Shown here: positions 1 to 64,000 of the stretch, one piece after another
How positions within the stretch are numbered: position 1 is the stretch's first letter
How the letters are laid out: each line of letters begins with the position of its first letter
Source: Dictyostelium discoideum
Lineage: Eukaryota
Assembly (NCBI GenBank): GCA_000004695.1
Contig: CM000151.3
Coordinates: forward strand, 832,001-896,000
Direction: 5' to 3'
DNA: 64,000 bases
Program-made: the position numbers and the translations under genes
The notes under the pieces: generated by a model
Told to the model about the DNA's origin: nothing
Seen by the model: the letters and a program-made list of their open reading frames with translations, nothing else
The model's database searches: none

Positions 1-1
1 A

Positions 2-1093
2 AAAATTTTCCAAACTGGTAATGAAAGTGATGATGAAGAAAGTGATAATGATGATAGTGACGATAGTGATTCAAATAATTCAGATTCAGAAACTGATGAA
101 GAAAAAGAAATTGAAAAACAAATTAAAGAGGCAACATCAAATCCAAATTATAGGGTAAAAACATCAGTTTTTTCAGTACCAATTTTTAAACTTCATGGTG
201 AATTAGATCAACAAACTAGAACTAAAACATTTTTTGATTTTAAAAATTCACCAAATGGTATTTTATTAACTACCGATGTTTCAGCAAGAGGTTTAGATTT
301 ACCATCGGTAAATTGGATCGTTCAATATGATCCATGTTCCGATACAAAAGATTATATTCATAGAATTGGTAGAACTGCTCGTTTAGGTAATCAAGGTTGT
401 TCATTATTATTCCTTTTACCAAGTGAAAAGAAGTATATTGATCATTTGGCTAAATTTAATGTCTCTGTTAAAGAAATGAAAGTTACAACTATTCTTCAAA
501 GTTTATTCTACACAAGTGATGGTCAATTGAAAAAAACTTCAAAATCTTCACAATTGGAATCACAAGTACACGATTTACAATTACTATTTGAAAGATTTTT
601 AATTTATGATTCAAAAGCAAAGGAAATGGCAAGATGTGCTTATCAATCTTTCCTTAGATCTTATGCAACTCATAAAGCTGATGTTAAATCAATATTTCAT
701 ATATCTTATTTACATTTAGGTCATGTTTCAAAGAGTTTTGCACTAAGAGAAACTCCAACAGAATTAAATAAAATGTCTGCTGGTATTAAAGGTGCTAAAG
801 CGGCTAAAAAAGGTGATGAAGATACACTCCAAAAACAAACTGCTGATTTTAAAATGAAAAATTATAAATCTGTAAATGAATTCTCTGATGGTTTAAATGA
901 TCAACCTTTACAAAGAGCAAATTTCCATTATGAATCTGCTAGTGGTGTCATTCACAATATCTATCAACGTCATTTCAATAGAAACGAAAGAGATGAAGCT
1001 GATAAAAACTCAAATCCAAAAGAAATCAAAGAAAAGAAAAGAAGATTATATGATAAAAAAATTGAATCAAATAAAAAATTTAAATCAAAATAA
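2..1093 (+). CDS. DEAD-box ATP-dependent RNA helicase, C-terminal part (DDX31/Dbp7/DDX10-like). 5'-truncated by the window edge; stop at 1091-1093.
   Basis: The frame-2 ORF is continuous from position 2 to the TAA. It contains helicase motif VI (YIHRIGRTARLGNQG), the preceding LLTTDVSARGLDLP motif V region, an acidic Ser/Asp tract, and a basic Lys-rich C-terminal tail typical of nucleolar DEAD-box proteins. Confidence 0.8.
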   Translation, partial: KIFQTGNESDDEESDNDDSDDSDSNNSDSETDEEKEIEKQIKEATSNPNYRVKTSVFSVPIFKLHGELDQQTRTKTFFDFKNSPNGILLTTDVSARGLDLPSVNWIVQYDPCSDTKDYIHRIGRTARLGNQGCSLLFLLPSEKKYIDHLAKFNVSVKEMKVTTILQSLFYTSDGQLKKTSKSSQLESQVHDLQLLFERFLIYDSKAKEMARCAYQSFLRSYATHKADVKSIFHISYLHLGHVSKSFALRETPTELNKMSAGIKGAKAAKKGDEDTLQKQTADFKMKNYKSVNEFSDGLNDQPLQRANFHYESASGVIHNIYQRHFNRNERDEADKNSNPKEIKEKKRRLYDKKIESNKKFKSK

Positions 1094-1212
1094 ATAATCT
1101 TTTTAAAAAAATAAATATATATTATCCATTTTTTTTTTTTTTTTTTTAAAAAGTAATAATTTTGTAAATTGTTTATTATTTTTTTCTAAATACTATTATA
1201 CATTTAATTAAT

Positions 1213-1567
1213 TTAATTACAACCACAACTTGGATGTAAAATTGGATTTGTAATGGTACCAACTGTGTTTAAAACTGATCCCACAATTACACCAGTACCA
1301 ATTAAAACTCCACCAACAAGATTTCCTACTACATTTCCCAAAGTTGGTCCACCACATGGGCTATATTGAATTGAGTTTAATGATTGACTAGATGATGGTG
1401 ATGATGATGAGAATGAAACATTTTTTGATTTTGTAATTGATTTAACATTACCAATTGATGAGATTGAAGCTATAATAAATTAATATTAATATTTATAATT
1501 TTAAAAAATAAACAATTTAAAAACTATATTTTTTTAAATTTTATTATAAATTACCTAAGATTGTCAT
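1213..1567 (-). CDS. HssA/B-like (hssA/2C/7E family) small Gly/Ser-rich protein, copy A (solo). Exons 1555..1567 and 1213..1469, intron 1470..1554.
   Basis: On the minus strand a 13-nt exon ATGACAATCTTAG is followed by GTAATT, and the acceptor is TTATAG. The spliced ORF encodes [88 protein letters not shown] (89 aa). Confidence 0.7.
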
Positions 1568-2238
1568 TTTTAGTTTTTAGTTTTTTTTTTTTATTATTTT
1601 TAAAAAAAAAATTATTTATTTATAGTAAAATAAAATCATATGTTTTTTTTTTTTTTTTTAACTTGTTTGGATAATAAATGATTTCATTTTTTTGATTAAT
1701 ATTAATCAATACAGATTTATTGTTTGAGTTTTAATTGTATGAAATACCAAAAAAAGTAAAAGTTAATCTTTGAAAATGAGATTTTCAAAAAAAAACAAAA
1801 GGATTATAATAAAATAATCTATTTTTTTTTTATTAAAAAGGATAAAAATATTTTTTGGAAAAATGAAAATGATTTGGTGTGTTTAAATCTATAAAAAATT
1901 AATTGCCTTTTTGCAAATGAAAAAATTTTAAATAAAAAAAAAAAAAATAACACAGATTAAAAATTAAATATTTAAATCTGATTTTAATTTGTTAAACCCT
2001 TTTTTAAAATTATTGACTTTTTCTGTTGATTGTTATAATGATAATTGAATGATTACAAAAGTTTATATTAAAACTTAAGATTTTCTTATTCATTTTCATA
2101 TCCTTTTTTTCTTTAAAAATATTAAATTTTAATATTACTCTAATATTTTGAATTTGTTTTGATAAAAATCAATATATTTAAATATATTAATTTTTTTAAA
2201 AGTCAAGTAACATGTAAAGATAAACAAATTATTTTAAA

Positions 2239-2277
<39 letters not shown>

Positions 2278-2355
2278 AATTAATTTAATTTTTACAGTTT
2301 ATTGAATTATTTTTAGTATTTGTTTTAATCTTTTAATTTAAATAATTTTACAGTT

Positions 2356-2685
2356 TTAATGGCAACCACAGTTTGGACCACTTAATAAACCACCAACAAC
2401 ACCATTGACAGTACCAACAATAATACCAGTTCCGACAAGTACACCACCTACGAGATTACCAACAGTACCAATTAATGGACTACCACCACCGCAGCCACCA
2501 CATTGTATTGAATTTGATGATTGTAATGATGAGTTTGATAATGATGAAAAATTATTTGATTTTGAAATTGATTTAACATTACCAATTCATGAGATTGAGG
2601 CTATTTAAAAATAATATAAAATAATTAATTTTAATATTATTTAATGTATATATATATATATATAAAACATACCTAAGATTGTCAT
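2356..2685 (-). pseudogene. HssA/B-like gene copy B with a premature in-frame TGA at codon 9 (probable pseudogene). Exons 2673..2685 and 2356..2600.
   Basis: It has the same two-exon structure (ATGACAATCTTAG, then GTATGT ... AAATAG). Exon 2 reads GCC TCA ATC TCA TGA, where all other copies have TCA at that position. The rest is in frame and ends CGCH*. Confidence 0.5.
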
Positions 2686-2834
2686 TTTTAATTTTGTTAA
2701 TTGGAAATTAATTTTTTGATTTAATGATTATAAAATAAAAAAAAAAAAAACCTTTTATATCAAATTTTTTTAAACAAAAATTATTTATTTTTATTTGTTT
2801 TTAATTTATCTTACAAAAAATAAAAATAATAATT

Positions 2835-3038
2835 AACTATCAATTAAGAAATAATGTGTTAATGGGGGTAATTATTGTGTGTTAATTAATCAACCGAATC
2901 CACCAAGGTTTTGATATGTATAAACTATTAAGTTAATACTTCATATAAATTTTTTTTTTTAAAATTTATATTGTTTCAGTTTAATTGTTCAAACACACAA
3001 TTAACCCCTCATTAACACATTATTTCCTAATTGATAGT
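2835..3038. promoter_or_regulatory. Bidirectional intergenic palindrome between divergent hssl copies B and C. Arms are about 2835-2889 and 2981-3038, with a conserved ~100-bp spacer.
   Basis: ACTATCAATTAAGAAATAATGTGTTAATGGGGGTAATTATTGTGTG is matched by the reverse complement of CACACAATTAACCCCTCATTAACACATTATTTCCTAATTGATAGT. G5/C5 cores in otherwise ~85% AT DNA. Confidence 0.6.
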
Positions 3039-3389
3039 AAATTTAAAGTATTTTTATTTATTTTTAAAGAATTTTTATTTATTCTACTCACACATCATAT
3101 TAAAATTTTTTTTTTTTTTTTTTTTTATTGTGTGGTATAATTTAATATATCTATTATACAAGAAAATAGTTTTTTGAAAATGAGATCTTTTGTGATCTAA
3201 ACAGTTAAATTTCTGAAAAAAAAGAATTTAATTATAATAATAAATTATTTGTTTTTTTTAAATTGATTTTTTTTTTTTTTAAATTTTTTTTTTTTCAAAA
3301 GTTCAAAATAAAAGTATAAATTCTAATTTTATTTCAATCATTATTTCATTAAATTAAACAATCAAAAAAATTTTAAATAAATTAATAAA

Positions 3390-3739
3390 ATGACACTCTT
3401 AGGTAAGTAATTAAATAATTAATTATAGTTTATTAAAAAATAATTTTATTAATTACTTATTTTTTAATATTAAAAAACTTAGCTTCAATCTCATCAATTG
3501 GTAATGTTAAATCAATTTCAAAATCAAATAATTTTTCATCATTATCAAACTCGTCATTACAATCATCAAACTCAATACAATGTGGTGGCTGCGGTGGTGG
3601 TAGTCCATTAATTGGTACTGTTGGTAATCTCGTCGGTGGTGTACTTGTCGGAACTGGTATTATTGTTGGTACTGTCATTGGAACTGTCAATGGTGTTGTT
3701 GGTGGTTTATTAAATGGACCAAACTGTGGATGTCATTAG
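3390..3739 (+). CDS. HssA/B-like protein, copy C. Exons 3390..3402 and 3483..3739, intron 3403..3482.
   Basis: ATGACACTCTTAG|GTAAGT ... CTTAG|CTTCAATC. The spliced product is [89 protein letters not shown] (89 aa). The 77-aa minus-strand ORF in the provided track is its antisense artefact. Confidence 0.75.
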
Positions 3740-3940
3740 AACTGTAAAATTATTTAAATTATAATATTTTGTAATCAAAAAAGTTTTTTTATAATAAATA
3801 ACTTTGTATTAATAAAAAATTAAATCCAAAAAAGACTTAATGTTTCATTTTTTATTTTTTTATAATTTTTTTATTTTATTTTTACAATATTGTAAATTAC
3901 AAAAAGAGATTGATTATTTATACTTTTTTAAATTAATTAC

Positions 3941-4225
3941 ACTGACTTTCAACAGTTCTAGCATTTAGAATTAAAATATCAATTTGATATTACTTATAAA
4001 ATTTAATTAACCAATCTTTTAATTTACTTTGTCAGTAATATCAATCGATTCTACTTGAACACCAATATCCAAACATTCTTTTTTACTTCTTCTAATATTT
4101 CAATTTCCTTCCAGTCAAACCAAACCTCTTCCAGGATGACGCACCTGTGATAACTATTGCTTTTGGTGTCGGAAAATTTGTTTTCTTTTTTTATAATTTA
4201 AAAAACTTAATATTGTATAAAATAA
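3941..4225 (-). pseudogene. Decayed, internally deleted relic of SDR exon 1.
   Basis: Collinear nucleotide similarity to 6655-7000 (ACTGACTTTCAACAGTTC.AGCATTT..AATTAAAATATCAATTT, then CACCTGTGATAACTATTGCTTTTGGTGT.GG.AAATTTGTTTTCTTTTTTTATAATTTAAAAAAC). It has gaps and no intact ORF. Confidence 0.5.
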
Positions 4226-4348
4226 AATATAAACAAATGAATTCAAAAATAATTTTTTTATTTTTAAATAATGAATTTAATTTTTACAGTTTATTGAATT
4301 ATTTTTAGTTTTTGTTTTATATCTATTAATTTAAATAATTTTACAGTT

Positions 4349-4688
4349 TTAATGGCAACCACAGTTTGGACCACTTAATAAACCACCAACAACACCATTG
4401 ACAGTTCCAACGACAGTACCAAGAATAATACCAGTTCCGACAAGTACACCACCTACGAGATTACCAACAGTACCAATTAATGGACTACCCCCACCGCAGC
4501 CACATTGAATTGAATTTGATGATTGTAATGACGAGTTTGATAATGATGAAAAATTATTTGATTTTGAAATTGATTTAACATTACCAATTGATGAGATTGA
4601 AGCTATTTAAAAATAATATAAAATAATTAATTTTTAATTATTTTGTGTATATATTTTTAGATTTTAAAGACATACCTAAGATTGTCAT
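4349..4688 (-). CDS. HssA/B-like protein, copy D. Exons 4676..4688 and 4349..4602.
   Basis: Minus strand: ATGACAATCTTAG|GTATGT ... AAATAG|CTTCAATC. The 88-aa product ends [11 protein letters not shown]. It carries a 3-nt in-frame deletion relative to copy C (QCGCGGGSP). Confidence 0.7.
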
Positions 4689-4837
4689 TTTTTTAATATT
4701 GCTAATTGTAAATTTTAATAGTTTGATTTAATGATTTTTTTTTAAAATAAAAAAACCTTTTATATCAAATTTTTTAAAACAATAATTATTTTTTTTTATT
4801 TATTTTTAATTTATCTTACAAAATAATAATAATAATT

Positions 4838-5041
4838 AACTATCAATTAGGAAATAATGTGTTAGTGGGGGTAAATATTGTGTGTTAATTAATCAACCGA
4901 ATCTACCGAAGTTTTTATATGTATAAACTATTGTGTTAGTTCTTCATATAAATTTTTTTTTTTAAAATTTATATTGTTTCAGTTTAATTGTTCAAACACA
5001 CAATTAACCCCACATTAACACATTATTTCCTATTTGATAGT
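4838..5041. promoter_or_regulatory. Bidirectional intergenic palindrome between divergent hssl copies D and E.
   Basis: Arms are about 4838-4893 and 4984-5041 (GTGTTAGTGGGGGTAAATATTGTGTG and CACACAATTAACCCCACATTAACAC). Same spacer as the B/C unit. Confidence 0.6.
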
Positions 5042-5374
5042 AAATTTATATTATTATTATTTTTTTTTTTTTTTAGAAGTTTTATTTATTAACACATATT
5101 AATAATTTTTTTTTTTTTTGTGTGGTTTAATTTAGTATATCAATTATACAAGAAAATAATTTTTTGAAAATGAGATTTTTTGTGATTTAAACAGTTAAAT
5201 ATCTGAAAAAAAAAAGAATTTAATTATAAAAATAAATTATTTGTTTTTTTTTTAAATTAATTATATTTTTTAATTTTTTTTTTATTGAAAATAAAAGTAT
5301 AAATTCTAATTTTATTTTCAATCATTATTTCATTAAATCAAACAATCAAATAAACTTTAAAATAAATTAATAAA

Positions 5375-5721
5375 ATGACACTCTTAGGTAAATAATTAAA
5401 ATAAATTGTAGTTTATTAAAAAGTAATTTTATTAATTTATTTTATTTTATAAATTTAAAAAATTTAGCTTCAATCTCATCAATTGGTAATGTTAAATCAA
5501 TTTCAAAATCAAATAATTTTTCATCATTATCAAACTCATCATTACAATCATCAAACTCAATACAATGTGGTGGCTGCGGTGGTAGTCCATTAATTGGTAC
5601 TGTTGGTAATCTCGTAGGTGGTGTACTTGTCGGAACTGGTATTATTGTTGGTACTGTCGTTGGAACTGTCAATGGTGTTGTTGGTGGTTTATTAAGTGGT
5701 CCAAACTGTGGATGCCATTAA
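5375..5721 (+). CDS. HssA/B-like protein, copy E. Exons 5375..5387 and 5468..5721.
   Basis: ATGACACTCTTAG|GTAAAT ... TTTAG|CTTCAATC. The 88-aa product is ...[54 protein letters not shown]. Confidence 0.75.
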
Positions 5722-5871
5722 ATTTATTAAAATCGATAATGTTTTTTTATAATAAATAAATTTGTATAAATAAAAAATGAATTTCAAAAAAGACTTAACA
5801 TGTTCATTTTTATTATAACTATTTTTTTTTTTTTTTTTTACAATATTATAAATTACAAAAAAAAAGATTGA

Positions 5872-7063
5872 TTATTTATTATGAGTCTTAATTTTTTGAG
5901 AATTTAAATTTTTAACTGATGAGGAGGGACAATTTTCTCTTTTTGATTCATTTGTAGAATATCGAGAGTGATGAGAATAATGAGTTACTGGTTTCCTATA
6001 GTCTGGATATTTTGCAAGAGAATTTATAATAAAATTAGTGGCATCTCTTAAAGTTGGTGGAATTGTGGCAAAGAAATGAGATATACAATAAACTAAAGGT
6101 GGGCATGAAATTATTGCATCATTTCTACTAATACCATCTACAATGTATTTTGAAGCTTTGTCAGTTGTTATAGGTAGTAACATTGGTATATCTTTATAAT
6201 CCAAAGAATCAACTAATGGAGTATAAACAAAACCTGGTATTATTACTGAAACGCCAACACCTCTTGATGCTAAACCATTTCTAAGTATTAACCCAAATGA
6301 TTTTAGGTAACCTTTACTTGATGAATATCCTGCCATTGTATAATCAAAATATGGTGTAATACTTGACATCAAAACCAATTGACCAGATCCTCTTGATTCA
6401 AAGATTGGTACCATTGGTAAAACTGTATTCAAGGTTCCAATTACCTATAATAAATAATTTATTAATTAGTTTTAAAAGAATATCATTACTTTTTATATTT
6501 TTAAAATTATTTAAGATATTACATTTGTGTTTGTAACTGTTAATATTCTTTCAGTAAAATCTAATTCTTTTGGTAACATTGCTGGAATTTTTTTTTTAAA
6601 TATAAATAAATATATTAAGAAAACCAATTTTTTTTTTTTTAAAAAAGTAATTATACTGACTTTCAACAGTTCCAGCATTTGCAATTAAAATATCAATTTT
6701 ATATTTATTATCAAATTTAATTAACCAATCATATAATTTTTCTTTGTCAGTGACATCAATTGATTCAATTTCTACTTGAACACCAAGATCCAAACATTCT
6801 TTTTGAATTTCTTCTAATTTTTCAATGTTTCTTCCAGTTAAACCTAAAACCAAAGAATTATTGGTTTTTCTTTTTGCATATTCAAGTGCTATTCCTCTAC
6901 CAATACCAGATGATGCACCCGTGATAACTATTGCTTTTGGTGTTGGGAAATTTGTTTTCTTTTTTTTATAATTTAAAAAACCTAATATAGGATAAAATAT
7001 TAAAAGAATCATTGAACCAATTATATTGGTCAACAATAAAGATATATCAGTTAGCACTGCCAT
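5872..7063 (-). CDS. Short-chain dehydrogenase/reductase (classical SDR, N-terminal membrane anchor), paralogue 1. Exons 6661..7063, 6523..6581 and 5872..6444.
   Basis: Exon 1 carries a TM helix plus the Rossmann motif ITGASSGIGRGIALEYAKR and IANAG, with a GTCAGT donor. The 59-nt middle exon (acceptor TTCCAG) encodes MLPKELDFTERILTVTNTN, with a GTAATA donor. Exon 3 (acceptor TTATAG) encodes VIGTLNTVLPMVPIFESRGSGQLVLMSS...YSSSKGYLKSF, the catalytic S..YxxxK. Frame is continuous across both junctions, giving 344 aa. Confidence 0.7.
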
Positions 7064-7130
7064 TCTTATTATTAATTTTTTTTGAAAAATTTAAATTAAA
7101 AAAAAATTTAAATTAATAAAAAAAATTTAA

Positions 7131-7168
<38 letters not shown>

Positions 7169-7334
7169 TTAAAGTGTTAAAATTCTAAACCGTTTAAAAG
7201 AATGTTTAATTAATTAATTCAAAAACACCAAGAATAAAAATTGATTTACAATATTAAATTTTCATTTTTTAACAAATTTTTTTTATATTTTTTAAAAAAA
7301 ATACAAAACAGGAAGGTTGTCAAAACAGATCTAT

Positions 7335-7382
<48 letters not shown>

Positions 7383-7645
7383 TTTAATATAAAATTAAAT
7401 AATTAAATAAATCATTTTAAATCTAATTTTAATTTTAAAAACATTTTACAAAGATTAAAATCAGATTTAAAATAACTTTTTCTTTAGTTAATCAAATAAT
7501 AATTAAATAATTTCAAAAGTTTATATTTATACTTTTTTTTTTTATTCATTTTCATATTCACTTTTAATAAGATTATCATAAAAAATTCTGAATTGTTTTA
7601 ATGAAATAAATTTATTAAATATTTTAAAAAAATGAATTCAAAATT

Positions 7646-7680
<35 letters not shown>

Positions 7681-7760
7681 AATAATGAATTTAATTTTTA
7701 CAGTTTATTGAATTATTTTTAGTATTTTTTTATATCTATTAATATAAATAATTTTCAGTT

Positions 7761-8107
7761 CTAATGACATCCACAGTTTGGACCACTTAATAAACCACCA
7801 ACAACACCATTGACAGTTCCAACAACAGTACCAAGAATAATACCAGTTCCAACAAGTACTCCACCGACGAGATTACCTACGGTACCAATTAATGGACTAC
7901 CACCACCGCAGCCACATTGAATTGAATTTGATGATTGTAATGACGAGTTTGATAATGATGAAAAATTATTTGATTTTGAAATTGATTTAACATTACCAAT
8001 TGTTGAGATTGAAGCTAAGTTTTTAATATTAAAAAATAAATAATTAATAAAATTTTTTTTTAATAAACTACTATTAATTATTTTAATTACTTACCTAAGA
8101 GTGTCAT
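7761..8107 (-). CDS. HssA/B-like protein, copy F. Exons 8095..8107 and 7761..8014.
   Basis: Minus strand: ATGACACTCTTAG|GTAAGT ... ACTTAG|CTTCAATCTCAACAATTGG. The 88-aa product ends CGCH*. Confidence 0.7.
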
Positions 8108-8246
8108 TTTATTAATTTATTTAGAGTATTTTGATTTAATGATTTATTAAAAAAAAAAAAAAAAAAAAAATCCTTTTATATCAAAATTTTTTATAACAAT
8201 AATAACAACGTTTATTTGCTTTTAATTTATCTTAATAATAGTAATT

Positions 8247-8447
8247 AACTATCAATTAGGAAATAATGTGTTGGTGGGGGTAAATATTGTGTGTTAATTA
8301 ATCAACCGAATCTACCGAAGTTTTTATATGTATAAACTATCGTGTTAGTACTTCATATAAACTTTTTTTTTAAATTTATATGTTTCAGTTTAATTGTTCA
8401 AACACACAATTAACCCCACAATAACATATTATTTCCTAATTGATAGT
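8247..8447. promoter_or_regulatory. Bidirectional intergenic palindrome between divergent hssl copies F and G.
   Basis: Arms are about 8247-8305 and 8388-8447 (GTGTTGGTGGGGGTAAATATTGTGTG and CACACAATTAACCCCACAATAACAT). Confidence 0.6.
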
Positions 8448-8761
8448 AAATTTATATTATTATTATTATTTTTTAAAAAAAGTTTTATTTATTCTTCTCA
8501 CACACATTAAAAATAATAATATTTTTTTTTTTGTGAGGTTTAATTTAATATATCGATTATATAAGAAAATAATATTTTGAAAATAAGATTTTTTGTGATT
8601 TAAACAGTTAAATATCTGAAAAAAAGAATTTAATTATAATAATTAATTATTTGTTTTTTTTAATTTTTTTATTTTTTTTATTCAAAATAAAAGTATAAAT
8701 TCTAATTTTATTTTCAATCATTAAATTAAACAATCAAATAAACTCTAAATAAATTAATAAA

Positions 8762-9112
8762 ATGACACTCTTAGGTAAGTAATTAAAATAATTAATAGTA
8801 GTTGATTAAAAAATAATTTTATTAATTATTTATTTTTTAATATTAAAAAACTTAGCTTCAATCTCAACAATTGGTAATGTTAAATCAATTTCAAAATCAA
8901 ATAATTTTTCATCATTATCAAACTCATCATTACAATCATCAAATTCAATTCAATGCGGTGGCTGCGGTGGTGGTAATTCATTAATTGGTACTGTTGGAGG
9001 TCTTGTTGGTGGTGTACTTGTTGGAACTGGTATTATTGTTGGTACTGTCATTGGAACTGTTAATGGTGTTGTTGGTGGTTTATTAAGTGGTCCAAGCTGT
9101 GGATGCCATTAA
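8762..9112 (+). CDS. HssA/B-like protein, copy G. Exons 8762..8774 and 8856..9112.
   Basis: ATGACACTCTTAG|GTAAGT ... CTTAG|CTTCAATC. The 89-aa product is ...[55 protein letters not shown]. Confidence 0.75.
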
Positions 9113-9261
9113 AATAATGTTTTTTAGAATAAATAAATTTGTATATATAAAAAATGAAATTCAAAAAATACCTAACACCTTTCTTTTTTTTTTTTTATTA
9201 TTTGTTTTTAATTTTTTTATATAATTACTAAAATTGAATTTTTTTTTTTTTTTTTTAAAAA

Positions 9262-9365
9262 TTAATTACACTGACTTCCAACTGTTCCAGTATTTGCAAT
9301 TGATCAATTTGATGTTTATCATCCAAATTTAATTAACTGATCTTTATATTTTCTTTGTCAGTGAC
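9262..9365 (-). pseudogene. Short relic of SDR exon 1, between hssl copies G and H.
   Basis: ACTGACTTCCAACTGTTCCAGTATTTGCAATTGATCAATTTGAT...TTTCTTTGTCAGTGACATCA is collinear with 6655-6760 of the intact SDR gene. No ORF. Confidence 0.4.
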
Positions 9366-9528
9366 ATCATAAAAATTCTGAATTTGTAGTTATAAAATGT
9401 AACATGTAAAGATTAACAAATGAATTCAAAAATAATTTTTTTTTTTTTTTATTAATTTAATTTTTACAGTTTATTTGAATTATTTTTAGTATTTGTTATA
9501 TATTTTTTAATTTAAATAATTTTACATT

Positions 9529-9870
9529 TTAATGGCAACCACAGTTTGGACCACTTAATAAACCACCAACAACACCATTGACAGTTCCAACGACAGTACC
9601 AACAATAATACCAGTTCCTACAAGTACACCACCCACAAGATTACCAACAGTACCAATTAATGGACTACCACCACCACAGCCACCACATTGAATTGAATTT
9701 GATGATTGTAATGACGAGTTTGATAATGATGAAAAATTATTTGATTTTGAAATTGATTTAACATTACCAATTGATGAGATTGAAGCTATTTAATAATAAA
9801 ATAAAATAATTAATTTTTAATTATTTTGTGTATATTTTTTAGATTTTAAAGACATACCTAAGATTGTCAT
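9529..9870 (-). CDS. HssA/B-like protein, copy H. Exons 9858..9870 and 9529..9785.
   Basis: Minus strand: ATGACAATCTTAG|GTATGT ... AAATAG|CTTCAATC. The 89-aa product ends CGCH*. Confidence 0.7.
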
Positions 9871-10008
9871 TTTTTTAATTTTGTTAATTGTAAATTTTAA
9901 TAGTTTGATTTAATGATTTTTTTAAAAAAAAAAAAACCTTTTATATCATAATTTTTAAATTTTTTTATTTGTTTTTAATTTATCTTACAAAAAAAAAAAA
10001 TAATAATA

Positions 10009-10210
10009 AACTATCAATTAGGAAATTTATGTGTTAGTGGGGGTAAATATTGTGTTAATTAATCAACCGAATCTACCGAAGTTTTTATATGTATAAACTA
10101 TCGTGTTAGTACTTCATATAAACTTTTTTTTTAAATTTATATTGTTTCAGTTTAATTGTTCAAACACACAATTAACCTCACAATAACATATTATTTCCTA
10201 ATAGATAGTA
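10009..10210. promoter_or_regulatory. Bidirectional intergenic palindrome between divergent hssl copies H and I.
   Basis: Arms are about 10009-10062 and 10152-10210 (GTGTTAGTGGGGGTAAATATTGTGTTAATTAA and CACACAATTAACCTCACAATAACAT). Confidence 0.6.
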
Positions 10211-10562
10211 TATTTTTATTATTATTTTTTTTTTAAAAAAAGTTTTGTTTTTTCTTCTCACACATATCATATAAAAAATAATAATAATAATTTTTTTTTT
10301 TTTTTTGTGTGGTTTAATTTAATATATCGATTATACAAGAAAATCGTTTTTTGAAAATGAGATTTTTTGTGATTTAAACAGTTAAATATCTGAAAAAAAG
10401 AATTTAATTATAATAATTGATTATTTGTTTTTTTTTTTAAAATTAATTATATTATTTAATTTTTTTTTTTTATTCAAAATAAAAGTATAAATTCTAAATT
10501 TATTTTCAATCATTATTTCATTAAATCAAACAATCAAATAAACTTAAAAATAAATTAATAAA

Positions 10563-10912
10563 ATGACACTCTTAGGTAAATAATTATAATTAATTATAGT
10601 TTATTAAAAAAGTAATTTTATTAATTATTTTATTTTATAATATTAAAAAACTTAGCTTCAATCTCATCAATTGGTAATGTTAAATCAATTTCAAAATCAA
10701 ATAATTTTTCATCATTATCAAACTCATCATTACAATCATCAAATTCAATTCAATGTGGTGGCTGCGGTGGTGGTAGTCCATTAATTGGTACTGTTGGTAA
10801 TCTCGTCGGTGGAGTACTTGTTGGAACTGGTATTATTGTTGGTACTGTTGTTGGAACTGTCAATGGAGTTGTTGGAGGTTTATTAAGTGGTCCAAACTGT
10901 GGATGTCATTAA
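10563..10912 (+). CDS. HssA/B-like protein, copy I. Exons 10563..10575 and 10656..10912.
   Basis: ATGACACTCTTAG|GTAAAT ... CTTAG|CTTCAATC. The 89-aa product is ...[55 protein letters not shown]. Confidence 0.75.
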
Positions 10913-11066
10913 AATAAATGTTTTTTTATAATAAATAGCTTTGTACAAATAAAAATGAAATTCAAAAAGATTTAATACATTTCTTTTTTTTTTATTATTT
11001 ATTTTTTTATTTTTTATTTTTACAATATTTATTTTTAAATTAGAAAAAATGATTAATTATTTATTA

Positions 11067-12242
11067 TTATGCCTCTTTATTTTTTTGAGAATTTGAATTC
11101 ATAGCTGGTGAGGAGGGACAATCCTCTCTTTTTGATTCATTTGTTGAATATTGAGAGTGATGAGAATAATGAGTTACTGGTTTACTATAATCTGGATATT
11201 TCAAAAGAGAATTTGAAATGAAATTAGTGGCATCTCTTAAAGTTGGTGGAATTGTGGCAACGAAATGAGATATACAATAAATTAAAGGTGGGAATGAAAT
11301 TATTGCATCATTTCTACTAATGCCATCGACAATGTATTTTGAAGCTTTGTCAGTTGTTATAGGTAGTAACATAGGTATATCCTTATAATCCAAAGAATCA
11401 ACTAATGGAGTATAAATAAAACCTGGTGTTATTACTGAAACGCCAACGCCTCTTGATGCTAAACCATTTCTAAGTATTAACCCAAATGATTTTATGTAAC
11501 CTTTACTTGATGAATATCCTGCCATTACATAATCAAAATATGGTGTAATACTTGACATCAAAACCAATTGACCAGATCCTCTTGATTCAAAGATTGGTAC
11601 CATTGGTAAAACTGTATTCAATGTTCCAATTACCTATAATAATTTATTAATTAGTTTTAAAAGAATATCGTTACTTTATATTCAAATTATTTAAGATATT
11701 ACATTTGTGTTTGCAACTGTTAATATTCTTTCAGTAAAATCTAATTCTTTTGGTAAAATTGCTATGAAAATTATTTTTTTTAAATAATTAATACAAGTAA
11801 ACCTTTTTTTTTTTTTTAAAAAAAATTATGTATACTGACTTTCAATAGTTCCAGCATTTGCAATTAAAATATCAATTTTATATTTATTGTCAAATTTAAT
11901 TAACCAATCATTTAATTTTTCTTTGTCAGTGACATCGATTGATTCAATTTCTACTTGAACACCAAGACCCAAACATTCTTTTTGAATTTCTTCTAATTTT
12001 TCAATGTTTCTTCCAGTTAAACCTAAAACCAAAGAGTTATTTTTTTTTCTTTTTGCATATTCAAGTGCTATTCCTCTACCAATACCAGATGATGCACCCG
12101 TGATAACTATTGCTTTTGGTGTTGGGAAATTTGTTTTCTTTTTTTTATAATTTAAAAAACCTAATATAGGATAAAATATTAATAGAATTATTGAACCAAT
12201 TATATTGGTCAACAATAATGATATATCAGTTAAGACTCCCAT
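11067..12242 (-). CDS. Short-chain dehydrogenase/reductase, paralogue 2. Exons 11840..12242, 11703..11761 and 11067..11633.
   Basis: Exon-intron structure is identical to paralogue 1 (GTCAGT donor; 59-nt middle exon with TCATAG acceptor encoding ILPKELDFTERILTVANTN; GTAATA donor; TTATAG acceptor). Motifs TGASSGIGRGIALEYAKR, IANAG and YSSSKGYIKSF are present. About 342 aa. Confidence 0.7.
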
Positions 12243-12655
12243 TCTTATTATTTTTTATTTTTTTTGAAATGAAAAAAAAAAAAAATTATTAAATGGCAAA
12301 AACTCAATCAAAAAAAAAAAAAATAAATAAATAAAAAAAATAAAAATAAAATAAAATAAATCTGATTCCAAAGATATTTTTAGATTTTTTTTATTTTTTT
12401 TTTTTTATTTTTCCCAAATAAGAATTTAATTAAATAAAAATTGAATAATTAAATAAACCAAAATTAAAAAATAAAATATAAAAAACAAATTACTTTAATT
12501 AGAAATTAATTTATAAAAAAAAAGAAAAAAGAAAATTGTGAAATAAATTTTTTAAAATTATGGAGCATATAAAAAGAACAAATTTTTTTTTTATTATTTC
12601 CAATATTATTATTTATATTTTAAAAAATAAACAAATAAACAAATAAAAAAAAAAA

Positions 12656-13699
12656 ATGTTTAAACAAATAATTATATTTATAGCTTTAATACTTTTTATT
12701 TTTAATCAATTGGATATAGTATCAAGTTGTAGATGTGATTCAGATTGTGAAGATTGTAACGAATGTACATTAGATACCTGCTCCCGTGGATGTTGTTCAA
12801 ATATTGAAATAGATTGTGCTGATGATAATCCATGTACCAAAGATTCATGTTCCAAAGAGACTGGTTGTATTCATGAAGATATTAATTGTGATGATGGTGA
12901 TGCTTGTACAACTGATTCATGTTCTCAATTATCTGGTTGTTGTAATTTACCAATCTCTTGTGATGCTTGTACAACCGATTCTTGTTTAAATTCCACTGGT
13001 TGTTGTAGTTTACCAATCTCTTGTGATGATGGTGATGCTTGTACAACTGATTCATGTTCAAAGAAAACTGGTTGCAGTAATGTTCCAATTGCATGTGATG
13101 ATGGCAATGCTTGTACCAATGATGGTTGTTCAAAGGAAACTGGTTGCACTCATTCTAATATCGATTGTGATGATGGTGATGCTTGTACAACTGATTCATG
13201 TTCAAAGAAAACTGGTTGCTGTAATGTTCCAATTGCTTGTGACGATGGTAATGCTTGTACCACTGATGGCTGTTCCAAGGAAACTGGTTGCACACATTCT
13301 AATATCGACTGTGATGATGGTGATGCTTGCACTACTGATTCATGTTCTAAAAAGACTGGTTGCAGTAATATACCAATGTCTTGTAATGATAATGATGCTT
13401 GCACAACCGATTCATGTTCAAACTCTACTGGTTGTTGTAATTCCCCGATTTCATGCGATGATGATCATGCTTGTACCACCGATAGTTGTTCTAAAGAAAC
13501 TGGTTGTTGCAATTCCCCAATCTCTTGTGATGATGGTGATTTGTGTACCACCGACAGTTGTTCTAAAGAAACTGGTTGTTGCCATACTCCAGTTTCATGC
13601 GATGATGGAGAAGATTGTACAACTGACACTTGTTCATCAAAATTAGGATGTGTTCATACCTATATCACTATTTCTCAACCAAAACCTGTTGATTGTTGA
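12656..13699 (+). CDS. Secreted cysteine-rich protein built from about 13 tandem ~24-aa Dictyostelium CTDC-type repeats (CDDGDACTTDSCSKETGC...).
   Basis: Single 347-aa ORF with an N-terminal signal peptide (MFKQIIIFIALILFIFNQLDIVSS). The repeats fit the Dicty_CTDC (slime-mold repeat) pattern D.CT.D.C....GC. Overlapping ORFs in other frames are artefacts of the nucleotide repeat. Confidence 0.75.
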   Translation: MFKQIIIFIALILFIFNQLDIVSSCRCDSDCEDCNECTLDTCSRGCCSNIEIDCADDNPCTKDSCSKETGCIHEDINCDDGDACTTDSCSQLSGCCNLPISCDACTTDSCLNSTGCCSLPISCDDGDACTTDSCSKKTGCSNVPIACDDGNACTNDGCSKETGCTHSNIDCDDGDACTTDSCSKKTGCCNVPIACDDGNACTTDGCSKETGCTHSNIDCDDGDACTTDSCSKKTGCSNIPMSCNDNDACTTDSCSNSTGCCNSPISCDDDHACTTDSCSKETGCCNSPISCDDGDLCTTDSCSKETGCCHTPVSCDDGEDCTTDTCSSKLGCVHTYITISQPKPVDC

Positions 13700-13884
13700 C
13701 ACTAACTTTAAAAAATAAAAATATTCAGAAAAAAAAAAAAAAATAAAAAAAAAAATAAAAAAAGCTAAAAATAAAAAAATCTCGAAAAATTAGGTTTTAA
13801 AAAATGAAAAGTTTTTTTTTAAATATTTATTTTTTTTTTTTCCACAATTACCACCATTCTATAGATAAAATTAATAATTTATAA

Positions 13885-16800
13885 ATGATTTTTAAATTAT
13901 TAATTTTATTAATTTTTATAAAAATTACCTTTATAAATACATTAATAACAAAAAGTTATTACGTTAATAAATCAGGTAGTGATTTCAGTGGTAATGGTAC
14001 AATTGATAATCCATTCAAAAGTTTATGCAACCCTTTATTATCAATAATAAATGAAATTAAAGATCCTTATACAAATGTTAACGTTTTTATTGGGAATGGA
14101 TATTATTACAACTTAAATTGTACTAAGAAATTTAATAATAATAATATAAATATAATATCATTTTCACCTTATAAAGAGAACTATAATCAAAGTGATATAA
14201 CTATATCAAATTTTAATTTTCAAGTGATAAATAGTATTGTTCAATTTATCAGATTGAAATTAATATATGATATAGAAAACAATGGTTTAGAAAAGATAAA
14301 GATAAATGATAATGCACAATTGATAATATCAGGTTGTGAAGTCACACTGGAAAATCAATTAAAAAGCTCCTATTTCATTCATTCTAATAGATCTCACATT
14401 GGCATAATAAATTCAAATATAAAATCCTCTTCAAAGATTATGTACATTGAGGAAGATAGTAGTGGACAAATTAGGAATTGTATATTCAAAGATATAATAT
14501 CAAATCAACAATCAATTGTAGTAATAGATAGTTACTTAAATACAGAAGATGTAATTTTTGAAAACATTTACTCGATTGGAACTAGTTTTTTAACTTCAAA
14601 TTCTAGCACCGTAACATTTAATAATTGTAGTTTTTCAAATTTAATTATCGATGGTTTTCACCCATTTTCAACAACTTCAGATTCATTAATTAATTTTAGT
14701 GGATTTACAATCAAAAATTCATTTTTTCAAAGAGGATTTCTAAGAATTAAAAATTCAAATACATCAATTGAGAATGGAGTTTTTTTAAATAATAAAGCGT
14801 ATGGGTTTAATTTAGAAACAGATTCTTTGATTATTATAGAGGATAGTGATGTCGTTGATATATTTGATTGTAGTTTTAAAGGTAATTCAATTTCTTCTTT
14901 TTTCTTTTTTAATAATTCAAAAGTAATGATTCAATCATCAACATTTATAGATAATATTAGTACTTTTTTAGTTTCAAATAATAGTTTTGTCTTTGTTGTT
15001 GATGTTGAATTTTCAAATTGTAAATCTTCACTTTCAAAGTTTTTATTCTCCTTATATCAATCAAACTCACTTTTAGATAGAATTTCAATATTTTCAAATT
15101 CATTTATGGGTTCAGTTGTTCAGTGTATTGAATGTTCTCTAACTTTTGAAAAATTAAAATTTCAAGATAATGAATTTTTTAAAAATCCATTATATTTTAA
15201 TGATGATGATGATGATATTAGTGATTATAATGATAATGATTTTCCAAGTGCTGCAATCAATATTAAAGATGGTCATTTAAATATAGTAAATTCAACTTTT
15301 CAATCAAATATTCATTGGTCAAATAATTTAATTAGAATAAAAGAAAAAAGTGATATTAATTTTACAAATACATTATTTATTAATAATGAAATAAAAAAAG
15401 AAAATTTTAATTTAATTTCAATTGATTACTCAATATTAAGATTTAAATCTATAAATTTTAAAAACACAAAAACGATTAGTGGTGCAATTGGTATTTTTAA
15501 TAATTCTTTATTTGGTTCAACTAATTCAAATTATTCTAATAATTATTGCTCACAGAGTGGCTCTATTTTTTATTTTAATAATAATTCAAATTTTATCAAC
15601 TCTACTACAAATGCAAATGATGATGATGATGATGAATTAACAAATAATACATTCACTAATAATCATGCTATAATATCTGGTGGTGTATTATTCTCAATGG
15701 ATTCAATAGTTTTAGATATTCAAGATGATAAATTCAATAACACATTTTCAAACAATAGTGCGTTTTTTGGAAATATATATGCATCAAATCCAACATCAAT
15801 TAGAGTAGAATTACCATCAACCACTAATTTAAGATTAGAATCAACTATTAAATTATATGACCAATATGAAAATTTAATTATACGAAATGTTTATGATATT
15901 CAAGTTATAGTTACTATGATTAATAATAATAATGGTTCATCAACATCTATTATTAAAACATTTAATACAGCAATTAAAAATGGTTTTGGTTTATTTGATT
16001 TTTCATTTAAAACAATTGATAAAAATGGTGAATCAATTTATATCTATAGTAACTATTATAATTTTACAATTTATACCAATATATCATTACCAAATATTCC
16101 AAATTATAATGGCACTTTTATATTAGATTCTTCAAACCTCTGCCCTCTTCAATATCAATATTACGATAATGGTGAATGTAAATTTTGTCCAGTAGGTACT
16201 ACCCTCTCAAGTTTATTATATGCAAGTGGTAAAGCATCATGTGTAAATTGTTTTTCAAATACTGTTTGTTTAGGATCAATGGTTTATACTTTTGATAATT
16301 ATTACTTATTAATTGATAATAAAACAGCGATTGGTACATATCAATGTCCGGTGGGAATGTGTGGAAATTATGGTTCATGCATTGCTACTCAAAATACAGG
16401 TTTATTATGTTTAGAATGTGTTGATGGAAACAGTAAAAATGGATTCTATTGTTGTTCTTCAAGTTCTCCATGGTTAATTATAGTTTACATTATTTTTATT
16501 ATTTTATTTGGTTTATCATTTTCGTTAATTAAATATTGTGATAGATTATCAATTTCAATTTTTAAATCAACAATTGTATTCTTTCAAATTAATTCAATGA
16601 TTTTCTATGCATATCCAGGTTTATACTTTATTCAATTGTTTAGATTCTCAATTGATTTCATTTCGAACATTTGTATTTTCAATAAATTTAATTACATTTA
16701 TAAATCAATGCTTACATTAATATCAATTATAATTGTTATTGGATTATCACAAACTCATATTTCATTAACAATTTTAATTAAATTAAATTTATTCCCTAAA

Positions 16801-17460
16801 TGGACTAAAAAATTATTATTAAAATCCAAAAAATTAACAAATAATTATAATAATAATAATAATTTTAATTCAATATATAATTTATATTTAATTTTATTTC
16901 AACCAATTATTTATAATTTAATATCAATATTATCAGTGAAAAATATAAATGGTAAAAAGTTTTTATCAATTGATCCATCAACATCATTTTTAGAAAATAG
17001 TCATTTTAAAGTAGTAATTTCATTTATTATTATAATTTCAATTTTATTATTATTATCAATACCAGTTATTTTAATAATTTCAAATTTTAAAAAAATTAAT
17101 TTTTTAATTATTAAAAATTATTATTATAAAAAATCTTTTAAATATTGGGATTTACTTTGGTTATTAATTAATACTTTAATTTGTATTTTCAGTATTACTC
17201 TATTATATTCACCAAATCACCAAATTATAGTAATTTTTACAATAGTTTCAATTTTTTCTTTTTTAAATTATTATTTTGAACCTCAAAGAAATCCAAAAAT
17301 TTATCAATTTGAAAATTTTATCAATTTATTACGAATCATTATTATATCTATTGTTGGATCTTTTGTTTTTCAATCAATTCCTTTAAAATTTAATGGTTTA
17401 TTAATAACAATTTTATCATTTTCTATAATATTTTATATAATAAAAATAAAAATAATTTAA
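13885..17460 (+). CDS. Large type-I/multi-pass membrane protein (1191 aa). Domains in order: signal peptide, ~750-aa N-glycosylation-rich extracellular region with beta-helix-like NxS/T repeats, a Cys-rich EGF/GCC2-GCC3-like module, then 8-9 transmembrane helices. Receptor-like.
   Basis: Continuous ORF starting MIFKLLILLIFIKITFINTLITK. Cys cluster CPLQYQYYDNGECKFCPVGTT...CVNCFSNTVC...CPVGMCGNYGSC...CLECVDG. C-terminal 400 aa form successive hydrophobic 20-25-aa segments separated by short loops. Confidence 0.65.
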   Translation: MIFKLLILLIFIKITFINTLITKSYYVNKSGSDFSGNGTIDNPFKSLCNPLLSIINEIKDPYTNVNVFIGNGYYYNLNCTKKFNNNNINIISFSPYKENYNQSDITISNFNFQVINSIVQFIRLKLIYDIENNGLEKIKINDNAQLIISGCEVTLENQLKSSYFIHSNRSHIGIINSNIKSSSKIMYIEEDSSGQIRNCIFKDIISNQQSIVVIDSYLNTEDVIFENIYSIGTSFLTSNSSTVTFNNCSFSNLIIDGFHPFSTTSDSLINFSGFTIKNSFFQRGFLRIKNSNTSIENGVFLNNKAYGFNLETDSLIIIEDSDVVDIFDCSFKGNSISSFFFFNNSKVMIQSSTFIDNISTFLVSNNSFVFVVDVEFSNCKSSLSKFLFSLYQSNSLLDRISIFSNSFMGSVVQCIECSLTFEKLKFQDNEFFKNPLYFNDDDDDISDYNDNDFPSAAINIKDGHLNIVNSTFQSNIHWSNNLIRIKEKSDINFTNTLFINNEIKKENFNLISIDYSILRFKSINFKNTKTISGAIGIFNNSLFGSTNSNYSNNYCSQSGSIFYFNNNSNFINSTTNANDDDDDELTNNTFTNNHAIISGGVLFSMDSIVLDIQDDKFNNTFSNNSAFFGNIYASNPTSIRVELPSTTNLRLESTIKLYDQYENLIIRNVYDIQVIVTMINNNNGSSTSIIKTFNTAIKNGFGLFDFSFKTIDKNGESIYIYSNYYNFTIYTNISLPNIPNYNGTFILDSSNLCPLQYQYYDNGECKFCPVGTTLSSLLYASGKASCVNCFSNTVCLGSMVYTFDNYYLLIDNKTAIGTYQCPVGMCGNYGSCIATQNTGLLCLECVDGNSKNGFYCCSSSSPWLIIVYIIFIILFGLSFSLIKYCDRLSISIFKSTIVFFQINSMIFYAYPGLYFIQLFRFSIDFISNICIFNKFNYIYKSMLTLISIIIVIGLSQTHISLTILIKLNLFPKWTKKLLLKSKKLTNNYNNNNNFNSIYNLYLILFQPIIYNLISILSVKNINGKKFLSIDPSTSFLENSHFKVVISFIIIISILLLLSIPVILIISNFKKINFLIIKNYYYKKSFKYWDLLWLLINTLICIFSITLLYSPNHQIIVIFTIVSIFSFLNYYFEPQRNPKIYQFENFINLLRIIIISIVGSFVFQSIPLKFNGLLITILSFSIIFYIIKIKII

Positions 17461-17530
17461 TTAAAATCAATTTAATTAAAATTAATTTAATTATACATAT
17501 AATAAAATTTAATTTTTTTTTTTTTTTTTA

Positions 17531-18921
17531 AACAAAGATTTAATTGTCAAGAAATATAATGAGTGCGAGGTAGGCTGGATTATAAAAAACCGTCACTTTC
17601 ATCTTTTATTGTATATACTTAAAAAAGATATTGAAAAAAGGGACCAATTCACAGAAAAATTATTTTATAAATTTTTAGAAGGTAATAGTGAATTAGATTT
17701 ACTTAAAGAAATGTTTTAACTATTCCCACAGTTTTTACCATCAACTCCAATGGCCGAAAATATTGTTCAAGTTTAAAACCAACTAAAAACCCATCATTCT
17801 TCTTTATTATCTTCAGAATTTTCTTCTTCTTTATTATCTTCTTCATCCGATACTTCATCTGATACTTCTTTTTCTTCACTCGATTCTTTTTCAAATGAAG
17901 AATTTACTGAAAAATCTTATGATTTTGCTTTTTAATCTCCATATGATTCATTTGTTAAATATTTTATAATATCTAAACTAGAATATAAAAGTAACAAATA
18001 GAGAATGCATGTTATGCTAATAATTGTAAAATTGTGGGATATTATCTTGGTTTAAATCAACTCGATAGATACTAAGGGAGTGAAATTAATATTTATAAAC
18101 ATTGTGATTTTATTGCTCATTGAGGGGTAAAGATTTTCAACTATTCAAATTTATTTTTGATAAAAATCCAAGACTAATTCGTGAATGTGTATCCTCTGAA
18201 CAATTTATAAAATTATTGGTAAGAACCGGTGATGTCCAATTCGTTATTTACTTTTGTAAAATTCAAGGACCTTCTTTTAAACCTCCACTATTACAACCAC
18301 ATATGATCGCAAAATCATCATTAAGCATAGTTATATTCCTATGCTCACTTTTAAGAGTAAAGGGCTCTGCCTATTATAAATCATTATTATATGCTATTGA
18401 TAAAAGGAAGAATAAAAGCGAGAGATTGCTACTTTTAAGAGTCCTTATTGAAGAATCTATGAAAAGGTTGATGATGGTTTAGTAGTGCAAGATGTAGTTT
18501 ACTCATTCTGCAGAATTGGTGATTTAGATTGCATAATATACCTCCGTGATATTTTCTCAACTACCACGAAAACATAGTTATAAGTTTATGGTTTCATGTT
18601 TCGCCTTGGATGTACCAATATCTTCAAAAAAAATTTCATGTAACTGATTGGATTTTAGAAAATACAAATGTATGTTGTTCAAATCTTGGTTTACAGTACC
18701 TTTGCATAAATATCACCAATCTTAAGCATATACTCGATAGAATATTAATAAAATTTGTACCCAAAGGTGTAATCTCAAGTAATATGCTTTTGAATGCAAT
18801 GCATTCAACAAATAAAATTGCTCATGATAAAGAAAACTTAGATTATCTAGCTTCTTTTTTACCAAATCATTTAATCCCTACTTTTCCAATTGAAACCTCA
18901 ATAGAGGATTTTGACAATTAA
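17531..18921 (+). pseudogene. 5'-truncated, frame-shifted tandem duplicate of the gene at 19193..20713.
   Basis: Collinear similarity from NKDLIVKKYNECEVGWIIKNRHFHLLLY through ...HLIPTFPIETSIEDFDN*. It has multiple internal stops and frameshifts. It starts immediately after the stop of the upstream gene, and the 3' flank is also duplicated. Confidence 0.65.
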
Positions 18922-19073
18922 TAGATTTTGACTATTAGTAATAATAAAAATAATAATAAAAATTAAAAACTAATAAAAAAATAATAAATTTAATTACTTT
19001 AAACGAAATAAAAAAGTTATTTATATATTTCCTATATGAAATGATACTAATAATATATTTGTTGTTTTTTTCT

Positions 19074-19108
<35 letters not shown>

Positions 19109-19192
19109 TCTTGCAACAATTTGTTTTTTTTTTTTTTCAAATTTATTTTTTATTTTTTTTTTTTCCTCAATCTTAAAAAAACAATCATCAAA

Positions 19193-20713
19193 ATGGATAA
19201 TTTATTTAGATTAGTATTTAAAAATGTAATTATTAGAAATCAAATATTTAGGTTTGTTAGAATTTTAAACAAAGATTTAATTGTGAAGAAATATAATCAG
19301 TGTAATATGGGCTGGATTATAAAAAATGGTCACTTTCATCTTTTATTGTATAAACTTAAAAAACATATTAAAAGGGACCAATTCTCAGAAGAATTATTTT
19401 ATAGATTTTTACAAGGTAATAGTGAATTACATTTACTTAAAGATATGTTTAAAATATTCCCACAGTTTTTACCGTCAACTCCAATTGCTGAAAATATATT
19501 AATTGAACATTGTTCAAGTTTAAAACCAACTAAAAACCTATCACCCTCTTCTTCTTCATATTCTCCAAACTTTTCTTCTACTTCAGTATCTTCTTCTTCA
19601 TCTGATTCTTCTTTTTCTTCAATTGATTCTTCTTCTTCTTCTTCTTCTTCTTCCAATCAAGAATTTTGTGAACAATCATATGATTATGATTCCTCTTCTC
19701 CATATGATTCTAGTTTAGATATTATAAAATATTTAACAAATGAATTAAATATAAAAGTAACAAATAAAGCAATAAATAATGCATGTGCAGCTAATAATTG
19801 TAAAATTGTGGGATATTATCTTGGTTTAAATCAACTCGATAGATACAAAGGGAATGAAATTGATATTTATGATAATTGTAATATTGGTACTTTATTTTGC
19901 TCATTGAGGGGTAAAGATTTTCAATTATTTAAATTTATTTTTGAAAATAATCCAAATTTAACTTCTCAATGTATAAGCTATGACAAATTTATAAAATTAA
20001 TGGTAGCAACAGGTGATATCCAATTCATTATTCACTTTGGTAGAGTTCAAGGACCTTCTTATAAACCTCCACAATTACAACCATATATGATCGCAAAATC
20101 ATCATTAAGTATAATTAAATACCTATGCTCATTTTTAAAAATAAATGACCCTATGTATTATAAATCATTATTATATGCTATTGAAAAAAGGAAAAATCAA
20201 AGCGAGAGATTCCTACTTTTAAAATTCCTTATTGAAGAGTTTAGAATCTATGAAAAGGTTGAAGGTAGTACAGTGGTGCAAGAAGTAGTTTACTCATTCT
20301 GCGGTATCGGTGATTTAGATTGCATAATATACCTCCGTGATTTTTACTTAACTCTACCACAAAATCATAGTTTTAAGTTTTTAATTCCACGTTCCGCCTT
20401 GGATGTATCAATATCTTCAAAAAATTTTCATGTAACTAATTGGATTTTAGAAAATACAAATGTATGTTGTTCAATTAATGGTTTAAGGTACCTTTGCAAA
20501 AATATGGCCAATCTTAAGCATATACTTGATAGAATATTAATAAAATTTGTGCCCATTCGTGCAATCTCAAGTAAAATGCTTTTGGATGCAATGCATTCAA
20601 CAAATAGAATTGCTCATGATAAAGAAAATTTTGATTATCTAGCTTCTTTTTTACCAAATCATTTAATCCCTACTTTTCCAATTGAAACCTCAATAGAGGA
20701 TTATGACTATTAA
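19193..20713 (+). CDS. Hypothetical protein (506 aa) with a central poly-Ser tract. No recognised domain.
   Basis: ORF in the same frame as track ORF 19106..20713. The first credible ATG (AAAATGG context) is at 19193, since the upstream part is a translated poly-T tract. It is the intact paralogue of pseudogene 17531..18921. Confidence 0.6.
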   Translation: MDNLFRLVFKNVIIRNQIFRFVRILNKDLIVKKYNQCNMGWIIKNGHFHLLLYKLKKHIKRDQFSEELFYRFLQGNSELHLLKDMFKIFPQFLPSTPIAENILIEHCSSLKPTKNLSPSSSSYSPNFSSTSVSSSSSDSSFSSIDSSSSSSSSSNQEFCEQSYDYDSSSPYDSSLDIIKYLTNELNIKVTNKAINNACAANNCKIVGYYLGLNQLDRYKGNEIDIYDNCNIGTLFCSLRGKDFQLFKFIFENNPNLTSQCISYDKFIKLMVATGDIQFIIHFGRVQGPSYKPPQLQPYMIAKSSLSIIKYLCSFLKINDPMYYKSLLYAIEKRKNQSERFLLLKFLIEEFRIYEKVEGSTVVQEVVYSFCGIGDLDCIIYLRDFYLTLPQNHSFKFLIPRSALDVSISSKNFHVTNWILENTNVCCSINGLRYLCKNMANLKHILDRILIKFVPIRAISSKMLLDAMHSTNRIAHDKENFDYLASFLPNHLIPTFPIETSIEDYDY

Positions 20714-20960
20714 TAATAATAAAAATAATATTAATAAATAATAATAATGCATCTATCCAAAAAACATAAAATTTACCCCCACTAACACATTATTTCCTAT
20801 TGATATTTTTTGTAATAAAAATTAAAATAATAAATTTAATTACTTTAAATGAAATAAAAAATTTATTTATATTTAGTTCCTATATGAAATGATACTAATA
20901 GATTTGTTGTTTTTTTTTCTTTTTAAATTTAATATTTTATAAACTTTTTTTTTTTTTTTT

Positions 20961-20961
20961 T

Positions 20962-21048
<87 letters not shown>

Positions 21049-21050
21049 TT
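20961..21050. repeat. (TTTA)n microsatellite, about 22 units, in the 3' flank of the minus-strand gene that ends at 21054.
   Basis: Direct reading. Confidence 0.9.
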
Positions 21051-21053
21051 TCA

Positions 21054-22011
21054 TTAATGATTTGAAGAGCAACAAGAAAGTAAAGTTTTTAATTGAGTTT
21101 GAATGACTTCATTAGTTTGTTGTAAAAGTGAATTTCTATTTGCTAATAATTCCTTACTATTTTTTAATCTTGATGTATCCTCCATTAGTTGAGATAAAGA
21201 GGTAGTTGCTTTTGCACCAAGATTTTCCAACTCTTGGAGTTCTTTTCTCAATTTTTTGTTTTCATTAAATAATACCTCTCTTTCTCTTTCCATTCTTTCA
21301 AGTTTTGTAACTAAAGAACGCAAACTAAATGATAATGATACAAGTGATGAATTTGTAGTTGATCCATTTGAATAGTCATCATAATTATTTCCGGAATCAA
21401 ATGAATTTGAATTTCTTTTTCTTTTTCCATTTTCATTTTGTTCGTTATAATCTTGTTGATTATTATAAAATTGTTGTGTTTGTTGATGATGTTGTTGTTG
21501 TTGTTGTTGCTGTTGTTGTTGCTGTTGTGGTGGTGGTTGATGTTGTTGTTGCTGTTGTTGTTGCTGTTGTTGTTGTTGTTGTTGAGTGTGTTGGTATTGA
21601 TGATGTTGTTGGTATTGTTGTTGTTGTTGTTGTTGTTGCTGTTGCTGTTGTTGGTGTTGTTGTTGTTGAGGTCCATTTAAATGAGAGGGGAAAATTGAAT
21701 GTTGTTGAGATGATGTTGGTGACTGTTGCTGTTGTTGATGATGTTGTTGTTGCTGCTGTTGTCCACCATTTATCATGCTATTATACTGTAAGAATATTTT
21801 ATCATTTCCTTTATTATACAAATGTTGTTGAGTTTGAATTTGTGTTGGTTGATTTGATTTTTGTTTATCCTCCATTGTCTGAGTTCTTTTTCTACCTCTG
21901 TTAGCAGCTGTTGTCGTTGTAGTGGTTGTTGTTGTCGTTTGCTGTTGATTTGAATTTGATGGTGAATAGGAATTATTATTATTACCATTACTATTATTAT
22001 TATTATTACTA

Positions 22012-22081
<70 letters not shown>

Positions 22082-23611
22082 TACTATTATTTGTATTATT
22101 ATTGGTATTATTGGTATTATTATTATTATTGTTATTGATATTGTTACTGTTAATGTTATTATTGCTATTGTTATTATTATTTGGTGCAATTTTTGGTAAA
22201 ACTACAATAGGTTGAGAAGTTGAATTATTATTATTATTATTTGATTGTGATATTTGTTGAAGTTTATTTGATAGATATTGATGATCAGTTTCAATATTTC
22301 TTGAAGAGATTTTATTTCCATCTCTAGCTTTATCGATCATAACCAAAGTATTTTCATTTTCTTCATCATTTTCATCGTCATAATTCATTTGAGAATTGTT
22401 TTGGTGATGTTGATTTTGGATATATTGTTGTTGTTGTTGTTGTGCTTGTTGTTGATATTGTTGTGCTTGTTGTTGTAATTGTTGTTGTTGATACAATGAT
22501 CTTCCATTATTACTCACTTTAATATTTCTATTTACAAGAGACTCGACTGAAGATAAAATTTCAATATTATTTCTACTATTATTATTATTGTTGTTGTTGT
22601 TGTAACTATTATTATTGGTATTAAACTCTCTATCTCTATCCCTATCTCTTTCTCTATCTCTATCTCTTTCTCTTTCTCTATCTCTATCTCTATCTCTTTC
22701 TCTTTCTCTTTCTCTTTCTCTTTCTCTTTCTCTTTCTCTTTCTCTTTCTCTTTCTCTTTCTCTTTCTCTTTCTCTTTCTCTTTCTCTTTCTCTATCCCTA
22801 TCTCTTTCTTTTGATTGGTTGGGCGAATTATTGTAATTATTATTATTGTTGTTGTTGTTATTATTATTATTATTATTTTTATTATTATTATTTTGTACTG
22901 ACACAGTTGTTGTATTAGGTGTAGAATGTGATGATGATGGACTATTCAATTGATTTAATATTTTAATTGTTGAATCATTTTCAAAATTATTAGTTTGTTC
23001 GGAGGATGGGGAATCTTCTCTATTTGTGTTGTTGTAGTTGTTATTATTTGATTTTTTGGATGATTGTTCATAATCATCGTGGAGGTCTTCAATTAGGTTT
23101 CTATTGAGTTTATTGGAACCATTAACACCTTTATTTGATCTTTCGTCATCATTATCATCAATCTCCATTTGTTCTCTCTCTTTTTCATTTTTTTCTTTTT
23201 CTTCATCATCACTATTATTTTCATTTTTATTATTATTATTATTATTGTTATTGTTATTATTATTATTATTATTATTGTTGTTGTTGTTGTTGTTGTTGTT
23301 GTTATTAATAATTTCGCTACTATCATCGTCATCAAAAGCAATTTCCTTTTCTTTATCCTTTTCTATGTCTCTTTCTCTTTCTCTTTCTTTTTCTTTTTCT
23401 TCTTTTTCACTTTCTCTTTCTTTTTCTTTTTCTTTTTCTTTTTCTTTTTCTTTTTCTTTTTCTTTTTCTTTTTCTTTTTCTCTTTCATTCTCTTGAGGAG
23501 GTTGTGGAGAATTTGGATCTTTTTGTGAATCATTTTCACCACTTATTTTTGAATCAATTTCTTGGGCATCTTCATTTTTGTTATTAATTGAAGCTGTAAC
23601 AGTTTCGATTT

Positions 23612-23615
<4 letters not shown>
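21054..23615 (-). CDS. Low-complexity nuclear-type protein (853 aa). It has (EK)n, (RE/RD)n, polyN and polyQ tracts and a C-terminal coiled-coil region.
   Basis: Single long minus-strand ORF. (TCTCTT)n and (TTTTTC)n nucleotide repeats encode the RE and EK runs. The C-terminus LVTKLERMEREREVLFNENKKLRKELQELENLGAK is heptad-like. Both strands give spurious ORFs here. Confidence 0.55.
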
Positions 23616-23642
<27 letters not shown>

Positions 23643-24397
23643 ATTATTAAAAAATAAATATTTAAATAAATTTGGTAGACTACTTTTAAAAATTATTTTA
23701 TTTAAAATTTATTTATTTATTTTATTTAAAATTTATTTGTTTTTTTTTTTTTTTTTTTTTTTATTTTTTTTTTTTTTACTATTATAAAAATTTAATATTA
23801 TATTACCAGAGATATAGTAATAAAAAAAAATGATTAAAAAAAAAAAAAAAAAAAAATTAAATGTAATATGTAATCTTGTCTTATATAAAACAAATAAAAA
23901 TATAAATAAAAAATAAATAAAAAATAATAATAATAAAAAAAAAAAATAAAAAATAAAAAATAAAAAATAATTATAAAATTTTAAAATAAAAAAAAACCAA
24001 ACAGTAACCAATTTTACAAATTTAATTAAAATAGAATTCTAATTTTATATGGTGTAGGTGTGGTTTTGTTTTTTTTTTTTTTTCTTATTTATTTAATTAT
24101 TTAATTTATTTTTTTTTGATTTTTTTTTGATTTTATTTTTTTATTTGTTGAAATTAAATAAGGAAAATTTTTATAAAAACAAGCAAATAATAAAAACCAC
24201 TAATCTCTACTTATTAAAGGTTTTTTTTTTTTTTTTGTGTGGTGTGTGTTTGAGTAAGAATTTTGACTGAAAAAAAAAAGAACAAAAGATTTATTTGAAT
24301 TTTTTAAGTAGATAAATTTAAAATTGTCATTATTTTATTTTTTATTTATTTTTATTTTTATTTTATTTGTTATTAATTTTTTTTTTTTTTTTGCATA

Positions 24398-24428
<31 letters not shown>

Positions 24429-25131
24429 CCTTCCAAACTACAAATTAAATGTAATTATTTCCAATCGTATAATTATTTTTTTAATTTTTAAATATATTTT
24501 GCTTTTTTCCCTATACATTATCACTTTTTTTTTTTTTTTTCTTTTTATAAACCATTCTTAATTATTATTATAATTGTTTTATTTATTATTATTATTAAAA
24601 TTATTATTATTATTAAAATTATTATTTTAATTTTATTAATATTTTTTTAAAATATATTTGGTTATTTAGAGATATGTTTTTTCATTTTCGGCTGAATCTA
24701 ATTTAGTAAAAAAAAAAAAAAAAAAAAAACATTTATTATTAATTGATAGTACATTCAATTTTAAATAGTAAAATCCTAACTATAACTTTGTACATCGCTC
24801 AAATTATTATTAACCCTTTTTTTTTTTAATACACATTTCATTCCATGATTTCAAAACCTTATTTCCTACCACAAAAAATGATTGAAAAAAAAAAAAAAAA
24901 AAAATAAAAAAAAAAAAGAAAAAAAAAATTAAAAAATAAAAATTAAAAAAATTTATTTTCAAAAACTTTGTCGTTTTTTTTTTTTTTTTTTTTCTTTTCG
25001 TTTTATCATTAACTTAATTCCCGTTTCCATCTTTTTTTTTTTCACCACCCTTTTTTTATTTTATTTTTGTAAATAGTAAATAAATAAATAAATACATTAA
25101 AAAAAGTAATTTTAAATAAATATAAATAAAA

Positions 25132-26102
25132 ATGTCAAAACAAATTGAAAAGATTGAAAAGGAATTACCAACTGTTTCCTTTACAACCAATAAAGATTCA
25201 AAGAAATATAGAGATAAAAAGAGAAAAGAAAGACAAATTAAAAAAGAAAAAGGTATAAAAGTAAATAAAATAAAGAAACAAGTATATAATAGTGATAGTG
25301 AAGATGAAAAAGATAGTGATGAAGATGAAATTGAAGATGAATTTGCAAGTTTAAGTGAAGAAGAAGAAGAAGAAAAAGAAAAAATTGTAGAAAATAATAA
25401 AAAACAAAAAACATCATCATCATCATCATCAAATGAACCTGTAAATAGATTTGAATTAGATAAAGAAGCATTATCAAATAAATTGAGTAGCATTTTAGCT
25501 CATGGTACAAGCACTAAAAAACAAAAACCAACAACCACAACAGCTGCTGCTGCTGCTGATGGTAGTACAATCCTTTCAAAATCTGAACAAACTTTAAATG
25601 AAACCCTTAAAAAAGAAAAAGAAAAAAAGAAACAAGAAAAAGAAAGACAATTAGAAAAAGAATTATTACAAACTAAAGACTATAAACCAATTGAAATCCT
25701 TTTAACCCCTGAAGAAAGAGATTTAATGAGATTAGCTAAAAAAGGTGTTATCAAATTATTCAATGCCGTCACTCAACATCAACAATCTGGTTTAACTGCT
25801 TCTGTTGATCAAAAATCTAAAAATAGTAATTATCAAAATCTTTTCATTTTATTTTTTATTTTATATTTATATTTATTTTATTAATAAAACTTTTTTTTTT
25901 TAAAAAAAAAAAATTATAAATTTAGTTACCAAAAATCAATTCTTGGAAAACTTAAAAAATACTAAAGTAAAGAAAGCAAATGAAGATGATGATGATTATT
26001 CAGACGATGATTATTCAGACGACCAAAAAGATGGAGAACAATGGGATGTATTAAAAGATGATTATTTAGTTAAAAACGAATATGATATTAAAGAAGAACA
26101 AG

Positions 26103-26107
<5 letters not shown>
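25132..26107 (+). CDS. rrp15: RRP15-like rRNA-processing protein. Exons 25132..25825 and 25926..26107, intron 100 nt.
   Basis: Conserved RRP15 block LAKKGVIKLFNAVTQHQ and C-terminal ...GEQWDVLKDDYLVKNEY (cf. human GVVQLFNAV..GPGWTILRDDFMMGA). GTAATT donor after AAAAATA, and TTTAG acceptor. Frame is continuous, about 291 aa. Confidence 0.7.
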
Positions 26108-26146
<39 letters not shown>

Positions 26147-26647
26147 AAAAAAATATCTCAAATAAAAATAAAAATAGAAATAAAAAAAAAAAAAAAAAAC
26201 AAAAAAACATTAAAAAAAAAAAAAAAAAAGCCCCTTTTTTTCTATTTTTATTTTTATTTTTTTATTTTTAAATTTCCTATTTTCCCTTTATTTTTTTTTT
26301 TTTACTTTATTTTTATTTTTATTTTTTTATTTTTATTTTTTTTTATTTTTTTTTTTTGTTTTAAAAAATATAAGTCGCGAGCTTGTGTAACTTCTCGGAC
26401 CCATTAAGAAGTTTTTTTTTATTTTTATTTTTTTTAGAAAAAAAAAAAAAAAATAAAAAAAAAATAAAAAAAAACTTTTTCATTTTTTTTTTTTTTTTTT
26501 TTAAATCCACCCAATTGTACATTATATAATATTATATTTATTTATATATAAATTGTTTTTTTCATTTTTTTTTTTTTTTTTTTTCTCTCTCTTTAATATT
26601 TATTTGATATTCGACCCATAGATCAAAATACATATTAAAAAAAGAAA

Positions 26648-27025
26648 AATGTCATCTAAAAATAATGGTAACAATAATACAGCTTCTTTACTTTTAAAGA
26701 AACAACTCTTAGGTAAGATATATATAATTAAAATATAGAATCAAAATAAACCTCTTCTTCATTATCCTTCTTCTTCTTCTTCTTCTTTCTTCTTCTTCTT
26801 CTTCTTATTATTATTATTCTTCTCTATACTAACATAGTAATATTATATATATGTAGAATTAAATAAAAATCCAATTGATGGTTTTTCAGCAGGTTTAGTT
26901 GACGAATCTAATATTTATGAATGGCAAATTATGATTATGGGCCCACCAGATACATTATACGAAGGTGGTATATTTAATGCAACTTTATCATTTACACCAG
27001 AATACCCAGTAAAGTATGTTATCGT

Positions 27026-27064
<39 letters not shown>

Positions 27065-27548
27065 CAATAGGTAATAGATATTAACAAATTTCAATTGTTT
27101 TTATAATCAATAATCAATAATAATCAATAATAATCAATAATAATCAATAATAATCAATAATAATCAATAATAATCAATAATAATCAATAATAATCAATAA
27201 TAATCAATAAACAATGATCAATAATCAATAATCAATTTATTAAATAATTTTAGACCGCCAAAGATGAAATTTATTACAGAAATGTGGCACCCAAATGTTT
27301 ATAAAGAGGGTGAAGTTTGTATTTCTATTTTACACGAAGGTGAGGACGCATATGGTTATGAGAAATCAAATGAAAGATGGTCACCAGTTCACACTGTCGA
27401 ATCAATTCTTGTATCAGTAATTTCAATGTTATCATCACCAAACGACGAGTCACCAGCAAATATCGATGCTGCTAAAGAGTGGCGTAACTCTAGAGAAACT
27501 TTTAATAAAAAGGTCCAAAGACTTGTCAGAAAGACTCAAGATAGCTAA
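26648..27548 (+). CDS. Ubiquitin-conjugating enzyme E2, UBE2G1/Ubc7-type. Exons 26648..26711, 26857..27013 and 27254..27548, giving 171 aa.
   Basis: The spliced product is ...LLLKKQLLELNKNPIDGFSAGLVDESNIYEWQIMIMGPPDTLYEGGIFNATLSFTPEYPVKPPKMKFITEMWHPNVYKEGEVCISILHEGEDAYGYEKSNERWSPVHTVESI..., near-collinear with UBE2G1 including the acidic insertion loop and the HPN...C active site. Donors are GTAAGA and GTATGT, acceptors TGTAG and TTTAG. Confidence 0.8.
27104..27237. repeat. (AATAATCAAT)n minisatellite, about 12 units, inside intron 2 of the E2 gene.
   Basis: Direct reading. Confidence 0.9.
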
Positions 27549-27987
27549 AAAAATAAAAATAATAAAAAAAAAAAAAATAACATAAACAACGTATCAAGAA
27601 ATATATATTCATTTTTTGAAAAAAATAAAAAATAAAATATAAAATACACCAAAACAATTTTTTATTTTTTATTTTATTAATTATTTATTTTATTTTTTAA
27701 ATTGGAATTATTAAAATTGATTTATTTTAGTTACCTATACTATTGGAGTATTATTGTTGATAAATTATCATATACATCAGAGCATTCAGTATTACCTTTT
27801 ACAGAATAATATCTAAAACACTTTTTATGATCACCACTTTGAAAAAATAAAAATATTTCCAAATAAAAATAAAATCTTTTCCAAATTTATTAAGTCTTTT
27901 TTTAAAAATTAGATTTATTTTAAATAAAACAGAACATGAAACAAAAATAAAATTCTAATTTGTTTGATTTGATGACATTATATTATT

Positions 27988-28019
<32 letters not shown>

Positions 28020-28065
28020 AGGGAACTGTTTGTTGGATAATATTTTTTTTTTTTTTTTTTTTTTT

Positions 28066-33156
<5,091 letters not shown>

Positions 33157-33461
33157 TTTTTATGGATGTATAAATTTTAACTTTACACAAAGAAAAAAAA
33201 AAAAAAAATAATAAAAAAAAAATTATAAAAAAAAAAACAGTGATGATGATTTTTTGGTGGACGTATAAATTTTAAGTTTACAAGCAAAAAATAAAAAAAA
33301 AAAAAAAAATAAAAAATAAAAAACAGTGAAGAATTTTATTTTTTTGAAAAATATTTTGATCAAGATTTGGAAAGCCAAAAAAAAAAAAAAATCTCAAAAA
33401 TCTATTCGTAAAAAAATTGAAAAAAGTTTCAAAAACTATTCACACAATAATTGCGTATTTT

Positions 33462-34270
<809 letters not shown>

Positions 34271-34553
34271 TTTTTAATGGATGTATAAATTTTAACTTTA
34301 TACAAAGAAAAAAAAATAAAGATATAAAAAAAAAAATAGAAAAAAAAAAAACAAAAAAAAAAATAGTGACGAAGGTTTTTTAGTGGAGGGCAAATTTTAG
34401 TTTAAAAATATTTGTATACTATTCACTATAATTGCGGATATTTTATTAATTATAAAATTATTATTTTCCAGCTTTTTTTTTTTTTTTACAATATTATTTT
34501 TGTTGGTTTTATTTCTATTTACACTATGATTGGATTTTTTTTTTTTTTTTTTT

Positions 34554-35057
34554 TTAATTTTTTTCATTATCGCTATTTTTGTTTTTTTCTTCTTTTTCTT
34601 CTTCTTTATTCTTTTTCGTTTCCTCTTCTAATTTTGAATTTAATTTTTTTCTAATTTCTGAATGTGTTTTTCTTTGTTTATTTTTTTTTCTTTGTTCTGC
34701 TTTTTTCTTAACTTTTAATTCTTCTTCTAATTTTTGTTGCTCCCTTCTTTCACTAAACTCGTTATTTGATAGTTCCTAAAAAAAAATTAAAAAAAAAATA
34801 AAAAATGATGGGGTTAGTTGTGAAAAAAAAAAAAAAAAAATAAATAAATAAAGTGTTATTTTAAAATATACTTTTCTATCATTTTTATCCATCTCTTCTA
34901 ATCTTAAAGTTTCCTTTCTTCTTAAATTACGATAAACATGAAAGTCGCCACTTGATGAACCTGCTGTCGAAGATGAAACATGTGCAACAATCTTATATTC
35001 CTCACCAATTGTTGATGTAACTGATGAAGTGTTGTTTTTAGTATTCGATTCTGACAT
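34554..35057 (-). CDS. prkrip1: PRKRIP1-like protein (about 135 aa). Exons 34872..35057 and 34554..34775.
   Basis: Exon 1 is MSESNTKNNTSSVTSTIGEEYKIVAHVSSSTAGSSSGDFHVYRNLRRKETLRLEEMDKNDRK (human PRKRIP1 has [20 protein letters not shown]). A GTATAT donor and TTTTTAG acceptor lead to a basic Lys/Glu-rich tail. The track ORF start at 35063 is a TTG, and the ATG is at 35057. Confidence 0.6.
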
Positions 35058-35553
35058 TTTCAATCTATATCGACCTATTTATTTTAAAAATAACAATGGT
35101 TTAAAAAAAAAGATATAAATAAGATATAAATAAAATGAAAAAAAAAAAATAAAAAAATGTGAAAATTTAAAAAAAAATAAAAATAAAAAAAATAAATTAA
35201 TATTTTCATTTTTTTTTTTTTTTTTGTATTATTTTCACAACATTACTTTGTTAAATAACCATAAATTTTAATTTCTTGTTTTTTTTTTTTTTTTTTTTTA
35301 AATTGTTTATTTTTTTTTATTTGTTGAGATCATTGATTTAATAAATTAGTGATGATGGAATTTCAAAAAAAAAAATAAAAAAAAAAATAAAAAAAAATTT
35401 ATCAATTTTAAATCAATTATTGATTATTATAAAAATTAAAAACAAAATAAAATAAAATAATTTTGACTCAACAATAATGACATTATTTTTTGATTATTAA
35501 ATATATTTAAAAATAAAAAAATCTAATTTTTATAATTTTTTTAATTTTATTTA

Positions 35554-35584
<31 letters not shown>

Positions 35585-36231
35585 ATTTTTTTTTATTTTT
35601 ATTTTTATTTTTTTTTTTTATAAATTTACTTAATTTTTTTCTTTTTTCCCTACATTGCTGGTTATTAAAAAATAATAATAAAACACTCACCCCCCTCCCA
35701 CATTTTGTGTTTTAAATTCTATTAAAAAATTTATTATTAAGATTTTTTTTTTTTTTAATTAAATAAAATAAAAAAATAAAAAAAATAATAAATAATTTTT
35801 TAAAAATAAAAAAACACACAATTTTTATAGTAAACCACACACTCTTATACCCTATTTTTATAAATATAATTTAAAATATTTTATTTATATAAAATTTTTT
35901 TGTTTTATTTTGTTTTATTTTTTTTTTCTTGGTTTTTTTATTGTCACTACACAACAAACATAATTTAATTAAAGAATAAAGTTTTTTTATTAAAATAATT
36001 TAAAGAAAAAAAAAAAAAAAAAAAAAAAAAAAAGGAAAACCCAAAAAAAAAAATCATTGCAGGTTTGACTGTATAGATTTTTTTTTTTTTTTTTTTTCTA
36101 CACTAAATTTTTTTTTTTTTTTTTTGTAAAGAAAAAAAAAAAAAAAAAATAGAGTAAAAAATAAAAAGAATAATAATAATAATAATAATAATAAATAATA
36201 TATAGATAGATAGATAGAGACATATAGAAGA

Positions 36232-37954
36232 ATGAATTATGTTGAAAAGTTATTTGACGAAGTTCACTATGTTTTTAATTTAAATGCAGCCACTTTAAGT
36301 GGGGCAATTGATATATTGGTAATTCCTCAATTAGATGGTTCATTAAAGTGTACACCATTTCATGTTAGATTTGGTAAACTTCAATTAATTCAAAGTTCAG
36401 CAAAAGTTATAACAATCTATGTGAATGGTCAAAAAACCGATTTACAAATGAAATTGGGACAAGCAGGTGAAGCTTTCTTTGTAGAGGAATCCGATGACCC
36501 AGTACCACCATTATTAGCAACTTCACCAATACCCTCACCAAAATCAACTAGAAGAGCAATATCACCTGCATCAGCTAGTACTTTAACAACCACAACTACA
36601 ACAACCACTACATCTTCATCATCATCTTCATCGTCACCATCATCATCATCGTCAGCAACCACATCACCTGTAAATAATACATCTACAACATCATCATCAT
36701 CATCATCAGCTACAACAACTACATTATTATCACCATCTGTTCAACATATTACCCATACATCATCATCAACAACAACTACATCAACATCTAAAAATTCATC
36801 ACCAATACCATCGACTACAACTAAATTTACACAAAAATCAGGAGGTGGTGTTGGGGGTGGTGGTGATGCATTTGATTCAAAAGAGATGAAACCTTTAACA
36901 TCAGCATTGGAAGAGATGATTATGAATCAAACCATTAATAATAATACTTTTTATAATTATGTTCCACCAACTACACCAACAAAGAACAAGACATCATTAA
37001 ATACATCTACCTCAGCATTAAGTCGTGGTTCATCAAGACCATCTAGTCCCGTTACAATTGATACACAATCACCTATTGGTAGTTTTATAATCGATTGTGG
37101 TAATGATATAAATAGTAATTTAGAGGGTAGTACATTCAGTCCAAGCACCTCACCACCAAAATCTTCAACTACAAATAGTGCTAGTGGTGCTGCTACTACA
37201 ACCACTACCACCTCAACAACAACTACAACAACAACAGCTGCCGCTACTACCACTACTGTAACAGAACCAGTTTCAGATTCTGAAACTGAACCAAAGTTTT
37301 GGAGATGGGGTGGTTTCCCAAAGTTTACTTATCGTAGAAAACAATCACAACCACCACAACCAAACACTACAACTACCACCACTACAACAATAGCAGCAGC
37401 AACAGCAGCAACTTCATTATCAAATACAACCTCACCATCAATATCATTAGCAACATCACAAGATAGTATTACCGATTCTACTATTATACAGCCACCACCA
37501 CCAACCACTACAACTACCACAACTACAAATACAATTATAACAGAAGCAACTACAACAAATATATTACAACCAACACCAACAAATAACAGCGGAAAAATTG
37601 AAGAAATTTTAGATACAGATAATAAAAATGGTGGTGAATCAGAATCACCATTAATCTATTCACCAACTATATCATCAAACGAATCGGATGATGGATTGGG
37701 ATTACCAATAATAAATAAAAATAATAATAATAATAATAAAGGCGCCAATCACTCTATACCAATTCCAACACCGAATAATACACCAATAAATCCATCAATG
37801 TTAACAGAGAATCAACCATTGGATGGTAGTTCATCTTGGACAAGAATGGGTTCATTGTTTAAAATGTTTAAAAAAGATCATTCTGGTGGTAATAATTTAG
37901 ATACTTTATCAACTTCACCTTCAAATTTAATTACACATTATGATAAAAATAATC

Positions 37955-38053
<99 letters not shown>

Positions 38054-40209
38054 TACAACAATTACAACAACCACAACCACAACCAAGTTTTATTGTAAAA
38101 ACTGAAATTAAACCAACTTCAACAAACTTTAATAGCGATAATAATAGAGATGAAATGTTTTTATTAGATGAAGAACAAGAAGAAAGAGAAGAGCAAGAAG
38201 AGGAAGAAGAGGAAGAAGAAGAGGACCAAATAAAACAACAAAATGTACAACAACAACAACAACCACCACAACAAATAATTGACGAAAAATTGGATGATCA
38301 ATCACCAAGACAATTAACCAAATCATTATCATATGCAGATATTGTAAAGGAAGGAGAACATTTAATTTCTACAGGTGCAGATGTTTTATCAATTTCACCA
38401 TCGATTCAACCACAACAACCACAACAATCACCACCAAAAGCTTCAATTAATGCTCTTGGTACAACTGTTATTTCAACTTTAAATTATCCACCAGATTCAA
38501 GTATTTCTGAGTGTTTATCGAAATTAAATTATGAATCTGAATTCCCAGTTTTAAAAACAAATGAAGGTTATCATCATCATCATAATAATAATAATAATAA
38601 TAATATAGGTAATAATAATGATAATAATATAGATAATATAGATAATAATAATAATAATAACTTTATTAAACAAATACCACCATTACAAATGAATAAAGTA
38701 ACTAATAGTAATGGATTAATTGATCATTTTTCAATTAGTTTATCATTATGTGGTCATTTAATTTTGGATAAAGCATTACAATATGAACCAGAAGAAAAGG
38801 ATGCATTTTTTAGAGAATACCTTATAAGTTTTGAACATTTTTGTTCAGATACATCATTATTAAAGAATCCACATTTGGTTGCAAAAATCAATGATCAATA
38901 TTATCCATGGTCAGTCGCTGGTCATATCATTTTAAGTTATTTAATCTATCGTAGACCAATTACTCAAGAAGCATTAAATAATTTAAAGAAAAAAGATACT
39001 GAAGATAGAACAACAAATGTAGATATTATATCAACACCTTTACCACAACCAACTCAACTACTACCACAACAACCAACTCAACTACCACAAGCTAAACAAT
39101 CTTCATATTGGAAGAGTTGGTTATGGAAAAACAATAACAATAATAACAATAACAACCAAACTGTACAAAATCAAATTTCACCATCATCATCACCACCATC
39201 ATCATCACAACATTCACTTTCTAATTTAACTAGATCTGAACCAATTCCATTCAGTAATAATATTAATAATAATACTAATAATAATAATAATTTTAATAAT
39301 TTTGAAAATAATATAATAATTGAAGATTTACCAAAGAAATATACAAAGAAATCATTAAGACCAACATCAGATCAATTAAAATCTTTAGGACTTAAAAAAG
39401 GTATAAATAGAATTACATTTGTAGTATCTAGTACTTTATTAGGTACCAAAGAGGTATCAGCATCAATTTATTATTGGGATAATTCATCAAAGATTGTAAT
39501 CTCTGATATAGATGGAACCATTACTAAATCCGATGTATTTGGTCAAGTTTTACCATTGATTGGTAAAGATTGGTCACATATTGGTGTTGCAGAGTTGTAT
39601 TCCAATATCAAAGAGAATGGTTATCAAATCATTTACCTAACTTCAAGAGCTATTGGTCAAGCAAATTTAACTAGAACCTATATTAGTTCAGTGAAACAAA
39701 CTGGTTCAAATCAAAATACATTGGGCGGCAGTGGAACCACTGGTGGTGCAAATAGTGGTGTCAATGGTTTGAATCAACAACAAAGTATACCATTCACTTT
39801 ACCAGAGGGTCCTGTATTCATGTCACCAAATCGTTTACTAACTTCATTTAATCGTGAAGTTATTAAAAGAAATCCTGAAGAATTTAAAATTGCATGTTTA
39901 CAAGATATTCAAAATATTTTCCCACCAACTATGTCTCCATTTTATGCAGGTTTTGGTAATCGTAATACCGATGCTATCTCTTATAATGCTGTTGGTGTAC
40001 CCAAGGGTAAAACATTTACAATCAATCCATTGGGTGTTATCAATACAACAAATACTACCTACAATAAAACTTATACAAAACTTAATGATTTAGTTCAAGA
40101 TATGTTCCCATGTCAAAATTCAAATAAAAATTCTGTTGATGAACAATGGAATGAATATCATTATTGGAAAAAATCTGTTATACCACTTCATAAATTAGAT
40201 CCTCTTTAG
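36232..40209 (+). CDS. Lipin / Mg2+-dependent phosphatidate phosphatase (1325 aa), with N-LIP and C-LIP (DIDGT) domains separated by a long low-complexity linker.
   Basis: N-LIP is MNYVEKLFDEVHYVFNLNAATLSGAIDILVIPQLDGSLKCTPFHVRFGKLQL...GEAFFVEE. C-LIP/HAD has ISDIDGTITKSDVFGQVLPLIGKDWSHIGVAELY...GFGNRNTDAISY. The ORF is continuous, apparently single-exon. Confidence 0.85.
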
Positions 40210-40357
40210 AAAATAATAATAATAATAAAACAAATCAAAAAAAAAAAAAAAAAAAAAAAGTAATAAAATAAAATAAAATAATATATAGGTTGAATTAATA
40301 TATATTAATTTATATATTGGTCATATCATATTAAAATTTTTCTTTTTTTTTTTTTAT

Positions 40358-40718
40358 TTATTTCTTTTTATTTGTTGTTGAAGTTGTGGTTTGTTTTTTT
40401 CTTGCAGAAGATTGATCATTTATTGTTTTTTGAAGTTTTTCATGAGCAACAACATTCTTTTTAGCATCACCATGTTGTTTGAACCAATCAGCTCTAGCTT
40501 GAGCTTTTGCTTTTTCACCACATCCATGAATTTCATAGAGTGCATGTTGAGTACAATATTTATGAGTACAAAATTGACAAATTCTTCCTAAAATTTCAAC
40601 ATTTTTCCCACAACCTTTCATACCACAAATTCTTAAATCAACTTCTCTTAATTCAATTGCTTCAAATTCTTTTAATAATTCGTCAGCAGATTTCTTATCA
40701 ACAGATTTCTTTTTAGTA

Positions 40719-40752
<34 letters not shown>

Positions 40753-43432
40753 TTGGTTTTTTTGCTTTCTTTTTCTTTTTCTTTGTTTTATTTGTAGAAT
40801 TTGTTGTTGTTTTTGTTGTTGTACCATCATTTTCTTTTTGTTCATCTTCATCATTTTCTTCATCTTCATCTTCATCTTGTTCATCTTCATCATTATCATT
40901 TTCATGATTTTTATCAGATTTTTTAATTTTCTTTGAAATTGTTATTACTCTATTTTCACCTTCACCAACTGATTGATGATTTAATTTATTTTTTTCAGCT
41001 AATTCATGAACAACCAATCTTTCAAAAGATGATAATGTTGAAGGAAAACTATGAGATTCCATTGAAGTTTTCATAAATGTATTAACGATTGATTCTAATT
41101 GTAATCTTAATTTTTCTTTTTCTTCTTGTTTCTCTAAATCATCTTTATTTTTTTTCTTTTCTTTTTCTTCAATACTTTTTTTATTCTTTTTATCTTTTAA
41201 CATTTCAATTTTTGATTTTTTATTTGAATCATTATTTGTATTAGTTGTAGTGGTGGTGGTGGTGGTTGTTGAATTATTATTATTATCATCTTTATTTAAA
41301 CTAATATCCCAATTATCAGTATCACTTGGTAAGAATTCATCTTCAATATATTCTAAAGCCGATCTAAATAAACCATTTAATTTAAAATAATCAACCATAC
41401 GTTTTAAAGGTTCATGAGAAGAGATTGTATCAGTATCACAAACTACAACTACATGTTTTCTAGCACGAGTTATAGCAACATTTGTTCTTCTATCTTCAGT
41501 AAGGAAACCAACTTTATGTGGAGCATCAGTATTTGAACGTACCATTGAAATGATGATTACATCTTTTTCTCTACCTTGGAAACCATCTACTGTACCAATT
41601 TCCATTGATGAATATTTTTTAGAGAGATAAGATTTTAAGAGTTTAACTTGACCATTGTATGGAGTGATTACACCGATATCATTTGGTTTTACACCACATT
41701 CTATTAATTTTTCAATATGTCTTTTTACAACGATAACCTCACCATTATTAAATTTTGATTCACCTTCATCATCTTGACTTTCTTCCATATCACAACCACT
41801 TGTATCAATCATTAAAAGAGGACAAGTTGTTGTTAAGGTATTTCTAATTTTTGGTGAATCACCAGTCACCAATAGATGATTTGAAACTGATTTATCAGCA
41901 ATCATTTTTGAATTATAAAATTCCATTGAAGACCAATCCATAATTTTATGATTCATACGATATTGAACATTTAAAAGACGTGAAACTTGATCACCATATT
42001 GTTTAATGATACGCTCGAATAGGGTAATTGATAAACCCATTTTAGCGGCTTCCATTGAATGAATGGTTGGTGGTAATTGTTGATGATCTCCTGCCAACAA
42101 TAGTTTATTACCTTTTTGAATTGGTATCCAACAACTTGCTTCCAATGCTTGAGCACATTCATCTATTACAACCCAGTCAAAATTATCAATACCTTTTAAT
42201 GATGAATCAGATGCACCTGTATTTGTTGAAAGTATTACATTTGAATCGTTTATAACTTGTTGAATTAATGATTTCTCTCTATTCTTTAAATCAATACGTA
42301 ACTCTTTAATAGATGATTGTATAACTCTTCTCTCGGAATGTTGTTTAACTTTTAATAATTGTTTTGATAAACTTTTAATCTCATCTTTAATACCTTTAAT
42401 AATTTGACCACCTTCACTATTCTTTGTTTTATGATCTAATGTATGTTTTAATAATTGTGGTAAAATTCTAGTTGGATGACCAATTCTAGTTGCATTTATT
42501 AAAAAACCATTACAACTACTACTATTTGAATATTCTAATAATTTCTCCAACATATTATCAACAGATAAATTAGATGGACCACAAGCTAATACTTTTTTAC
42601 CAGATTTAATTAATTGGACAATGAATTCAACAACGGTTGTAGTTTTACCAGTACCAGGTGGACCATGAATACATGCTACATCATTTGATGATAATGAAAA
42701 TAATATTGCTTCTTTTTGTGATTGATTTAAACCTTTATTTATTAATTGTTGTTCAAATTTCTCTTTATTAATTTGTTGAAAATAACTATTATTATTTGAT
42801 GGTTGATATCCATCATTTAATAATAAATTGATTAATGAATTCTCGCTATTACCAGTTCTTTTATTTACATTTAATTTTAATTTATCTAATGATTCTCTAA
42901 TTTTCTTATAGGTTACATCATTTGCTAATTTATCGATTGAATATAATGTTTGAAAATATTCATCCAACATTGGTCTATTATTTGGATCACTATCTTCGTA
43001 ATTATCATCGAATGCAATAACTATCTTTCTAGAATCAACTTTATAAACTACACCTTTAAAATAATGATTTGTACCTGGTTTTGATTTTGATGGTCTAATA
43101 CCTACTATATCACCATTTGAAATTTTATGTGGTGGTAAATCAAAATTATCATCTTCATCATCACCATCACTATCTTTATCATTATTTTGCTTTTTATTAT
43201 TATTATTATTGTTTGATCCACCATTATCAACAAACGATGCTCTTGCAAGTTTTATTAAAATTCTACCTGATAAACCTGTTGAAAAATTTAAAATCTTAAC
43301 TTTATTAATTGTAACACCTTTTAATTCTAATTCTTTATTTGATAATGTTGCAAAGTTTTCAATTGCTTCATTAACTTCTGATTCTTTTTCAATATCTAAT
43401 AATTCTAATGTTTTTTTAATATAATTTTCCAT
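40358..43432 (-). CDS. ighmbp2: IGHMBP2/SMUBP-2-type superfamily-1 helicase (1024 aa) with a C-terminal R3H-like region and an AN1-type zinc finger.
   Basis: Walker A is IHGPPGTGKTTTVVEFI. Also DECAQALEASCWIP, LLAGDHQQLPPTI, VDGFQGREKDVIIISMVRSN and VAITRARKHVVVVCD. The C-terminus CGMKGCGKNVEILGRICQFCTHKYCTQHALYEIHGCG matches the AN1 pattern. The N-terminus MENYIKKTLELLDIEKESE resembles IGHMBP2. Confidence 0.85.
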
Positions 43433-43830
43433 TTGAAATTTTATTTTTTATATATTTATTATTTTTTTATTTATTTATTATTATTATTTTTTTTTTTTTG
43501 AAAATGAAATCACTAAAAAAAAAAAAAAATTGAAATAAAAAAAAAAAAATAAAAAAAAAATTTTCTCATCTTTTTAAAAGAAATATATTTGCCAATTTTA
43601 AAAAAAAAATATCCAAAATAATCTTTCCAAATAAAAATTCAAAATCCATAATTTGGAAATTTAAAAAAAAAAAAAAAAAAAAAGACTCGACTTTTTGTAA
43701 TCCAATAAATTCAGTTTGCCAAAAATTATTATCCAAATAAAAAAAATTAGAATTAGATATATTTCATTTATTTTTTGAGTTGTTTTAATTTTTTACCTTT
43801 TTTGTTAATACTTTTATTTTATTTTTTGAT

Positions 43831-43861
<31 letters not shown>

Positions 43862-44004
43862 CAAAAATAGGTAAAAAGTTAAAATGAGTCAAAAAGAAAA
43901 AAAAAAAAATGCTGAATGGTCTGGGACAAAAAAACAATTTTTGAAATAAAAAAAATAAAAAAAAATAAAAAAAAATAAAGTTTATTTTCAAAAAACGCGT
44001 CATT

Positions 44005-44048
<44 letters not shown>

Positions 44049-44348
44049 GATATTGCATTTCTATTATTTTTTTGTATAAAAATAGAAATCAAAAAAAAAA
44101 AAAAAACATTTCAAATCATCAAATAAAGAAAAAAAAAAAAAAAAAACAATAATAATAAATATAAATATAAATAATTATTAGGTGTAGAACTTTTAATAAT
44201 AAAAACATAAAAACCACACCCCTTTTTTTCGTTTTTATTTTTTATTTTTTATTTTTTATTTAATTTTTATATATCTTGTGTTTTTAGATACACACATTAT
44301 TTATTATATCTTTAAAAATATTTATTTAAAAAAAAAAAACCAAACAAA

Positions 44349-44945
44349 ATGATAGAAATTGTGGGAAAGGTTTTATATAATTTTATATTTCAATTTCTTG
44401 TACTTTTAAAATTGATTATCTATTATTATCAATTATTAAGTTTTAAAACAAGATATATAATATCACAAATTTTCATGTATTTATATATAAAAACACCAAA
44501 TGATTATATAGATTATATCAATACAACAATAGATGATAGAATTTCATCACCACCACTCAATTGTAATAACAACAATGATAATAATAATAATAATAATAAT
44601 AATAAACAGCAACAACAACAACAACAACAATCAACTAATACAAAGAATAAACAAGATAACTCGACAACAACAACAGCAACAAAAATATCAACACCAAAAC
44701 ATTTAGCATTAATTTTAAATCATAGAGATCAAATTAAATCTTTAACAAATACAACAGAAACTATAAATTTTTATAATAAAATATCAGATATCTTAATATG
44801 GTCAGTCATAGTTGGTATTAAAAGAATAACGATTTTCGATAATCATGGTTCACTTAAAAAAAATATTTCTGTATTTCAAAATTTATTAGATAATAAAATA
44901 AAACCATTTAATAATATAAATACATCAAATAATAAAAATAATACA

Positions 44946-44996
<51 letters not shown>

Positions 44997-45415
44997 CAAA
45001 CAATATATAAATTTAATTGGTTAAATAATTTAAAAAATATTACACCAATTGGTGGTGATATGACAGATATAAATTCTAGAATATTAAATGTTTCAATTGT
45101 AACAGTTGAAGATGGTAAACAAGAATTAATTAATATTACAAAGAAATATATAAAAGATTCAAAATTAAATCAAGATTTAATTTTAAATGAATCATATGTA
45201 AATTCAAATTTACCAAGTATGTTTTATAAATAAATATATATGTCATTTTTTTTTTTTGATTTAATCTTTATATTAATAACAATATTTAATAAAATTTAGG
45301 TTTCATTGGTGGTAACGATTTTGAACCAGAAGTAGCATTGGATTTTAGTGATAAACATTTATTTTCTGGTTTTTTACCATGGCACATAAAACTAACTGAA
45401 TTCATGTATGTATTT

Positions 45416-45450
<35 letters not shown>

Positions 45451-45583
45451 TTATTATTCTAACAATATTATATTTATAATTTATATATTCAGAAAAATGG
45501 ATCACTTTAATCAATTTTATTTGGAAAGATTCCATCATTTTTTAAAAAAGTATAATTCTGTTCAAAAAAGATGTGGAAAATAA
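44349..45583 (+). CDS. nus1: NUS1 / Nogo-B receptor homologue (cis-prenyltransferase accessory subunit). Exons 44349..45216, 45300..45405 and 45493..45583, about 354 aa.
   Basis: N-terminal TM segments. The conserved C-terminus is EPEVALDFSDKHLFSGFLPWHIKLTEF-I-KMDHFNQFYLERFHHFLKKYNSVQKRCGK* (human has [27 protein letters not shown]...RLGK). Introns are bounded by A|GTATGT..TTTAG and AT|GTATGT..TTCAG, and the second contains (TTTA)n. Confidence 0.7.
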
Positions 45584-48500
45584 AAAAAATTAAAAAAAAT
45601 AAATAAAAATAAAATATTGATAACATTCAAGTGTTGGATAATAATAATTCAATTGATTTAAAATCAACTTTTTTTTTATAAATAAATAAAAGAAAACTAA
45701 ATTAAACAGGAAAAAAAAAAAAAAATTCTAGAAAATTCATTTAAAAATTTGGAAAAGAAGTTACAATCAAATAGTTTTTCTATTTTTTTTTTTTTTTTTT
45801 TTGGTTTTAAACAATTTTTAAATTACAACACTTATGAATTTATTTATTAGTAATTTGGAATATAAAGTTTTTTTTTTGGTAAACCAAATACCACAATATA
45901 GACCATTGTACAAAATTTTTATTCTTCTTCTGGGACATCTCTCCTGTAAATTTTTAAAAATCATAAAAAAAAAAAGAATATTAGTAATGAATCATTTTTA
46001 ATGATTAATGTTATATAATAATAGATGTATATTTACATTGGTGGAATTGCTGGTGGTGGTGGAAGACCATTCCAGGTAATATTGTTGTTACCAAAGTTAA
46101 TGGATGTTGAATTGGATGAGACTGATTTGGATGAGACTGACTTGCTTCCTCCTAATGATAATTTGGTTAAGGCATCTATAAATATATACATATATTTATA
46201 ATTATTAGTTACAATGTAAAATGTAAATTGTATTTTTATTTTTTGGACGGTAGTTACCAAATAACATTTTTTTATAATTAAGATTTTTGTTAAAAAAAAA
46301 AAGTAGTAGTATTACAAAGATATAAAGAATTTTTGTAGATATGAGAACAATTTGTTTGGAAAATGTTTAAAAAAAAAAAAACATTTGTTTAAAATGTTTA
46401 ATTTTAAAAATTTATTTATTTAAGTTAATTTATTTTATTTTTTATTATTTTTTTTTTTATTACAAATGATTTCTGAAATTTTAATGGTTTCGCAAACATT
46501 AAATCAACAGCATAATAATAATAAAAATCAAATCTTAATCTCTTTCAGGCGATCATCAAAAATTTTATTTTTACATTTTTTAATTTTTTTTTTTATTTTT
46601 TTTTAAAAAAAAAAGATTAATGAGAGTGGAACAATAAAAGGGACTGGATGGTGTGGGTTTTGTAAAAATCCAGTTAATGACGAAAACTGTGTTGGATATT
46701 AAAAAAAAAAAATTAAAAAAAAAAAAAAATAAAAAATAATCAAAAAATAAAAATTATTATGGTTTTGTTATTGTTATTTTCATTACTAATAATTCAACCA
46801 CCCAGAGAGATTTTGTTTTATTTTTAAATTTTTTTTTGTTTTGTTATTTTTATTTTTATTTTTATTTTTATTTTTTTATTTTTTTTTTGTGTCTGGTGAT
46901 TTTAAATTATTTCATTATTAATCTTTTTTTTTTTTTTTTTTCAATGCAAATTTTTTTTTTTAAAAATAGTCGCAATTTTTTCACAAAATTTTATTTTATA
47001 ATAATAATAAAGCAAAGATCCAATTTTTTTATTTTTTTTCTTTTCATTTTTTTATTTTAATTTTTTATTTTATCTTTTTAAATTTAAAATAAATTCAAAA
47101 TTTAATTTTAAATTGAATGGAGAAAATTTATTAGATATTAATACCTTTTAATATATTGCTACTTTTATTTTCTTTTTATTTTATCCTTTGTTTGTAAGTA
47201 ATTTCTTCTTTTTTTTTATTTTATTTTTTATTTTTTTTTTTCCACAGTCCAAATCCAATTATTTTTTTTTTATTTTTTTTTTTTCAAATAAAAAATTTGT
47301 TTTTACAAAAGTTGGAAATCCAAAGATATTTTAAAATGAAAAGTTATCAACTTTTTTTTAAAATTTTATTTTTGCAAGTTTATCAACGAGACTACCAACA
47401 TTCGAAATGGTGGTATCCATGCAATTACTCTTTTTTTTTTTTAATTATTATTTTATTTTATTTTATTCTATTCTATTTTATTTTATTTTATTTACTTGTT
47501 TATGCTGCGAAAGTAAGAAAAATATTTTTTTATTTCGTTGTTGATATTTGACCTATTTTTTTTTTTTTTTTTTTTTTTTTTATTTTTTTTAAATGTAAAA
47601 TTCGATGAGTTTTCATTCCAATGTCATATTTTTAAATTTTATAAAATTATACAAATTGATTGAAAAAATTTTCGTTGGTGAAAAATAATTTTTTACTAAT
47701 TTCTTTTTGGAAATTAAATAATTTTAATTTTAATTTTAATTTTAAATTTAACTTTAACTTTAATGGTTATATGTGTATATATGTAACATTTATAACATTA
47801 ATAAATATAACTTTTTTTTTATATTTTTTTTATTTTTACTTATTCTCTTTTTTTCTGTTTTTTTTTTTTTTCTTTGGTCATAAAGTATAACCTTTATAAT
47901 CTAAATGAAAAAGTTAGAGTGAAATCAGCGGGTTATTTAACTTTTTTTATTTTTTTTTTTTTTTTTTATTTTTTTTCTTTTTTTTTTTTTTAATTGAGAA
48001 TTTTTTTTTTTTTTTTTTTTTTTATTTTTCATAAAAATTTTATAATAAAACCTCTCGTCCTTTATTTTTACTTTTTCATTCATTTTATTGTAACCAATCA
48101 AAAAAAAAAAAAAAAAAAAAAAGTAAAAAAATACAAATAAAAAAATAAAAACAACTTCTATTAAAGAGATAAATCTATTTATTCATTTCAATTAGATAAC
48201 TCAAATAGAACTTTTTATTTTTTTTATTTTCACTGTACATTATTTAGAAACTCAAATAAGCAATCAAAAAAAAAACAAATCAAATCAAATCAAATCAAAA
48301 TAAAATTTTTTTTTAAAAAAAAAAAAAAAATCAGTGTATTAATAAATTGAAAATAGATATATAAAGGTAATAATATAATAATTGTTAAAAGAAAGTTTTT
48401 TTTTTAAAAAAAATTTTTGCACAAAAAAATATTTGCACAAAAAAAAAAAAAAAAAACCACCAGATCGAAAATTTTTAGATAAGCACATTCAAATAATAGT

Positions 48501-48675
48501 AATTTTTAAATAAGTAACAACAGTAATAAGAATAAATAATATTTAGGAAAAAAAAAAAAAAAAAAAAAAATTTGTTTTTGGATTTGTATTTTTGCCAATG
48601 GGCAAAAATTTATTTAAAAAAGATATCTTTTTTTAAATTTTTTTATTTTTTTTTTTATTCCCTCAAAAAAAAAAA

Positions 48676-48708
<33 letters not shown>

Positions 48709-49722
48709 AAAGAAAAAACAAAAAAACCATCAAAATAATTCACTTTTAAATAATTTTGTTAATGACTATGATTTAGAATAATACATTGGATAAATCTTGC
48801 CATATCAATTCTATTTTTTAAAAAAAAAAAAAAAAAAAAAACACCACCCCACATCACACCACACAAATATCTATATTCGAATAAATTCTATAATTGGATT
48901 TTTTTTTTTTTTTTTTTTTTTTTAAGTTAAAGATTAAAAATACGAAAAGGGTACATTCTGCCTATCTATTTATCTATTGTTATTTCTTTTTTTTTTTCCT
49001 TATTGTCATTTTACACTTACATTCTTTTTAATTTGTATAAAAAAAAAAAAATAACCACACAACTCTATAATCATCATCATCATCATAATCATCATCATCA
49101 TCACTATCACTATCACTAGTACACCTTTTTTATTATAATAAATAATAGCATATATATATATAAAAATATATAAATATTTAAATATAAAAATAAAATAAAA
49201 TAAAAATATATATATTTTGTTATGATATTGAAACTAAAAATATATAATAAAATATAAATTTAATAAAATATACCACCTTCACCCTCTTCAACACCATCAA
49301 TTTTTGGTTGAGTTCTATTGCTATTTTAATTGAGAAAAAAAAAAAAAAATAAAAAAAAAAAAAAATAAATAAAAATAATAAAATAAAAATAAAAATAAAA
49401 ATATTAAAAAAAAACACACACAACACCAACAAAAAAAAAAAAAAAAACAACAACATCAACATCATTTGTTAAATAATTAATATATTAAGTTATTTATTTA
49501 TTTATTTATTTATTTATTATATAATTTAACCTTTAAAAAAAAAAAAAAAAAAAAAAAATTACACACTTTACCACCATTCATTCACAACCCACACCATTAC
49601 CACCATTTTAACAACATTACATTACTTTCAAACAATTACATATAGCCACCCAAAATTATTTTTTTTTTTTCCACGCTCACCCCTTTGTTTTTGTTTTTGT
49701 TTTTGTTTTTGTTTTTTTTTTT

Positions 49723-49766
<44 letters not shown>

Positions 49767-50439
49767 TTTTTTTTTTTTTTTTTATTTTTATTTTTTTAAA
49801 TTACTTTTGATATCAAAAGTGTCAACACTCACAAAATATATCCTCCCAAATATATATAATTTTTATATATATCTCCCTTTTTTTTTTTTTTTTTCCTCTT
49901 ATTAAAAACCTAAAAATTTTCCACAATCTCACAATTTCTCCACACAACAAATTATTATTATTATTGTTTTTATAAATCACATATTTTTATTTTTTATTTT
50001 TTTTTGTGTTGTGGGTTTTTTTTTTCAAATATAATCATATTATTATTTTTATTTTTATTTTTATTTTTATCATCATTATTTTTTTATTATTATTTAATTT
50101 TTTTTATTTTTTTTATTATTTTTTTTTAATTTTGGTTTTTCTTTTGGTTTTTTTTTTATTTTTTTTTTTTTTTCTTATATTAAAAAAAATAAAAAAAAAA
50201 ACAACAAGACATCATCATCATCCATTTCAAAATAATCACAAACTTTATCACAAATTTTACTAACCATTAAAAATTAAATTTATTCAAATAATTATTTTTT
50301 AAAAAAAATTTAAAAAAAAAAAAAAAAATAATAAATTCTATTATTTTATAATAAATAATAAATTAAAATAAAAAAAATAAATTAAAAATAATCAAAAAAA
50401 AAAAAACAAAAAAAAAAACAAAAAAATCAAAATACAATC

Positions 50440-52344
50440 ATGTCAATTTATCATGGTATTATAGGATCATCAGATCACATTCAAAATATTTTCCCACCAC
50501 CATCACCTAGAAAAAATATTTCATTATCAACAAATAATATATCAAGTTTAACAACACCTAAAAATTTTACAGCTATAGTAGTGACAAAACCATTGTCTCA
50601 ATCAACAACATCAACTCAGGAAATGATGAATACATCAGATGTAAGTAATAATTTATTTTTATTTTTATTTTTATAAAAAATTATTAATTAAATTTTTTTT
50701 TTTTTTTTTTTTTTTTAATTTTTGATAGATTTTATTTGACATTCAACAACCATTATCACCACAACATCATTCAAGACAAATACAACAACAACAACATGAA
50801 AAAATTACACCAGAAGAAGAAGAAAGAAGATCAGATGAATTACAAAAGATATTATTAGATACTATACCAATATTAATTAAAGGTGTTGAAACATTAGGAA
50901 TTGAAGTTGAACAAATTTGTAATGGTGATAGTGCAAATGAAAAGAGATCAAATTGTCAAGTATTGGTTGATATTCAAAAAACATTGAGAGAGTATCCACG
51001 TGGTATGGGATATCGTTCAAAGACCATTCCATCCAATATAGTGGGTAAACCAAAACTGATTGCATTTCGTCATAGTATGGACCAATTAGTTTGGGAGAAC
51101 ATTTCAAAATTATCAATTCTAAAGGATTTCGTAGAGTTTACATTAGACTTTCAAAAACTTTGTGTCATTGGTATTAGTATTCGTGATGCTATCAATTCAT
51201 TTGTAAATAATAAATGTGAATACTTGATTAAAGGTTTTGAATTTAACAATACAAATTCAATTTTATCTGGTATAAATATTCATCATCATCTTAATCACCA
51301 ACCTGGTGCATCAACACCAAGACCATCGCATTCATCCTCATCATCGTTATCACATTCATTATCATCATCACCAATGTCACAATCATTACCATCATCATTA
51401 ACATCTGGTGGTGTATCATTATTAAATACAAGTGATGATGCTATCGTACCATCACTATCATCAGGTAATGATGATAGTAGTGGTAGTAGTTTGTCATCAT
51501 CAGATGCAAATGTAATTTCAATTAATATTAGTACAGTAATTCAAAATGGTGTTAGAGATGAAATTAATAATACATCAATCTCTGCTTTAAAGAAATCACA
51601 AAAACAACAACCTGTAGTATTATCTCGTGCTCCAAAACAAGTTATGGAAAGTACTAGAATATTGGTTGATACCGTTGTCAATAGAAAATGTATGTATAGA
51701 GAAGAGAAAGCATCAATCTATAGAGAGATGATGAATGATCGTTTAACACTTTTAAAAGAAGATCCAAAGAAATTTAAACAACAACTTTTACAACAACGTC
51801 GTCAAAAATTAACAAATTCTGATCAACCTCATGAAACTGATTATAATGAGGATTTTAATTTAAACAATAATAGTACTAATAATAATAATAATATAAAAAA
51901 AGAATCAAATGGTTCATCTGTAAATAGTCAAACAACAACAACCACAACTACAACAAATAATAATAATAATAATATTTCACCACAACATTCTGGAACAAGT
52001 GGTTCACCAAGCGATAAAGAAAATTCACCAATATTTAGTCCAGGATATTTATCAACATCACCACCAAAATCACCACCAAAATCACCAGAATTTCTTGGTG
52101 TACCAATTGGTAAGAAAGCTCATTTATTAGGTCATGCACGTTCATTTAGTGCAGATACTCATGCAACTAAGGAGGCAGCAGCTAATCAACATCATCATTC
52201 TCATAATAATATTGGTTCAGTTTTATCACCTCCATTATCTTCTCAAAATGAAAGAATCTTAAGAAATTATAAACTTTTATCATCATCACCATCATCATCT
52301 AGCTCAGCAGTAGTTACCAATCCTGTATCATTAACAACCCAATT

Positions 52345-52378
<34 letters not shown>

Positions 52379-53368
52379 ACGACATCACAACCAACTCAAC
52401 CACCACCATCAGAATATCAATTATTAGATTTAGAATGGGAGGAACCAATCGATAGTGATTTTATATTACCATGTAAAGGTTATAAAATCGATAGTGGTAA
52501 TAGTAAATGTCAACAAGTTAATTATGATGAGTTAATAGTGTTATATACGGATGAGGATGAGTATCATTATTGTGATGATTTTTGTAGTTTAGAACATTTC
52601 AATTTCCTTGGAGTTAATAAAAATCAACCAGATAATCCAATGTGTATATCGGTTGTAGTTCAACATGATACCAATGAACTATTGTATATCATTAGAACCG
52701 GTGAAAAGGATGAAAAGTATAGATTATCATTACCCTATGGTAAGAAGGAAATCTCCTCAAAGGATATGTTAAAGATGATCAAGAAATCACGTTTCAATCA
52801 AATGTCAAACTTTAAATTAAAAGAGGTAAAGTCTGATCAAAATCAACAATTCATCAAACAATTGATTCAATTTGAAGCTAAAAATATTCATAAAACCTTT
52901 AAATTTGGTGTTTTATATTGTTCAGAGAATCAAGGTACCGATGAAAATGAACTCTATAGCAATAGTAGCACCAGTGATGAGTTTCAAGAGTTTTTAAGGA
53001 TTTTGGGTGATCGTGTACAATTACAAGGTTGGACAAAGTATAGAGGTGGCTTAGATATTAAAGATAATACAACTGGAACTCATAGTATCTATAAGAAATG
53101 GAGAGATTTCGAAATTATGTATCATGTTGCCCCTATGATTCCTTGTCGTGCCGCAGATGAACAATCGGTTGAAAGAAAAAGACATTTAGGTAATGATATC
53201 GTTTTAATCATCTATAAAGAAGGTAATACAAAATTATTCGATCCTTCAATCATTAAATCAAACTTTAATCATATCTTTGCTGTCGTTCAAAAAGTTGATC
53301 CAATTCCAAATGTTGATGGAGCTGCTGTTATAAATTTAGGAAATAGTTTCAATAATAATAATAGCAGC

Positions 53369-53413
<45 letters not shown>

Positions 53414-53695
53414 TCTGATTCAAACCTTCCAACTACAAATAATCTTCCAATAATTACAAATGTAAATTATAAAATTTCAATCGGTTGTAAAGAAGAAGTT
53501 CAAAATTTTGGTCCTGCTTTCCCAAAGAATCATATTTTCTCAACTTCAACTGGTGAAAATCTCACTGATTTCCTTTTAACTAGATTGATCAATGGTGAAA
53601 GAGCAACTCTAAAATCACCTGTATTTGCTCAAAAATTAAAAAGAACAAGAAAAGAATTTTTACATTCATTCATTACTGATTTTGGTAGTGAATAA
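50440..53695 (+). CDS. Rap-GAP domain protein (about 1056 aa). Exons 50440..50640 and 50729..53695.
   Basis: Exon 1 ends ...TSD|GTAAGT with acceptor TTGATAG in phase 0. The RapGAP catalytic core is FKFGVLYCSENQGTDENELYSN...IMYHVAPMIPCRAADEQSVERKRHLGNDIVLIIYKEGNTKLFDPSIIKSNFNHIFAVVQKV, which follows the family pattern. Long Ser/Asn/Gln-rich linkers. Confidence 0.8.
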
Positions 53696-54553
53696 ATTAT
53701 TTATTAAAACTTTTTTTTTGGTTTTTTTTTTTTTTTTTTCAATCAACCAATCAAAAAAAAAAAAAAACAAATCCAAACAAAAAAAAAAAAAAAAAACCAA
53801 ATCTAAAAAAAAAAAAAAGGTTTAGAAAAAACATTAAAAAAAAATAAGTAGCGTAATTTGTAACAATATTTAGTAAAAATAAAATAAACAAAAATAAAAT
53901 AAGATAATAAATGTATCAAAAAAAAAAATAAAAAATAAAAAAAAAATAAAATATGAATATATAAACATTACTACATATCCATTAAAAATCTCAAAAAATC
54001 CAATTTTAACAATTAGTCACCAGGTATTTAAGTTAGCTCATTGAAATTATTAGAAACAATTAAACTAACTTTAATGATCAAGAATAATTCTAATCCATTT
54101 ATTCAATAAATCAACTCAATTTAGTAAACAGAAGAAAGTTTTTTATTGGTCTAAAAAAAGAAAAAAAAAATATGTAAAGGAAAAAAAATGATATTTTTTA
54201 TATTAAAAATAAACATAATTTTTTTGGAATATATTGAAAATATTTAGTTTTTATTTTATTCACTATCAAAAGTGGTGAATTGTCTTTTTTTATTTTTATT
54301 ATTTTTTAAAAAAAATGAGGTTATTTATTTTCAAATATTTAAAAAAATAAAATTAATTTTATTAACCTTTTTTTTTCTCTCTATTTTTTTTTTTTTTTTG
54401 CAAACTGATGATATTATTTCACAGTACTTACAATTGATATTTACAACTCATTATTCATTTAGCTAGATAGAATTTGTCTGGTTTCTATGATTTCTCCATC
54501 CAGGTCATTATTGATACCATCAATTATAAATTGGTAAAATTAGACTACATCAT

Positions 54554-54724
54554 TGGTACCAAATGCCATTATTTCTTTTTTTTCAATCTGCTTTACTCTC
54601 AATTTTAACCAACAACAATTATATTTTCAATGGCTAAAAACATTAAACGATGTTATAATTGTTGTTGGTTTAAAAATTGATAGTAAAGCAGATTGCAACA
54701 AAGAAATAATGGCATTTGGTACCA
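54554..54724. repeat. Near-perfect ~70-bp inverted repeat (hairpin-forming) with a ~30-bp loop.
   Basis: Left arm is TGGTACCAAATGCCATTATTTCTTTTTTTCAATCTGCTTTACTCTCAATTTTAACCAACAACAATTAT. The reverse complement of the right arm, ATAATTGTTGTTGGTTTAAAAATTGATAGTAAAGCAGATTGCAACAAAGAAATAATGGCATTTGGTACCA, matches it at about 90%. Confidence 0.75.
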
Positions 54725-55241
54725 ATGATGAACAAAATTTTGATCGACAGCATTTATTGTCTCTTTGAATTTATTACTTTCAGATGGTTCATCGATTTTT
54801 GTGCTACTAAGATATCCATCAACTCTATATAAATATCTGTTTGTAATTCCATTGGTTTGAGTTGTTGTGGTTTTGGTTGTTTCTCAATTTTCGTCTCTGA
54901 TAATTTATAAAGAGTTACCTTATTTTGATTTAAATCAAAAAAGCAATTAATAAAACTTTGAATTTTCAAATCCCAAAATAACAATAAAATAAATAGATTA
55001 AATAGATTAAATAAAAAAAAAAAAAAAATAAAAAAAAATAACAAAACCTTTGTTTAATAATCTTTGTTTAATTTATTTATTTTTAGTTTTAGTTTTATTT
55101 TTATTTTTAGTTGTGTTTTTTTTTTTTTTTAAATTTTAAAAAAATTCTAAAAATGTCCAAGATCTAGATAGAACAAAATCTTGTTTTTAAGTTCCAAGAA
55201 ATAAAATAAAAATTTTGAGTTATAAAAATCTATAGATTTTA

Positions 55242-55549
55242 TTAATAATCGCCATCATAACTTCTAAAGTCCTCAACTTTATATTTCTTTTGGTAATGTT
55301 GATAATTGCTATCTCTGTTATTGGTTTTATCATTTGGATTAGATTCTTTCAAAAATATGACACTATCATCATTTTCATTATCTCTTTCTCTTCTTCTTGT
55401 TGCAATTTTATTACTATTATTTTTATTACTATTAATGACACTATCATTATTTTCGTTATCCCTCTCTCTTCTTCTCGTTATAATTTTGTTACTATTATTA
55501 ACCGCACCATCATTATTTTCGTTATCCCTTTCTCTTTTTCTTGTTATAA

Positions 55550-55620
<71 letters not shown>

Positions 55621-55863
55621 TTTTTATTTTTATTATTATTATTATTTTTAACTTTATCCAAATCGACCATTGAGTCTATATCATTATCTTTTTCTCTATC
55701 TCTTTCTCTTGTTTTGTGATTTTTATCTTTTTTATCCTTTTCTTTTTCCTTCTCTTGATTACCTTTTTTATTCTTTTTTTTTTTCTTTTTATCGTTTTTT
55801 TCTTCAGATGATTCTTTGTTACTGTTATTGCTATTGTTTTTGTTGTTATTACTACTATTATTA

Positions 55864-55894
<31 letters not shown>

Positions 55895-56855
55895 GAGATG
55901 TTTTTTGTTTTTTTGATTTTCTTGAATAACTATCTTTTACTCTATAATCATTTTGATCATCATCATTGTAATCATCTGAACCATCTTGGTATTTACCAAA
56001 GTCCTTATTATTTTTATGATTATAATTGCTGTAATCATTATATGAATTATTATTATTGTAGTTATTATTATTATTATTATATCTATTATTTTTATTATAT
56101 TTTCCATCGAATCTATTATTTATATTTGTACTATTGTATCTATTACTATTATAATTGAATCTTTCATTTCTATCATATCTATGATAATCTTGATTATATT
56201 GACCATTATTATTACTATGGTCAATATCTTTTGGAAAACCATCTTTATCATATCTATCGTATCTATCATATCTATCATATCTATCATTTCTATCATATCT
56301 ATCATTTCTATCATATCTATTATTATTATTATAATTATCTCTATAACCATCATTATCTCTATCTCTTTCTCTATCTCTATCTCTTCCTCTATCTCTACCT
56401 CTATTTGAACGATCAGAATTTTTAACCTCTTTCTCTTTAAATCTCATACGTTGATGCATTCTACTATGTTTTTCCCTTAGTGAATGATCATCATCATATT
56501 CTCCATCATATAAATTACCTAATTCATGCTCTGACGAATCAATTTCATTGAAATACTTTTGATATTTTGGTAAACATTGCTTTTTTTTTTTTTTTTTTTT
56601 AATTGTTAGTAATTTTAAGTTGAATTAATTTGAATATTTTAATTTTGGAGAGAAAAAAAAAAAAAGCATTAAAATACCTACTCTTGGATAGTGACCATGT
56701 AAACCACATCTAAAACAAACGTAAACTGAACATGAAGCTATTTGATGTCCAAACTCACCACATCTAAAGCAAGGTTTCTCTTCTATATCATGTGGACATT
56801 CAAAACTAAAATGATCATGATCACCACATCTTTCACATTTGATAGACTCTTCCAT
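55242..56855 (-). CDS. CCHC zinc-knuckle protein with a long Arg/Asp/Tyr/Asn-rich tail (about 503 aa). Exons 56682..56855 and 55242..56579.
   Basis: Three CX2CX4HX4C knuckles: CERCGDHDHFSFEC, CFRCGEFGHQIASC and CFRCGLHGHYPR|QC. The third is completed only after splicing (GTAGGT donor, poly-A..AG acceptor, phase 0), which supports the junction. The tail has RDRGRDRDRERDRD and repeated RYDRNDRYD units. Confidence 0.65.
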
Positions 56856-56937
56856 ATAATATCTCTATAATTTTATTGTTATTATGTTTATTTTCCAAAT
56901 ATTAATATTATAATTATAATTAAATTTGTATATATAT

Positions 56938-57757
56938 CTATAATTTCAAGTTATACTTTACACTTGTTGTAACTGATTGTCTTTTTCTCTTATTATTATT
57001 ATTATTATCATTTCCGTATTTTACATTTATTTTTAAAGAATCTTCCTCTTTTTCAGTTGATTTTATAACAGAACTTGTTGATTGTCTTACACTATTAATG
57101 ATTTCTTCTTTTATTGTCTCTTTTTCCTCAAATTCACCTAAAGCAGCACGTAACATAAATATATCATCATCTTCAATATTCTCTTTTTCATCATACCCAA
57201 TGAATGATTTTAAAATATCCTCTGGCGTTTCAATAGGTTTTGCTTGTTCTAGTTCTTTATTTTCTTCTGCATTCTTATCTTTTTTATCTTTTTTATCTTT
57301 TTTATCTTTTTTTTCTTTTTTATCTTTTTCTTTTTTATCTTTTTTTTCTTTTTTATCTTTTTCTTTTTCTTTTTCTTTTTTATCTTTTTTATCTTTTTTA
57401 TCTTTTTTATCTTTTTTATCTTTTTTATCTTTAATTGTGTTATCTCTATTATTATTATTATTATTATTATTATTAGAAGAAGAAGAAGAAGAAGAAGAAG
57501 AAGAAGATAATTTTAAATTTTCTTGTTTTTGTTCTTTTTTTAATTTATTATATTCTTTTTCAAATTCTTCACTTTGCTCTTCTAAATCTATATAAATTGG
57601 TGTAATAGCACTTTTTGAGCTTTTTTCCTCCTCCTCCCCATCATCTGATAATATTACAATTGGTATCGATGGATTTATTGGAGGTTCTTTCAATGTTAAC
57701 TTTTTTCTCTTCAACTGAGGAAATCCATTCGTTTGTGTATCAATGGCTGTGGATTCC

Positions 57758-57759
<2 letters not shown>
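56938..57759 (-). CDS. Hypothetical Lys/Glu-rich protein (273 aa) with polyS, polyN and (DKK)n tracts.
   Basis: Single minus-strand ORF starting MESTAIDTQTNGFPQLKRKKLTLKEPP. Its stop lies only 83 bp upstream of the CCHC gene start. Confidence 0.5.
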
Positions 57760-57794
<35 letters not shown>

Positions 57795-58517
57795 TTTTAT
57801 AATATTTTATTAAGTATAAATTTATACATTTATTGATTTTTGATATAAGAGGAAAAAATGGTAATGATAATAATAAAGGAGAAAATAAAAATAAAAATAA
57901 AAATAAAAATAATATTAAAAAAAAAAATAAAAAAAAAATAAAATTAAAAAAATAAAAATAATTTTGATAAAAAAAACGAAAAAAAAACTTTGAAAATTTT
58001 TGAGAAAAAAAAAAAATAAAAATAAAAAATAAAGGGGGTGTCTGAACACAACTCTTTAAATTTAAAAAAAAAAATAATAAAATCTCTATATTTTATTTTT
58101 AATAATAATTTATTTTACTGCTGTGTTTATTTTTAATTTTAAAATATTTTGTTTTTATTTTTAATTATTATTTTTTTTTGTAAAAATGTATATTAAAAAA
58201 ATGATTAAGAAAAAAAAAAAAAATCAAAAAATCATAAAATAATGGTTTATTTAATAAATATATATATATATATTTAATTATATTAAATATCGTAAAATGA
58301 GATGAATGAACTTCTTTTTTTTTTATTTTATTTTTTTTTTTTATTTGTTTTTTTTTTTTTTAACGACAAAGAAAAAAAATGAAAATTTTCAATTTTTTTA
58401 TTTTTTTTTATTTTTTTTTTTTTTTATTTTTTTTTGTTTTTTTTTTTTTTTTTTTTTTTTTTTTTCATTTAAATCATATCATATTACTCCACAAATATAA
58501 TATTATAAATTTCGATA

Positions 58518-58966
58518 ATGCAAACCAGTGAATGTAAAGTTAAAGGTCCAATCCAAGAAGGTTGTGCCTCTGGATGTGAAAAAAGCTGGAGTGCCTACCA
58601 AGCATGTTCAGGTCGTGTTGCCAAATTAGAGCATGACGAAAAAGCAAACTGTTTAGGTCAATTTTTAGAACATGTTCAATGTATTGATAAATGTGTATGT
58701 ATTTTATATCCTTTTTTTTATTTTTTTTTGTTTTTTTTTTTTTTTAATTAAAAAAATTAAAAAACTTTATTTTTTCATTTTTTCTTTTAATTGTTTTGTT
58801 TTGCGTGTGTGTTTTTTTTATTTTTTATTTTTTTTTTTTTGTGTTTCGATTTGGTAAAAATGTTTTTATTTTATTTTTATTTTTATTTTATTTGGTTATT
58901 CAAATAATTAAATTCGTTTTGTAAAAACAAAAATAGAATTTCTTCATTTATGGTATTGTTACAGTT

Positions 58967-59013
<47 letters not shown>

Positions 59014-59041
59014 TTGCCACCATTGCCACCACTTAGTATCA

Positions 59042-59130
<89 letters not shown>

Positions 59131-59375
59131 TTTGATTATTATGAATAATGGTAGCAGCATTGTTTGTAGTATTATTACTACTAATTTTAAATTTAAATAA
59201 TGAAACTTTTAATAATATTATTGCAACAATTATTATAATATCAAAATAATGATCATAAGCAGAAAGATTATTGCTATCATCCATTTTATTTGTTTATTTA
59301 TTTTATATTTATATGATATTCAGATTTGTTATTTTTATTACTATAATAATTTAAATTTAAATTTTTAAATTATTT

Positions 59376-59412
<37 letters not shown>

Positions 59413-59898
59413 ATAAAATAAAATAAAATAATATAAAATAATAAAAAAAAATAAAATAATATAAAATAAAATAAAATAAATAAAAATTAAATTAAATTAA
59501 GGAAGATACATAAAAGACGATGATTAAAAATTGTGGATAAAAAATTATAATCAAAGGTTATAATATTTAAATCAAAAGTGTGTGTGTAAGCATGTACAAT
59601 AGTTGGTTAAAAGATATTATTGGTAGTTGATTGCTTGTTCCTTGTTGATATTATTATTATTTTTATTGTTATTGTTATTGCTATTTATTTTATTATTACT
59701 GTAGTTTTATTTTATTATTATATTATTATTATTTTTTTTTTTTATAATTTTTATTTTTTTTTTTTTATTTGTTTTTTATTTGTTTTTTTATTATTATAAT
59801 TTTTTAAACATTTTACTAATCATAACTTTACTTTTTCAATTACTTTTTTTTTTTTTTTTTTTTAGGTTGGACCAAAATTATTTGCTCAATTAAAGTAA
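58518..59898 (+). CDS. Cytochrome b-c1 complex hinge subunit (QCR6/UQCRH-like, about 69 aa). Exons 58518..58694 and 59866..59898.
   Basis: Exon 1 is MQTSECKVKGPIQEGCASGCEKSWSAYQACSGRVAKLEHDEKANCLGQFLEHVQCIDKC|GTATGT. The downstream mini-exon after TTTTTTTAG encodes VGPKLFAQLK*, reproducing the family C-terminus (human [27 protein letters not shown]). The implied intron is about 1.17 kb. Confidence 0.6.
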
Positions 59899-60601
59899 AA
59901 TATATGGCGAATATGTGAAAAATAGTAATAAAAAATAGTAATATAAAAAAAAAAAAAAAAAATTAATAGAGAAAATCCATTATAATAAAAATTTAAAAAA
60001 AAAAATATTTAAAATATATATAAACAAGTATTAGTTAAAGAAGACAACACAATCTCTTTCGTTTTTATTTTTATTATTTTTTTTATTTTTTTTTTATTCC
60101 CAATTTGTTTTTGTTATTTTTTTTTAAAATTTCTACTACAACAATAGTAACGATTAGTAGTAGTAGTGGTGGTAGTAGTGGTAGTGGTAGTAGTGGTAGT
60201 GGTAATATTGGTGGTAGTGGAATTGTTGTTGTGGATGTTAAAAAGGATGATTATGATGATGGTATATTAAATAGCAATACCATAACCACCACTACTTTCA
60301 ATTTTATCAATTCAATTAATATATTTTTTTTTATATCATTTAGTTTGTGTTTCTATGAAATTAATGTTGTGAACTTACAAAAAAAAAAAAAAAAAAAAAA
60401 AAAACATACCTCTATTGATTAGATATTATTATATTTTAGTAAAATAAAATAAAAAAAAAACACACCCACACTAATCAAAAACACATTATTTTTATTGTTT
60501 TTATTTTTATTATTTTTATTATCATTCTCAAATTGTGTACGAACACACTCACTCGTTCTTAAAATTTTCATAATAATAAATTACTTATTAATAATGTGAA
60601 C

Positions 60602-60718
<117 letters not shown>

Positions 60719-62448
60719 GACACTCGCTCTCATTTACCAATCATACATACACACTACCCACACTCACTTACTAACACAAATTCTTCTAGAATAATTATAA
60801 ATTTATAGATACACTAAATTTACCCAAAAATAGTATCTCAATAGAGTAGTGATATAATTTACAAGTTATTACACGTTTGGAGATGGTGGTATTATAGTTG
60901 TCAATATTAATTTTATAAAAAAAAAAAAAAAAAAAAAAAATCTACCACACCCTCCTAATTTACAAAGTGTGTTTAAAGTAGTTTGTATGTGAAGTATCGT
61001 TAAACAACAACACAATAAAATAAAATAAATAGAATCTATTTTTCAATAATTCTTTAGTTTTTTTTTTTTTTTTTATTGTTTTGTAAATTAAATATATTTT
61101 AGTGCTGATAAGTTTAGAAAAATAATAATTTAAATCTTGATTGAATTTTTATTTTATTATTATTATTTTATTTTATTATTTTTATTATTGTTGTTTTTGT
61201 TTTTGTTGTTGGTTTTTTTTTTTTTTGTTTTTTTTTTTTGTTATCAATTTGGTTGTAGTTTTTTTTTTTAATTAATTTAAAAATCCAAGTTTTATTTTGT
61301 TATTTTTGATTTATTAATTAAAGGGTGGCACAAGTTCAAAGTAATGGCAATTTTTAAAATAAAAAAAAAAAAAAAAAAAAAAAAACAAATAAATAAAAAT
61401 CTCATTTTTTGGCAACTAAATTAAAATATGGTTATTAATTAAATTTTAATAAAAAATAAAATTGATAATAAAATCCCAGAATCTCAATTTCAGGTGGCCT
61501 AATATCCCATCCATTTTTTATTTTTATTTTCATAATAATTTATATTTTTATTTTTTTTATTCACTTTTTTATTTAAGAATATGGTTAACTTATTTTATTC
61601 AAAAAAAAAAAAAAAATATAAAATAAAAAAAAAAAATATAAAATAAAAAAAAAAAAAATAAAAATAAAAAGAGTTGAAAAAAGTTAACTTTCTTCAGATT
61701 TTTTAAAAATAAAATTAATTTATTACAAAACAATGGAAATAGATTGAAGTTTTTTTTTTTTTTTTTAATTAATTAATTAATTTTTTAATTATAAAATTTG
61801 TTACCAGTAACTGATTACAATGGAAAGTTGAGTTATGTTAAATATTAACCATCTTTTTACTTTCTTAAATTAAAAATTGTCATTGACACTTTTTTTTTTT
61901 TTTTTTTTTTTTCTTTTTTTTTTTAATATGATATGATACATATAAATTTATATATTTATATATATTCTAAATTTAAGTAATATTAATAATAATAAGATTT
62001 AAATAATTAGTTTTTTGACGTAATAATTCGATAATATAATTCAAATATTTTTATAAATTAAATTTAAAATACAAACTATCTGTTAGTTTTGTAAACTGGA
62101 TTAATGGGTTAAGTTATTTTTTTTGAAAAAAAAATAAAAAAATAAAAATGTTTATAAAATTTGACCCCATGTTAGCATTTTTTTTTGATTTGTTTTTTTT
62201 ATTTTTTTTTTTTATTTTTTTATTTTTATCTTCAAGCAACCTATCTAATAATTAAAATTTTAATTTTATTTTTGATTTTTTTTCTTTTTTTTTTTTTCAA
62301 TTTAATTTTTTTTTTTACACATTCATATGATTCAGATACCATAAAAAGATAAAATTCACACCTTTCATTATCTTTTACAACAAGAAAAGACATTTTTTTT
62401 TAATTAATTTGATTAGATATTTTAAAAAAATTATTTTTTAAATTTTGG

Positions 62449-62480
<32 letters not shown>

Positions 62481-63182
62481 TTATTTTGAAAAAAAAATTA
62501 TTATTTAAAAAAGGCAAAAAAAAATGTGTTTAGAACAAAAAGGAAAATAAAAATAAAAAAAAAAAACCATTTCAAAAGGATTCACCACTCTTAATTTTTT
62601 ATTGTTTTTTTTTTTTTTTTTTTTTTTTCAAATTATTATTATAATTTAATTCATTAAAAAAAATAATTTAAATATATAAATTCAATTTTTTTTATTTTTT
62701 ATTTTTATTTTTTTTTATATTTATTTAACCCTATAATTATAAAAAAAAATTTTTAAAAAAATTAAAATAAATTTAATTAAATTAAAATAAAATTAAAATA
62801 AAAAAAAAAAAAAGTTGATTTTTTGTATATCCAATCATTATCAATTTTTATAAAAATTCAGATTTAATTTTTTATATTACTGCCCTCTCAACCCATACAC
62901 ACTCCTATTTTATTTTTTAAAAAAATCTTTAAAAATCGTTTTTCCTAACCCTTATCAATCCAAACAAGCACAATTTCATTAGTCTTTTTTATTTTTTTTT
63001 ATTTTTTTTTTTTTTTAATAATTTAATTTTTTATTTTTTTATTTTAAAACTATTTAAACTAAAAAAATAATAATAATAGTTTCATAATATTTACTATTTT
63101 TTTTTTTTATATTTATAATAATAATAAAATAATAATAATAATATTTATTTATTTATTTATTTAAATTGTACTACTAATTTTA

Positions 63183-63241
<59 letters not shown>

Positions 63242-63253
63242 TAAGATTACAAC

Positions 63254-64000
63254 ATGTATTTAATTCTATCATTAATAATATTTTTGGCATATGTTGCTGT
63301 GAGTATCTTTTTTTTTTTTTTTTTTAAACACTTTTTACAAAAAAAAAAAAAAAAAAAAATTTAAAATTTCAAAAAATCTAATTTTTAATTTTTTTATTTA
63401 TTAATTAAATAGTTTCATAAAAAAAGAACCAATGGTATGCCACCAGGACCATTTCCATTACCAATTATTGGAAATTTACATCAATTGGGTAAGTCACCCT
63501 ATAAATCATTGAAATCATTTTCAGACAAATATGGTGGTTTGACAACAATTTTCTTGGGTAGTGTTCCAACTGTATTAATTAGTGAACCAAATATTCTTAG
63601 AGAAATTATCATCAAAAATAATGATTCAATCATTGATAGATATATCTCTGATAGTGGTTTAATTATTGGTGGTGAAAGAAATCTTTTATTCTCAAAAGGT
63701 TCATTTTGGATCAAATATAGAAAGATCTTTTCATCTGCAATGACAAATGCTAGAAAATTCAATATTGCCTCAAGAATTGAACAACAAGCAATTAGTTTAA
63801 ATAATTATTTTGGTACTTATGCAAATTCTAAACAAGCTGTAAGTTTTATTATTAAATTATAATAACATAACATTATTATTATTTTATTTACTGTACCTAA
63901 CTTTTTATTTTTATTGTTTTTTTCAATAGATTAATCCACATGATTATATTAGAAGATATAGTTTAAATGGTGTAATTGATTATTCATTTAGTGATTCAGT
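63254..64000 (+). CDS. Cytochrome P450, 5' part (3'-truncated at the window edge). Exons 63254..63298, 63413..63838 and 63930..>64000.
   Basis: MYLILSLIIFLAYVA|GTGAGT, then TAAATAG|FHKKRTNGMPPGPFPLPIIGNLHQLGKSPYKSLKSFSDKYGGLTTIFLGSVPTVLISEP... The proline hinge PPGPxxxPxxGNL is typical of microsomal CYPs. GTAAGT donor after KQA and CAATAG acceptor. Confidence 0.75.

Follow-up and report, generated by a model that had tools for sequence, protein, structure and literature searches.

Positions 1213-12519 of the window, the 64,000-nt stretch of Dictyostelium discoideum DNA analysed here, are a cluster known from the literature, sigN Group 2, a tandem gene family of the ordinary kind whose copy number is still shifting. 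We hold with high confidence that this is the cluster of D. discoideum AX4 chromosome 2 and that it originated in nested steps by unequal crossing-over.

The core of the four-unit interpretation was published in 2008 for the same locus. Vicente et al. (BMC Microbiol 8:1, PMC2257962) reported pairs of inverted genes, a palindromic promoter with G-box (GBF) sites and prestalk expression, and proposed that the cluster arose from two inverted genes in tandem through successive rounds of duplication. The additions made here are the SDR gene within the repeat unit, a nested history from one to two to four units and the 747-bp deletion junction shared by the SDR remnants; further additions are a nonsense codon in gene B-, the mosaic sigN11 (gene F-), one to four units among lineages, one inverted unit and purifying selection. 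The words 'dehydrogenase' and 'pseudogene' have 0 occurrences each in PMC2257962, and neither an SDR gene in the unit nor a nonsense-bearing ninth gene is mentioned there; the nested arrangement of alpha and beta units, the mosaic nature of sigN11 and the cross-lineage variation in copy number were not found in the sections consulted. The new detail is incremental to a known locus.

Genes and repeat units of the cluster

Group 2 was described as seven ~95%-identical genes and the divergent sigN10 in a region of ~10 kb (PMC2257962). The locus in the window has the same gene number and the same inverted pairs, and for 8/8 intact genes the protein lengths agree with those of sigN6, 7, 8, 9, 10, 11, 12 and 14 (Table 1, PMC2257962), as do the intron sizes (8/8, with a constant offset of +1). 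Individual sigN names were given by protein length and intron size, not by sequence. Intergenic regions that are palindromic and hold GBF-type G-boxes in two pairs (regions A and B in PMC2257962) are likewise present in the window. In addition, both spliced SDR proteins show a 100% match to the AX4 proteins XP_645503.1 and XP_645508.1, on a contig of 8,484,197 bp. In development, Group 2 genes are expressed in prestalk cells from 10 h onwards, the sigN9 promoter gave prestalk lacZ reporter expression, and deletion of the whole cluster (9.6 kb, by homologous recombination) caused no phenotype (PMC2257962).

An earlier note on this DNA had claimed nine HssA/B-like genes within 11 kb, eight of them in four head-to-head pairs about 690 bp apart. 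Nine hssA/2C/7E-type (sigN) genes are indeed present at 1213-10912, and eight of them form four head-to-head pairs with ATG-to-ATG distances of 704, 686, 654 and 692 bp, but one gene, B-, is not intact:

1213-1567, minus strand: gene A-, divergent family member outside the four units; matches sigN10 (89 aa, intron 85)
2356-2685, minus strand: gene B-, unannotated partner of sigN6; TGA at codon 9, 12-nt deletion; likely pseudogene
3390-3739, plus strand: gene C+, matches sigN6 (89 aa, intron 80)
4349-4688, minus strand: gene D-, matches sigN12 (88 aa, intron 73)
5375-5721, plus strand: gene E+, matches sigN7 (88 aa, intron 80)
7761-8107, minus strand: gene F-, matches sigN11 (88 aa); mosaic
8762-9112, plus strand: gene G+, matches sigN8 (89 aa, intron 81); most diverged protein of the eight
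9529-9870, minus strand: gene H-, matches sigN14 (89 aa, intron 72)
10563-10912, plus strand: gene I+, matches sigN9

Genes of the hssA/2C/7E type are defined by a 13-nt exon 1 ORF, a single short intron, an exon 2 with the remainder and a product of <120 aa (PMC2257962). All nine genes possess this structure, with a 13-nt exon 1 (ATGACA[A/C]TCTTAG, followed by GT), an intron of 72-85 nt and a product of 85-89 aa, and the family profile (Pfam PF05710, 'Coiled') matched gene I (E=1.8e-26) and gene A (E=6.5e-23), both above the gathering score. The CDS of A- is 68-69% identical to the other copies. The in-frame TGA and the 12-nt deletion in B- leave 8/9 genes intact; the stop codon is also found in the independent assembly L009, and the orthologues in the lineages L002 and L006 are intact. 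The in-frame 3-nt indels reported earlier are real: among the eight paired genes, the CGGCGGG stretch reads QCGGCGGG in five (B, C, G, H and I), QCGCGGG in two (D and F) and QCGGCGG in E.

Self-BLASTN of the window recovered four collinear units with SDR sequence in each, as had been claimed for the order hssl- / palindromic promoter / hssl+ / SDR-. Units 2 and 4 (4225-7165 vs 9408-12341) are 90.1% identical over 2997 bp, and units 1 and 3, including an extra left flank of ~300 bp (1956-4043 vs 7394-9369), 79.3% over 2146 bp; further matches were 2261-3921 vs 4253-5879 (87.5%) and 7575-9242 vs 9366-11036 (84.1%). The units and SDR sequences are as follows:

1956-4224: unit 1 (alpha); X-flank, pair B-/C+, truncated SDR tail
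4225-7393: unit 2 (beta); pair D-/E+, intact SDR gene and upstream region
7394-9407: unit 3 (alpha); X-flank copy, pair F-/G+, further decayed SDR tail
9408-12519: unit 4 (beta); pair H-/I+, intact SDR gene and upstream region
7394-7475: approximate block-duplication junction, where SDR-upstream sequence meets the second X-flank copy
5872-7063, minus strand: intact SDR gene; exons 7063-6661, 6581-6523, 6444-5872; 344 aa (XP_645503.1 / Q75JC5)
11067-12242, minus strand: intact SDR gene; exons 12242-11840, 11761-11703, 11633-11067; 342 aa (XP_645508.1 / Q75JE7)
3916-4224, minus strand: SDR remnant in the alpha tail of unit 1; exon 1 and start of intron 1 only; 73.7% to 6627-6999; also recovered by tblastn
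9243-9369, minus strand: SDR remnant of unit 3; 84.1% to 6628-6758; left junction shared with the remnant of unit 1

The junction is placed by matches of 7336-7475 to 12374-12519 and of 7394-7763 to 1956-2358. The fourfold presence of the SDR gene thus agrees with the earlier note, which had located the decayed copies close by (3941-4225 and 9262-9365). The intact three-exon genes encode an adh_short domain (PF00106, E=3.4e-30); TGASSGIGRG, ANAG and YSSSK, corresponding to the classical SDR motifs TGxxxGxG, NAG and S...YxxxK, can be read in both models, and the AX4 annotation lists both as SDR family proteins. The units hold sigN and SDR ORFs only, which does not fit a mobile element, and no unit copy was found elsewhere within the 64-kb window, with the sole exception of a solitary arm fragment of ~80 nt (20761-20839).

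Sequence exchange and selection among the copies

F- (sigN11) is a mosaic, the 5' end of which was converted from its inverted partner G+. Its diagnostic sites read as 26 of minus type, then at least 21 of plus type, then seven of minus type. The plus-type, G-like segment begins at about -27 and takes in exon 1 and the intron, with a minimum tract of about 8003-8134; the upstream and 3' flanks are of minus type.

Recent or ongoing concerted evolution had been suggested for the array. Sequence exchange does occur, as F- shows, but the protein identity among the copies is kept mainly by purifying selection. The proteins of H and I are identical except for residue 3 (Ile vs Leu, exon 1), and the two genes differ at 11 synonymous positions and one non-synonymous position; among the coding copies in general pN is far below pS, with differences at 4-11 synonymous and 0-4 non-synonymous sites, comparisons with G excepted. 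It is unlikely that the near-identity of the copies results mainly from ongoing gene conversion and not from selection at the protein level, even though the 3' end of C+ is of minus type, in addition to the mosaic F-, and paralogues of some units cluster within lineages. Besides the excess of synonymous differences, the alpha/beta orthology is recognisable across lineages, and position-specific intron and flank types are kept in nearly all of them. The SDR copies behave like passengers, which are either retained (pN/pS 0.37) or deleted.

History of the array and copy number

The comparison of unit number across related genomes, which the earlier note had recommended, revealed one unit in L005 and L003, two in L002, three in L006 and L008, and four in L007 and the window. 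The flanks of L002 and L006 are 98.7-99.0% identical, yet these close D. discoideum lineages possess two and three units, respectively; the copy number is still being altered, presumably by the same unequal crossing-over that built the array.

The array would have started from one unit, as D. dimigraforme and D. firmibasis still have it, and would then have reached two units. One 747-bp deletion would subsequently have removed SDR exons 2-3 from the proximal (alpha) unit, before the alpha-beta block of ~5.4 kb was presumably doubled to alpha-beta-alpha-beta, each nested step of growth most probably occurring by unequal crossing-over. We infer both this mechanism and the time at which the block was duplicated: collinear units, copy-number differences in close relatives and shared internal junctions are present, as would be expected of an array formed in this way. 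In the alpha tails, both those of units 1 and 3 in the window and those of L002, L006 and L007, ~5845-5879 is joined directly to ~6627-6644. Both window remnants start where 5852-5879 meets 6627-6628, with derived bases in common, and the same applies to L002, L006 and L007. This junction (window-equivalent 5879 to 6627), shared by both remnants and three lineages, points to one deletion which preceded the duplication of the two-unit block. The X-flank is present in two copies in the window, L006 and L007 and in one copy in L002, and tail 2 of L006 is collinear with window 6756-7763.

It could be argued that the block was duplicated recently, in the AX4 lineage alone, and that L007 reached its four units and L006 its three by independent events. 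Window units 2 and 4 resemble each other more than they do any orthologue, L002 has just two units, and the units of L007 group together in the tree, a grouping that fits independent duplication and concerted evolution equally. This history is nevertheless doubtful, for the X-flank and the segment from the SDR-upstream region to the next unit are common to the window, L006 and L007 (the internal junction shared by L006 and L007 resting on 68-79% alignments in AT-rich DNA), and unit 3 is equally distant from unit 1 and from unit 1 of L002. In the pair region, unit 1 and unit 3 are 88.7% identical, the two beta units 95.1%, and unit 1 and its L002/L006 orthologue 91%. Since the alpha units have diverged more than the beta units, a single block duplication requires later homogenisation of beta or faster decay of alpha.

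Amplification of an ancestral unit at least four times, followed by differential decay, had been the earlier interpretation. The four units exist, but a history of four or more amplifications of one unit, with later, independent SDR decay in units 1 and 3, is disfavoured and appears improbable. The remnants are unequal in length (309 vs 127 bp), and the SDR decay in L008 is of a different, independent type with exon 3 retained; however, the remnants of both window units and of L002, L006 and L007 begin at one junction, alpha and beta units alternate, and the X-flank was duplicated along with the block. The nested history, with one deletion prior to the duplication, is preferred.

Promoter core, inversion and related systems

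In each unit, two inverted hssA/2C/7E genes for Ser/Gly/Cys-rich prestalk proteins of ~88 aa diverge from a shared regulatory region of ~690 bp. The conserved centre of ~250 bp is a degenerate palindrome with two G-boxes per strand as candidate GBF sites, and the SDR gene, located tail-to-tail behind the plus gene, is part of the unit. The cores are:

2795-3057: promoter core of unit 1; arms 2815-2886 and 2993-3059; paired G-boxes
4800-5060: promoter core of unit 2; arms ~4822-4889 and 5000-5058; two G-boxes on each strand; 70% to its own reverse complement over 244 nt
8220-8466: promoter core of unit 3; conserved palindrome
9969-10226: promoter core of unit 4; conserved palindrome

An inverted repeat of 38-57 nt, with a distance of 134-166 nt, occurs in 4/4 promoters, and gapped alignment of the entire ~240-bp core to its own reverse complement gave ~70%. 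The ungapped palindrome of a single promoter scores only 2.6-4.2 SD above dinucleotide shuffles, and among 100 shuffles the best one scores as high or higher. What shows the palindrome to be real is therefore not the score per copy but its conserved position in every unit and lineage. Conservation of the core equals that of exon 2 (14 units compared). Each promoter contains 2+2 G-boxes, with four to six consensus matches per ~0.69 kb vs 1.08 per kb in the window. Regulation of Group 2 by GBF was proposed previously (PMC2257962), and the boxes, which are paired and follow the consensus (T/G)G(T/G)G(T/G)G(T/G), are candidate sites to which GBF may bind. The palindrome most plausibly serves as a shared regulatory module upstream of the genes, with its G-boxes in pairs.

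That its role is instead structural, as a recombinogenic cruciform or fragile site which drives amplification and inversion, is very unlikely. The palindrome is highly conserved and central in every unit, and one inversion and one conversion event are known, but its arms of only ~50 nt are 81-88% complementary and enclose a spacer of ~135 nt. Short arms with a long spacer are unfavourable for cruciform extrusion. Moreover, the arms consist of G-box pairs, the conversion tract and the inversion breakpoints fall in genes, away from the palindrome, and inverted pairs without this palindrome exist in D. firmibasis and D. dimigraforme. In one cryptic species (L008) a whole pair was flipped: a reverse alignment of unit 1 extends over 1.37 kb (88%), the asymmetry of its promoter is 321/155 and not ~150/335, and its MTLL and MTIL gene types are swapped. 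The former suggestion that the pair geometry with its palindrome promotes recombination or inversion thus holds insofar as copies exchange sequence, but the likely substrates are the inverted genes of ~420 bp and not the palindrome.

The array is real, because the L009 assembly (GCA_054883475.1), taken as independent and de novo, reproduces window 1-17084 with 1 SNP and 3 homopolymer indels. Such repeats are a classic source of misassembly, but an expansion artefact of assembly, which the earlier note had named as a concern, has a negligible chance: no support for it was found, the units differ from each other by 5-20%, L009 is collinear over 17 kb, and 9.6 kb were removed here through homologous recombination in 2008 (PMC2257962).

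The sigN Group 1 genes (sigN1-5 and sigN25, chromosome 2) belong to the same family as Group 2, with the same gene structure, and likewise show divergent pairs (sigN1/3, sigN2/4), G-boxes and prestalk expression (PMC2257962). Unlike in Group 2, their intergenic regions are non-palindromic (PMC2257962), and they are located at about 2.24 Mb, outside the window. Other tight hssA/2C/7E clades are also co-expressed, e.g. nine cup-cell genes (PMC6198379). The family as a whole (PF05710; ~96-100 D. discoideum genes) shares the 13-nt exon 1 ORF, the one intron and the small Ser/Gly-rich products found here, but most members, unlike the array in the window, are not described as higher-order units with a passenger gene.

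Large inverted repeats, e.g. the human Y-chromosome palindromes, undergo arm-to-arm non-crossover conversion, and crossover inverts their spacer. These are a work-alike only, in which inverted paralogues exchange sequence as in the sigN pairs; the arms measure 0.4 kb here vs tens to hundreds of kb, and inverted copies are 84-88% identical here vs above 99.9% in the human palindromes. A head-to-head pair is also formed by tgrB1 and tgrC1. At this Dictyostelium locus (PMC12745789) the genes are large and polymorphic, act in recognition and evolve under diversifying selection, in contrast to the small sigN copies with their purifying selection.

Identity and content of the locus

The array corresponds to a locus that is already known, and its basic model was published in 2008. 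Both spliced proteins of the intact short-chain dehydrogenase (SDR) genes are identical to the AX4 proteins XP_645503.1 (Q75JC5) and XP_645508.1 (Q75JE7) of chromosome 2. "sigN Group 2" was described as a region of ~10 kb on chromosome 2, comprising sigN6, 7, 8, 9, 11, 12 and 14 and the divergent sigN10 (Vicente et al. 2008, PMC2257962). The protein lengths tabulated in that paper agree with those of all eight intact genes, and the intron sizes also agree with a constant offset of +1. The incremental additions of this analysis are the co-amplification of the SDR gene, a pseudogene partner, a mosaic sigN11, copy-number variation and an inversion.

The region is very AT-rich (GC 12-30%). The exon-1 motif ATGACACTCTTAGGTA was found at nine sites in the motif search, every one within 1567-10563, and the spliced products at these sites comprise 85-89 aa.

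Genes and SDR sequences of the array (sigN names are putative assignments)
1213-1567, minus strand: gene A, sigN10
2356-2685, minus strand: gene B, unannotated, partner of sigN6 (gene C)
3390-3739, plus strand: gene C, sigN6
4349-4688, minus strand: gene D, sigN12
5375-5721, plus strand: gene E, sigN7
7761-8107, minus strand: gene F, sigN11
8762-9112, plus strand: gene G, sigN8
9529-9870, minus strand: gene H, sigN14
10563-10912, plus strand: gene I, sigN9
7063-6661, 6581-6523 and 6444-5872, minus strand: exons of the intact SDR gene of unit 2, 344 aa
12242-11840, 11761-11703 and 11633-11067, minus strand: exons of the intact SDR gene of unit 4, 342 aa
3916-4224 and 9243-9369, minus strand: SDR remnants (self-BLASTN, tblastn and tail alignment)

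The pairs B/C, D/E, F/G and H/I are arranged head to head with ATG-to-ATG distances of 704, 686, 654 and 692 bp, respectively. The proteins match PF05710 (E=1.8e-26), and both intact SDR proteins match adh_short (E=3.4e-30). Codon 9 of B- is a stop (TGA, in frame), and this gene also has a 12-nt deletion; the remaining eight genes are intact. The only gene given as unpaired in PMC2257962 is sigN6, which fits B- as an unannotated pseudogene; the terms "dehydrogenase" and "pseudogene" have zero occurrences in the text of that paper. The nine genes, four head-to-head pairs and fourfold SDR sequence seen in the earlier note were thereby confirmed.

Self-BLASTN recovered four collinear units with SDR sequence in each, as the same note had claimed: 4225-7165 matched 9408-12341 (90.1% over 2997 bp), 1956-4043 matched 7394-9369 (79.3% over 2146 bp), 2261-3921 matched 4253-5879 (87.5%) and 7575-9242 matched 9366-11036 (84.1%). 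A mobile-element reading of these units was rejected, as sigN and SDR ORFs are the only ones in the units and the 64-kb window has no further copy of a unit, apart from a solitary arm fragment of ~80 nt.

An origin of the array from collapse or expansion during assembly, raised in the earlier note, is contradicted by a second assembly, GCA_054883475.1, which was reached by lookup of the SDR protein. It aligns end to end with window positions 1-17084 and differs in one SNP (G/A at 15762) and three homopolymer-length changes (~7133, 7337 and 7648), which fall in extended A or T stretches of the array. Due to this near-identity, the stop codon of B- is present in both assemblies. Judging from the accession series, shared protein names and near-identity, this assembly probably belongs to the de novo set of PMC12745789, which was assembled from Nanopore and Illumina reads and includes AX2.

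For practical work with Dictyostelium, it is relevant that the sigN6 partner is a probable silent pseudogene and that the published Group 2 deletion of ~9.6 kb, according to its size and position, would also have removed at least one SDR gene. According to PMC2257962, deletion of the whole region caused no phenotype, Group 2 is induced at 10 h and peaks at 14 h, and the sigN9 promoter drives lacZ in prestalk cells. The general understanding of the sigN family is not changed by the additions made here.

In three copies, the antisense strand of exon 2 contains an open frame of 67-77 codons (2405-2608, plus strand; 3457-3690 and 5442-5672, minus strand). The codon composition (Gly/Val/Ser) probably accounts for these frames. 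Directly to the right of the array lies a Cys-rich ORF of 347 aa (12656-13699, plus strand) built up of a 72-bp (24-aa) tandem repeat of the type DDGDACTTDSCSKETGC in about nine copies; its alignments to one D. discoideum locus (L002) at many offsets suggest that the repeat number differs there.

Copy number and nested growth of the array

A protein search with the SigN protein gave one match only, a lone family member in unrelated surroundings in D. dimigraforme (L001), and the exact SigN sequences were absent from the protein collection searched. The comparative loci were therefore reached via SDR homologues and scanned by tblastn and with the exon-1 motif.

Units at the window and the comparative loci
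D. dimigraforme (L005): one pair beside a single SDR gene
D. firmibasis (L003): one pair beside a single SDR gene
D. discoideum (L002): two units
D. discoideum (L006): three units
D. cf. discoideum (L008): three units
D. cf. discoideum (L007): four units
D. discoideum AX4 (window): four units

The new long-read Dictyostelium genomes thus show the changes in copy number (1, 2, 3 and 4 units) directly. The flanks of L002, L006 and L007 are 96.8-98.3% identical to the window and those of L008 94-95%; the flanks of L002 and L006 are 98.7-99.0% identical to each other, although their unit number differs (2 vs 3). The D. citrinum locus (L004), in which the SDR gene is adjoined by an hssl fragment only, is uninformative on the order of events.

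The history of the units was read from the tails, i.e. the stretches from the stop of a plus gene to the stop of the next minus gene, aligned to the tail of unit 2. In the coordinates of that tail, 5731-5879 is joined directly to 6627-6999 in unit 1, and 5736-5852 to 6628-6758 in unit 3. The same junction occurs in three further lineages (L002, 5879|6644; L006, 5879|6627; L007, 5845|6627). It follows from this common junction that a single shared deletion of ~747 bp eliminated exons 2 and 3 of the SDR gene, the intron between them and most of intron 1. Units with the deletion (alpha) and units with an intact SDR gene (beta) follow each other in the window in the order alpha-beta-alpha-beta. 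The SDR remnants of L008 retain part of exon 3, and the decay there was accordingly independent.

The left flank of the alpha units (X-flank, ~300-400 bp) is itself duplicated, with 1956-2358 before unit 1 matching 7394-7763 before unit 3, and 7336-7475 resembles 12374-12519, the region upstream of the last SDR gene. Together, these similarities place the junction of a block duplication of ~5.4 kb near 7394-7475. Two X-flank copies each are present in L006 and L007 and one in L002, and tail 2 of L006 is collinear with window positions 6756-7763. Most economically, the block duplication would be older than the split of AX4, L006 and L007 and would have been followed by losses in L006 and L002, a dating that rests on alignments of 68-79% in AT-rich DNA.

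A neighbour-joining tree built from the pair regions sets the alpha units (units 1 and 3 of the window, unit 1 of L002 and unit 1 of L006) apart from the beta units. Within the window, the pair regions of units 2 and 4 are 95.1% identical and those of units 1 and 3 88.7%, which indicates either later homogenisation of the beta units or faster decay of the alpha units. The earlier interpretation is largely right, as the unit is indeed present four times, but its scheme of at least four amplifications followed by differential decay has to be modified, since growth was nested and both remnants have one deletion junction in common. The locus is a compact and well-resolved case of a developmentally regulated family growing by nested tandem duplication, with a neighbouring gene that was carried along and then kept or deleted.

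D. firmibasis has additional hssl genes with near-identical products of 90 aa on the far side of the SDR gene, with unrelated genes between; they comprise an inverted pair and two single genes (15095-20593 of the reverse-complemented L003). The family has expanded independently around the locus in this species. Small hssl genes are mostly unannotated in the new assemblies. At 10001-10975 of L008, a 'hypothetical protein' of 207 aa (P0015) is annotated, which is 74% identical to the SDR over 35% of the query and has the hssl-type PF05710 as its sole recorded Pfam domain. Its position coincides with a degenerate hssl pair and adjacent SDR remnants, so the annotation probably represents an SDR remnant and an hssl gene erroneously fused into one model.

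Exchange, inversion and selection

In the D. discoideum complex, the gene in minus position starts with MTIL and has a GTATGT intron of 70-74 nt, and the gene in plus position starts with MTLL and has a GTAAGT or GTAAAT intron of 77-82 nt. The two exceptions are F- in the window and unit 1 of L008. Typed at the alignment columns in which minus-type genes (B, D, H) differ from plus-type genes (C, E, G, I), F- shows 26 minus-type, at least 21 plus-type and again 7 minus-type states. The plus-type stretch begins at about -27 and takes in exon 1 and the intron, and F- has ASIST codon and intron variants in common with its partner G+. F- carries a conversion tract of ~130-245 bp (minimum 8003-8134). 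Its counterpart in L007 is unconverted, so that the conversion is specific to the AX4 lineage. The chimeric sigN11 is relevant to copy-specific probes and to the assignment of RNA-seq reads.

In unit 1 of L008, the pair as a whole matches the other units in reverse orientation (1.37 kb, 85-88%), the gene types are swapped, and the ATG-to-arm distances are 321 and 155 nt, compared to ~150 and ~335 nt elsewhere. This is an inversion with breakpoints within the inverted genes. The proposal that the geometry of the pairs promotes recombination and inversion is thus supported by both events, but the evident substrates are the genes and not the central palindrome. The locus also exemplifies how inverted paralogues convert and invert each other.

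C+ (sigN6) ends with TAG like F-, and ~27 nt of 3' flank of the minus type (GAACTGTAAAATTATTTAAATTAT) precede the usual plus-type flank (3737-3775). This suggests a second mosaic from another exchange between inverted copies.

The coding sequences of the eight similar copies are 93-98% identical, and their differences are mostly synonymous (H vs I, 11 synonymous and 1 non-synonymous; B vs D, 5 and 0); G stands out with 7-9 non-synonymous differences. It follows that the protein is under constraint and that the likeness among the copies reflects more than recent conversion alone. For the SDR genes of units 2 and 4, pS is 0.084 and pN 0.031 (ratio 0.37). Recent or ongoing concerted evolution, as inferred earlier from the likeness of the copies, is in part borne out by the gene conversion in F-, but the synonymous excess shows that purifying selection acts as well.

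The promoter core

Each pair promoter contains ungapped arms of 38-57 nt, 134-166 nt apart, and the core of ~240 bp is ~70% identical to its own reverse complement if gaps are allowed. The palindrome score per promoter is 2.6-4.2 SD above shuffles, but is equalled by the best shuffle and hence not decisive alone. Similarity between the intergenic regions of adjacent inverted genes, "indicating their palindromic structure", and two pairs of GBF-type G-boxes (regions A and B) are described in PMC2257962. Here, every promoter has a pair of TGGGGGT and TGTGTGT on the top strand at ~170-190 and a pair of TGTGTGT and TGTGGGG on the bottom strand at ~295-320, with a G-box background in the window of 1.08 matches per kb. 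Binding of GBF was proposed in that paper, and the present sites are candidates.

Among 14 units of five lineages, the segment of arms and spacer (4802-5051) shows a conservation per column of 0.92-0.99, equal to the level of exon 2, compared to 0.69-0.9 in the flanking intergenic DNA; by blastn-short, the arm is 94-100% identical between lineages. TATA-like boxes, read from the sequence, lie ~75 nt upstream of each ATG and outside the core. From these features, the core is best read as a putative shared upstream regulatory module. When the core was searched by BLAST with permissive settings in D. firmibasis, D. citrinum and D. dimigraforme, the matches were AT-rich noise only (58-70%). The pair promoters of D. 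firmibasis and D. dimigraforme showed no equivalent G-box palindrome, so that this element is apparently confined to the D. discoideum complex.

Neither a tRNA scan nor an Rfam scan, which covered the whole window, returned a match, and a known RNA gene in the core is unsupported. The arms were also compared by eye with DUSE-like upstream elements of snRNA/class-I RNA genes, a reading rejected on an imperfect consensus match and poor conservation ~60 nt downstream.

The non-palindromic spacer of ~135 nt, conserved like coding sequence, and a solitary copy of the arm outside the array raise the thought that the core might have a role in addition to GBF binding, such as that of a bidirectional enhancer/insulator cassette or of an unannotated transcript. 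A joint reading, in which recombination between inverted genes in an actively unstable array repeatedly flips an asymmetric promoter whose core has such a further function, is improbable, and no observation requires it. Such flips would exchange the two paralogues between the positions at 150 bp and 335 bp from the G-box core.

The solitary arm copy (~80 nt; 20761-20839, minus strand) is situated 8.5 kb to the right of the array in the tail-to-tail gap between the ORFs 19106-20713 (plus strand) and 21054-23615 (minus strand), and it shares 29 central nucleotides (TAGGAAATAATGTGTTAGTGGGGGTAAAT) exactly with the arm of unit 2. Weaker arm matches are also present to the right of the arrays in L007 and L002, about as far away.

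The motif TTGAAAATGAGATTTT is located 185-216 nt upstream of each plus-strand gene of the pairs (3174, 5164, 8577 and 10351). It is found six times compared to 1.66 expected matches, a number reached in 2 of 100 shuffles. It also occurs once upstream of A- (sigN10; 1770-1785, plus strand), oriented as in the plus-side promoters, and may be what is left of a plus partner that A- has lost.

Follow-up and report, generated by a model that had tools for sequence, protein, structure and literature searches.

Genes and gene pairs of the cluster

The window analysed here (i.e., the whole stretch of 64 kb, with ~80% A+T) carries nine small two-exon genes of the PF05710 (HssA/2C/7E) family within its first 12 kb, as found by tblastn, gene models and Pfam. 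One of them stands alone (1213-1567, minus strand), and the other eight form four head-to-head pairs, here called units 1 to 4, with less than 1 kb between partners and ATG-to-ATG distances of 705, 687, 655 and 693 bp. The locus is the sigN Group 2 (hssA-like) cluster of Dictyostelium discoideum, since the intron and protein lengths of the seven intact paired genes (introns of 71, 72, 79, 79, 79, 79 and 80 nt; proteins of 88, 88, 88, 89, 89, 89 and 89 aa) match one for one those that Vicente et al. (2008, PMC2257962; their Table 1) list for sigN6, 7, 8, 9, 11, 12 and 14, with a constant 1-nt offset in intron counting. Exon 1 of the Group 2 genes is 13 nt long, the extent of the cluster agrees with the published ~10 kb with sigN10 adjacent, and the lone gene fits sigN10 in both its identity (62%) and its position adjoining Group 2. 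The names of the left and right genes of each unit result from combining these lengths with the statement on complementary promoters in PMC2257962:

2356-2685, minus strand: left gene of unit 1, disrupted, of hssl/sigN type, likely pseudogene
3390-3739, plus strand: sigN6, right gene of unit 1 (13-nt exon 1, intron, exon 2; 89 aa; PF05710)
4349-4688, minus strand: sigN12, left gene of unit 2
5375-5721, plus strand: sigN7, right gene of unit 2
7761-8107, minus strand: sigN11, left gene of unit 3, with a right-type intron
8762-9112, plus strand: sigN8, right gene of unit 3
9529-9870, minus strand: sigN14, left gene of unit 4
10563-10912, plus strand: sigN9, right gene of unit 4, whose upstream region is the published lacZ reporter

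The left gene of unit 1 reads MTILASIS*, with a TGA at codon 9, and has a 12-bp deletion in exon 2. It is a disrupted eighth member of Group 2 and likely a pseudogene, and this disruption is the reason why PMC2257962 counts seven genes and gives sigN6 no partner.

Short-chain dehydrogenase genes (SDR; adh_short), all on the minus strand, alternate with the sigN pairs (3930-4190, 5888-7100, ~9260-9400 and 11067-12242). Two of these are intact copies, 92-96% identical and 5.18 kb apart, and the other two are decayed fragments, in one of which KAIVITGASS can still be read together with stops and a deletion. From this interleaving it follows that what was ancestrally repeated, four times over, consisted of one sigN pair and one SDR gene. 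PMC2257962 traces Group 2 back to two inverted genes in tandem that were duplicated successively. The cluster is adjoined by the gene of a CTDC protein (12656-13699, plus strand; 347 aa, 12 Dictyostelium CTDC repeats, PF00526, E = 1.8e-97).

Anatomy of the inverted repeat

The intergenic region of each pair contains an element made of two inverted arms and the spacer between them, and the full element is present in four copies in the window, with 93-100% identity:

2836-3038: copy 1 (left arm 2836-2882, spacer 2883-2991, right arm 2992-3038), between the disrupted hssl gene and sigN6
4839-5041: copy 2 (arms 4839-4885 and 4995-5041), between sigN12 on the left and sigN7 on the right
8248-8447: copy 3 (arms 8248-8294 and 8401-8447), between sigN11 on the left and sigN8 on the right
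10010-10209: copy 4 (arms 10010-10054 and 10163-10209), between sigN14 on the left and sigN9 on the right

The arms are ~47 nt long, the consensus of the left one being ACTATCAATTAGGAAATAATGTGTTAGTGGGGGTAAATATTGTGTGT and the right one being its imperfect reverse complement. Left and right arms match in 43 of 49, 41 of 48, 40 of 48 and 35 of 47 aligned columns in copies 1 to 4, respectively (with 2-4 gap columns), which makes the arm pair of copy 4 the most degraded. The spacer between them, of 106-109 bp, is non-self-complementary (54-57% identity to its own reverse complement). As a repeated inverted repeat, this is far beyond chance: an arm 26-mer is matched seven times in the window at up to three mismatches, where 0.00 matches are expected, and an arm 18-mer five times, where 0.07 are.

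An earlier, sequence-only reading of this DNA had pointed to four palindromic elements, with long inverted arms around a conserved spacer, and it placed them correctly to within about one base. The arm and spacer strings that it quoted are found in copies 2-4, and differ by several bases from copy 1. It had also described GGGGG/CCCCC cores, of which the first half is accurate, in that the G5 runs of the elements are all in the left arms, on the plus strand; no right arm, on the other hand, has a C5 run, as it reads CCCC in units 1-3 and CCTC in unit 4. G5 runs were also called very rare, but they are no rarer than composition predicts, with 10 observed in the window as against 8.99 +/- 3.66 in dinucleotide shuffles; five of these 10 belong to this arm family. 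Nor is the element at the centre of the promoter. It is 151 bp away from the left ATG and 352 bp away from the right one, and hence occupies the left half of the ~700-bp intergenic region, the right-gene side holding an extra ~200 bp with a smaller box pair of its own and a conserved block.

This second, inverted CA/GT box pair (CTCACACA, a T-run and TGTGTGG; 3088-3135 in unit 1) is confined to the side of the right gene, where each of the four units has retained it (5080-5125 (5119), ~8500-8540 and 10260-10312 (10306) in the others), so that extra G-box-like sites lie nearer the right gene. The spacer has two peculiarities of its own. A small AT-only palindrome, ATATAAATTT(T)nAAATTTATAT (2944-2975, and e.g., 4947-4977 in copy 2), is conserved in the four units and lies ~20 bp to one side of the midpoint of the large inverted repeat. 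At the spacer start (2890-2908 and paralogues) there is a direct repeat, ACCGAATCT ACCGAAG, unusually G+C-rich for the window, which units 2-4 preserve unchanged, whereas unit 1, i.e., the unit that flanks the disrupted gene, has an altered form (ACCAAG).

GBF-type boxes in the arms

The arms contain heptamers of the KGKGKGK type, at the following positions:

2863-2882, plus strand: GBF-type heptamer pair in the left arm of copy 1 (TGGGGGT at 2863, TGTGTGT at 2876)
4866 and 4879, plus strand: left-arm heptamers of copy 2
8275 and 8288, plus strand: left-arm heptamers of copy 3
10038, plus strand: the only left-arm heptamer of copy 4
2993-3011, minus strand: GBF-type heptamers in the right arm of copy 1 (TGTGTGT at 2993, its partner degraded to TGAGGGG)
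4996 and 5008, minus strand: right-arm heptamers of copy 2
8402 and 8414, minus strand: right-arm heptamers of copy 3
10164, minus strand: the only right-arm heptamer of copy 4

Two perfect heptamers ~13 bp apart are thus seen in the left arms of units 1-3 and in the right arms of units 2-3, and one perfect plus one degraded heptamer in each of the remaining three arms. The density of heptamers in the four intergenic regions, which are paralogues and count as effectively one observation, is 6.2/kb, compared to 0.64/kb elsewhere in the window and to 0.9/kb when low-GC bins are taken. Matches to DUSE ([AT]CCCA[CT]AA), SRF/CArG (CC(A/T)6GG) and MEF2 (CTA(A/T)4TAG) were also looked for in the four intergenic regions and none was found. 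The end of the arm, CTATCAATTAG, exceeds the length of a MEF2 site by one base, and a GATA core, present at the arm tips, is too common a motif to count (120 on one strand).

Both the palindromic layout and the paired GBF-type boxes were already described in 2008, so what was re-discovered here from raw sequence is a known feature. [quoted passage not shown] G-rich boxes, closely spaced and in two pairs ("regions A and B"), are reported there to match the GBF response element KGKGKGK, and the two arms fit these regions as the text describes them. The same source reports that Group 2 genes are induced at 10 h (10-14 h), that a sigN9 intergenic/upstream fragment drives lacZ in prestalk cells, and, by citation of a microarray study, that sigN12 is GBF-dependent, this being the one gene of the seven for which such dependence is reported. 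The published sigN9 promoter-lacZ fragment, which reads out one direction (that of sigN9), maps to 9871-10562 in the window and contains element copy 4. Between the published promoter and the one analysed here (same locus, same feature) nothing essential differs. The literature that we searched contained no follow-up work on the function of the Group 2 boxes and no report of GBF binding to them.

GBF is reported to bind G-box/CA-rich elements in post-aggregative genes (Hjorth et al. 1990; Schnitzler et al. 1994, cited in PMC2257962). As in these elements, the arm boxes come as paired half-sites matching (T/G)G(T/G)G(T/G)G(T/G), and, as with their targets, which are induced at the mound stage, one gene of this cluster (sigN12) is the one reported to be GBF-dependent. 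The consensus match suggests that GBF could likewise bind the arm boxes. The conserved arm, however, is at ~47 nt far longer than a G-box pair and its outer 25 nt have no G-box character.

Related loci in other genomes

Protein searches with a SigN protein, and then with its match, returned one D. dimigraforme protein, and its contig, the one related locus compared here, holds a divergent hssl pair (positions 9460-10727), in which the left gene and its upstream region correspond to sigN10. The sigN10 orthologue is therefore divergently paired with another hssl gene in D. dimigraforme, whereas sigN10 has no divergent partner in D. discoideum. Upstream of sigN10, the two species share an identical 22-nt footprint, GATAATAAATGATTTCATTTTT, and both have a GGTGTGT box next to the anchors CCTTTT and CACAGATTAAA, which are likewise conserved. 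The 47-nt arm is absent from the D. dimigraforme divergent intergenic region, which does contain an inverted GGTGTGT/GGTGGGT pair, 19 bp apart, these being the only two heptamers within 2 kb. G-boxes hence look like a general feature of these hssl promoters, whilst the 200-bp palindrome is, as far as the compared sequences indicate, specific to the Group 2 expansion of D. discoideum. A further sequence, TTGAAAATGAGAT, is common to the upstream region of sigN10 (1771-1790) and the conserved block on the right-hand side of Group 2 promoters (3172-3190 and paralogues), and the similar GGATGAGAT occurs at 10022-10040 in the D. dimigraforme locus; this motif may be an older promoter element of the family.

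Neither arm nor element has a copy in the 20.7 kb of D. dimigraforme or the 21.8 kb of Heterostelium that were searched, and an exact 25-mer of the arm has 0 matches in metagenome contigs. Flanking-gene synteny was followed through a DDX31-like helicase (best match in Heterostelium album, 69% identity), and no hssl gene lies near that homologue. Within D. discoideum, the one contig available from another strain (GCA_054883475.1) is identical over the unit-1 intergenic region, and hence uninformative on polymorphism.

The sequence-only reading had suggested checking whether the motif marks all hssl pairs. The element is absent from sigN10, from the D. dimigraforme divergent pair and from the Group 1 pairs, which PMC2257962 describes as not palindromic, and therefore it is not required for hssl expression generally.

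A proposed shared regulatory module

We consider it probable that the two genes of each head-to-head pair in sigN Group 2 share one ~200-bp element as their upstream regulatory module. Its mirror symmetry would come from an ancestral head-to-head duplication of a gene with its promoter, and the resulting pair, along with the neighbouring short-chain dehydrogenase gene, would then have been tandemly duplicated four times, which explains why there are four near-identical copies. Each ~47-nt arm would be a composite cis-regulatory unit. In its inner half, ~13 bp separate two half-sites of G-box character (KGKGKGK), one reading TGGGGGT/TGTGGGG and the other TGTGTGT, which are of the type recognised by GBF, the zinc-finger activator that turns on post-aggregative genes, and its outer ~25 nt (ACTATCAATTAGGAAATAATG), equally conserved, would presumably be bound by a second, putative factor. 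Activators on the two arms would drive a TATA-containing core promoter on each side, so that both genes would be induced together ~10 h into development and expressed in prestalk cells. We infer that the arms are the responsible elements and that both genes of a pair make use of them; the suggestion that the arms are protein-binding sites in a bidirectional promoter, already made in the sequence-only reading, agrees with the sequence and with PMC2257962, where they are proposed as putative GBF sites.

Several observations count against this explanation. Conservation of the spacer equals or exceeds that of the arms, which does not fit a model of 'arms only'. Copy 1 was kept in spite of flanking a disrupted gene. 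Copy 4, the one in the only promoter fragment tested, has the weakest arms, with one perfect heptamer in each. Finally, a solo arm lies in an intergenic region between two 3' ends, with no promoter nearby.

Classic bidirectional promoters with shared upstream activating regions include those of yeast GAL1-GAL10 and of the histone H2A-H2B pairs. The sigN pairs resemble them in having head-to-head genes less than 1 kb apart with activator sites between the two core promoters. They differ from them in having two mirror-image copies of the activator module, the promoter having been duplicated along with the gene, and in that the module is markedly nearer one gene (151 bp vs 352 bp).

Conservation and duplication history

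This architecture could have arisen without any function of the arms. The inverted repeat may be merely what was left over from the head-to-head duplication of gene and promoter, and the four copies may look conserved only through recent tandem duplication or homogenisation by gene conversion. Indeed, the units are 85-96% identical along their whole length, some introns and intergenic blocks included (right intron 91%, block 3126-3260 93%, right TATA/5'UTR 96%), the arms (93-95% identical among the four units) are matched by the spacer (95%), arm changes are not compensatory, and the arms of copy 4 have decayed. Conversion between partners is also evident in unit 3, where the sigN11 intron (8016-8094) is 95% identical to that of its partner (8775-8855), as opposed to 64-68% in the other units, which we take to show that the two genes of this pair have undergone gene conversion or recombined with each other. 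Since the copies are recent paralogues, possibly homogenised in this way, high identity among them is weak evidence for selection.

The comparison within and around the element, however, gives a different picture. Inside a unit, only the arms and the 5'UTR/exon 1 can still be aligned between the two halves of the promoter, and left and right arms are still 74-88% identical where introns are 64-68%. This contrast suggests constraint on the arms. Among units, arms and spacer are conserved at the level of the exons (95-96%) and have almost no indels, whereas the segments adjoining it are far more decayed and indel-rich (78-87% identity, with 20-55% of columns gapped), and the left intron is down to 78%. 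In addition, genes expressed with this timing have a known activator, whose recognition sequence the G-box heptamers match. For these reasons, a purely neutral leftover seems to us rather unlikely, and the shared regulatory module remains the reading that we prefer.

A solo arm outside the cluster

A profile built from nine arm sequences, when run over the 64 kb, finds the eight arms of the four elements and one solo copy only:

20762-20806, minus strand: solo left-type arm (AATATCAA-TAGGAAATAATGTGTTAGTGGGGGTAAATTTTATGTTT; E = 3e-11)

This solo arm lies ~10 kb from the cluster, between the 3' ends of two convergent ORFs (19106-20713, plus strand, and 21054-23615, minus strand), and the same convergent arrangement is found in independent gene calls of the locus (L003). 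It begins and ends within a few nt of where the arms of the inverted repeat do, and its divergence is similar to that seen among the units. Its location, away from any hssl gene, speaks against a strict association of the motif with hssl pairs. A solo arm between convergent genes is a new observation. Extended homology around it, as a relic promoter or gene would show, was considered and rejected, given that 42% of control AT-rich segments score as well or better. A long (TTTA)n microsatellite occupies 20960-21050 of the window.

Since the boundaries of the arm hardly change between its left, right and solo occurrences, it is tempting to see in its ~45 nt a discrete cis-regulatory cassette (the G-box pair plus the second site) subject to copy-and-paste, i.e., something beyond a mere stretch of duplicated promoter, although this strikes us as improbable. 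A related and equally doubtful idea, to which we give a small chance, is that the element or its arm derives from non-autonomous foldback or MITE-like DNA inserted upstream of an ancestral sigN gene; it may possibly have been co-opted since as an enhancer, with the solo arm as a dispersed remnant. The element is short, has no ORF and ends in inverted repeats of ~47 nt, much like MITE/foldback elements, e.g., the Dictyostelium repeat thug-S mentioned in PMC4894637 and PMC6161686, with which it shares, in general traits, a size of ~200 bp, the lack of an ORF, long terminal inverted repeats and hairpin potential. In copies 1-3 both ends can be read as flanked by TAA (TAA/CTATC...GATAG/TAA), and the left-type solo arm, 10 kb off in an unrelated 3'-3' region, has matching boundaries and no significant homology in its flanks.

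Unlike such elements, however, this one has no dispersed full copies within the 64 kb, whereas many copies in unrelated contexts characterise a MITE, and its target-site duplication is ambiguous: the TAA reading requires that a complementary terminal A/T pair be excluded, TAA occurs at 4.5% of positions and is thus not significant here, and copy 4 does not show these flanks. No further copy, full or partial, turned up in the window or in the D. dimigraforme and Heterostelium sequences searched (20.7 and 21.8 kb), nor any exact match in the metagenome collection, and segmental duplication accounts for the four full copies, which leaves one insertion at most.

It is, finally, very improbable that the palindrome works by forming structures, be it a cruciform extruded under supercoiling, as the sequence-only reading had envisaged, or a long hairpin RNA (i.e., a small-RNA precursor): single strands do fold well beyond shuffles (DNA -43.5 kcal/mol, z = -10.4; RNA -69.9 kcal/mol, z = -10.8), as any inverted repeat would, but the arms are 74-88% identical around a loop of 106-109 nt rather than near-perfect around a short spacer, the two hairpins come out at ~134-169 kcal/mol less stable than the duplex in a nearest-neighbour estimate, the hairpin energy is not maintained (-27 kcal/mol in copy 4 vs -43 to -45 in the others), none of the 71 predicted pairs is compensatory (variable arm pairs changed on one side only, breaking or weakening the pair), no Rfam family matches even at E <= 1, and the element region contains no DrnB-dependent miRNA candidate locus of the one published table consulted, which leaves cruciform and hairpin readings unsupported. 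No tRNA was found in the element either.

Conclusions

The element itself is of little new value, its architecture having been published in 2008. What this work adds to PMC2257962 is the exact limits of the arms, the lack of C5 in the right ones and the off-centre position of the element, as well as the conservation of the spacer at the level of exons, the lack of covariation, the disrupted eighth gene and the solo arm outside the cluster. The mirror-duplicated layout permits a clean test of the arms and their G-boxes as working elements. The solo arm, in turn, raises the question of regulatory cassettes moving around the D. discoideum genome and, if further dispersed copies were to exist genome-wide, these would point to a small mobile or templated-insertion element spreading GBF-responsive enhancers in Dictyostelium.

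What the first reader, a model, noticed from the sequence alone, without database searches (positions are those of the whole stretch)
54554..54724. Isolated ~70-bp-arm hairpin in an intergenic region
The arms are about 90% complementary with a ~30-nt loop, and there are no flanking coding features. The overlapping 71-aa ORF is implausible. Candidates are a miRNA-like or other structured RNA precursor, a MITE-type foldback element, or a replication or recombination hotspot. It is unrelated in sequence to the hssl palindromes.
Basis: seen in the sequence. Interest (0 to 1): 0.5.

Follow-up and report, generated by a model that had tools for sequence, protein, structure and literature searches.

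The report
Young template-switch hairpin in Dictyostelium spacer
A real, single-copy 183-base hairpin lies between two genes on Dictyostelium discoideum chromosome 2; it was probably made by one DNA-copying slip in this lineage, and it looks like raw material for a small-RNA gene rather than a proven one.

Summary
The hairpin is real and slightly larger than reported, at 54548-54730. Its arms are 75 and 78 nt and match at 71 of 79 aligned positions, around a loop of about 30 nt. RNA MFE is about -100 kcal/mol on either strand (z about -18.7). It is by far the strongest 200-nt fold in the window.

The window is D. discoideum AX4 chromosome 2. The hairpin sits in a 536-nt, ORF-free island (54400-54935, 27.8% GC, spacers about 14%) between convergent RapGAP and CCHC-knuckle genes.

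Three divergent "D. discoideum" assemblies were fetched. Two cover the locus.
- ACTFIW has the island with one arm and the loop in the opposite orientation. It does not fold.
- ACTFIY lacks the whole module.

AX4 equals the ACTFIW arrangement with 54623-54730 replaced by the reverse complement of the adjacent arm plus loop. One template-switch replication event explains the arm gain, the loop inversion and the lost 26 nt.

There is no target-site duplication, no second copy in the DNA I hold, and no Rfam or protein match. The sequence is absent from the miRNA data I could search.

Best reading: a young hairpin in the AX4 lineage, a proto-miRNA or hairpin-siRNA candidate. Expression and dicing are untested.

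The parts
54548..54622 (+). Left arm (A_L) of the inverted repeat. It is collinear with the single arm of the ACTFIW lineage.
54623..54652 (+). Loop. It is the reverse complement of segment B, which follows the single arm in ACTFIW.
54653..54730 (+). Right arm. Under the template-switch model it is the reverse-complement copy of the ancestral arm, and 54623-54730 together form the 108-nt copied tract.
54400..54935 (.). Composition island (27.8% GC, spacers 14%) that carries the hairpin. It has no ORF with an ATG start longer than 32 aa inside the island and no protein homologues. A shorter version (about 320 nt, 30% GC) is present in ACTFIW.
54368..54400 (+). T-rich tract (T16 at 54384-54399) ending in G54400. 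It resembles the published pri-miRNA and Pol II start-site motif and lies 148 nt upstream of the hairpin base. ACTFIW has the equivalent T run followed by AG.
54949..54988 (+). Two AATAAA hexamers on the + strand, 220-255 nt downstream of the hairpin. They are possible poly(A) signals of a + strand transcript of about 570-600 nt.
54750..54883 (.). Segment present in AX4 and absent from ACTFIW. In AX4 it is bounded by an imperfect 27-nt direct repeat (54750-54776 and 54884-54910, 19 of 27 identical). Whether it was inserted or deleted is unresolved.
54106..55000 (.). Intergenic module of about 900 nt, absent at the syntenic site of the ACTFIY lineage, which has about 170 nt of unrelated sequence there. 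The right boundary lies in an A-rich tract and is approximate.
54553..54562 (.). Perfect 10-nt palindrome TTGGTACCAA inside the left arm. Its partner is at 54716-54725 in the right arm.

Best explanation
The hairpin is a young inverted duplication specific to the AX4 lineage, inside a fast-evolving noncoding module between two convergent genes.

Origin (inferred): the ancestral arrangement was flankL - A - B - S4 - flankR, as still seen in the ACTFIW lineage. During replication the nascent strand copied flankL and A. It then switched at an ATTAT microhomology to the opposite strand just right of B. There it copied B and A backwards for 108 nt, and then returned to the original template at flankR. 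That single template-switch mutation created the second arm, inverted the loop and deleted the 26-nt S4 in one step. Since then the arms have drifted to 90% identity without compensating changes.

Consequence (inferred, not shown): if the island is transcribed, the RNA folds into a near-perfect stem of about 76 bp. Transcription could start at the T16/G54400 start-site-like motif on the + strand, or come from read-through of either neighbouring gene. Dictyostelium Dicer-like nucleases would be expected to cut such a stem into small RNAs of about 21 nt.

It is therefore best described as a proto-miRNA or hairpin-siRNA locus: raw material with no demonstrated target or function.
For: Structure: (z about -18; strongest fold in 64 kb).

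Species and locus: one search gives an exact match of a window protein to XP_645520.1 of AX4 on an 8.48-Mb contig. Searches identify the RapGAP neighbour.

Comparative data:
- ACTFIW (L001) aligns collinearly through flankL and one arm. It then carries the AX4 loop in reverse orientation, followed by an unrelated 26 nt and then flankR.
- The ACTFIW region does not fold (MFE -24.6, z 0.11).
- ACTFIY (L004) lacks the whole module. By AN1-gene identity it appears to be the outgroup, on small margins (AX4-ACTFIW 96.7%, AX4-ACTFIY 95.5%, ACTFIW-ACTFIY 94.8%).

Template-switch test: the AX4 tract to the right of the left arm is 39% identical to the linear ACTFIW sequence. It is 67.5% identical to the reverse complement of the ACTFIW arm plus loop, and that alignment is collinear across the whole hairpin.

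Polarity:
- S4 shows no similarity to any arm (shuffle p 0.3-0.77).
- The AX4 arms are closer to each other (71/79) than either is to the ACTFIW arm (52/73 and 51/77).
- An ATTAT microhomology lies at the first switch.

Transcription-unit hints: island GC is 27.8% against 14% in the spacers. T16+G54400 is the only such motif near the hairpin, and AATAAA hexamers lie downstream.

Literature:
- Pri-miRNA start sites in D. discoideum are a G preceded by up to 26 T-rich nt (PMC6161686).
- Dictyostelid miRNAs turn over as whole intergenic 'modules', and young ones come from unusually long hairpins (PMC11014262).
- Expressed hairpin RNAs give siRNAs in D. discoideum (PMC3661229).
- Template switching creates hairpins and inverts loops in one step (PMC10710096).
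Against: - There are no expression or small-RNA data.
- The sequence is not in the precursor alignments or tables of Liao 2018, Edelbroek 2024 or Meier 2016.
- Polarity rests on parsimony and arm divergence only, because the one outgroup available lacks the module.
- Microhomology at the return switch is weak (TGATG against TGACG).
- At 108 nt the copied tract is longer than most described template-switch events.
- The stem mismatches are neither G-U pairs nor compensated (0-1 G-U in 76-77 pairs), so there is no sign of selection on pairing.
- The T-run+G motif is common: 17 on the + strand of this window, giving roughly an 8% chance of one falling within 300 nt.
- The arm derives from local noncoding sequence, so no trans target is evident.
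Confidence: 0.55

Rival explanations
1. It is a functional miRNA or hairpin-siRNA gene of D. discoideum that published surveys missed, for example because expression is low or stage-specific. It would be transcribed from G54400 and processed by DrnB/RbdB into one to three phased duplexes.
For: MFE per nt is -0.54, well past the -0.2 criterion. A T-rich+G start-site-like motif lies 148 nt upstream, within the published 116-281 nt range. The GC-rich island has AATAAA hexamers downstream. Some Dictyostelium hairpins yield two adjacent duplexes. miRNA loci are lineage-specific modules in dictyostelids.
Against: The sequence is not found in any miRNA data I could search. The sister lineage has no hairpin. 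Arm differences look neutral. No target is evident. Avesson 2012 could not be read, so absence from all lists is not proven.
Confidence: 0.17
2. The hairpin is ancestral to AX4 and ACTFIW. ACTFIW later inverted the loop and lost the right arm.
For: ACTFIW keeps ATAAT immediately after B, which matches the first bases of the AX4 right arm. ACTFIW also lacks 134 nt that AX4 has, bounded in AX4 by direct repeats, so that lineage may be prone to deletion here. Loop inversions by template switching are documented.
Against: It needs at least three events: loop inversion, a deletion of about 50 nt, and replacement by 26 nt with no detectable similarity to an arm (p 0.3-0.77). The template-switch model in the AX4 lineage needs one. 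The AX4 arms are more alike than either is to the ACTFIW arm.
Confidence: 0.15
3. It is a foldback or MITE-type transposon, such as a thug-like element, whose terminal inverted repeats form the arms.
For: It has long arms and a short loop. Thug-S elements in D. discoideum do give rise to miRNAs.
Against: There is no target-site duplication: the flanks are ...GACTA and AACAA.... It is single copy in the window and in L001, L003 and L004. The sister lineage has one arm plus the loop in collinear context rather than an empty or full site. The thug-S-derived small RNA sequences D3-5p and D3-3p are not in the window. Metagenome and prokaryote-genome scans found nothing.
Confidence: 0.04
4. The island is a decaying protein-coding gene on the - strand, and the hairpin is an internal rearrangement of that pseudogene with no RNA-level role.
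For: GC content of 28-30% is typical of exons. The + strand is T-rich, as expected for - strand coding. In ACTFIW one - strand frame runs for about 80 codons with a single stop (reading). A 28-aa stretch resembles a YD repeat.
Against: No Pfam hit and no word-index homologue were found. No gene is called there in the ACTFIW annotation. The phmmer hits are two giant RHS-repeat proteins whose score is the same short motif summed 37 and 16 times. A single comparison gives E about 3e-4. That segment is also absent from ACTFIW.
Confidence: 0.09

Closest known systems
Template-switch mutations that create miRNA hairpins de novo (Monttinen, Frilander and Loytynoja 2023, PMC10710096)
   Same: One replication event replaces a tract with the reverse complement of adjacent sequence. 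This makes a near-perfect stem from unstructured DNA and can invert a loop. Here the derived tract 54623-54730 equals the reverse complement of the neighbouring arm plus loop. One event explains all the local differences from the sister lineage, and there is a microhomology at the first switch.
   Different: The case is in Amoebozoa, not mammals. The copied tract is about 108 nt and the stem about 76 bp, against 30-55 bp stems in their screen. Polarity is not fixed by an outgroup. No expression or miRNA annotation is known.
Dictyostelium discoideum intergenic miRNA genes (ddi-mir-1176, ddi-mir-1177 and others; Liao 2018, PMC6161686; Edelbroek 2024, PMC11014262)
   Same: It has an intergenic location and a stable hairpin. 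A T-rich tract followed by a G lies 100-300 nt upstream. The module is lineage-specific and absent at the syntenic site of a close relative. Long, nearly perfect stems are taken in that work as a mark of young miRNAs.
   Different: The precursors listed in the Edelbroek table rows I saw are about 100-150 nt, and this one is 183 nt. No small-RNA reads, DrnB dependence or developmental regulation are known. It is not in the lists I could search.
Hairpin-RNA (hpRNA) endogenous siRNA loci and young plant MIRNA genes formed by inverted duplication (my own knowledge: Allen et al. 2004; Drosophila hpRNAs, Okamura et al. 2008)
   Same: A long, nearly perfect inverted repeat that would be diced into heterogeneous or phased small RNAs. 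It is evolutionarily young and lineage-specific.
   Different: Those loci derive from their target genes. Here the duplicated segment is local noncoding DNA with no detectable parent gene, so no target is implied.
thug-S foldback DNA transposon of D. discoideum
   Same: An inverted-repeat element able to form a hairpin, and a known source of miRNAs.
   Different: Thug-S is multicopy. This element is single copy in all the DNA I hold, has no target-site duplication, and lacks the thug-S-derived small-RNA sequences. Its arm is orthologous to unique sequence in a sister lineage.

Membership tests
Canonical miRNA precursor (criteria quoted in Liao 2018, PMC6161686) | Hairpin folding energy below -0.2 kcal/mol/nt | tested here: met
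   -98.6 kcal/mol for 183 nt, which is -0.54 kcal/mol/nt; z about -18.7
Canonical miRNA precursor (criteria quoted in Liao 2018, PMC6161686) | At least 10 reads on both arms, forming a duplex with a 2-nt 3' overhang and a common 5' end in at least 50% of reads | not testable with these tools
   No small-RNA read data are available here.
Canonical miRNA precursor (criteria quoted in Liao 2018, PMC6161686) | Small RNAs depend on DrnB/RbdB | not testable with these tools
   Needs drnB- or rbdB- small-RNA libraries.
Canonical miRNA precursor (criteria quoted in Liao 2018, PMC6161686) | Listed among published D. discoideum miRNAs or candidates | tested here: not met
   Eleven different 10-13-mers spanning both arms (some searched in both T and U spelling) are absent from the supplements of PMC6161686 and PMC11014262. 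One chance primer match was the only hit. A subset of them is also absent from the main text of PMC4894637. None of the 13 listed small RNAs is in the window. Avesson 2012 is not held, so the test is incomplete.
Canonical miRNA precursor (criteria quoted in Liao 2018, PMC6161686) | G start site preceded by up to 26 T-rich nt, upstream of the hairpin | tested here: met
   T16 at 54384-54399, then G54400, 148 nt upstream on the + strand. No such motif lies upstream on the - strand. Specificity is low: 17 such sites on the + strand of the window.
Template-switch mutation product | The derived tract is the reverse complement of adjacent ancestral sequence | tested here: met
   54623-54730 against the reverse complement of the ACTFIW arm plus loop: 67.5% identity including gaps, collinear. 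Against the linear ACTFIW sequence: 39%.
Template-switch mutation product | One event accounts for the whole cluster of differences | tested here: met
   Arm gain, loop inversion and loss of the 26-nt S4 all follow from one switch out and one switch back.
Template-switch mutation product | Microhomology at the switch points | tested here: inconclusive
   ATTAT is shared at the first switch. The return point has only TGATG against TGACG.
Template-switch mutation product | Ancestral state fixed by an outgroup | tested here: inconclusive
   The only outgroup reached (ACTFIY, L004) lacks the whole module. Polarity rests on S4 having no arm similarity and on arm-to-arm identity exceeding arm-to-orthologue identity.
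MITE / foldback transposon (thug-S-like) | Target-site duplication flanking the inverted repeats | tested here: not met
   The flanks are GACTA|CATCATT... and ...AATGATG|AACAA. There is no direct repeat of 2-9 nt.
MITE / foldback transposon (thug-S-like) | Multiple dispersed copies | tested here: inconclusive
   One copy in the 64-kb window and none elsewhere in L001, L003 or L004. The whole AX4 genome could not be searched.
MITE / foldback transposon (thug-S-like) | The orthologous site in a relative is either empty or carries the whole element | tested here: not met
   ACTFIW has one arm plus the loop embedded in collinear flanks.
Any Rfam family | Score at or above the family gathering threshold | tested here: not met
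   The best hits are generic plant MIR models at 29.6 and 27 bits, against thresholds of 100 and 120.

The most novel reading that the evidence does not exclude
This locus is a caught-in-the-act example, outside animals, of a miRNA-like gene born by a single replication template switch. An already transcribed noncoding module in the D. discoideum lineage acquired a 76-bp stem in one step and now yields DrnB-dependent 21-nt RNAs that surveys have missed or filtered out as imprecise.
Probability: 0.2. Interest if true: 0.6.

Novelty: new member of a known kind. Interest (0 to 1): 0.35.

Why it matters
Dictyostelid miRNAs are known to turn over very quickly, but how new hairpins arise there has not been shown. 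This locus offers a before-and-after pair. One sister lineage is unfolded and single-armed, AX4 has a 76-bp stem, and a third lineage lacks the module altogether. The pair fits the template-switch model so far documented in mammals. If small RNAs are made from it, it would extend that birth mechanism to Amoebozoa and give a tractable case in a genetic model organism. If none are made, it is a neutral structural variant and an example of how often such raw material arises without becoming a gene.

Tried and rejected
- **Rfam** scan of 53500-56000 at E up to 10 gave only generic hairpin noise.
- **Pfam** on four island peptides and both neighbours identified only the RapGAP neighbour.
- **Word-index protein search** with a chimera of three island peptides gave no hit at E up to 10.
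- **Protein search with the downstream CCHC gene** was swamped by low-complexity candidates and returned nothing. That used the last search of this kind.
- **Exact-sequence look-ups**: the 405-aa ORF is not on record. My spliced reconstructions of the AX4 RapGAP (1055 aa), the AX4 CCHC protein (772 aa) and the ACTFIW CCHC protein (837 aa) are not in the collection. So the ACTFIR locus (L003) and the near-identical D. discoideum strain (L005, 99.6% identity) stop at window positions 53250 and 53469, short of the hairpin.
- **D. purpureum locus L002** was fetched, but its file never appeared for scripting, so it was not compared.
- **Full phmmer scan** of the 76-aa - strand peptide found two giant RHS/YD-repeat proteins. 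I judge these chance, because one short motif is counted 37 and 16 times.
- **Metagenome scans** (two) and **one prokaryote-genome scan** for arm or flank patterns gave 0 hits.
- **Literature sequence searches** gave no relevant hit. Avesson 2012 is not held.
- **Remnant of a second arm in ACTFIW**: not significant.
- **Bacterial promoter and terminator scan**: uninformative for this organism.
- **An intron in a - strand gene**: the GT/AG candidates give a frame that stops after 9 codons, so I rejected it (reading).
- **A small-GTPase-like reading** of the right-arm ORF (IIVVGLKID): no Pfam or homologue support.

Full report
**1. The observation**

The sequence at 54548-54730 is a 183-nt inverted repeat.
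- Left arm: 54548-54622.
- Loop: 54623-54652.
- Right arm: 54653-54730.

The arms are identical at 71 of 79 aligned positions, and the outer 31 bp are perfect.

As RNA, 54540-54738 folds at -99.7 kcal/mol on the + strand and -101.4 on the - strand. Dinucleotide shuffles give -28.5 +/- 3.8 and -32.0 +/- 3.7, so z is about -18.7. As DNA it folds at -71.2 kcal/mol with z -17.5.

A scan of the whole window with 200-nt windows gives a mean of -23.0 (sd 9.4). This site scores -94.7 and the next best -60.1. The arm is found nowhere else in the window with up to 3 mismatches.

**2. Where it is**

One window ORF (40361-43432, - strand) is an exact match to XP_645520.1 of Dictyostelium discoideum AX4, on an 8,484,197-bp contig. 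That size matches chromosome 2 (the chromosome assignment is my own knowledge).

The hairpin lies in a 1.55-kb spacer between two convergent genes:
- a RapGAP-domain gene that ends at 53695;
- a CCHC zinc-knuckle gene on the - strand that ends at 55242.

Within the spacer, 54400-54935 is a composition island at 27.8% GC. The spacers on either side are 14.5% and 13.7%.

The island has no ORF with an ATG start longer than 32 aa. It has no Pfam match. A word-index search found no homologue. A full phmmer scan of one 76-aa reading found only two giant RHS/YD-repeat proteins, whose score is one 28-aa motif counted 37 and 16 times. A single comparison gives E about 3e-4, and I treat these hits as chance.

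Rfam gives only generic hairpin hits, far below threshold.

**3. Relatives**

The RapGAP search returned a 95%-identical protein from another "D. discoideum" assembly with locus tag ACTFIW. The cluster of the AN1 protein added ACTFIR, ACTFIY ("D. cf. discoideum") and a strain 99.6% identical to AX4. I fetched these loci.

AN1-gene identities are as follows.

| Pair | Identity |
|---|---|
| AX4 - ACTFIW | 96.7% |
| AX4 - ACTFIR | 96.8% |
| AX4 - ACTFIY | 95.5% |
| ACTFIW - ACTFIR | 99.1% |
| ACTFIW - ACTFIY | 94.8% |

On these small margins ACTFIY appears to be the outgroup to AX4 plus (ACTFIW, ACTFIR). Only ACTFIW and ACTFIY reach the hairpin site.

- **ACTFIY** matches AX4 up to about 54105 and again from about 54985. 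In between it has about 170 nt of unrelated sequence instead of about 900 nt, so the whole module is missing.
- **ACTFIW** has the island in shorter form, about 320 nt at 30% GC. Its order is flankL - A - B - S4 - flankR.
  - A is one copy of the arm.
  - B is the reverse complement of the AX4 loop.
  - S4 is 26 nt with no counterpart in AX4.
  - ACTFIW also lacks AX4 54750-54883.
  - The ACTFIW region does not fold (MFE -24.6, z 0.11).

**4. How the hairpin arose**

AX4 reads flankL - A_L - rc(B) - rc(A) - flankR. This is exactly the ACTFIW order with the tract "B - S4" replaced by the reverse complement of "A - B".

I built that product from the ACTFIW sequence and compared it with AX4. It aligns collinearly with AX4 across the whole hairpin. 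For the tract to the right of the left arm, identity is 67.5% to rc(A+B) and 39% to the linear ACTFIW sequence.

At the first junction AX4 reads CAACAATTAT|ATTTTCAATGG. The inferred ancestral sequence has ATTAT both at the end of A and, as its complement ATAAT, immediately after B. ACTFIW still has ATAAT there. This is a 5-nt microhomology for the switch. The return junction shows only TGATG against TGACG.

This is the signature of a template-switch mutation. In that mechanism the nascent strand jumps to the other strand, copies backwards, and returns. It is known to create inverted repeats and to invert loops in one step (PMC10710096).

The reverse polarity would have the hairpin ancestral and ACTFIW reduced. 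That needs a loop inversion, a deletion of about 50 nt, and replacement by 26 nt that show no similarity to an arm (shuffle p 0.3-0.77). The two AX4 arms are also closer to each other (90%) than either is to the ACTFIW arm (71% and 66% with gaps). I therefore favour one event in the AX4 lineage. No outgroup fixes this.

The arm divergence of 10% is many times the 0.4% between AX4 and the closely related strain. The hairpin is therefore probably fixed in D. discoideum proper rather than recent within it (inference).

The stem mismatches are not G-U pairs and are not compensated (0-1 G-U in 76-77 pairs). This looks like neutral drift.

**5. What it may do**

Nothing here shows transcription. The supporting hints are these.
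- The island is GC-rich, as Dictyostelium transcribed sequences are (my own knowledge).
- On the + strand a T16 run ends at G54400, 148 nt upstream of the stem. This resembles the published pri-miRNA start sites, a G after up to 26 T-rich nt, 116-281 nt upstream of the 5p arm (PMC6161686). ACTFIW has the equivalent T run followed by AG.
- No such motif lies upstream on the - strand.
- AATAAA hexamers follow at 54949 and 54983.

The motif is common, with 17 on the + strand of the window, so this is weak evidence.

Expressed hairpin RNAs do give siRNAs in D. discoideum (PMC3661229). Dictyostelid miRNA loci are gained and lost as whole intergenic modules, and unusually long, near-perfect hairpins are taken there as marks of young miRNAs (PMC11014262).

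Against a working miRNA:
- Eleven different 10-13-mers across both arms are absent from the supplementary precursor alignments and tables of PMC6161686 and PMC11014262. A subset is also absent from the main text of PMC4894637.
- None of the 13 small RNAs listed in PMC4894637 is in the window.
- Avesson 2012 could not be read.
- Because the duplicated segment is local noncoding DNA, no trans target is implied.

**6. Transposon reading**

The evidence is against it.
- There is no target-site duplication.
- There is no other copy in the window or in the three divergent loci.
- The sister lineage has one arm in place rather than an empty or full site.
- Thug-S-derived small-RNA sequences are absent.
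- Public metagenome and prokaryote-genome scans found nothing.
- The whole AX4 genome could not be searched.

**7. Verdict**

The hairpin is real and exceptional in this window. It is single copy as far as I could test, and it is specific to the AX4 lineage.

It is best explained as the product of one template-switch replication event inside a fast-evolving noncoding module. It is a plausible proto-miRNA or hairpin-siRNA locus with no evidence yet of expression or function.

It is a new member of known kinds: template-switch hairpins and young hairpin loci. Interest is moderate. It would rise if small RNAs are found, because the sister lineage preserves the "before" state.

Noticed in passing
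window 1-12000: An array of repeat units about 1.8-3.4 kb apart, in 4-5 copies at 60-100% identity. It contains many long inverted pairs, for example 4339-4605 with 5465-5731 (267 nt, 95%) and 5360-5720 with 7762-8122 (361 nt, 88%). It has no sequence similarity to the hairpin.
   Followed up: partly
window 8251-8450, 4851-5050, 2826-3025: These are among the five strongest 200-nt folds in the window (-60.1, -53.6 and -52.4 kcal/mol). All three lie at equivalent positions of the repeat units of the 1-12 kb array.
   Followed up: no
window 51376-51575: The third strongest local fold (-55.3 kcal/mol) lies inside the RapGAP coding region. It was not examined.
   Followed up: no
L001, L003, L004 (assemblies GCA_054859355.1, GCA_054859385.1, GCA_054859205.1): Assemblies labelled D. 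discoideum or D. cf. discoideum differ from AX4 by about 3-5% in a coding gene and about 10% over whole loci, with large intergenic indels. These look like cryptic lineages rather than strains. GCA_054883475.1 (L005) is 99.6% identical to AX4.
   Followed up: partly
L004 about 115-285 (- strand), syntenic to window 54106-55000: In place of the module, ACTFIY has about 170 nt of unrelated sequence. It includes the small perfect palindrome GTAGTTTTAAAACTAC. Its origin is unknown.
   Followed up: no
window 54750-54883: A 134-nt segment present in AX4 and absent from ACTFIW, bounded in AX4 by an imperfect 27-nt direct repeat (19 of 27). On the - strand it reads ...TTTTQTNGITNRYLYRVDGYLSS..., which resembles a single YD repeat. 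I judge that resemblance to be chance.
   Followed up: partly
window 54261-54277 and L001 about 13816-13832: A short element, CACTATCAAAAGTGGTG in AX4 and CACCATCAAAAGTGGTG in ACTFIW, is conserved in otherwise low-complexity spacer about 120 nt upstream of the T run. It can form a 4-bp stem (CACT/AGTG in the AX4 copy). It might be a promoter element of the island.
   Followed up: no
window 54553-54562 and 54716-54725: Each arm contains the perfect 10-nt palindrome TTGGTACCAA (a KpnI site). The ACTFIW arm has CTCCGTCAT at the equivalent place, so the outer 16 nt of the arm changed substantially between the lineages.
   Followed up: no
window 58518-58751: A short + strand ORF (MQTSECKVKGPIQEGCASGCEKSWSAYQACSGRVAKLEHDE...) looks like a cytochrome bc1 hinge-type protein exon (my own recollection, not tested). 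No gene was called at the matching place in the ACTFIW annotation.
   Followed up: no

Follow-up and report, generated by a model that had tools for sequence, protein, structure and literature searches.

A candidate antisense microprotein gene in the long intron of the Dictyostelium discoideum uqcrh gene

Based on sequence comparison among dictyostelids we consider it probable that the known uqcrh gene of Dictyostelium discoideum, which is interrupted by an ancient phase-0 intron, carries in that intron an antisense guest gene for a single-pass membrane microprotein, which is shared by group-4 dictyostelids and would explain the size of the intron. The gene is located at positions 58518-59898 of the window, by which we mean the whole stretch of 64,000 nucleotides that was analysed (contig CM000151.3, positions 832,001 to 896,000 of the forward strand). 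A first-pass annotation, made from the letters alone, had described a bc1-hinge gene with an intron of ~1.17 kb, a terminal mini-exon and an antisense open reading frame (ORF) inside the intron. The guest adds a new candidate to the protein-coding genes of a widely used model organism, and it would account for the outlying length of one intron in a genome where nearly all introns are ~100 nt. It also offers a test case for the tolerance of a compact genome to antisense transcription through a host intron, and for the number of conserved small ORFs (smORFs) that are still unannotated in Dictyostelium.

The hinge gene and its terminal exon

The spliced product of 69 amino acids was 100% identical over its full length to the D. 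discoideum AX4 protein XP_001134613.1 (EAS66929.1, Q1ZXP3), which bears out the earlier assignment to the bc1 hinge. The reference entry is titled ubiquinol-cytochrome-c reductase hinge protein (cytochrome b-c1 subunit 6, uqcrh, DDB0233077). Judged by this identity, 58518-59898 is the known uqcrh gene for subunit 6 of complex III, and our gene model equals the reference annotation, with nothing new in it. With the Pfam family UCR_hinge (PF02320), for which the curated cut-off is 27.2 bits, the spliced product gave 56.7 bits and covered profile positions 6-65 of 65, compared to 39.3 bits for the unspliced ORF, of which the match ended at profile position 56.

The hinge product and solved chains of bc1 subunit 6, such as 9f5x_1I and 8bel_H, could be aligned from end to end. 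The cysteines C16, C20, C30, C45, C55 and C59, for which disulfides are predicted, and the C-terminal PKLFAQLK match the solved chains, and the final residues of 8bel_H, ...QCIDKCVAPKLFAKLK, are co-terminal with the hinge product in the alignment. In comparison to UQCRH, yeast Qcr6 and Q1ZXP3 the domain match is full-length, with the C-terminal pattern ...C-V-x-P-K-L-F-A-x-L-K aligned with plant, protist and animal chains. Next to the solved subunit 6 chains, the D. discoideum protein is a short form of 69 amino acids, equal in length to the best matches and without a long N-terminal extension. In a mitochondrial phosphoproteomics study of D. discoideum the phosphopeptide GPIQEGCASGCEK of Q1ZXP3 was detected, and it was entered under OXPHOS in the phosphoprotein table (PMC8584165), which is indirect evidence for a physical place of the protein in mitochondrial complex III. 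The peptide GPIQEGCASGCEK attests the expression of exon 1, not the splice junction. As a gene, uqcrh is unusual in its intron length only.

The coding sequence of exon 1 (58518..58694, plus strand) starts with the ATG at 58518 and has 59 codons, ending in ...HVQCIDKC in phase 0. It is followed by an intron of 1171 nt (58695..59865, plus strand; GTATGT...TTTTAG), in agreement with the length given by the first-pass annotation. The coding part of the terminal exon (59866..59898, plus strand) consists of ten codons for VGPKLFAQLK plus TAA, and reads GTT GGA CCA AAA TTA TTT GCT CAA TTA AAG TAA. The intron thus breaks the frame directly after the last conserved cysteine, CIDKC|VGPKLFAQLK. The last ten codons of uqcrh are found on the 3'-terminal exon. 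GC content is 38% in exon 1 and 12.6% in the intron, against 21% in the window.

The splice had earlier been placed from 58694 (GTATGT) to 59866; the acceptor and the junction are as proposed, and the donor GTATGT occupies 58695-58700, so that its position had been off by one. The acceptor AG (59864-59865) is directly preceded by a T20 polypyrimidine tract (59844..59863, plus strand), as had been described, and a TACTAAT that resembles a branch site lies at 59814..59820 (plus strand), ~46 nt upstream of the acceptor. Removal of the intron would thus proceed via the GTATGT donor, the TACTAAT as putative branch site, the T20 tract and the TAG acceptor. Besides the T20 tract, the long T tracts that had been noted in the intron include T15 at 58731-58745 and T40 at 58968-59007.

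It had also been claimed that this splice is the only route to the conserved hinge C-terminus. When all 47 AG sites between 58695 and 60400 were read in phase 0, a hinge-like tail was obtained from 59866 only, which upholds the claim, and PKLFA occurs a single time in the six-frame translation of the 64-kb window. The terminal mini-exon of 33 nt holds for the coding part; the exon itself continues into a conserved 3' flank (59899..60075, plus strand), probably the 3' UTR of uqcrh, with AATAAA at 59927 and 59984. Between D. discoideum and D. firmibasis this flank is 89% identical, in comparison to 50-60% in the adjoining non-coding DNA. The coding part of exon 2 is 94% identical between the two species and exon 1 is 92% identical, with 2/2/10 differences at first, second and third codon positions.

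We also weighed whether the hinge mRNA uses a nearer acceptor, retains the intron (giving a product of 77 amino acids) or reads on through exon 2 (giving one of 105 amino acids). Two deposited models point in this direction: D. firmibasis KAK5574738.1, which ends in LHSKMKR via a nearer acceptor, and the old entry UPI00004E3BBE of 105 amino acids, which splices from AA|GTAAAA in exon 2 to the region of 60168. The latter is an obsolete model that falls in the same 90% cluster as the hinge product and reads into a G/S-rich stretch. However, VGPKLFAQLK, which completes the Pfam domain, is retained in five species together with its splice signals, and the equivalent nearer site in D. discoideum (58937) gives a junk tail of 87 amino acids. 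In D. firmibasis the stop codon is TAG, without a GT donor, and the extension to 105 amino acids is therefore not conserved. These alternatives together are hardly credible, and the 105-aa read-on, 66-aa nearer-acceptor and intron-retention models of the hinge protein were all rejected. The first-pass annotation had named a nearer acceptor as the point on which its own splice could fail; such an acceptor is used in the D. firmibasis annotation and has no conserved counterpart in D. discoideum, and D. firmibasis, too, possesses the VGPKLFAQLK exon.

Position and length of the intron in dictyostelids

All five dictyostelids have the uqcrh intron at one and the same phase-0 site, which follows GAT AAA TGT, and each of them has a homologue of the terminal exon. 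Its length is 1171 nt in D. discoideum (window 58695-59865), 1140 nt in D. firmibasis (L006 6178-7317), 1400 nt in D. purpureum (L001 6184-7583), 160 nt in Tieghemostelium lacteum (L009 4178-4337) and 816 nt in Heterostelium album (L010 4172-4987). The C|V junction is used or available in D. purpureum, D. firmibasis, T. lacteum and H. album; the annotated hinge gene of D. purpureum spans 1617 nt and encodes 71 amino acids. Synteny is retained among the orthologous loci, with the same upstream gene and the same P450 gene downstream, and an ACTAAT motif resembling a branch site precedes the acceptor in D. discoideum, D. firmibasis and D. purpureum. As far as these loci can tell, the phase-0 intron of uqcrh is ancient, and it is long in several species.

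Genome-wide, introns of D. discoideum have a mean length of 132.55 nt and a median of 104 nt, and the median for D. purpureum is 78 nt (PMC4683709). The 1171 nt of the uqcrh intron are thus ~9 times the published mean and ~11 times the median for D. discoideum (PMC4683709), so the earlier description of an intron roughly ten times the typical length is a fair one against genome-wide published lengths. In the three group-4 species, D. discoideum, D. firmibasis and D. purpureum, the uqcrh intron exceeds the usual length 8- to 18-fold.

The true terminal exon is missing from the automatic hinge models of D. firmibasis and H. album. Those deposited for D. firmibasis (KAK5574738.1, 66 amino acids, ending ...CLHSKMKR) and for H. 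album (65 amino acids, ending ...CNYKMVVLV) both use a nearer acceptor, by which the conserved C-terminus is lost. The true terminal coding exons are located at L006 7318-7350 in D. firmibasis, where the VGPKLFAQLK exon lies 1140 nt downstream of the donor, and at L010 4988-5020 in H. album. Additionally, a hinge protein with 72% identity is encoded without an intron on four short contigs (L002-L005, one from a Logan assembly and three from JGI metagenome records); they represent either cDNA or a lineage with intron loss.

An antisense open reading frame within the intron

The minus-strand ORF at 59039..59284 that had been reported from the sequence is present and encodes 81 amino acids, starting with MDDSNNLSAYDHYFDIIIIVAIILLKVSLFKFK... 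and followed by a variable S/T/N tail, a polyN stretch, KK and the stop codon. The polyN tail corresponds to an (AAT)28 repeat on the minus strand (59046..59129), which varies in length between species and is absent in D. purpureum. The ORF lies wholly inside the intron (58695-59865), and syntenic antisense ORFs are likewise enclosed in the introns of D. firmibasis (L006 6402-6707 in 6178-7317; 101 amino acids, MDDSNLSAFDHYFDVIIIVAIILLKVSLFKFN...) and D. purpureum (L001 6806-6925 in 6184-7583; 39 amino acids, MEGNYHVYNHYCDIILVVIVIILKVVIFRFSNYLVVLFK). All three share the strand and a central position in the intron. In length alone, the D. discoideum (81 aa) and D. purpureum (39 aa) ORFs stay within the limit of 100 codons for smORFs, and the D. 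firmibasis ORF exceeds it at 101 aa solely through its polyN repeat.

Conservation is concentrated in a core of 32 codons (59189..59284, minus strand), with a polar N-terminus that carries a Y-D/N-H-Y-F/C-D motif, a hydrophobic segment of 17 residues and a basic K/R-F end. Over the first ~32-33 codons, the differences between D. discoideum and D. firmibasis are distributed as 1/1/8 by codon position, and the sole indel is one codon long and in frame. For at least 8 of 10 differences to fall on one given codon position the binomial P is ~0.003, from only 10 differences. With the Nei-Gojobori method the core gave dN 0.040 and dS 0.541 (dN/dS ~0.07), indistinguishable from hinge exon 1 in the same species pair (dN 0.028, dS 0.393). 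The identity of 87% in the core compares to 50-60% in the rest of the intron, which is barely alignable. The residues M1, N6, H12, Y13, D15, I17, V20, I23, L25, K26, V27, F30 and F32 are invariant in the three species. Beyond residue 33 no conservation was seen: the sequence is S/T/N-rich with polyN in D. discoideum and D. firmibasis, and a stop occurs at codon 40 in D. purpureum. In D. discoideum, the part without conservation makes up the C-terminal two thirds of the ORF.

Similarly, the D. discoideum and D. purpureum peptides gave a local BLOSUM62 score of 83. As a control, 500 dinucleotide-preserving shuffles of either intron were translated in six frames, and gave mean scores of 32 and 38 with maxima of 47 and 57; natural sequence reached a maximum of 53 in 101 other tiles of the window and of 40 in 14 other tiles of the D. 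purpureum locus. The peptide similarity between the two species amounts to 13 sd, and the underlying core DNA differs at 35 of the 93 aligned positions. Over the conserved 30-32 codons, the frame of the minus-strand ORF is the only one that is free of stops in all three species, with 1-6 stops in each of the other five frames, and its ATG is conserved in the three. A plus-strand frame that shares the third positions was considered as the source of the pattern and rejected, as it contains 2-4 stops per species. Together, these comparisons support that the nested ORF is under selection as protein-coding sequence.

The length of the ORF is unremarkable in itself, and a chance open frame in an AT-rich and repeat-rich intron, that is, an artefact, was weighed as an explanation. 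The (AAT)28 repeat makes up 28 codons out of 81, the same intron contains ORFs of low complexity with 59 and 61 amino acids, and the databases searched hold no homologues. It is from the conservation between species only that the ORF draws its significance. A chance frame would leave unexplained the syntenic ORF of D. purpureum, which agrees in strand and frame and has a conserved start and 13-sd peptide similarity, as well as the 87% identity to D. firmibasis with changes of the synonymous type in an intron that can barely be aligned. We consider chance very improbable. The first-pass annotation had left the choice between a nested gene and an artefact; the conservation, the third-position skew and the single open frame clearly favour the nested gene over the artefact.

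The main rival to a coding gene is a non-coding function of the conserved antisense segment, for instance as a regulatory RNA (antisense or intronic), as an enhancer or in the splicing of the long host intron, with an ORF that is incidental. The conserved part is short, and non-coding constraint is seen elsewhere at the locus, in the 3' flank and in a 62-nt block at 59495..59556 which is 92% identical between D. discoideum and D. firmibasis. However, the 1/1/8 concentration of differences on third positions and the in-frame indel argue against this explanation. So does the Dd-Dp peptide score, which exceeds the composition-matched controls although more than a third of the core DNA positions differ, and so do the single open frame among six and the conserved ATG in three species. 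Moreover, no RNA family was detected when 57800-60800 was compared to Rfam (E up to 1), and thus no snoRNA or other ncRNA explanation was found for the conserved islands of the intron. Taken together, we regard a non-coding element as unlikely, even if it is the most serious alternative.

A further possibility is that the conserved ORF represents only the initial coding exon of a larger gene in antisense orientation, with additional exons located elsewhere and perhaps beyond the host intron, so that this gene would overlap the host gene rather than be strictly nested in it. As could be expected from such an exon, conservation ceases after the core and the ORF ends are species-specific (39, 81 and 101 amino acids), and in D. 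discoideum the core is followed by GT dinucleotides (AGTAGTAAT). However, the three species do not share a donor-like site at an equivalent position, the minus strand further downstream is A-rich low-complexity DNA as far as hinge exon 1, and no further conserved block was found in 58695-59038 (50% identity). A larger antisense gene therefore appears improbable, if somewhat less so than a chance frame.

No annotation appears to exist for the nested ORF in any of the three genomes. Exact matches to the 81-aa and 39-aa sequences were found neither among ~15 billion proteins nor in the gene-position index, and in a word index no protein had three 5-residue words in common with the first 52 residues. 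A HMMER search of the ORF against 1.84 billion representatives returned nothing at E up to 0.001, and Pfam and PDB-sequence searches with the three-species alignment gave no match. As the ORF is absent from all protein collections searched, it has been called by no annotator or pipeline, and its invisibility to annotation is due to its being short, AT-rich, polyN-trailed and hidden in an intron. Metagenome scans for peptide patterns derived from the nested ORF and for a conserved DNA word from the hinge gene detected the known contig only and no new loci, and an unfiltered blastn of two introns was uninformative, with low-complexity matches. In the 8-kb T. lacteum and H. album loci and in L002-L005 no homologue of the nested ORF was found, the best scores (at most 49) being in the background range. 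Carriers of the ORF are thus three related species only, all of them group-4 dictyostelids. The 816-nt intron of H. album has low-complexity ORFs only and no detectable nested homologue; intron length is thus not always explained by a nested ORF and is not diagnostic on its own.

The nested ORF as a possible independent unit

Several features around the ORF would fit a gene of its own. The start context is AAAATGG, with an in-frame TAA four codons upstream. A T31 run on the minus strand (59380..59410), which may have a promoter role, lies 96-126 nt upstream of the nested ATG, within a segment (59350-59550) that is A-rich on the plus strand and has promoter-like composition for a minus-strand gene. 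The plus-strand AT skew in this segment is +0.42 to +0.54, in comparison to -0.2 to -0.67 elsewhere in the intron. A pattern of T-rich upstream and A-rich downstream sequence is also found around the hinge gene itself. On the other side, the T40 run (58968..59007; A40 on the minus strand) lies just past the nested stop codon. The inversion of the AT skew and the upstream T31 run fit an independent minus-strand transcription unit, as compositional hints and not as proof. The 62-nt block is located 211-272 nt upstream of the nested ATG, at a similar distance in D. discoideum and D. firmibasis, and could not be recognised in the D. purpureum locus; it is a candidate regulatory element of the nested gene or, alternatively, an element of the host intron. 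Speaking against a gene, the GC content of the nested ORF, ~17-18%, is lower than in typical D. discoideum exons.

At FDIIIIVAIILLKVSLF, the most hydrophobic stretch of 17 residues, Kyte-Doolittle hydropathy averages 2.7-3.15. The core is consistent with one membrane helix, preceded by a short polar N-terminus and followed by K/R. The predicted tryptic peptide of the nested protein, MDDSNNLSAYDHYFDIIIIVAIILLK, is very hydrophobic.

With moderate confidence, we lean towards the nested ORF being a translated group-4 microprotein gene that has resided in the uqcrh intron since before the split of D. discoideum and D. purpureum and that causes the ~10-fold intron length. In the group-4 species, the long intron would then result from a second, opposite-strand transcription unit with its flanking control regions. 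This guest unit would consist of the T-rich upstream region, the AAAATGG start and the short ORF, and the product of the conserved core of 30-32 codons would be built like a single-pass membrane microprotein, with a single transmembrane helix between a polar N-terminus and a basic anchor. As for the polyN tail, it would be a variable and probably neutral extension in D. discoideum and D. firmibasis. From these features we infer that the nested ORF has its own promoter and is transcribed, translated and inserted into a membrane. In a bolder version, host and guest may be functionally coupled, either by antisense transcription across the host pre-mRNA or by the microprotein acting at the mitochondrial membrane.

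Genes nested in introns on the opposite strand include Drosophila Pcp in Gart, human F8A in intron 22 of F8, and OMG, EVI2A and EVI2B in an intron of NF1. Like these, the uqcrh guest ORF has a start, an apparent upstream region and a stop inside one intron, is antisense and is conserved with its host. Unlike these, it is hosted by a very compact genome, the median intron of D. discoideum being 104 nt (PMC4683709). Furthermore, the uqcrh guest differs in being a microprotein ORF of 39-101 amino acids, for which independent transcription is a prediction only. Our literature search on nested genes in Dictyostelium returned no relevant paper.

Single-pass membrane microproteins are represented by peptides of the sarcolipin and phospholamban type, by yeast Pmp1 and Pmp2 and by mitoregulin. 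The nested ORF differs from them in having no sequence relation to any Pfam family, any PDB chain or any of the 1.8 billion protein representatives, and its distribution as seen so far is restricted to group-4 dictyostelids. It resembles them in its size class, in the single hydrophobic helix predicted between a short polar N-terminus and basic residues, and in having escaped annotation.

Hinge gene structure in other dictyostelids

The hinge gene uqcrh (cytochrome b-c1 subunit 6) has its first exon at 58518-58694, an intron at 58695-59865 and a terminal coding exon at 59866-59898. The deposited hinge models of D. firmibasis (KAK5574738.1, 66 aa; locus L006, 6001-7350) and Heterostelium album PN500 (65 aa; locus L010, 4001-5020) both use a nearer acceptor and end in a non-homologous tail. 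The conserved terminal coding exon is present in both species, 1140 nt 3' of the donor in D. firmibasis (VGPKLFAQLK) and 816 nt 3' of it in H. album (AAPKIFAQLK). The H. album intron (L010 4172-4987) is also long, with 816 nt and a GC content of 24%, and no homologue of the nested ORF was recognisable within it.

Four short dictyostelid contigs (L002-L005), from three JGI metagenome records (3300028160, 3300028163 and 3300028164) and one Logan assembly (SRR8446436), encode a 69-aa hinge protein with 72% identity and carry no intron. All of them begin 80-110 nt 5' of the hinge ATG and extend approximately 0.65-1 kb past the stop, without a long ORF in that part. These contigs could represent cDNA or a lineage that has lost the intron.

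A conserved block within the intron

Within the uqcrh intron, D. discoideum and D. firmibasis share a 62-nt block at 59495-59556 (GGAAGATACATAAAAGACGATGATTAAAAATTGTGGATAAAAAATTATAATCA...) with 92% identity. No counterpart of this block was found in D. purpureum, and it had no match in Rfam. One possibility is that it is a promoter or 5'-UTR element belonging to the putative nested gene (antisense ORF of 81 aa at 59039-59284, minus strand); another is that it belongs to the host intron itself.

The uqcrh 3' flank and other ORFs

The 3' flank of uqcrh (59899-60075) showed 89% identity between D. discoideum and D. firmibasis, compared to 50-60% for neighbouring non-coding DNA, and contains AATAAA at 59927 and 59984. 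Approximately 70 nt of it could be aligned to L002-L005 (74.5% identity with exon 2 included). This flank is probably a constrained 3' UTR. Further downstream, a low-complexity, G/S-rich ORF (60105-60422, plus strand) was formerly fused to the hinge gene in the obsolete 105-aa model UPI00004E3BBE. Its conservation in D. firmibasis is poor, with 57% identity across 60076-60198.

The gene-position index held no record of the 69-aa hinge product or of the 508-aa ORF at 28509-30035, in contrast to the 1024-aa helicase ORF (40358-43432, minus strand; SMUBP-2/AAA_11/AAA_12/R3H/zf-AN1), for which an identical sequence is recorded in GCA_054883475.1 (JBTAPE010000001.1, 890183-893457).
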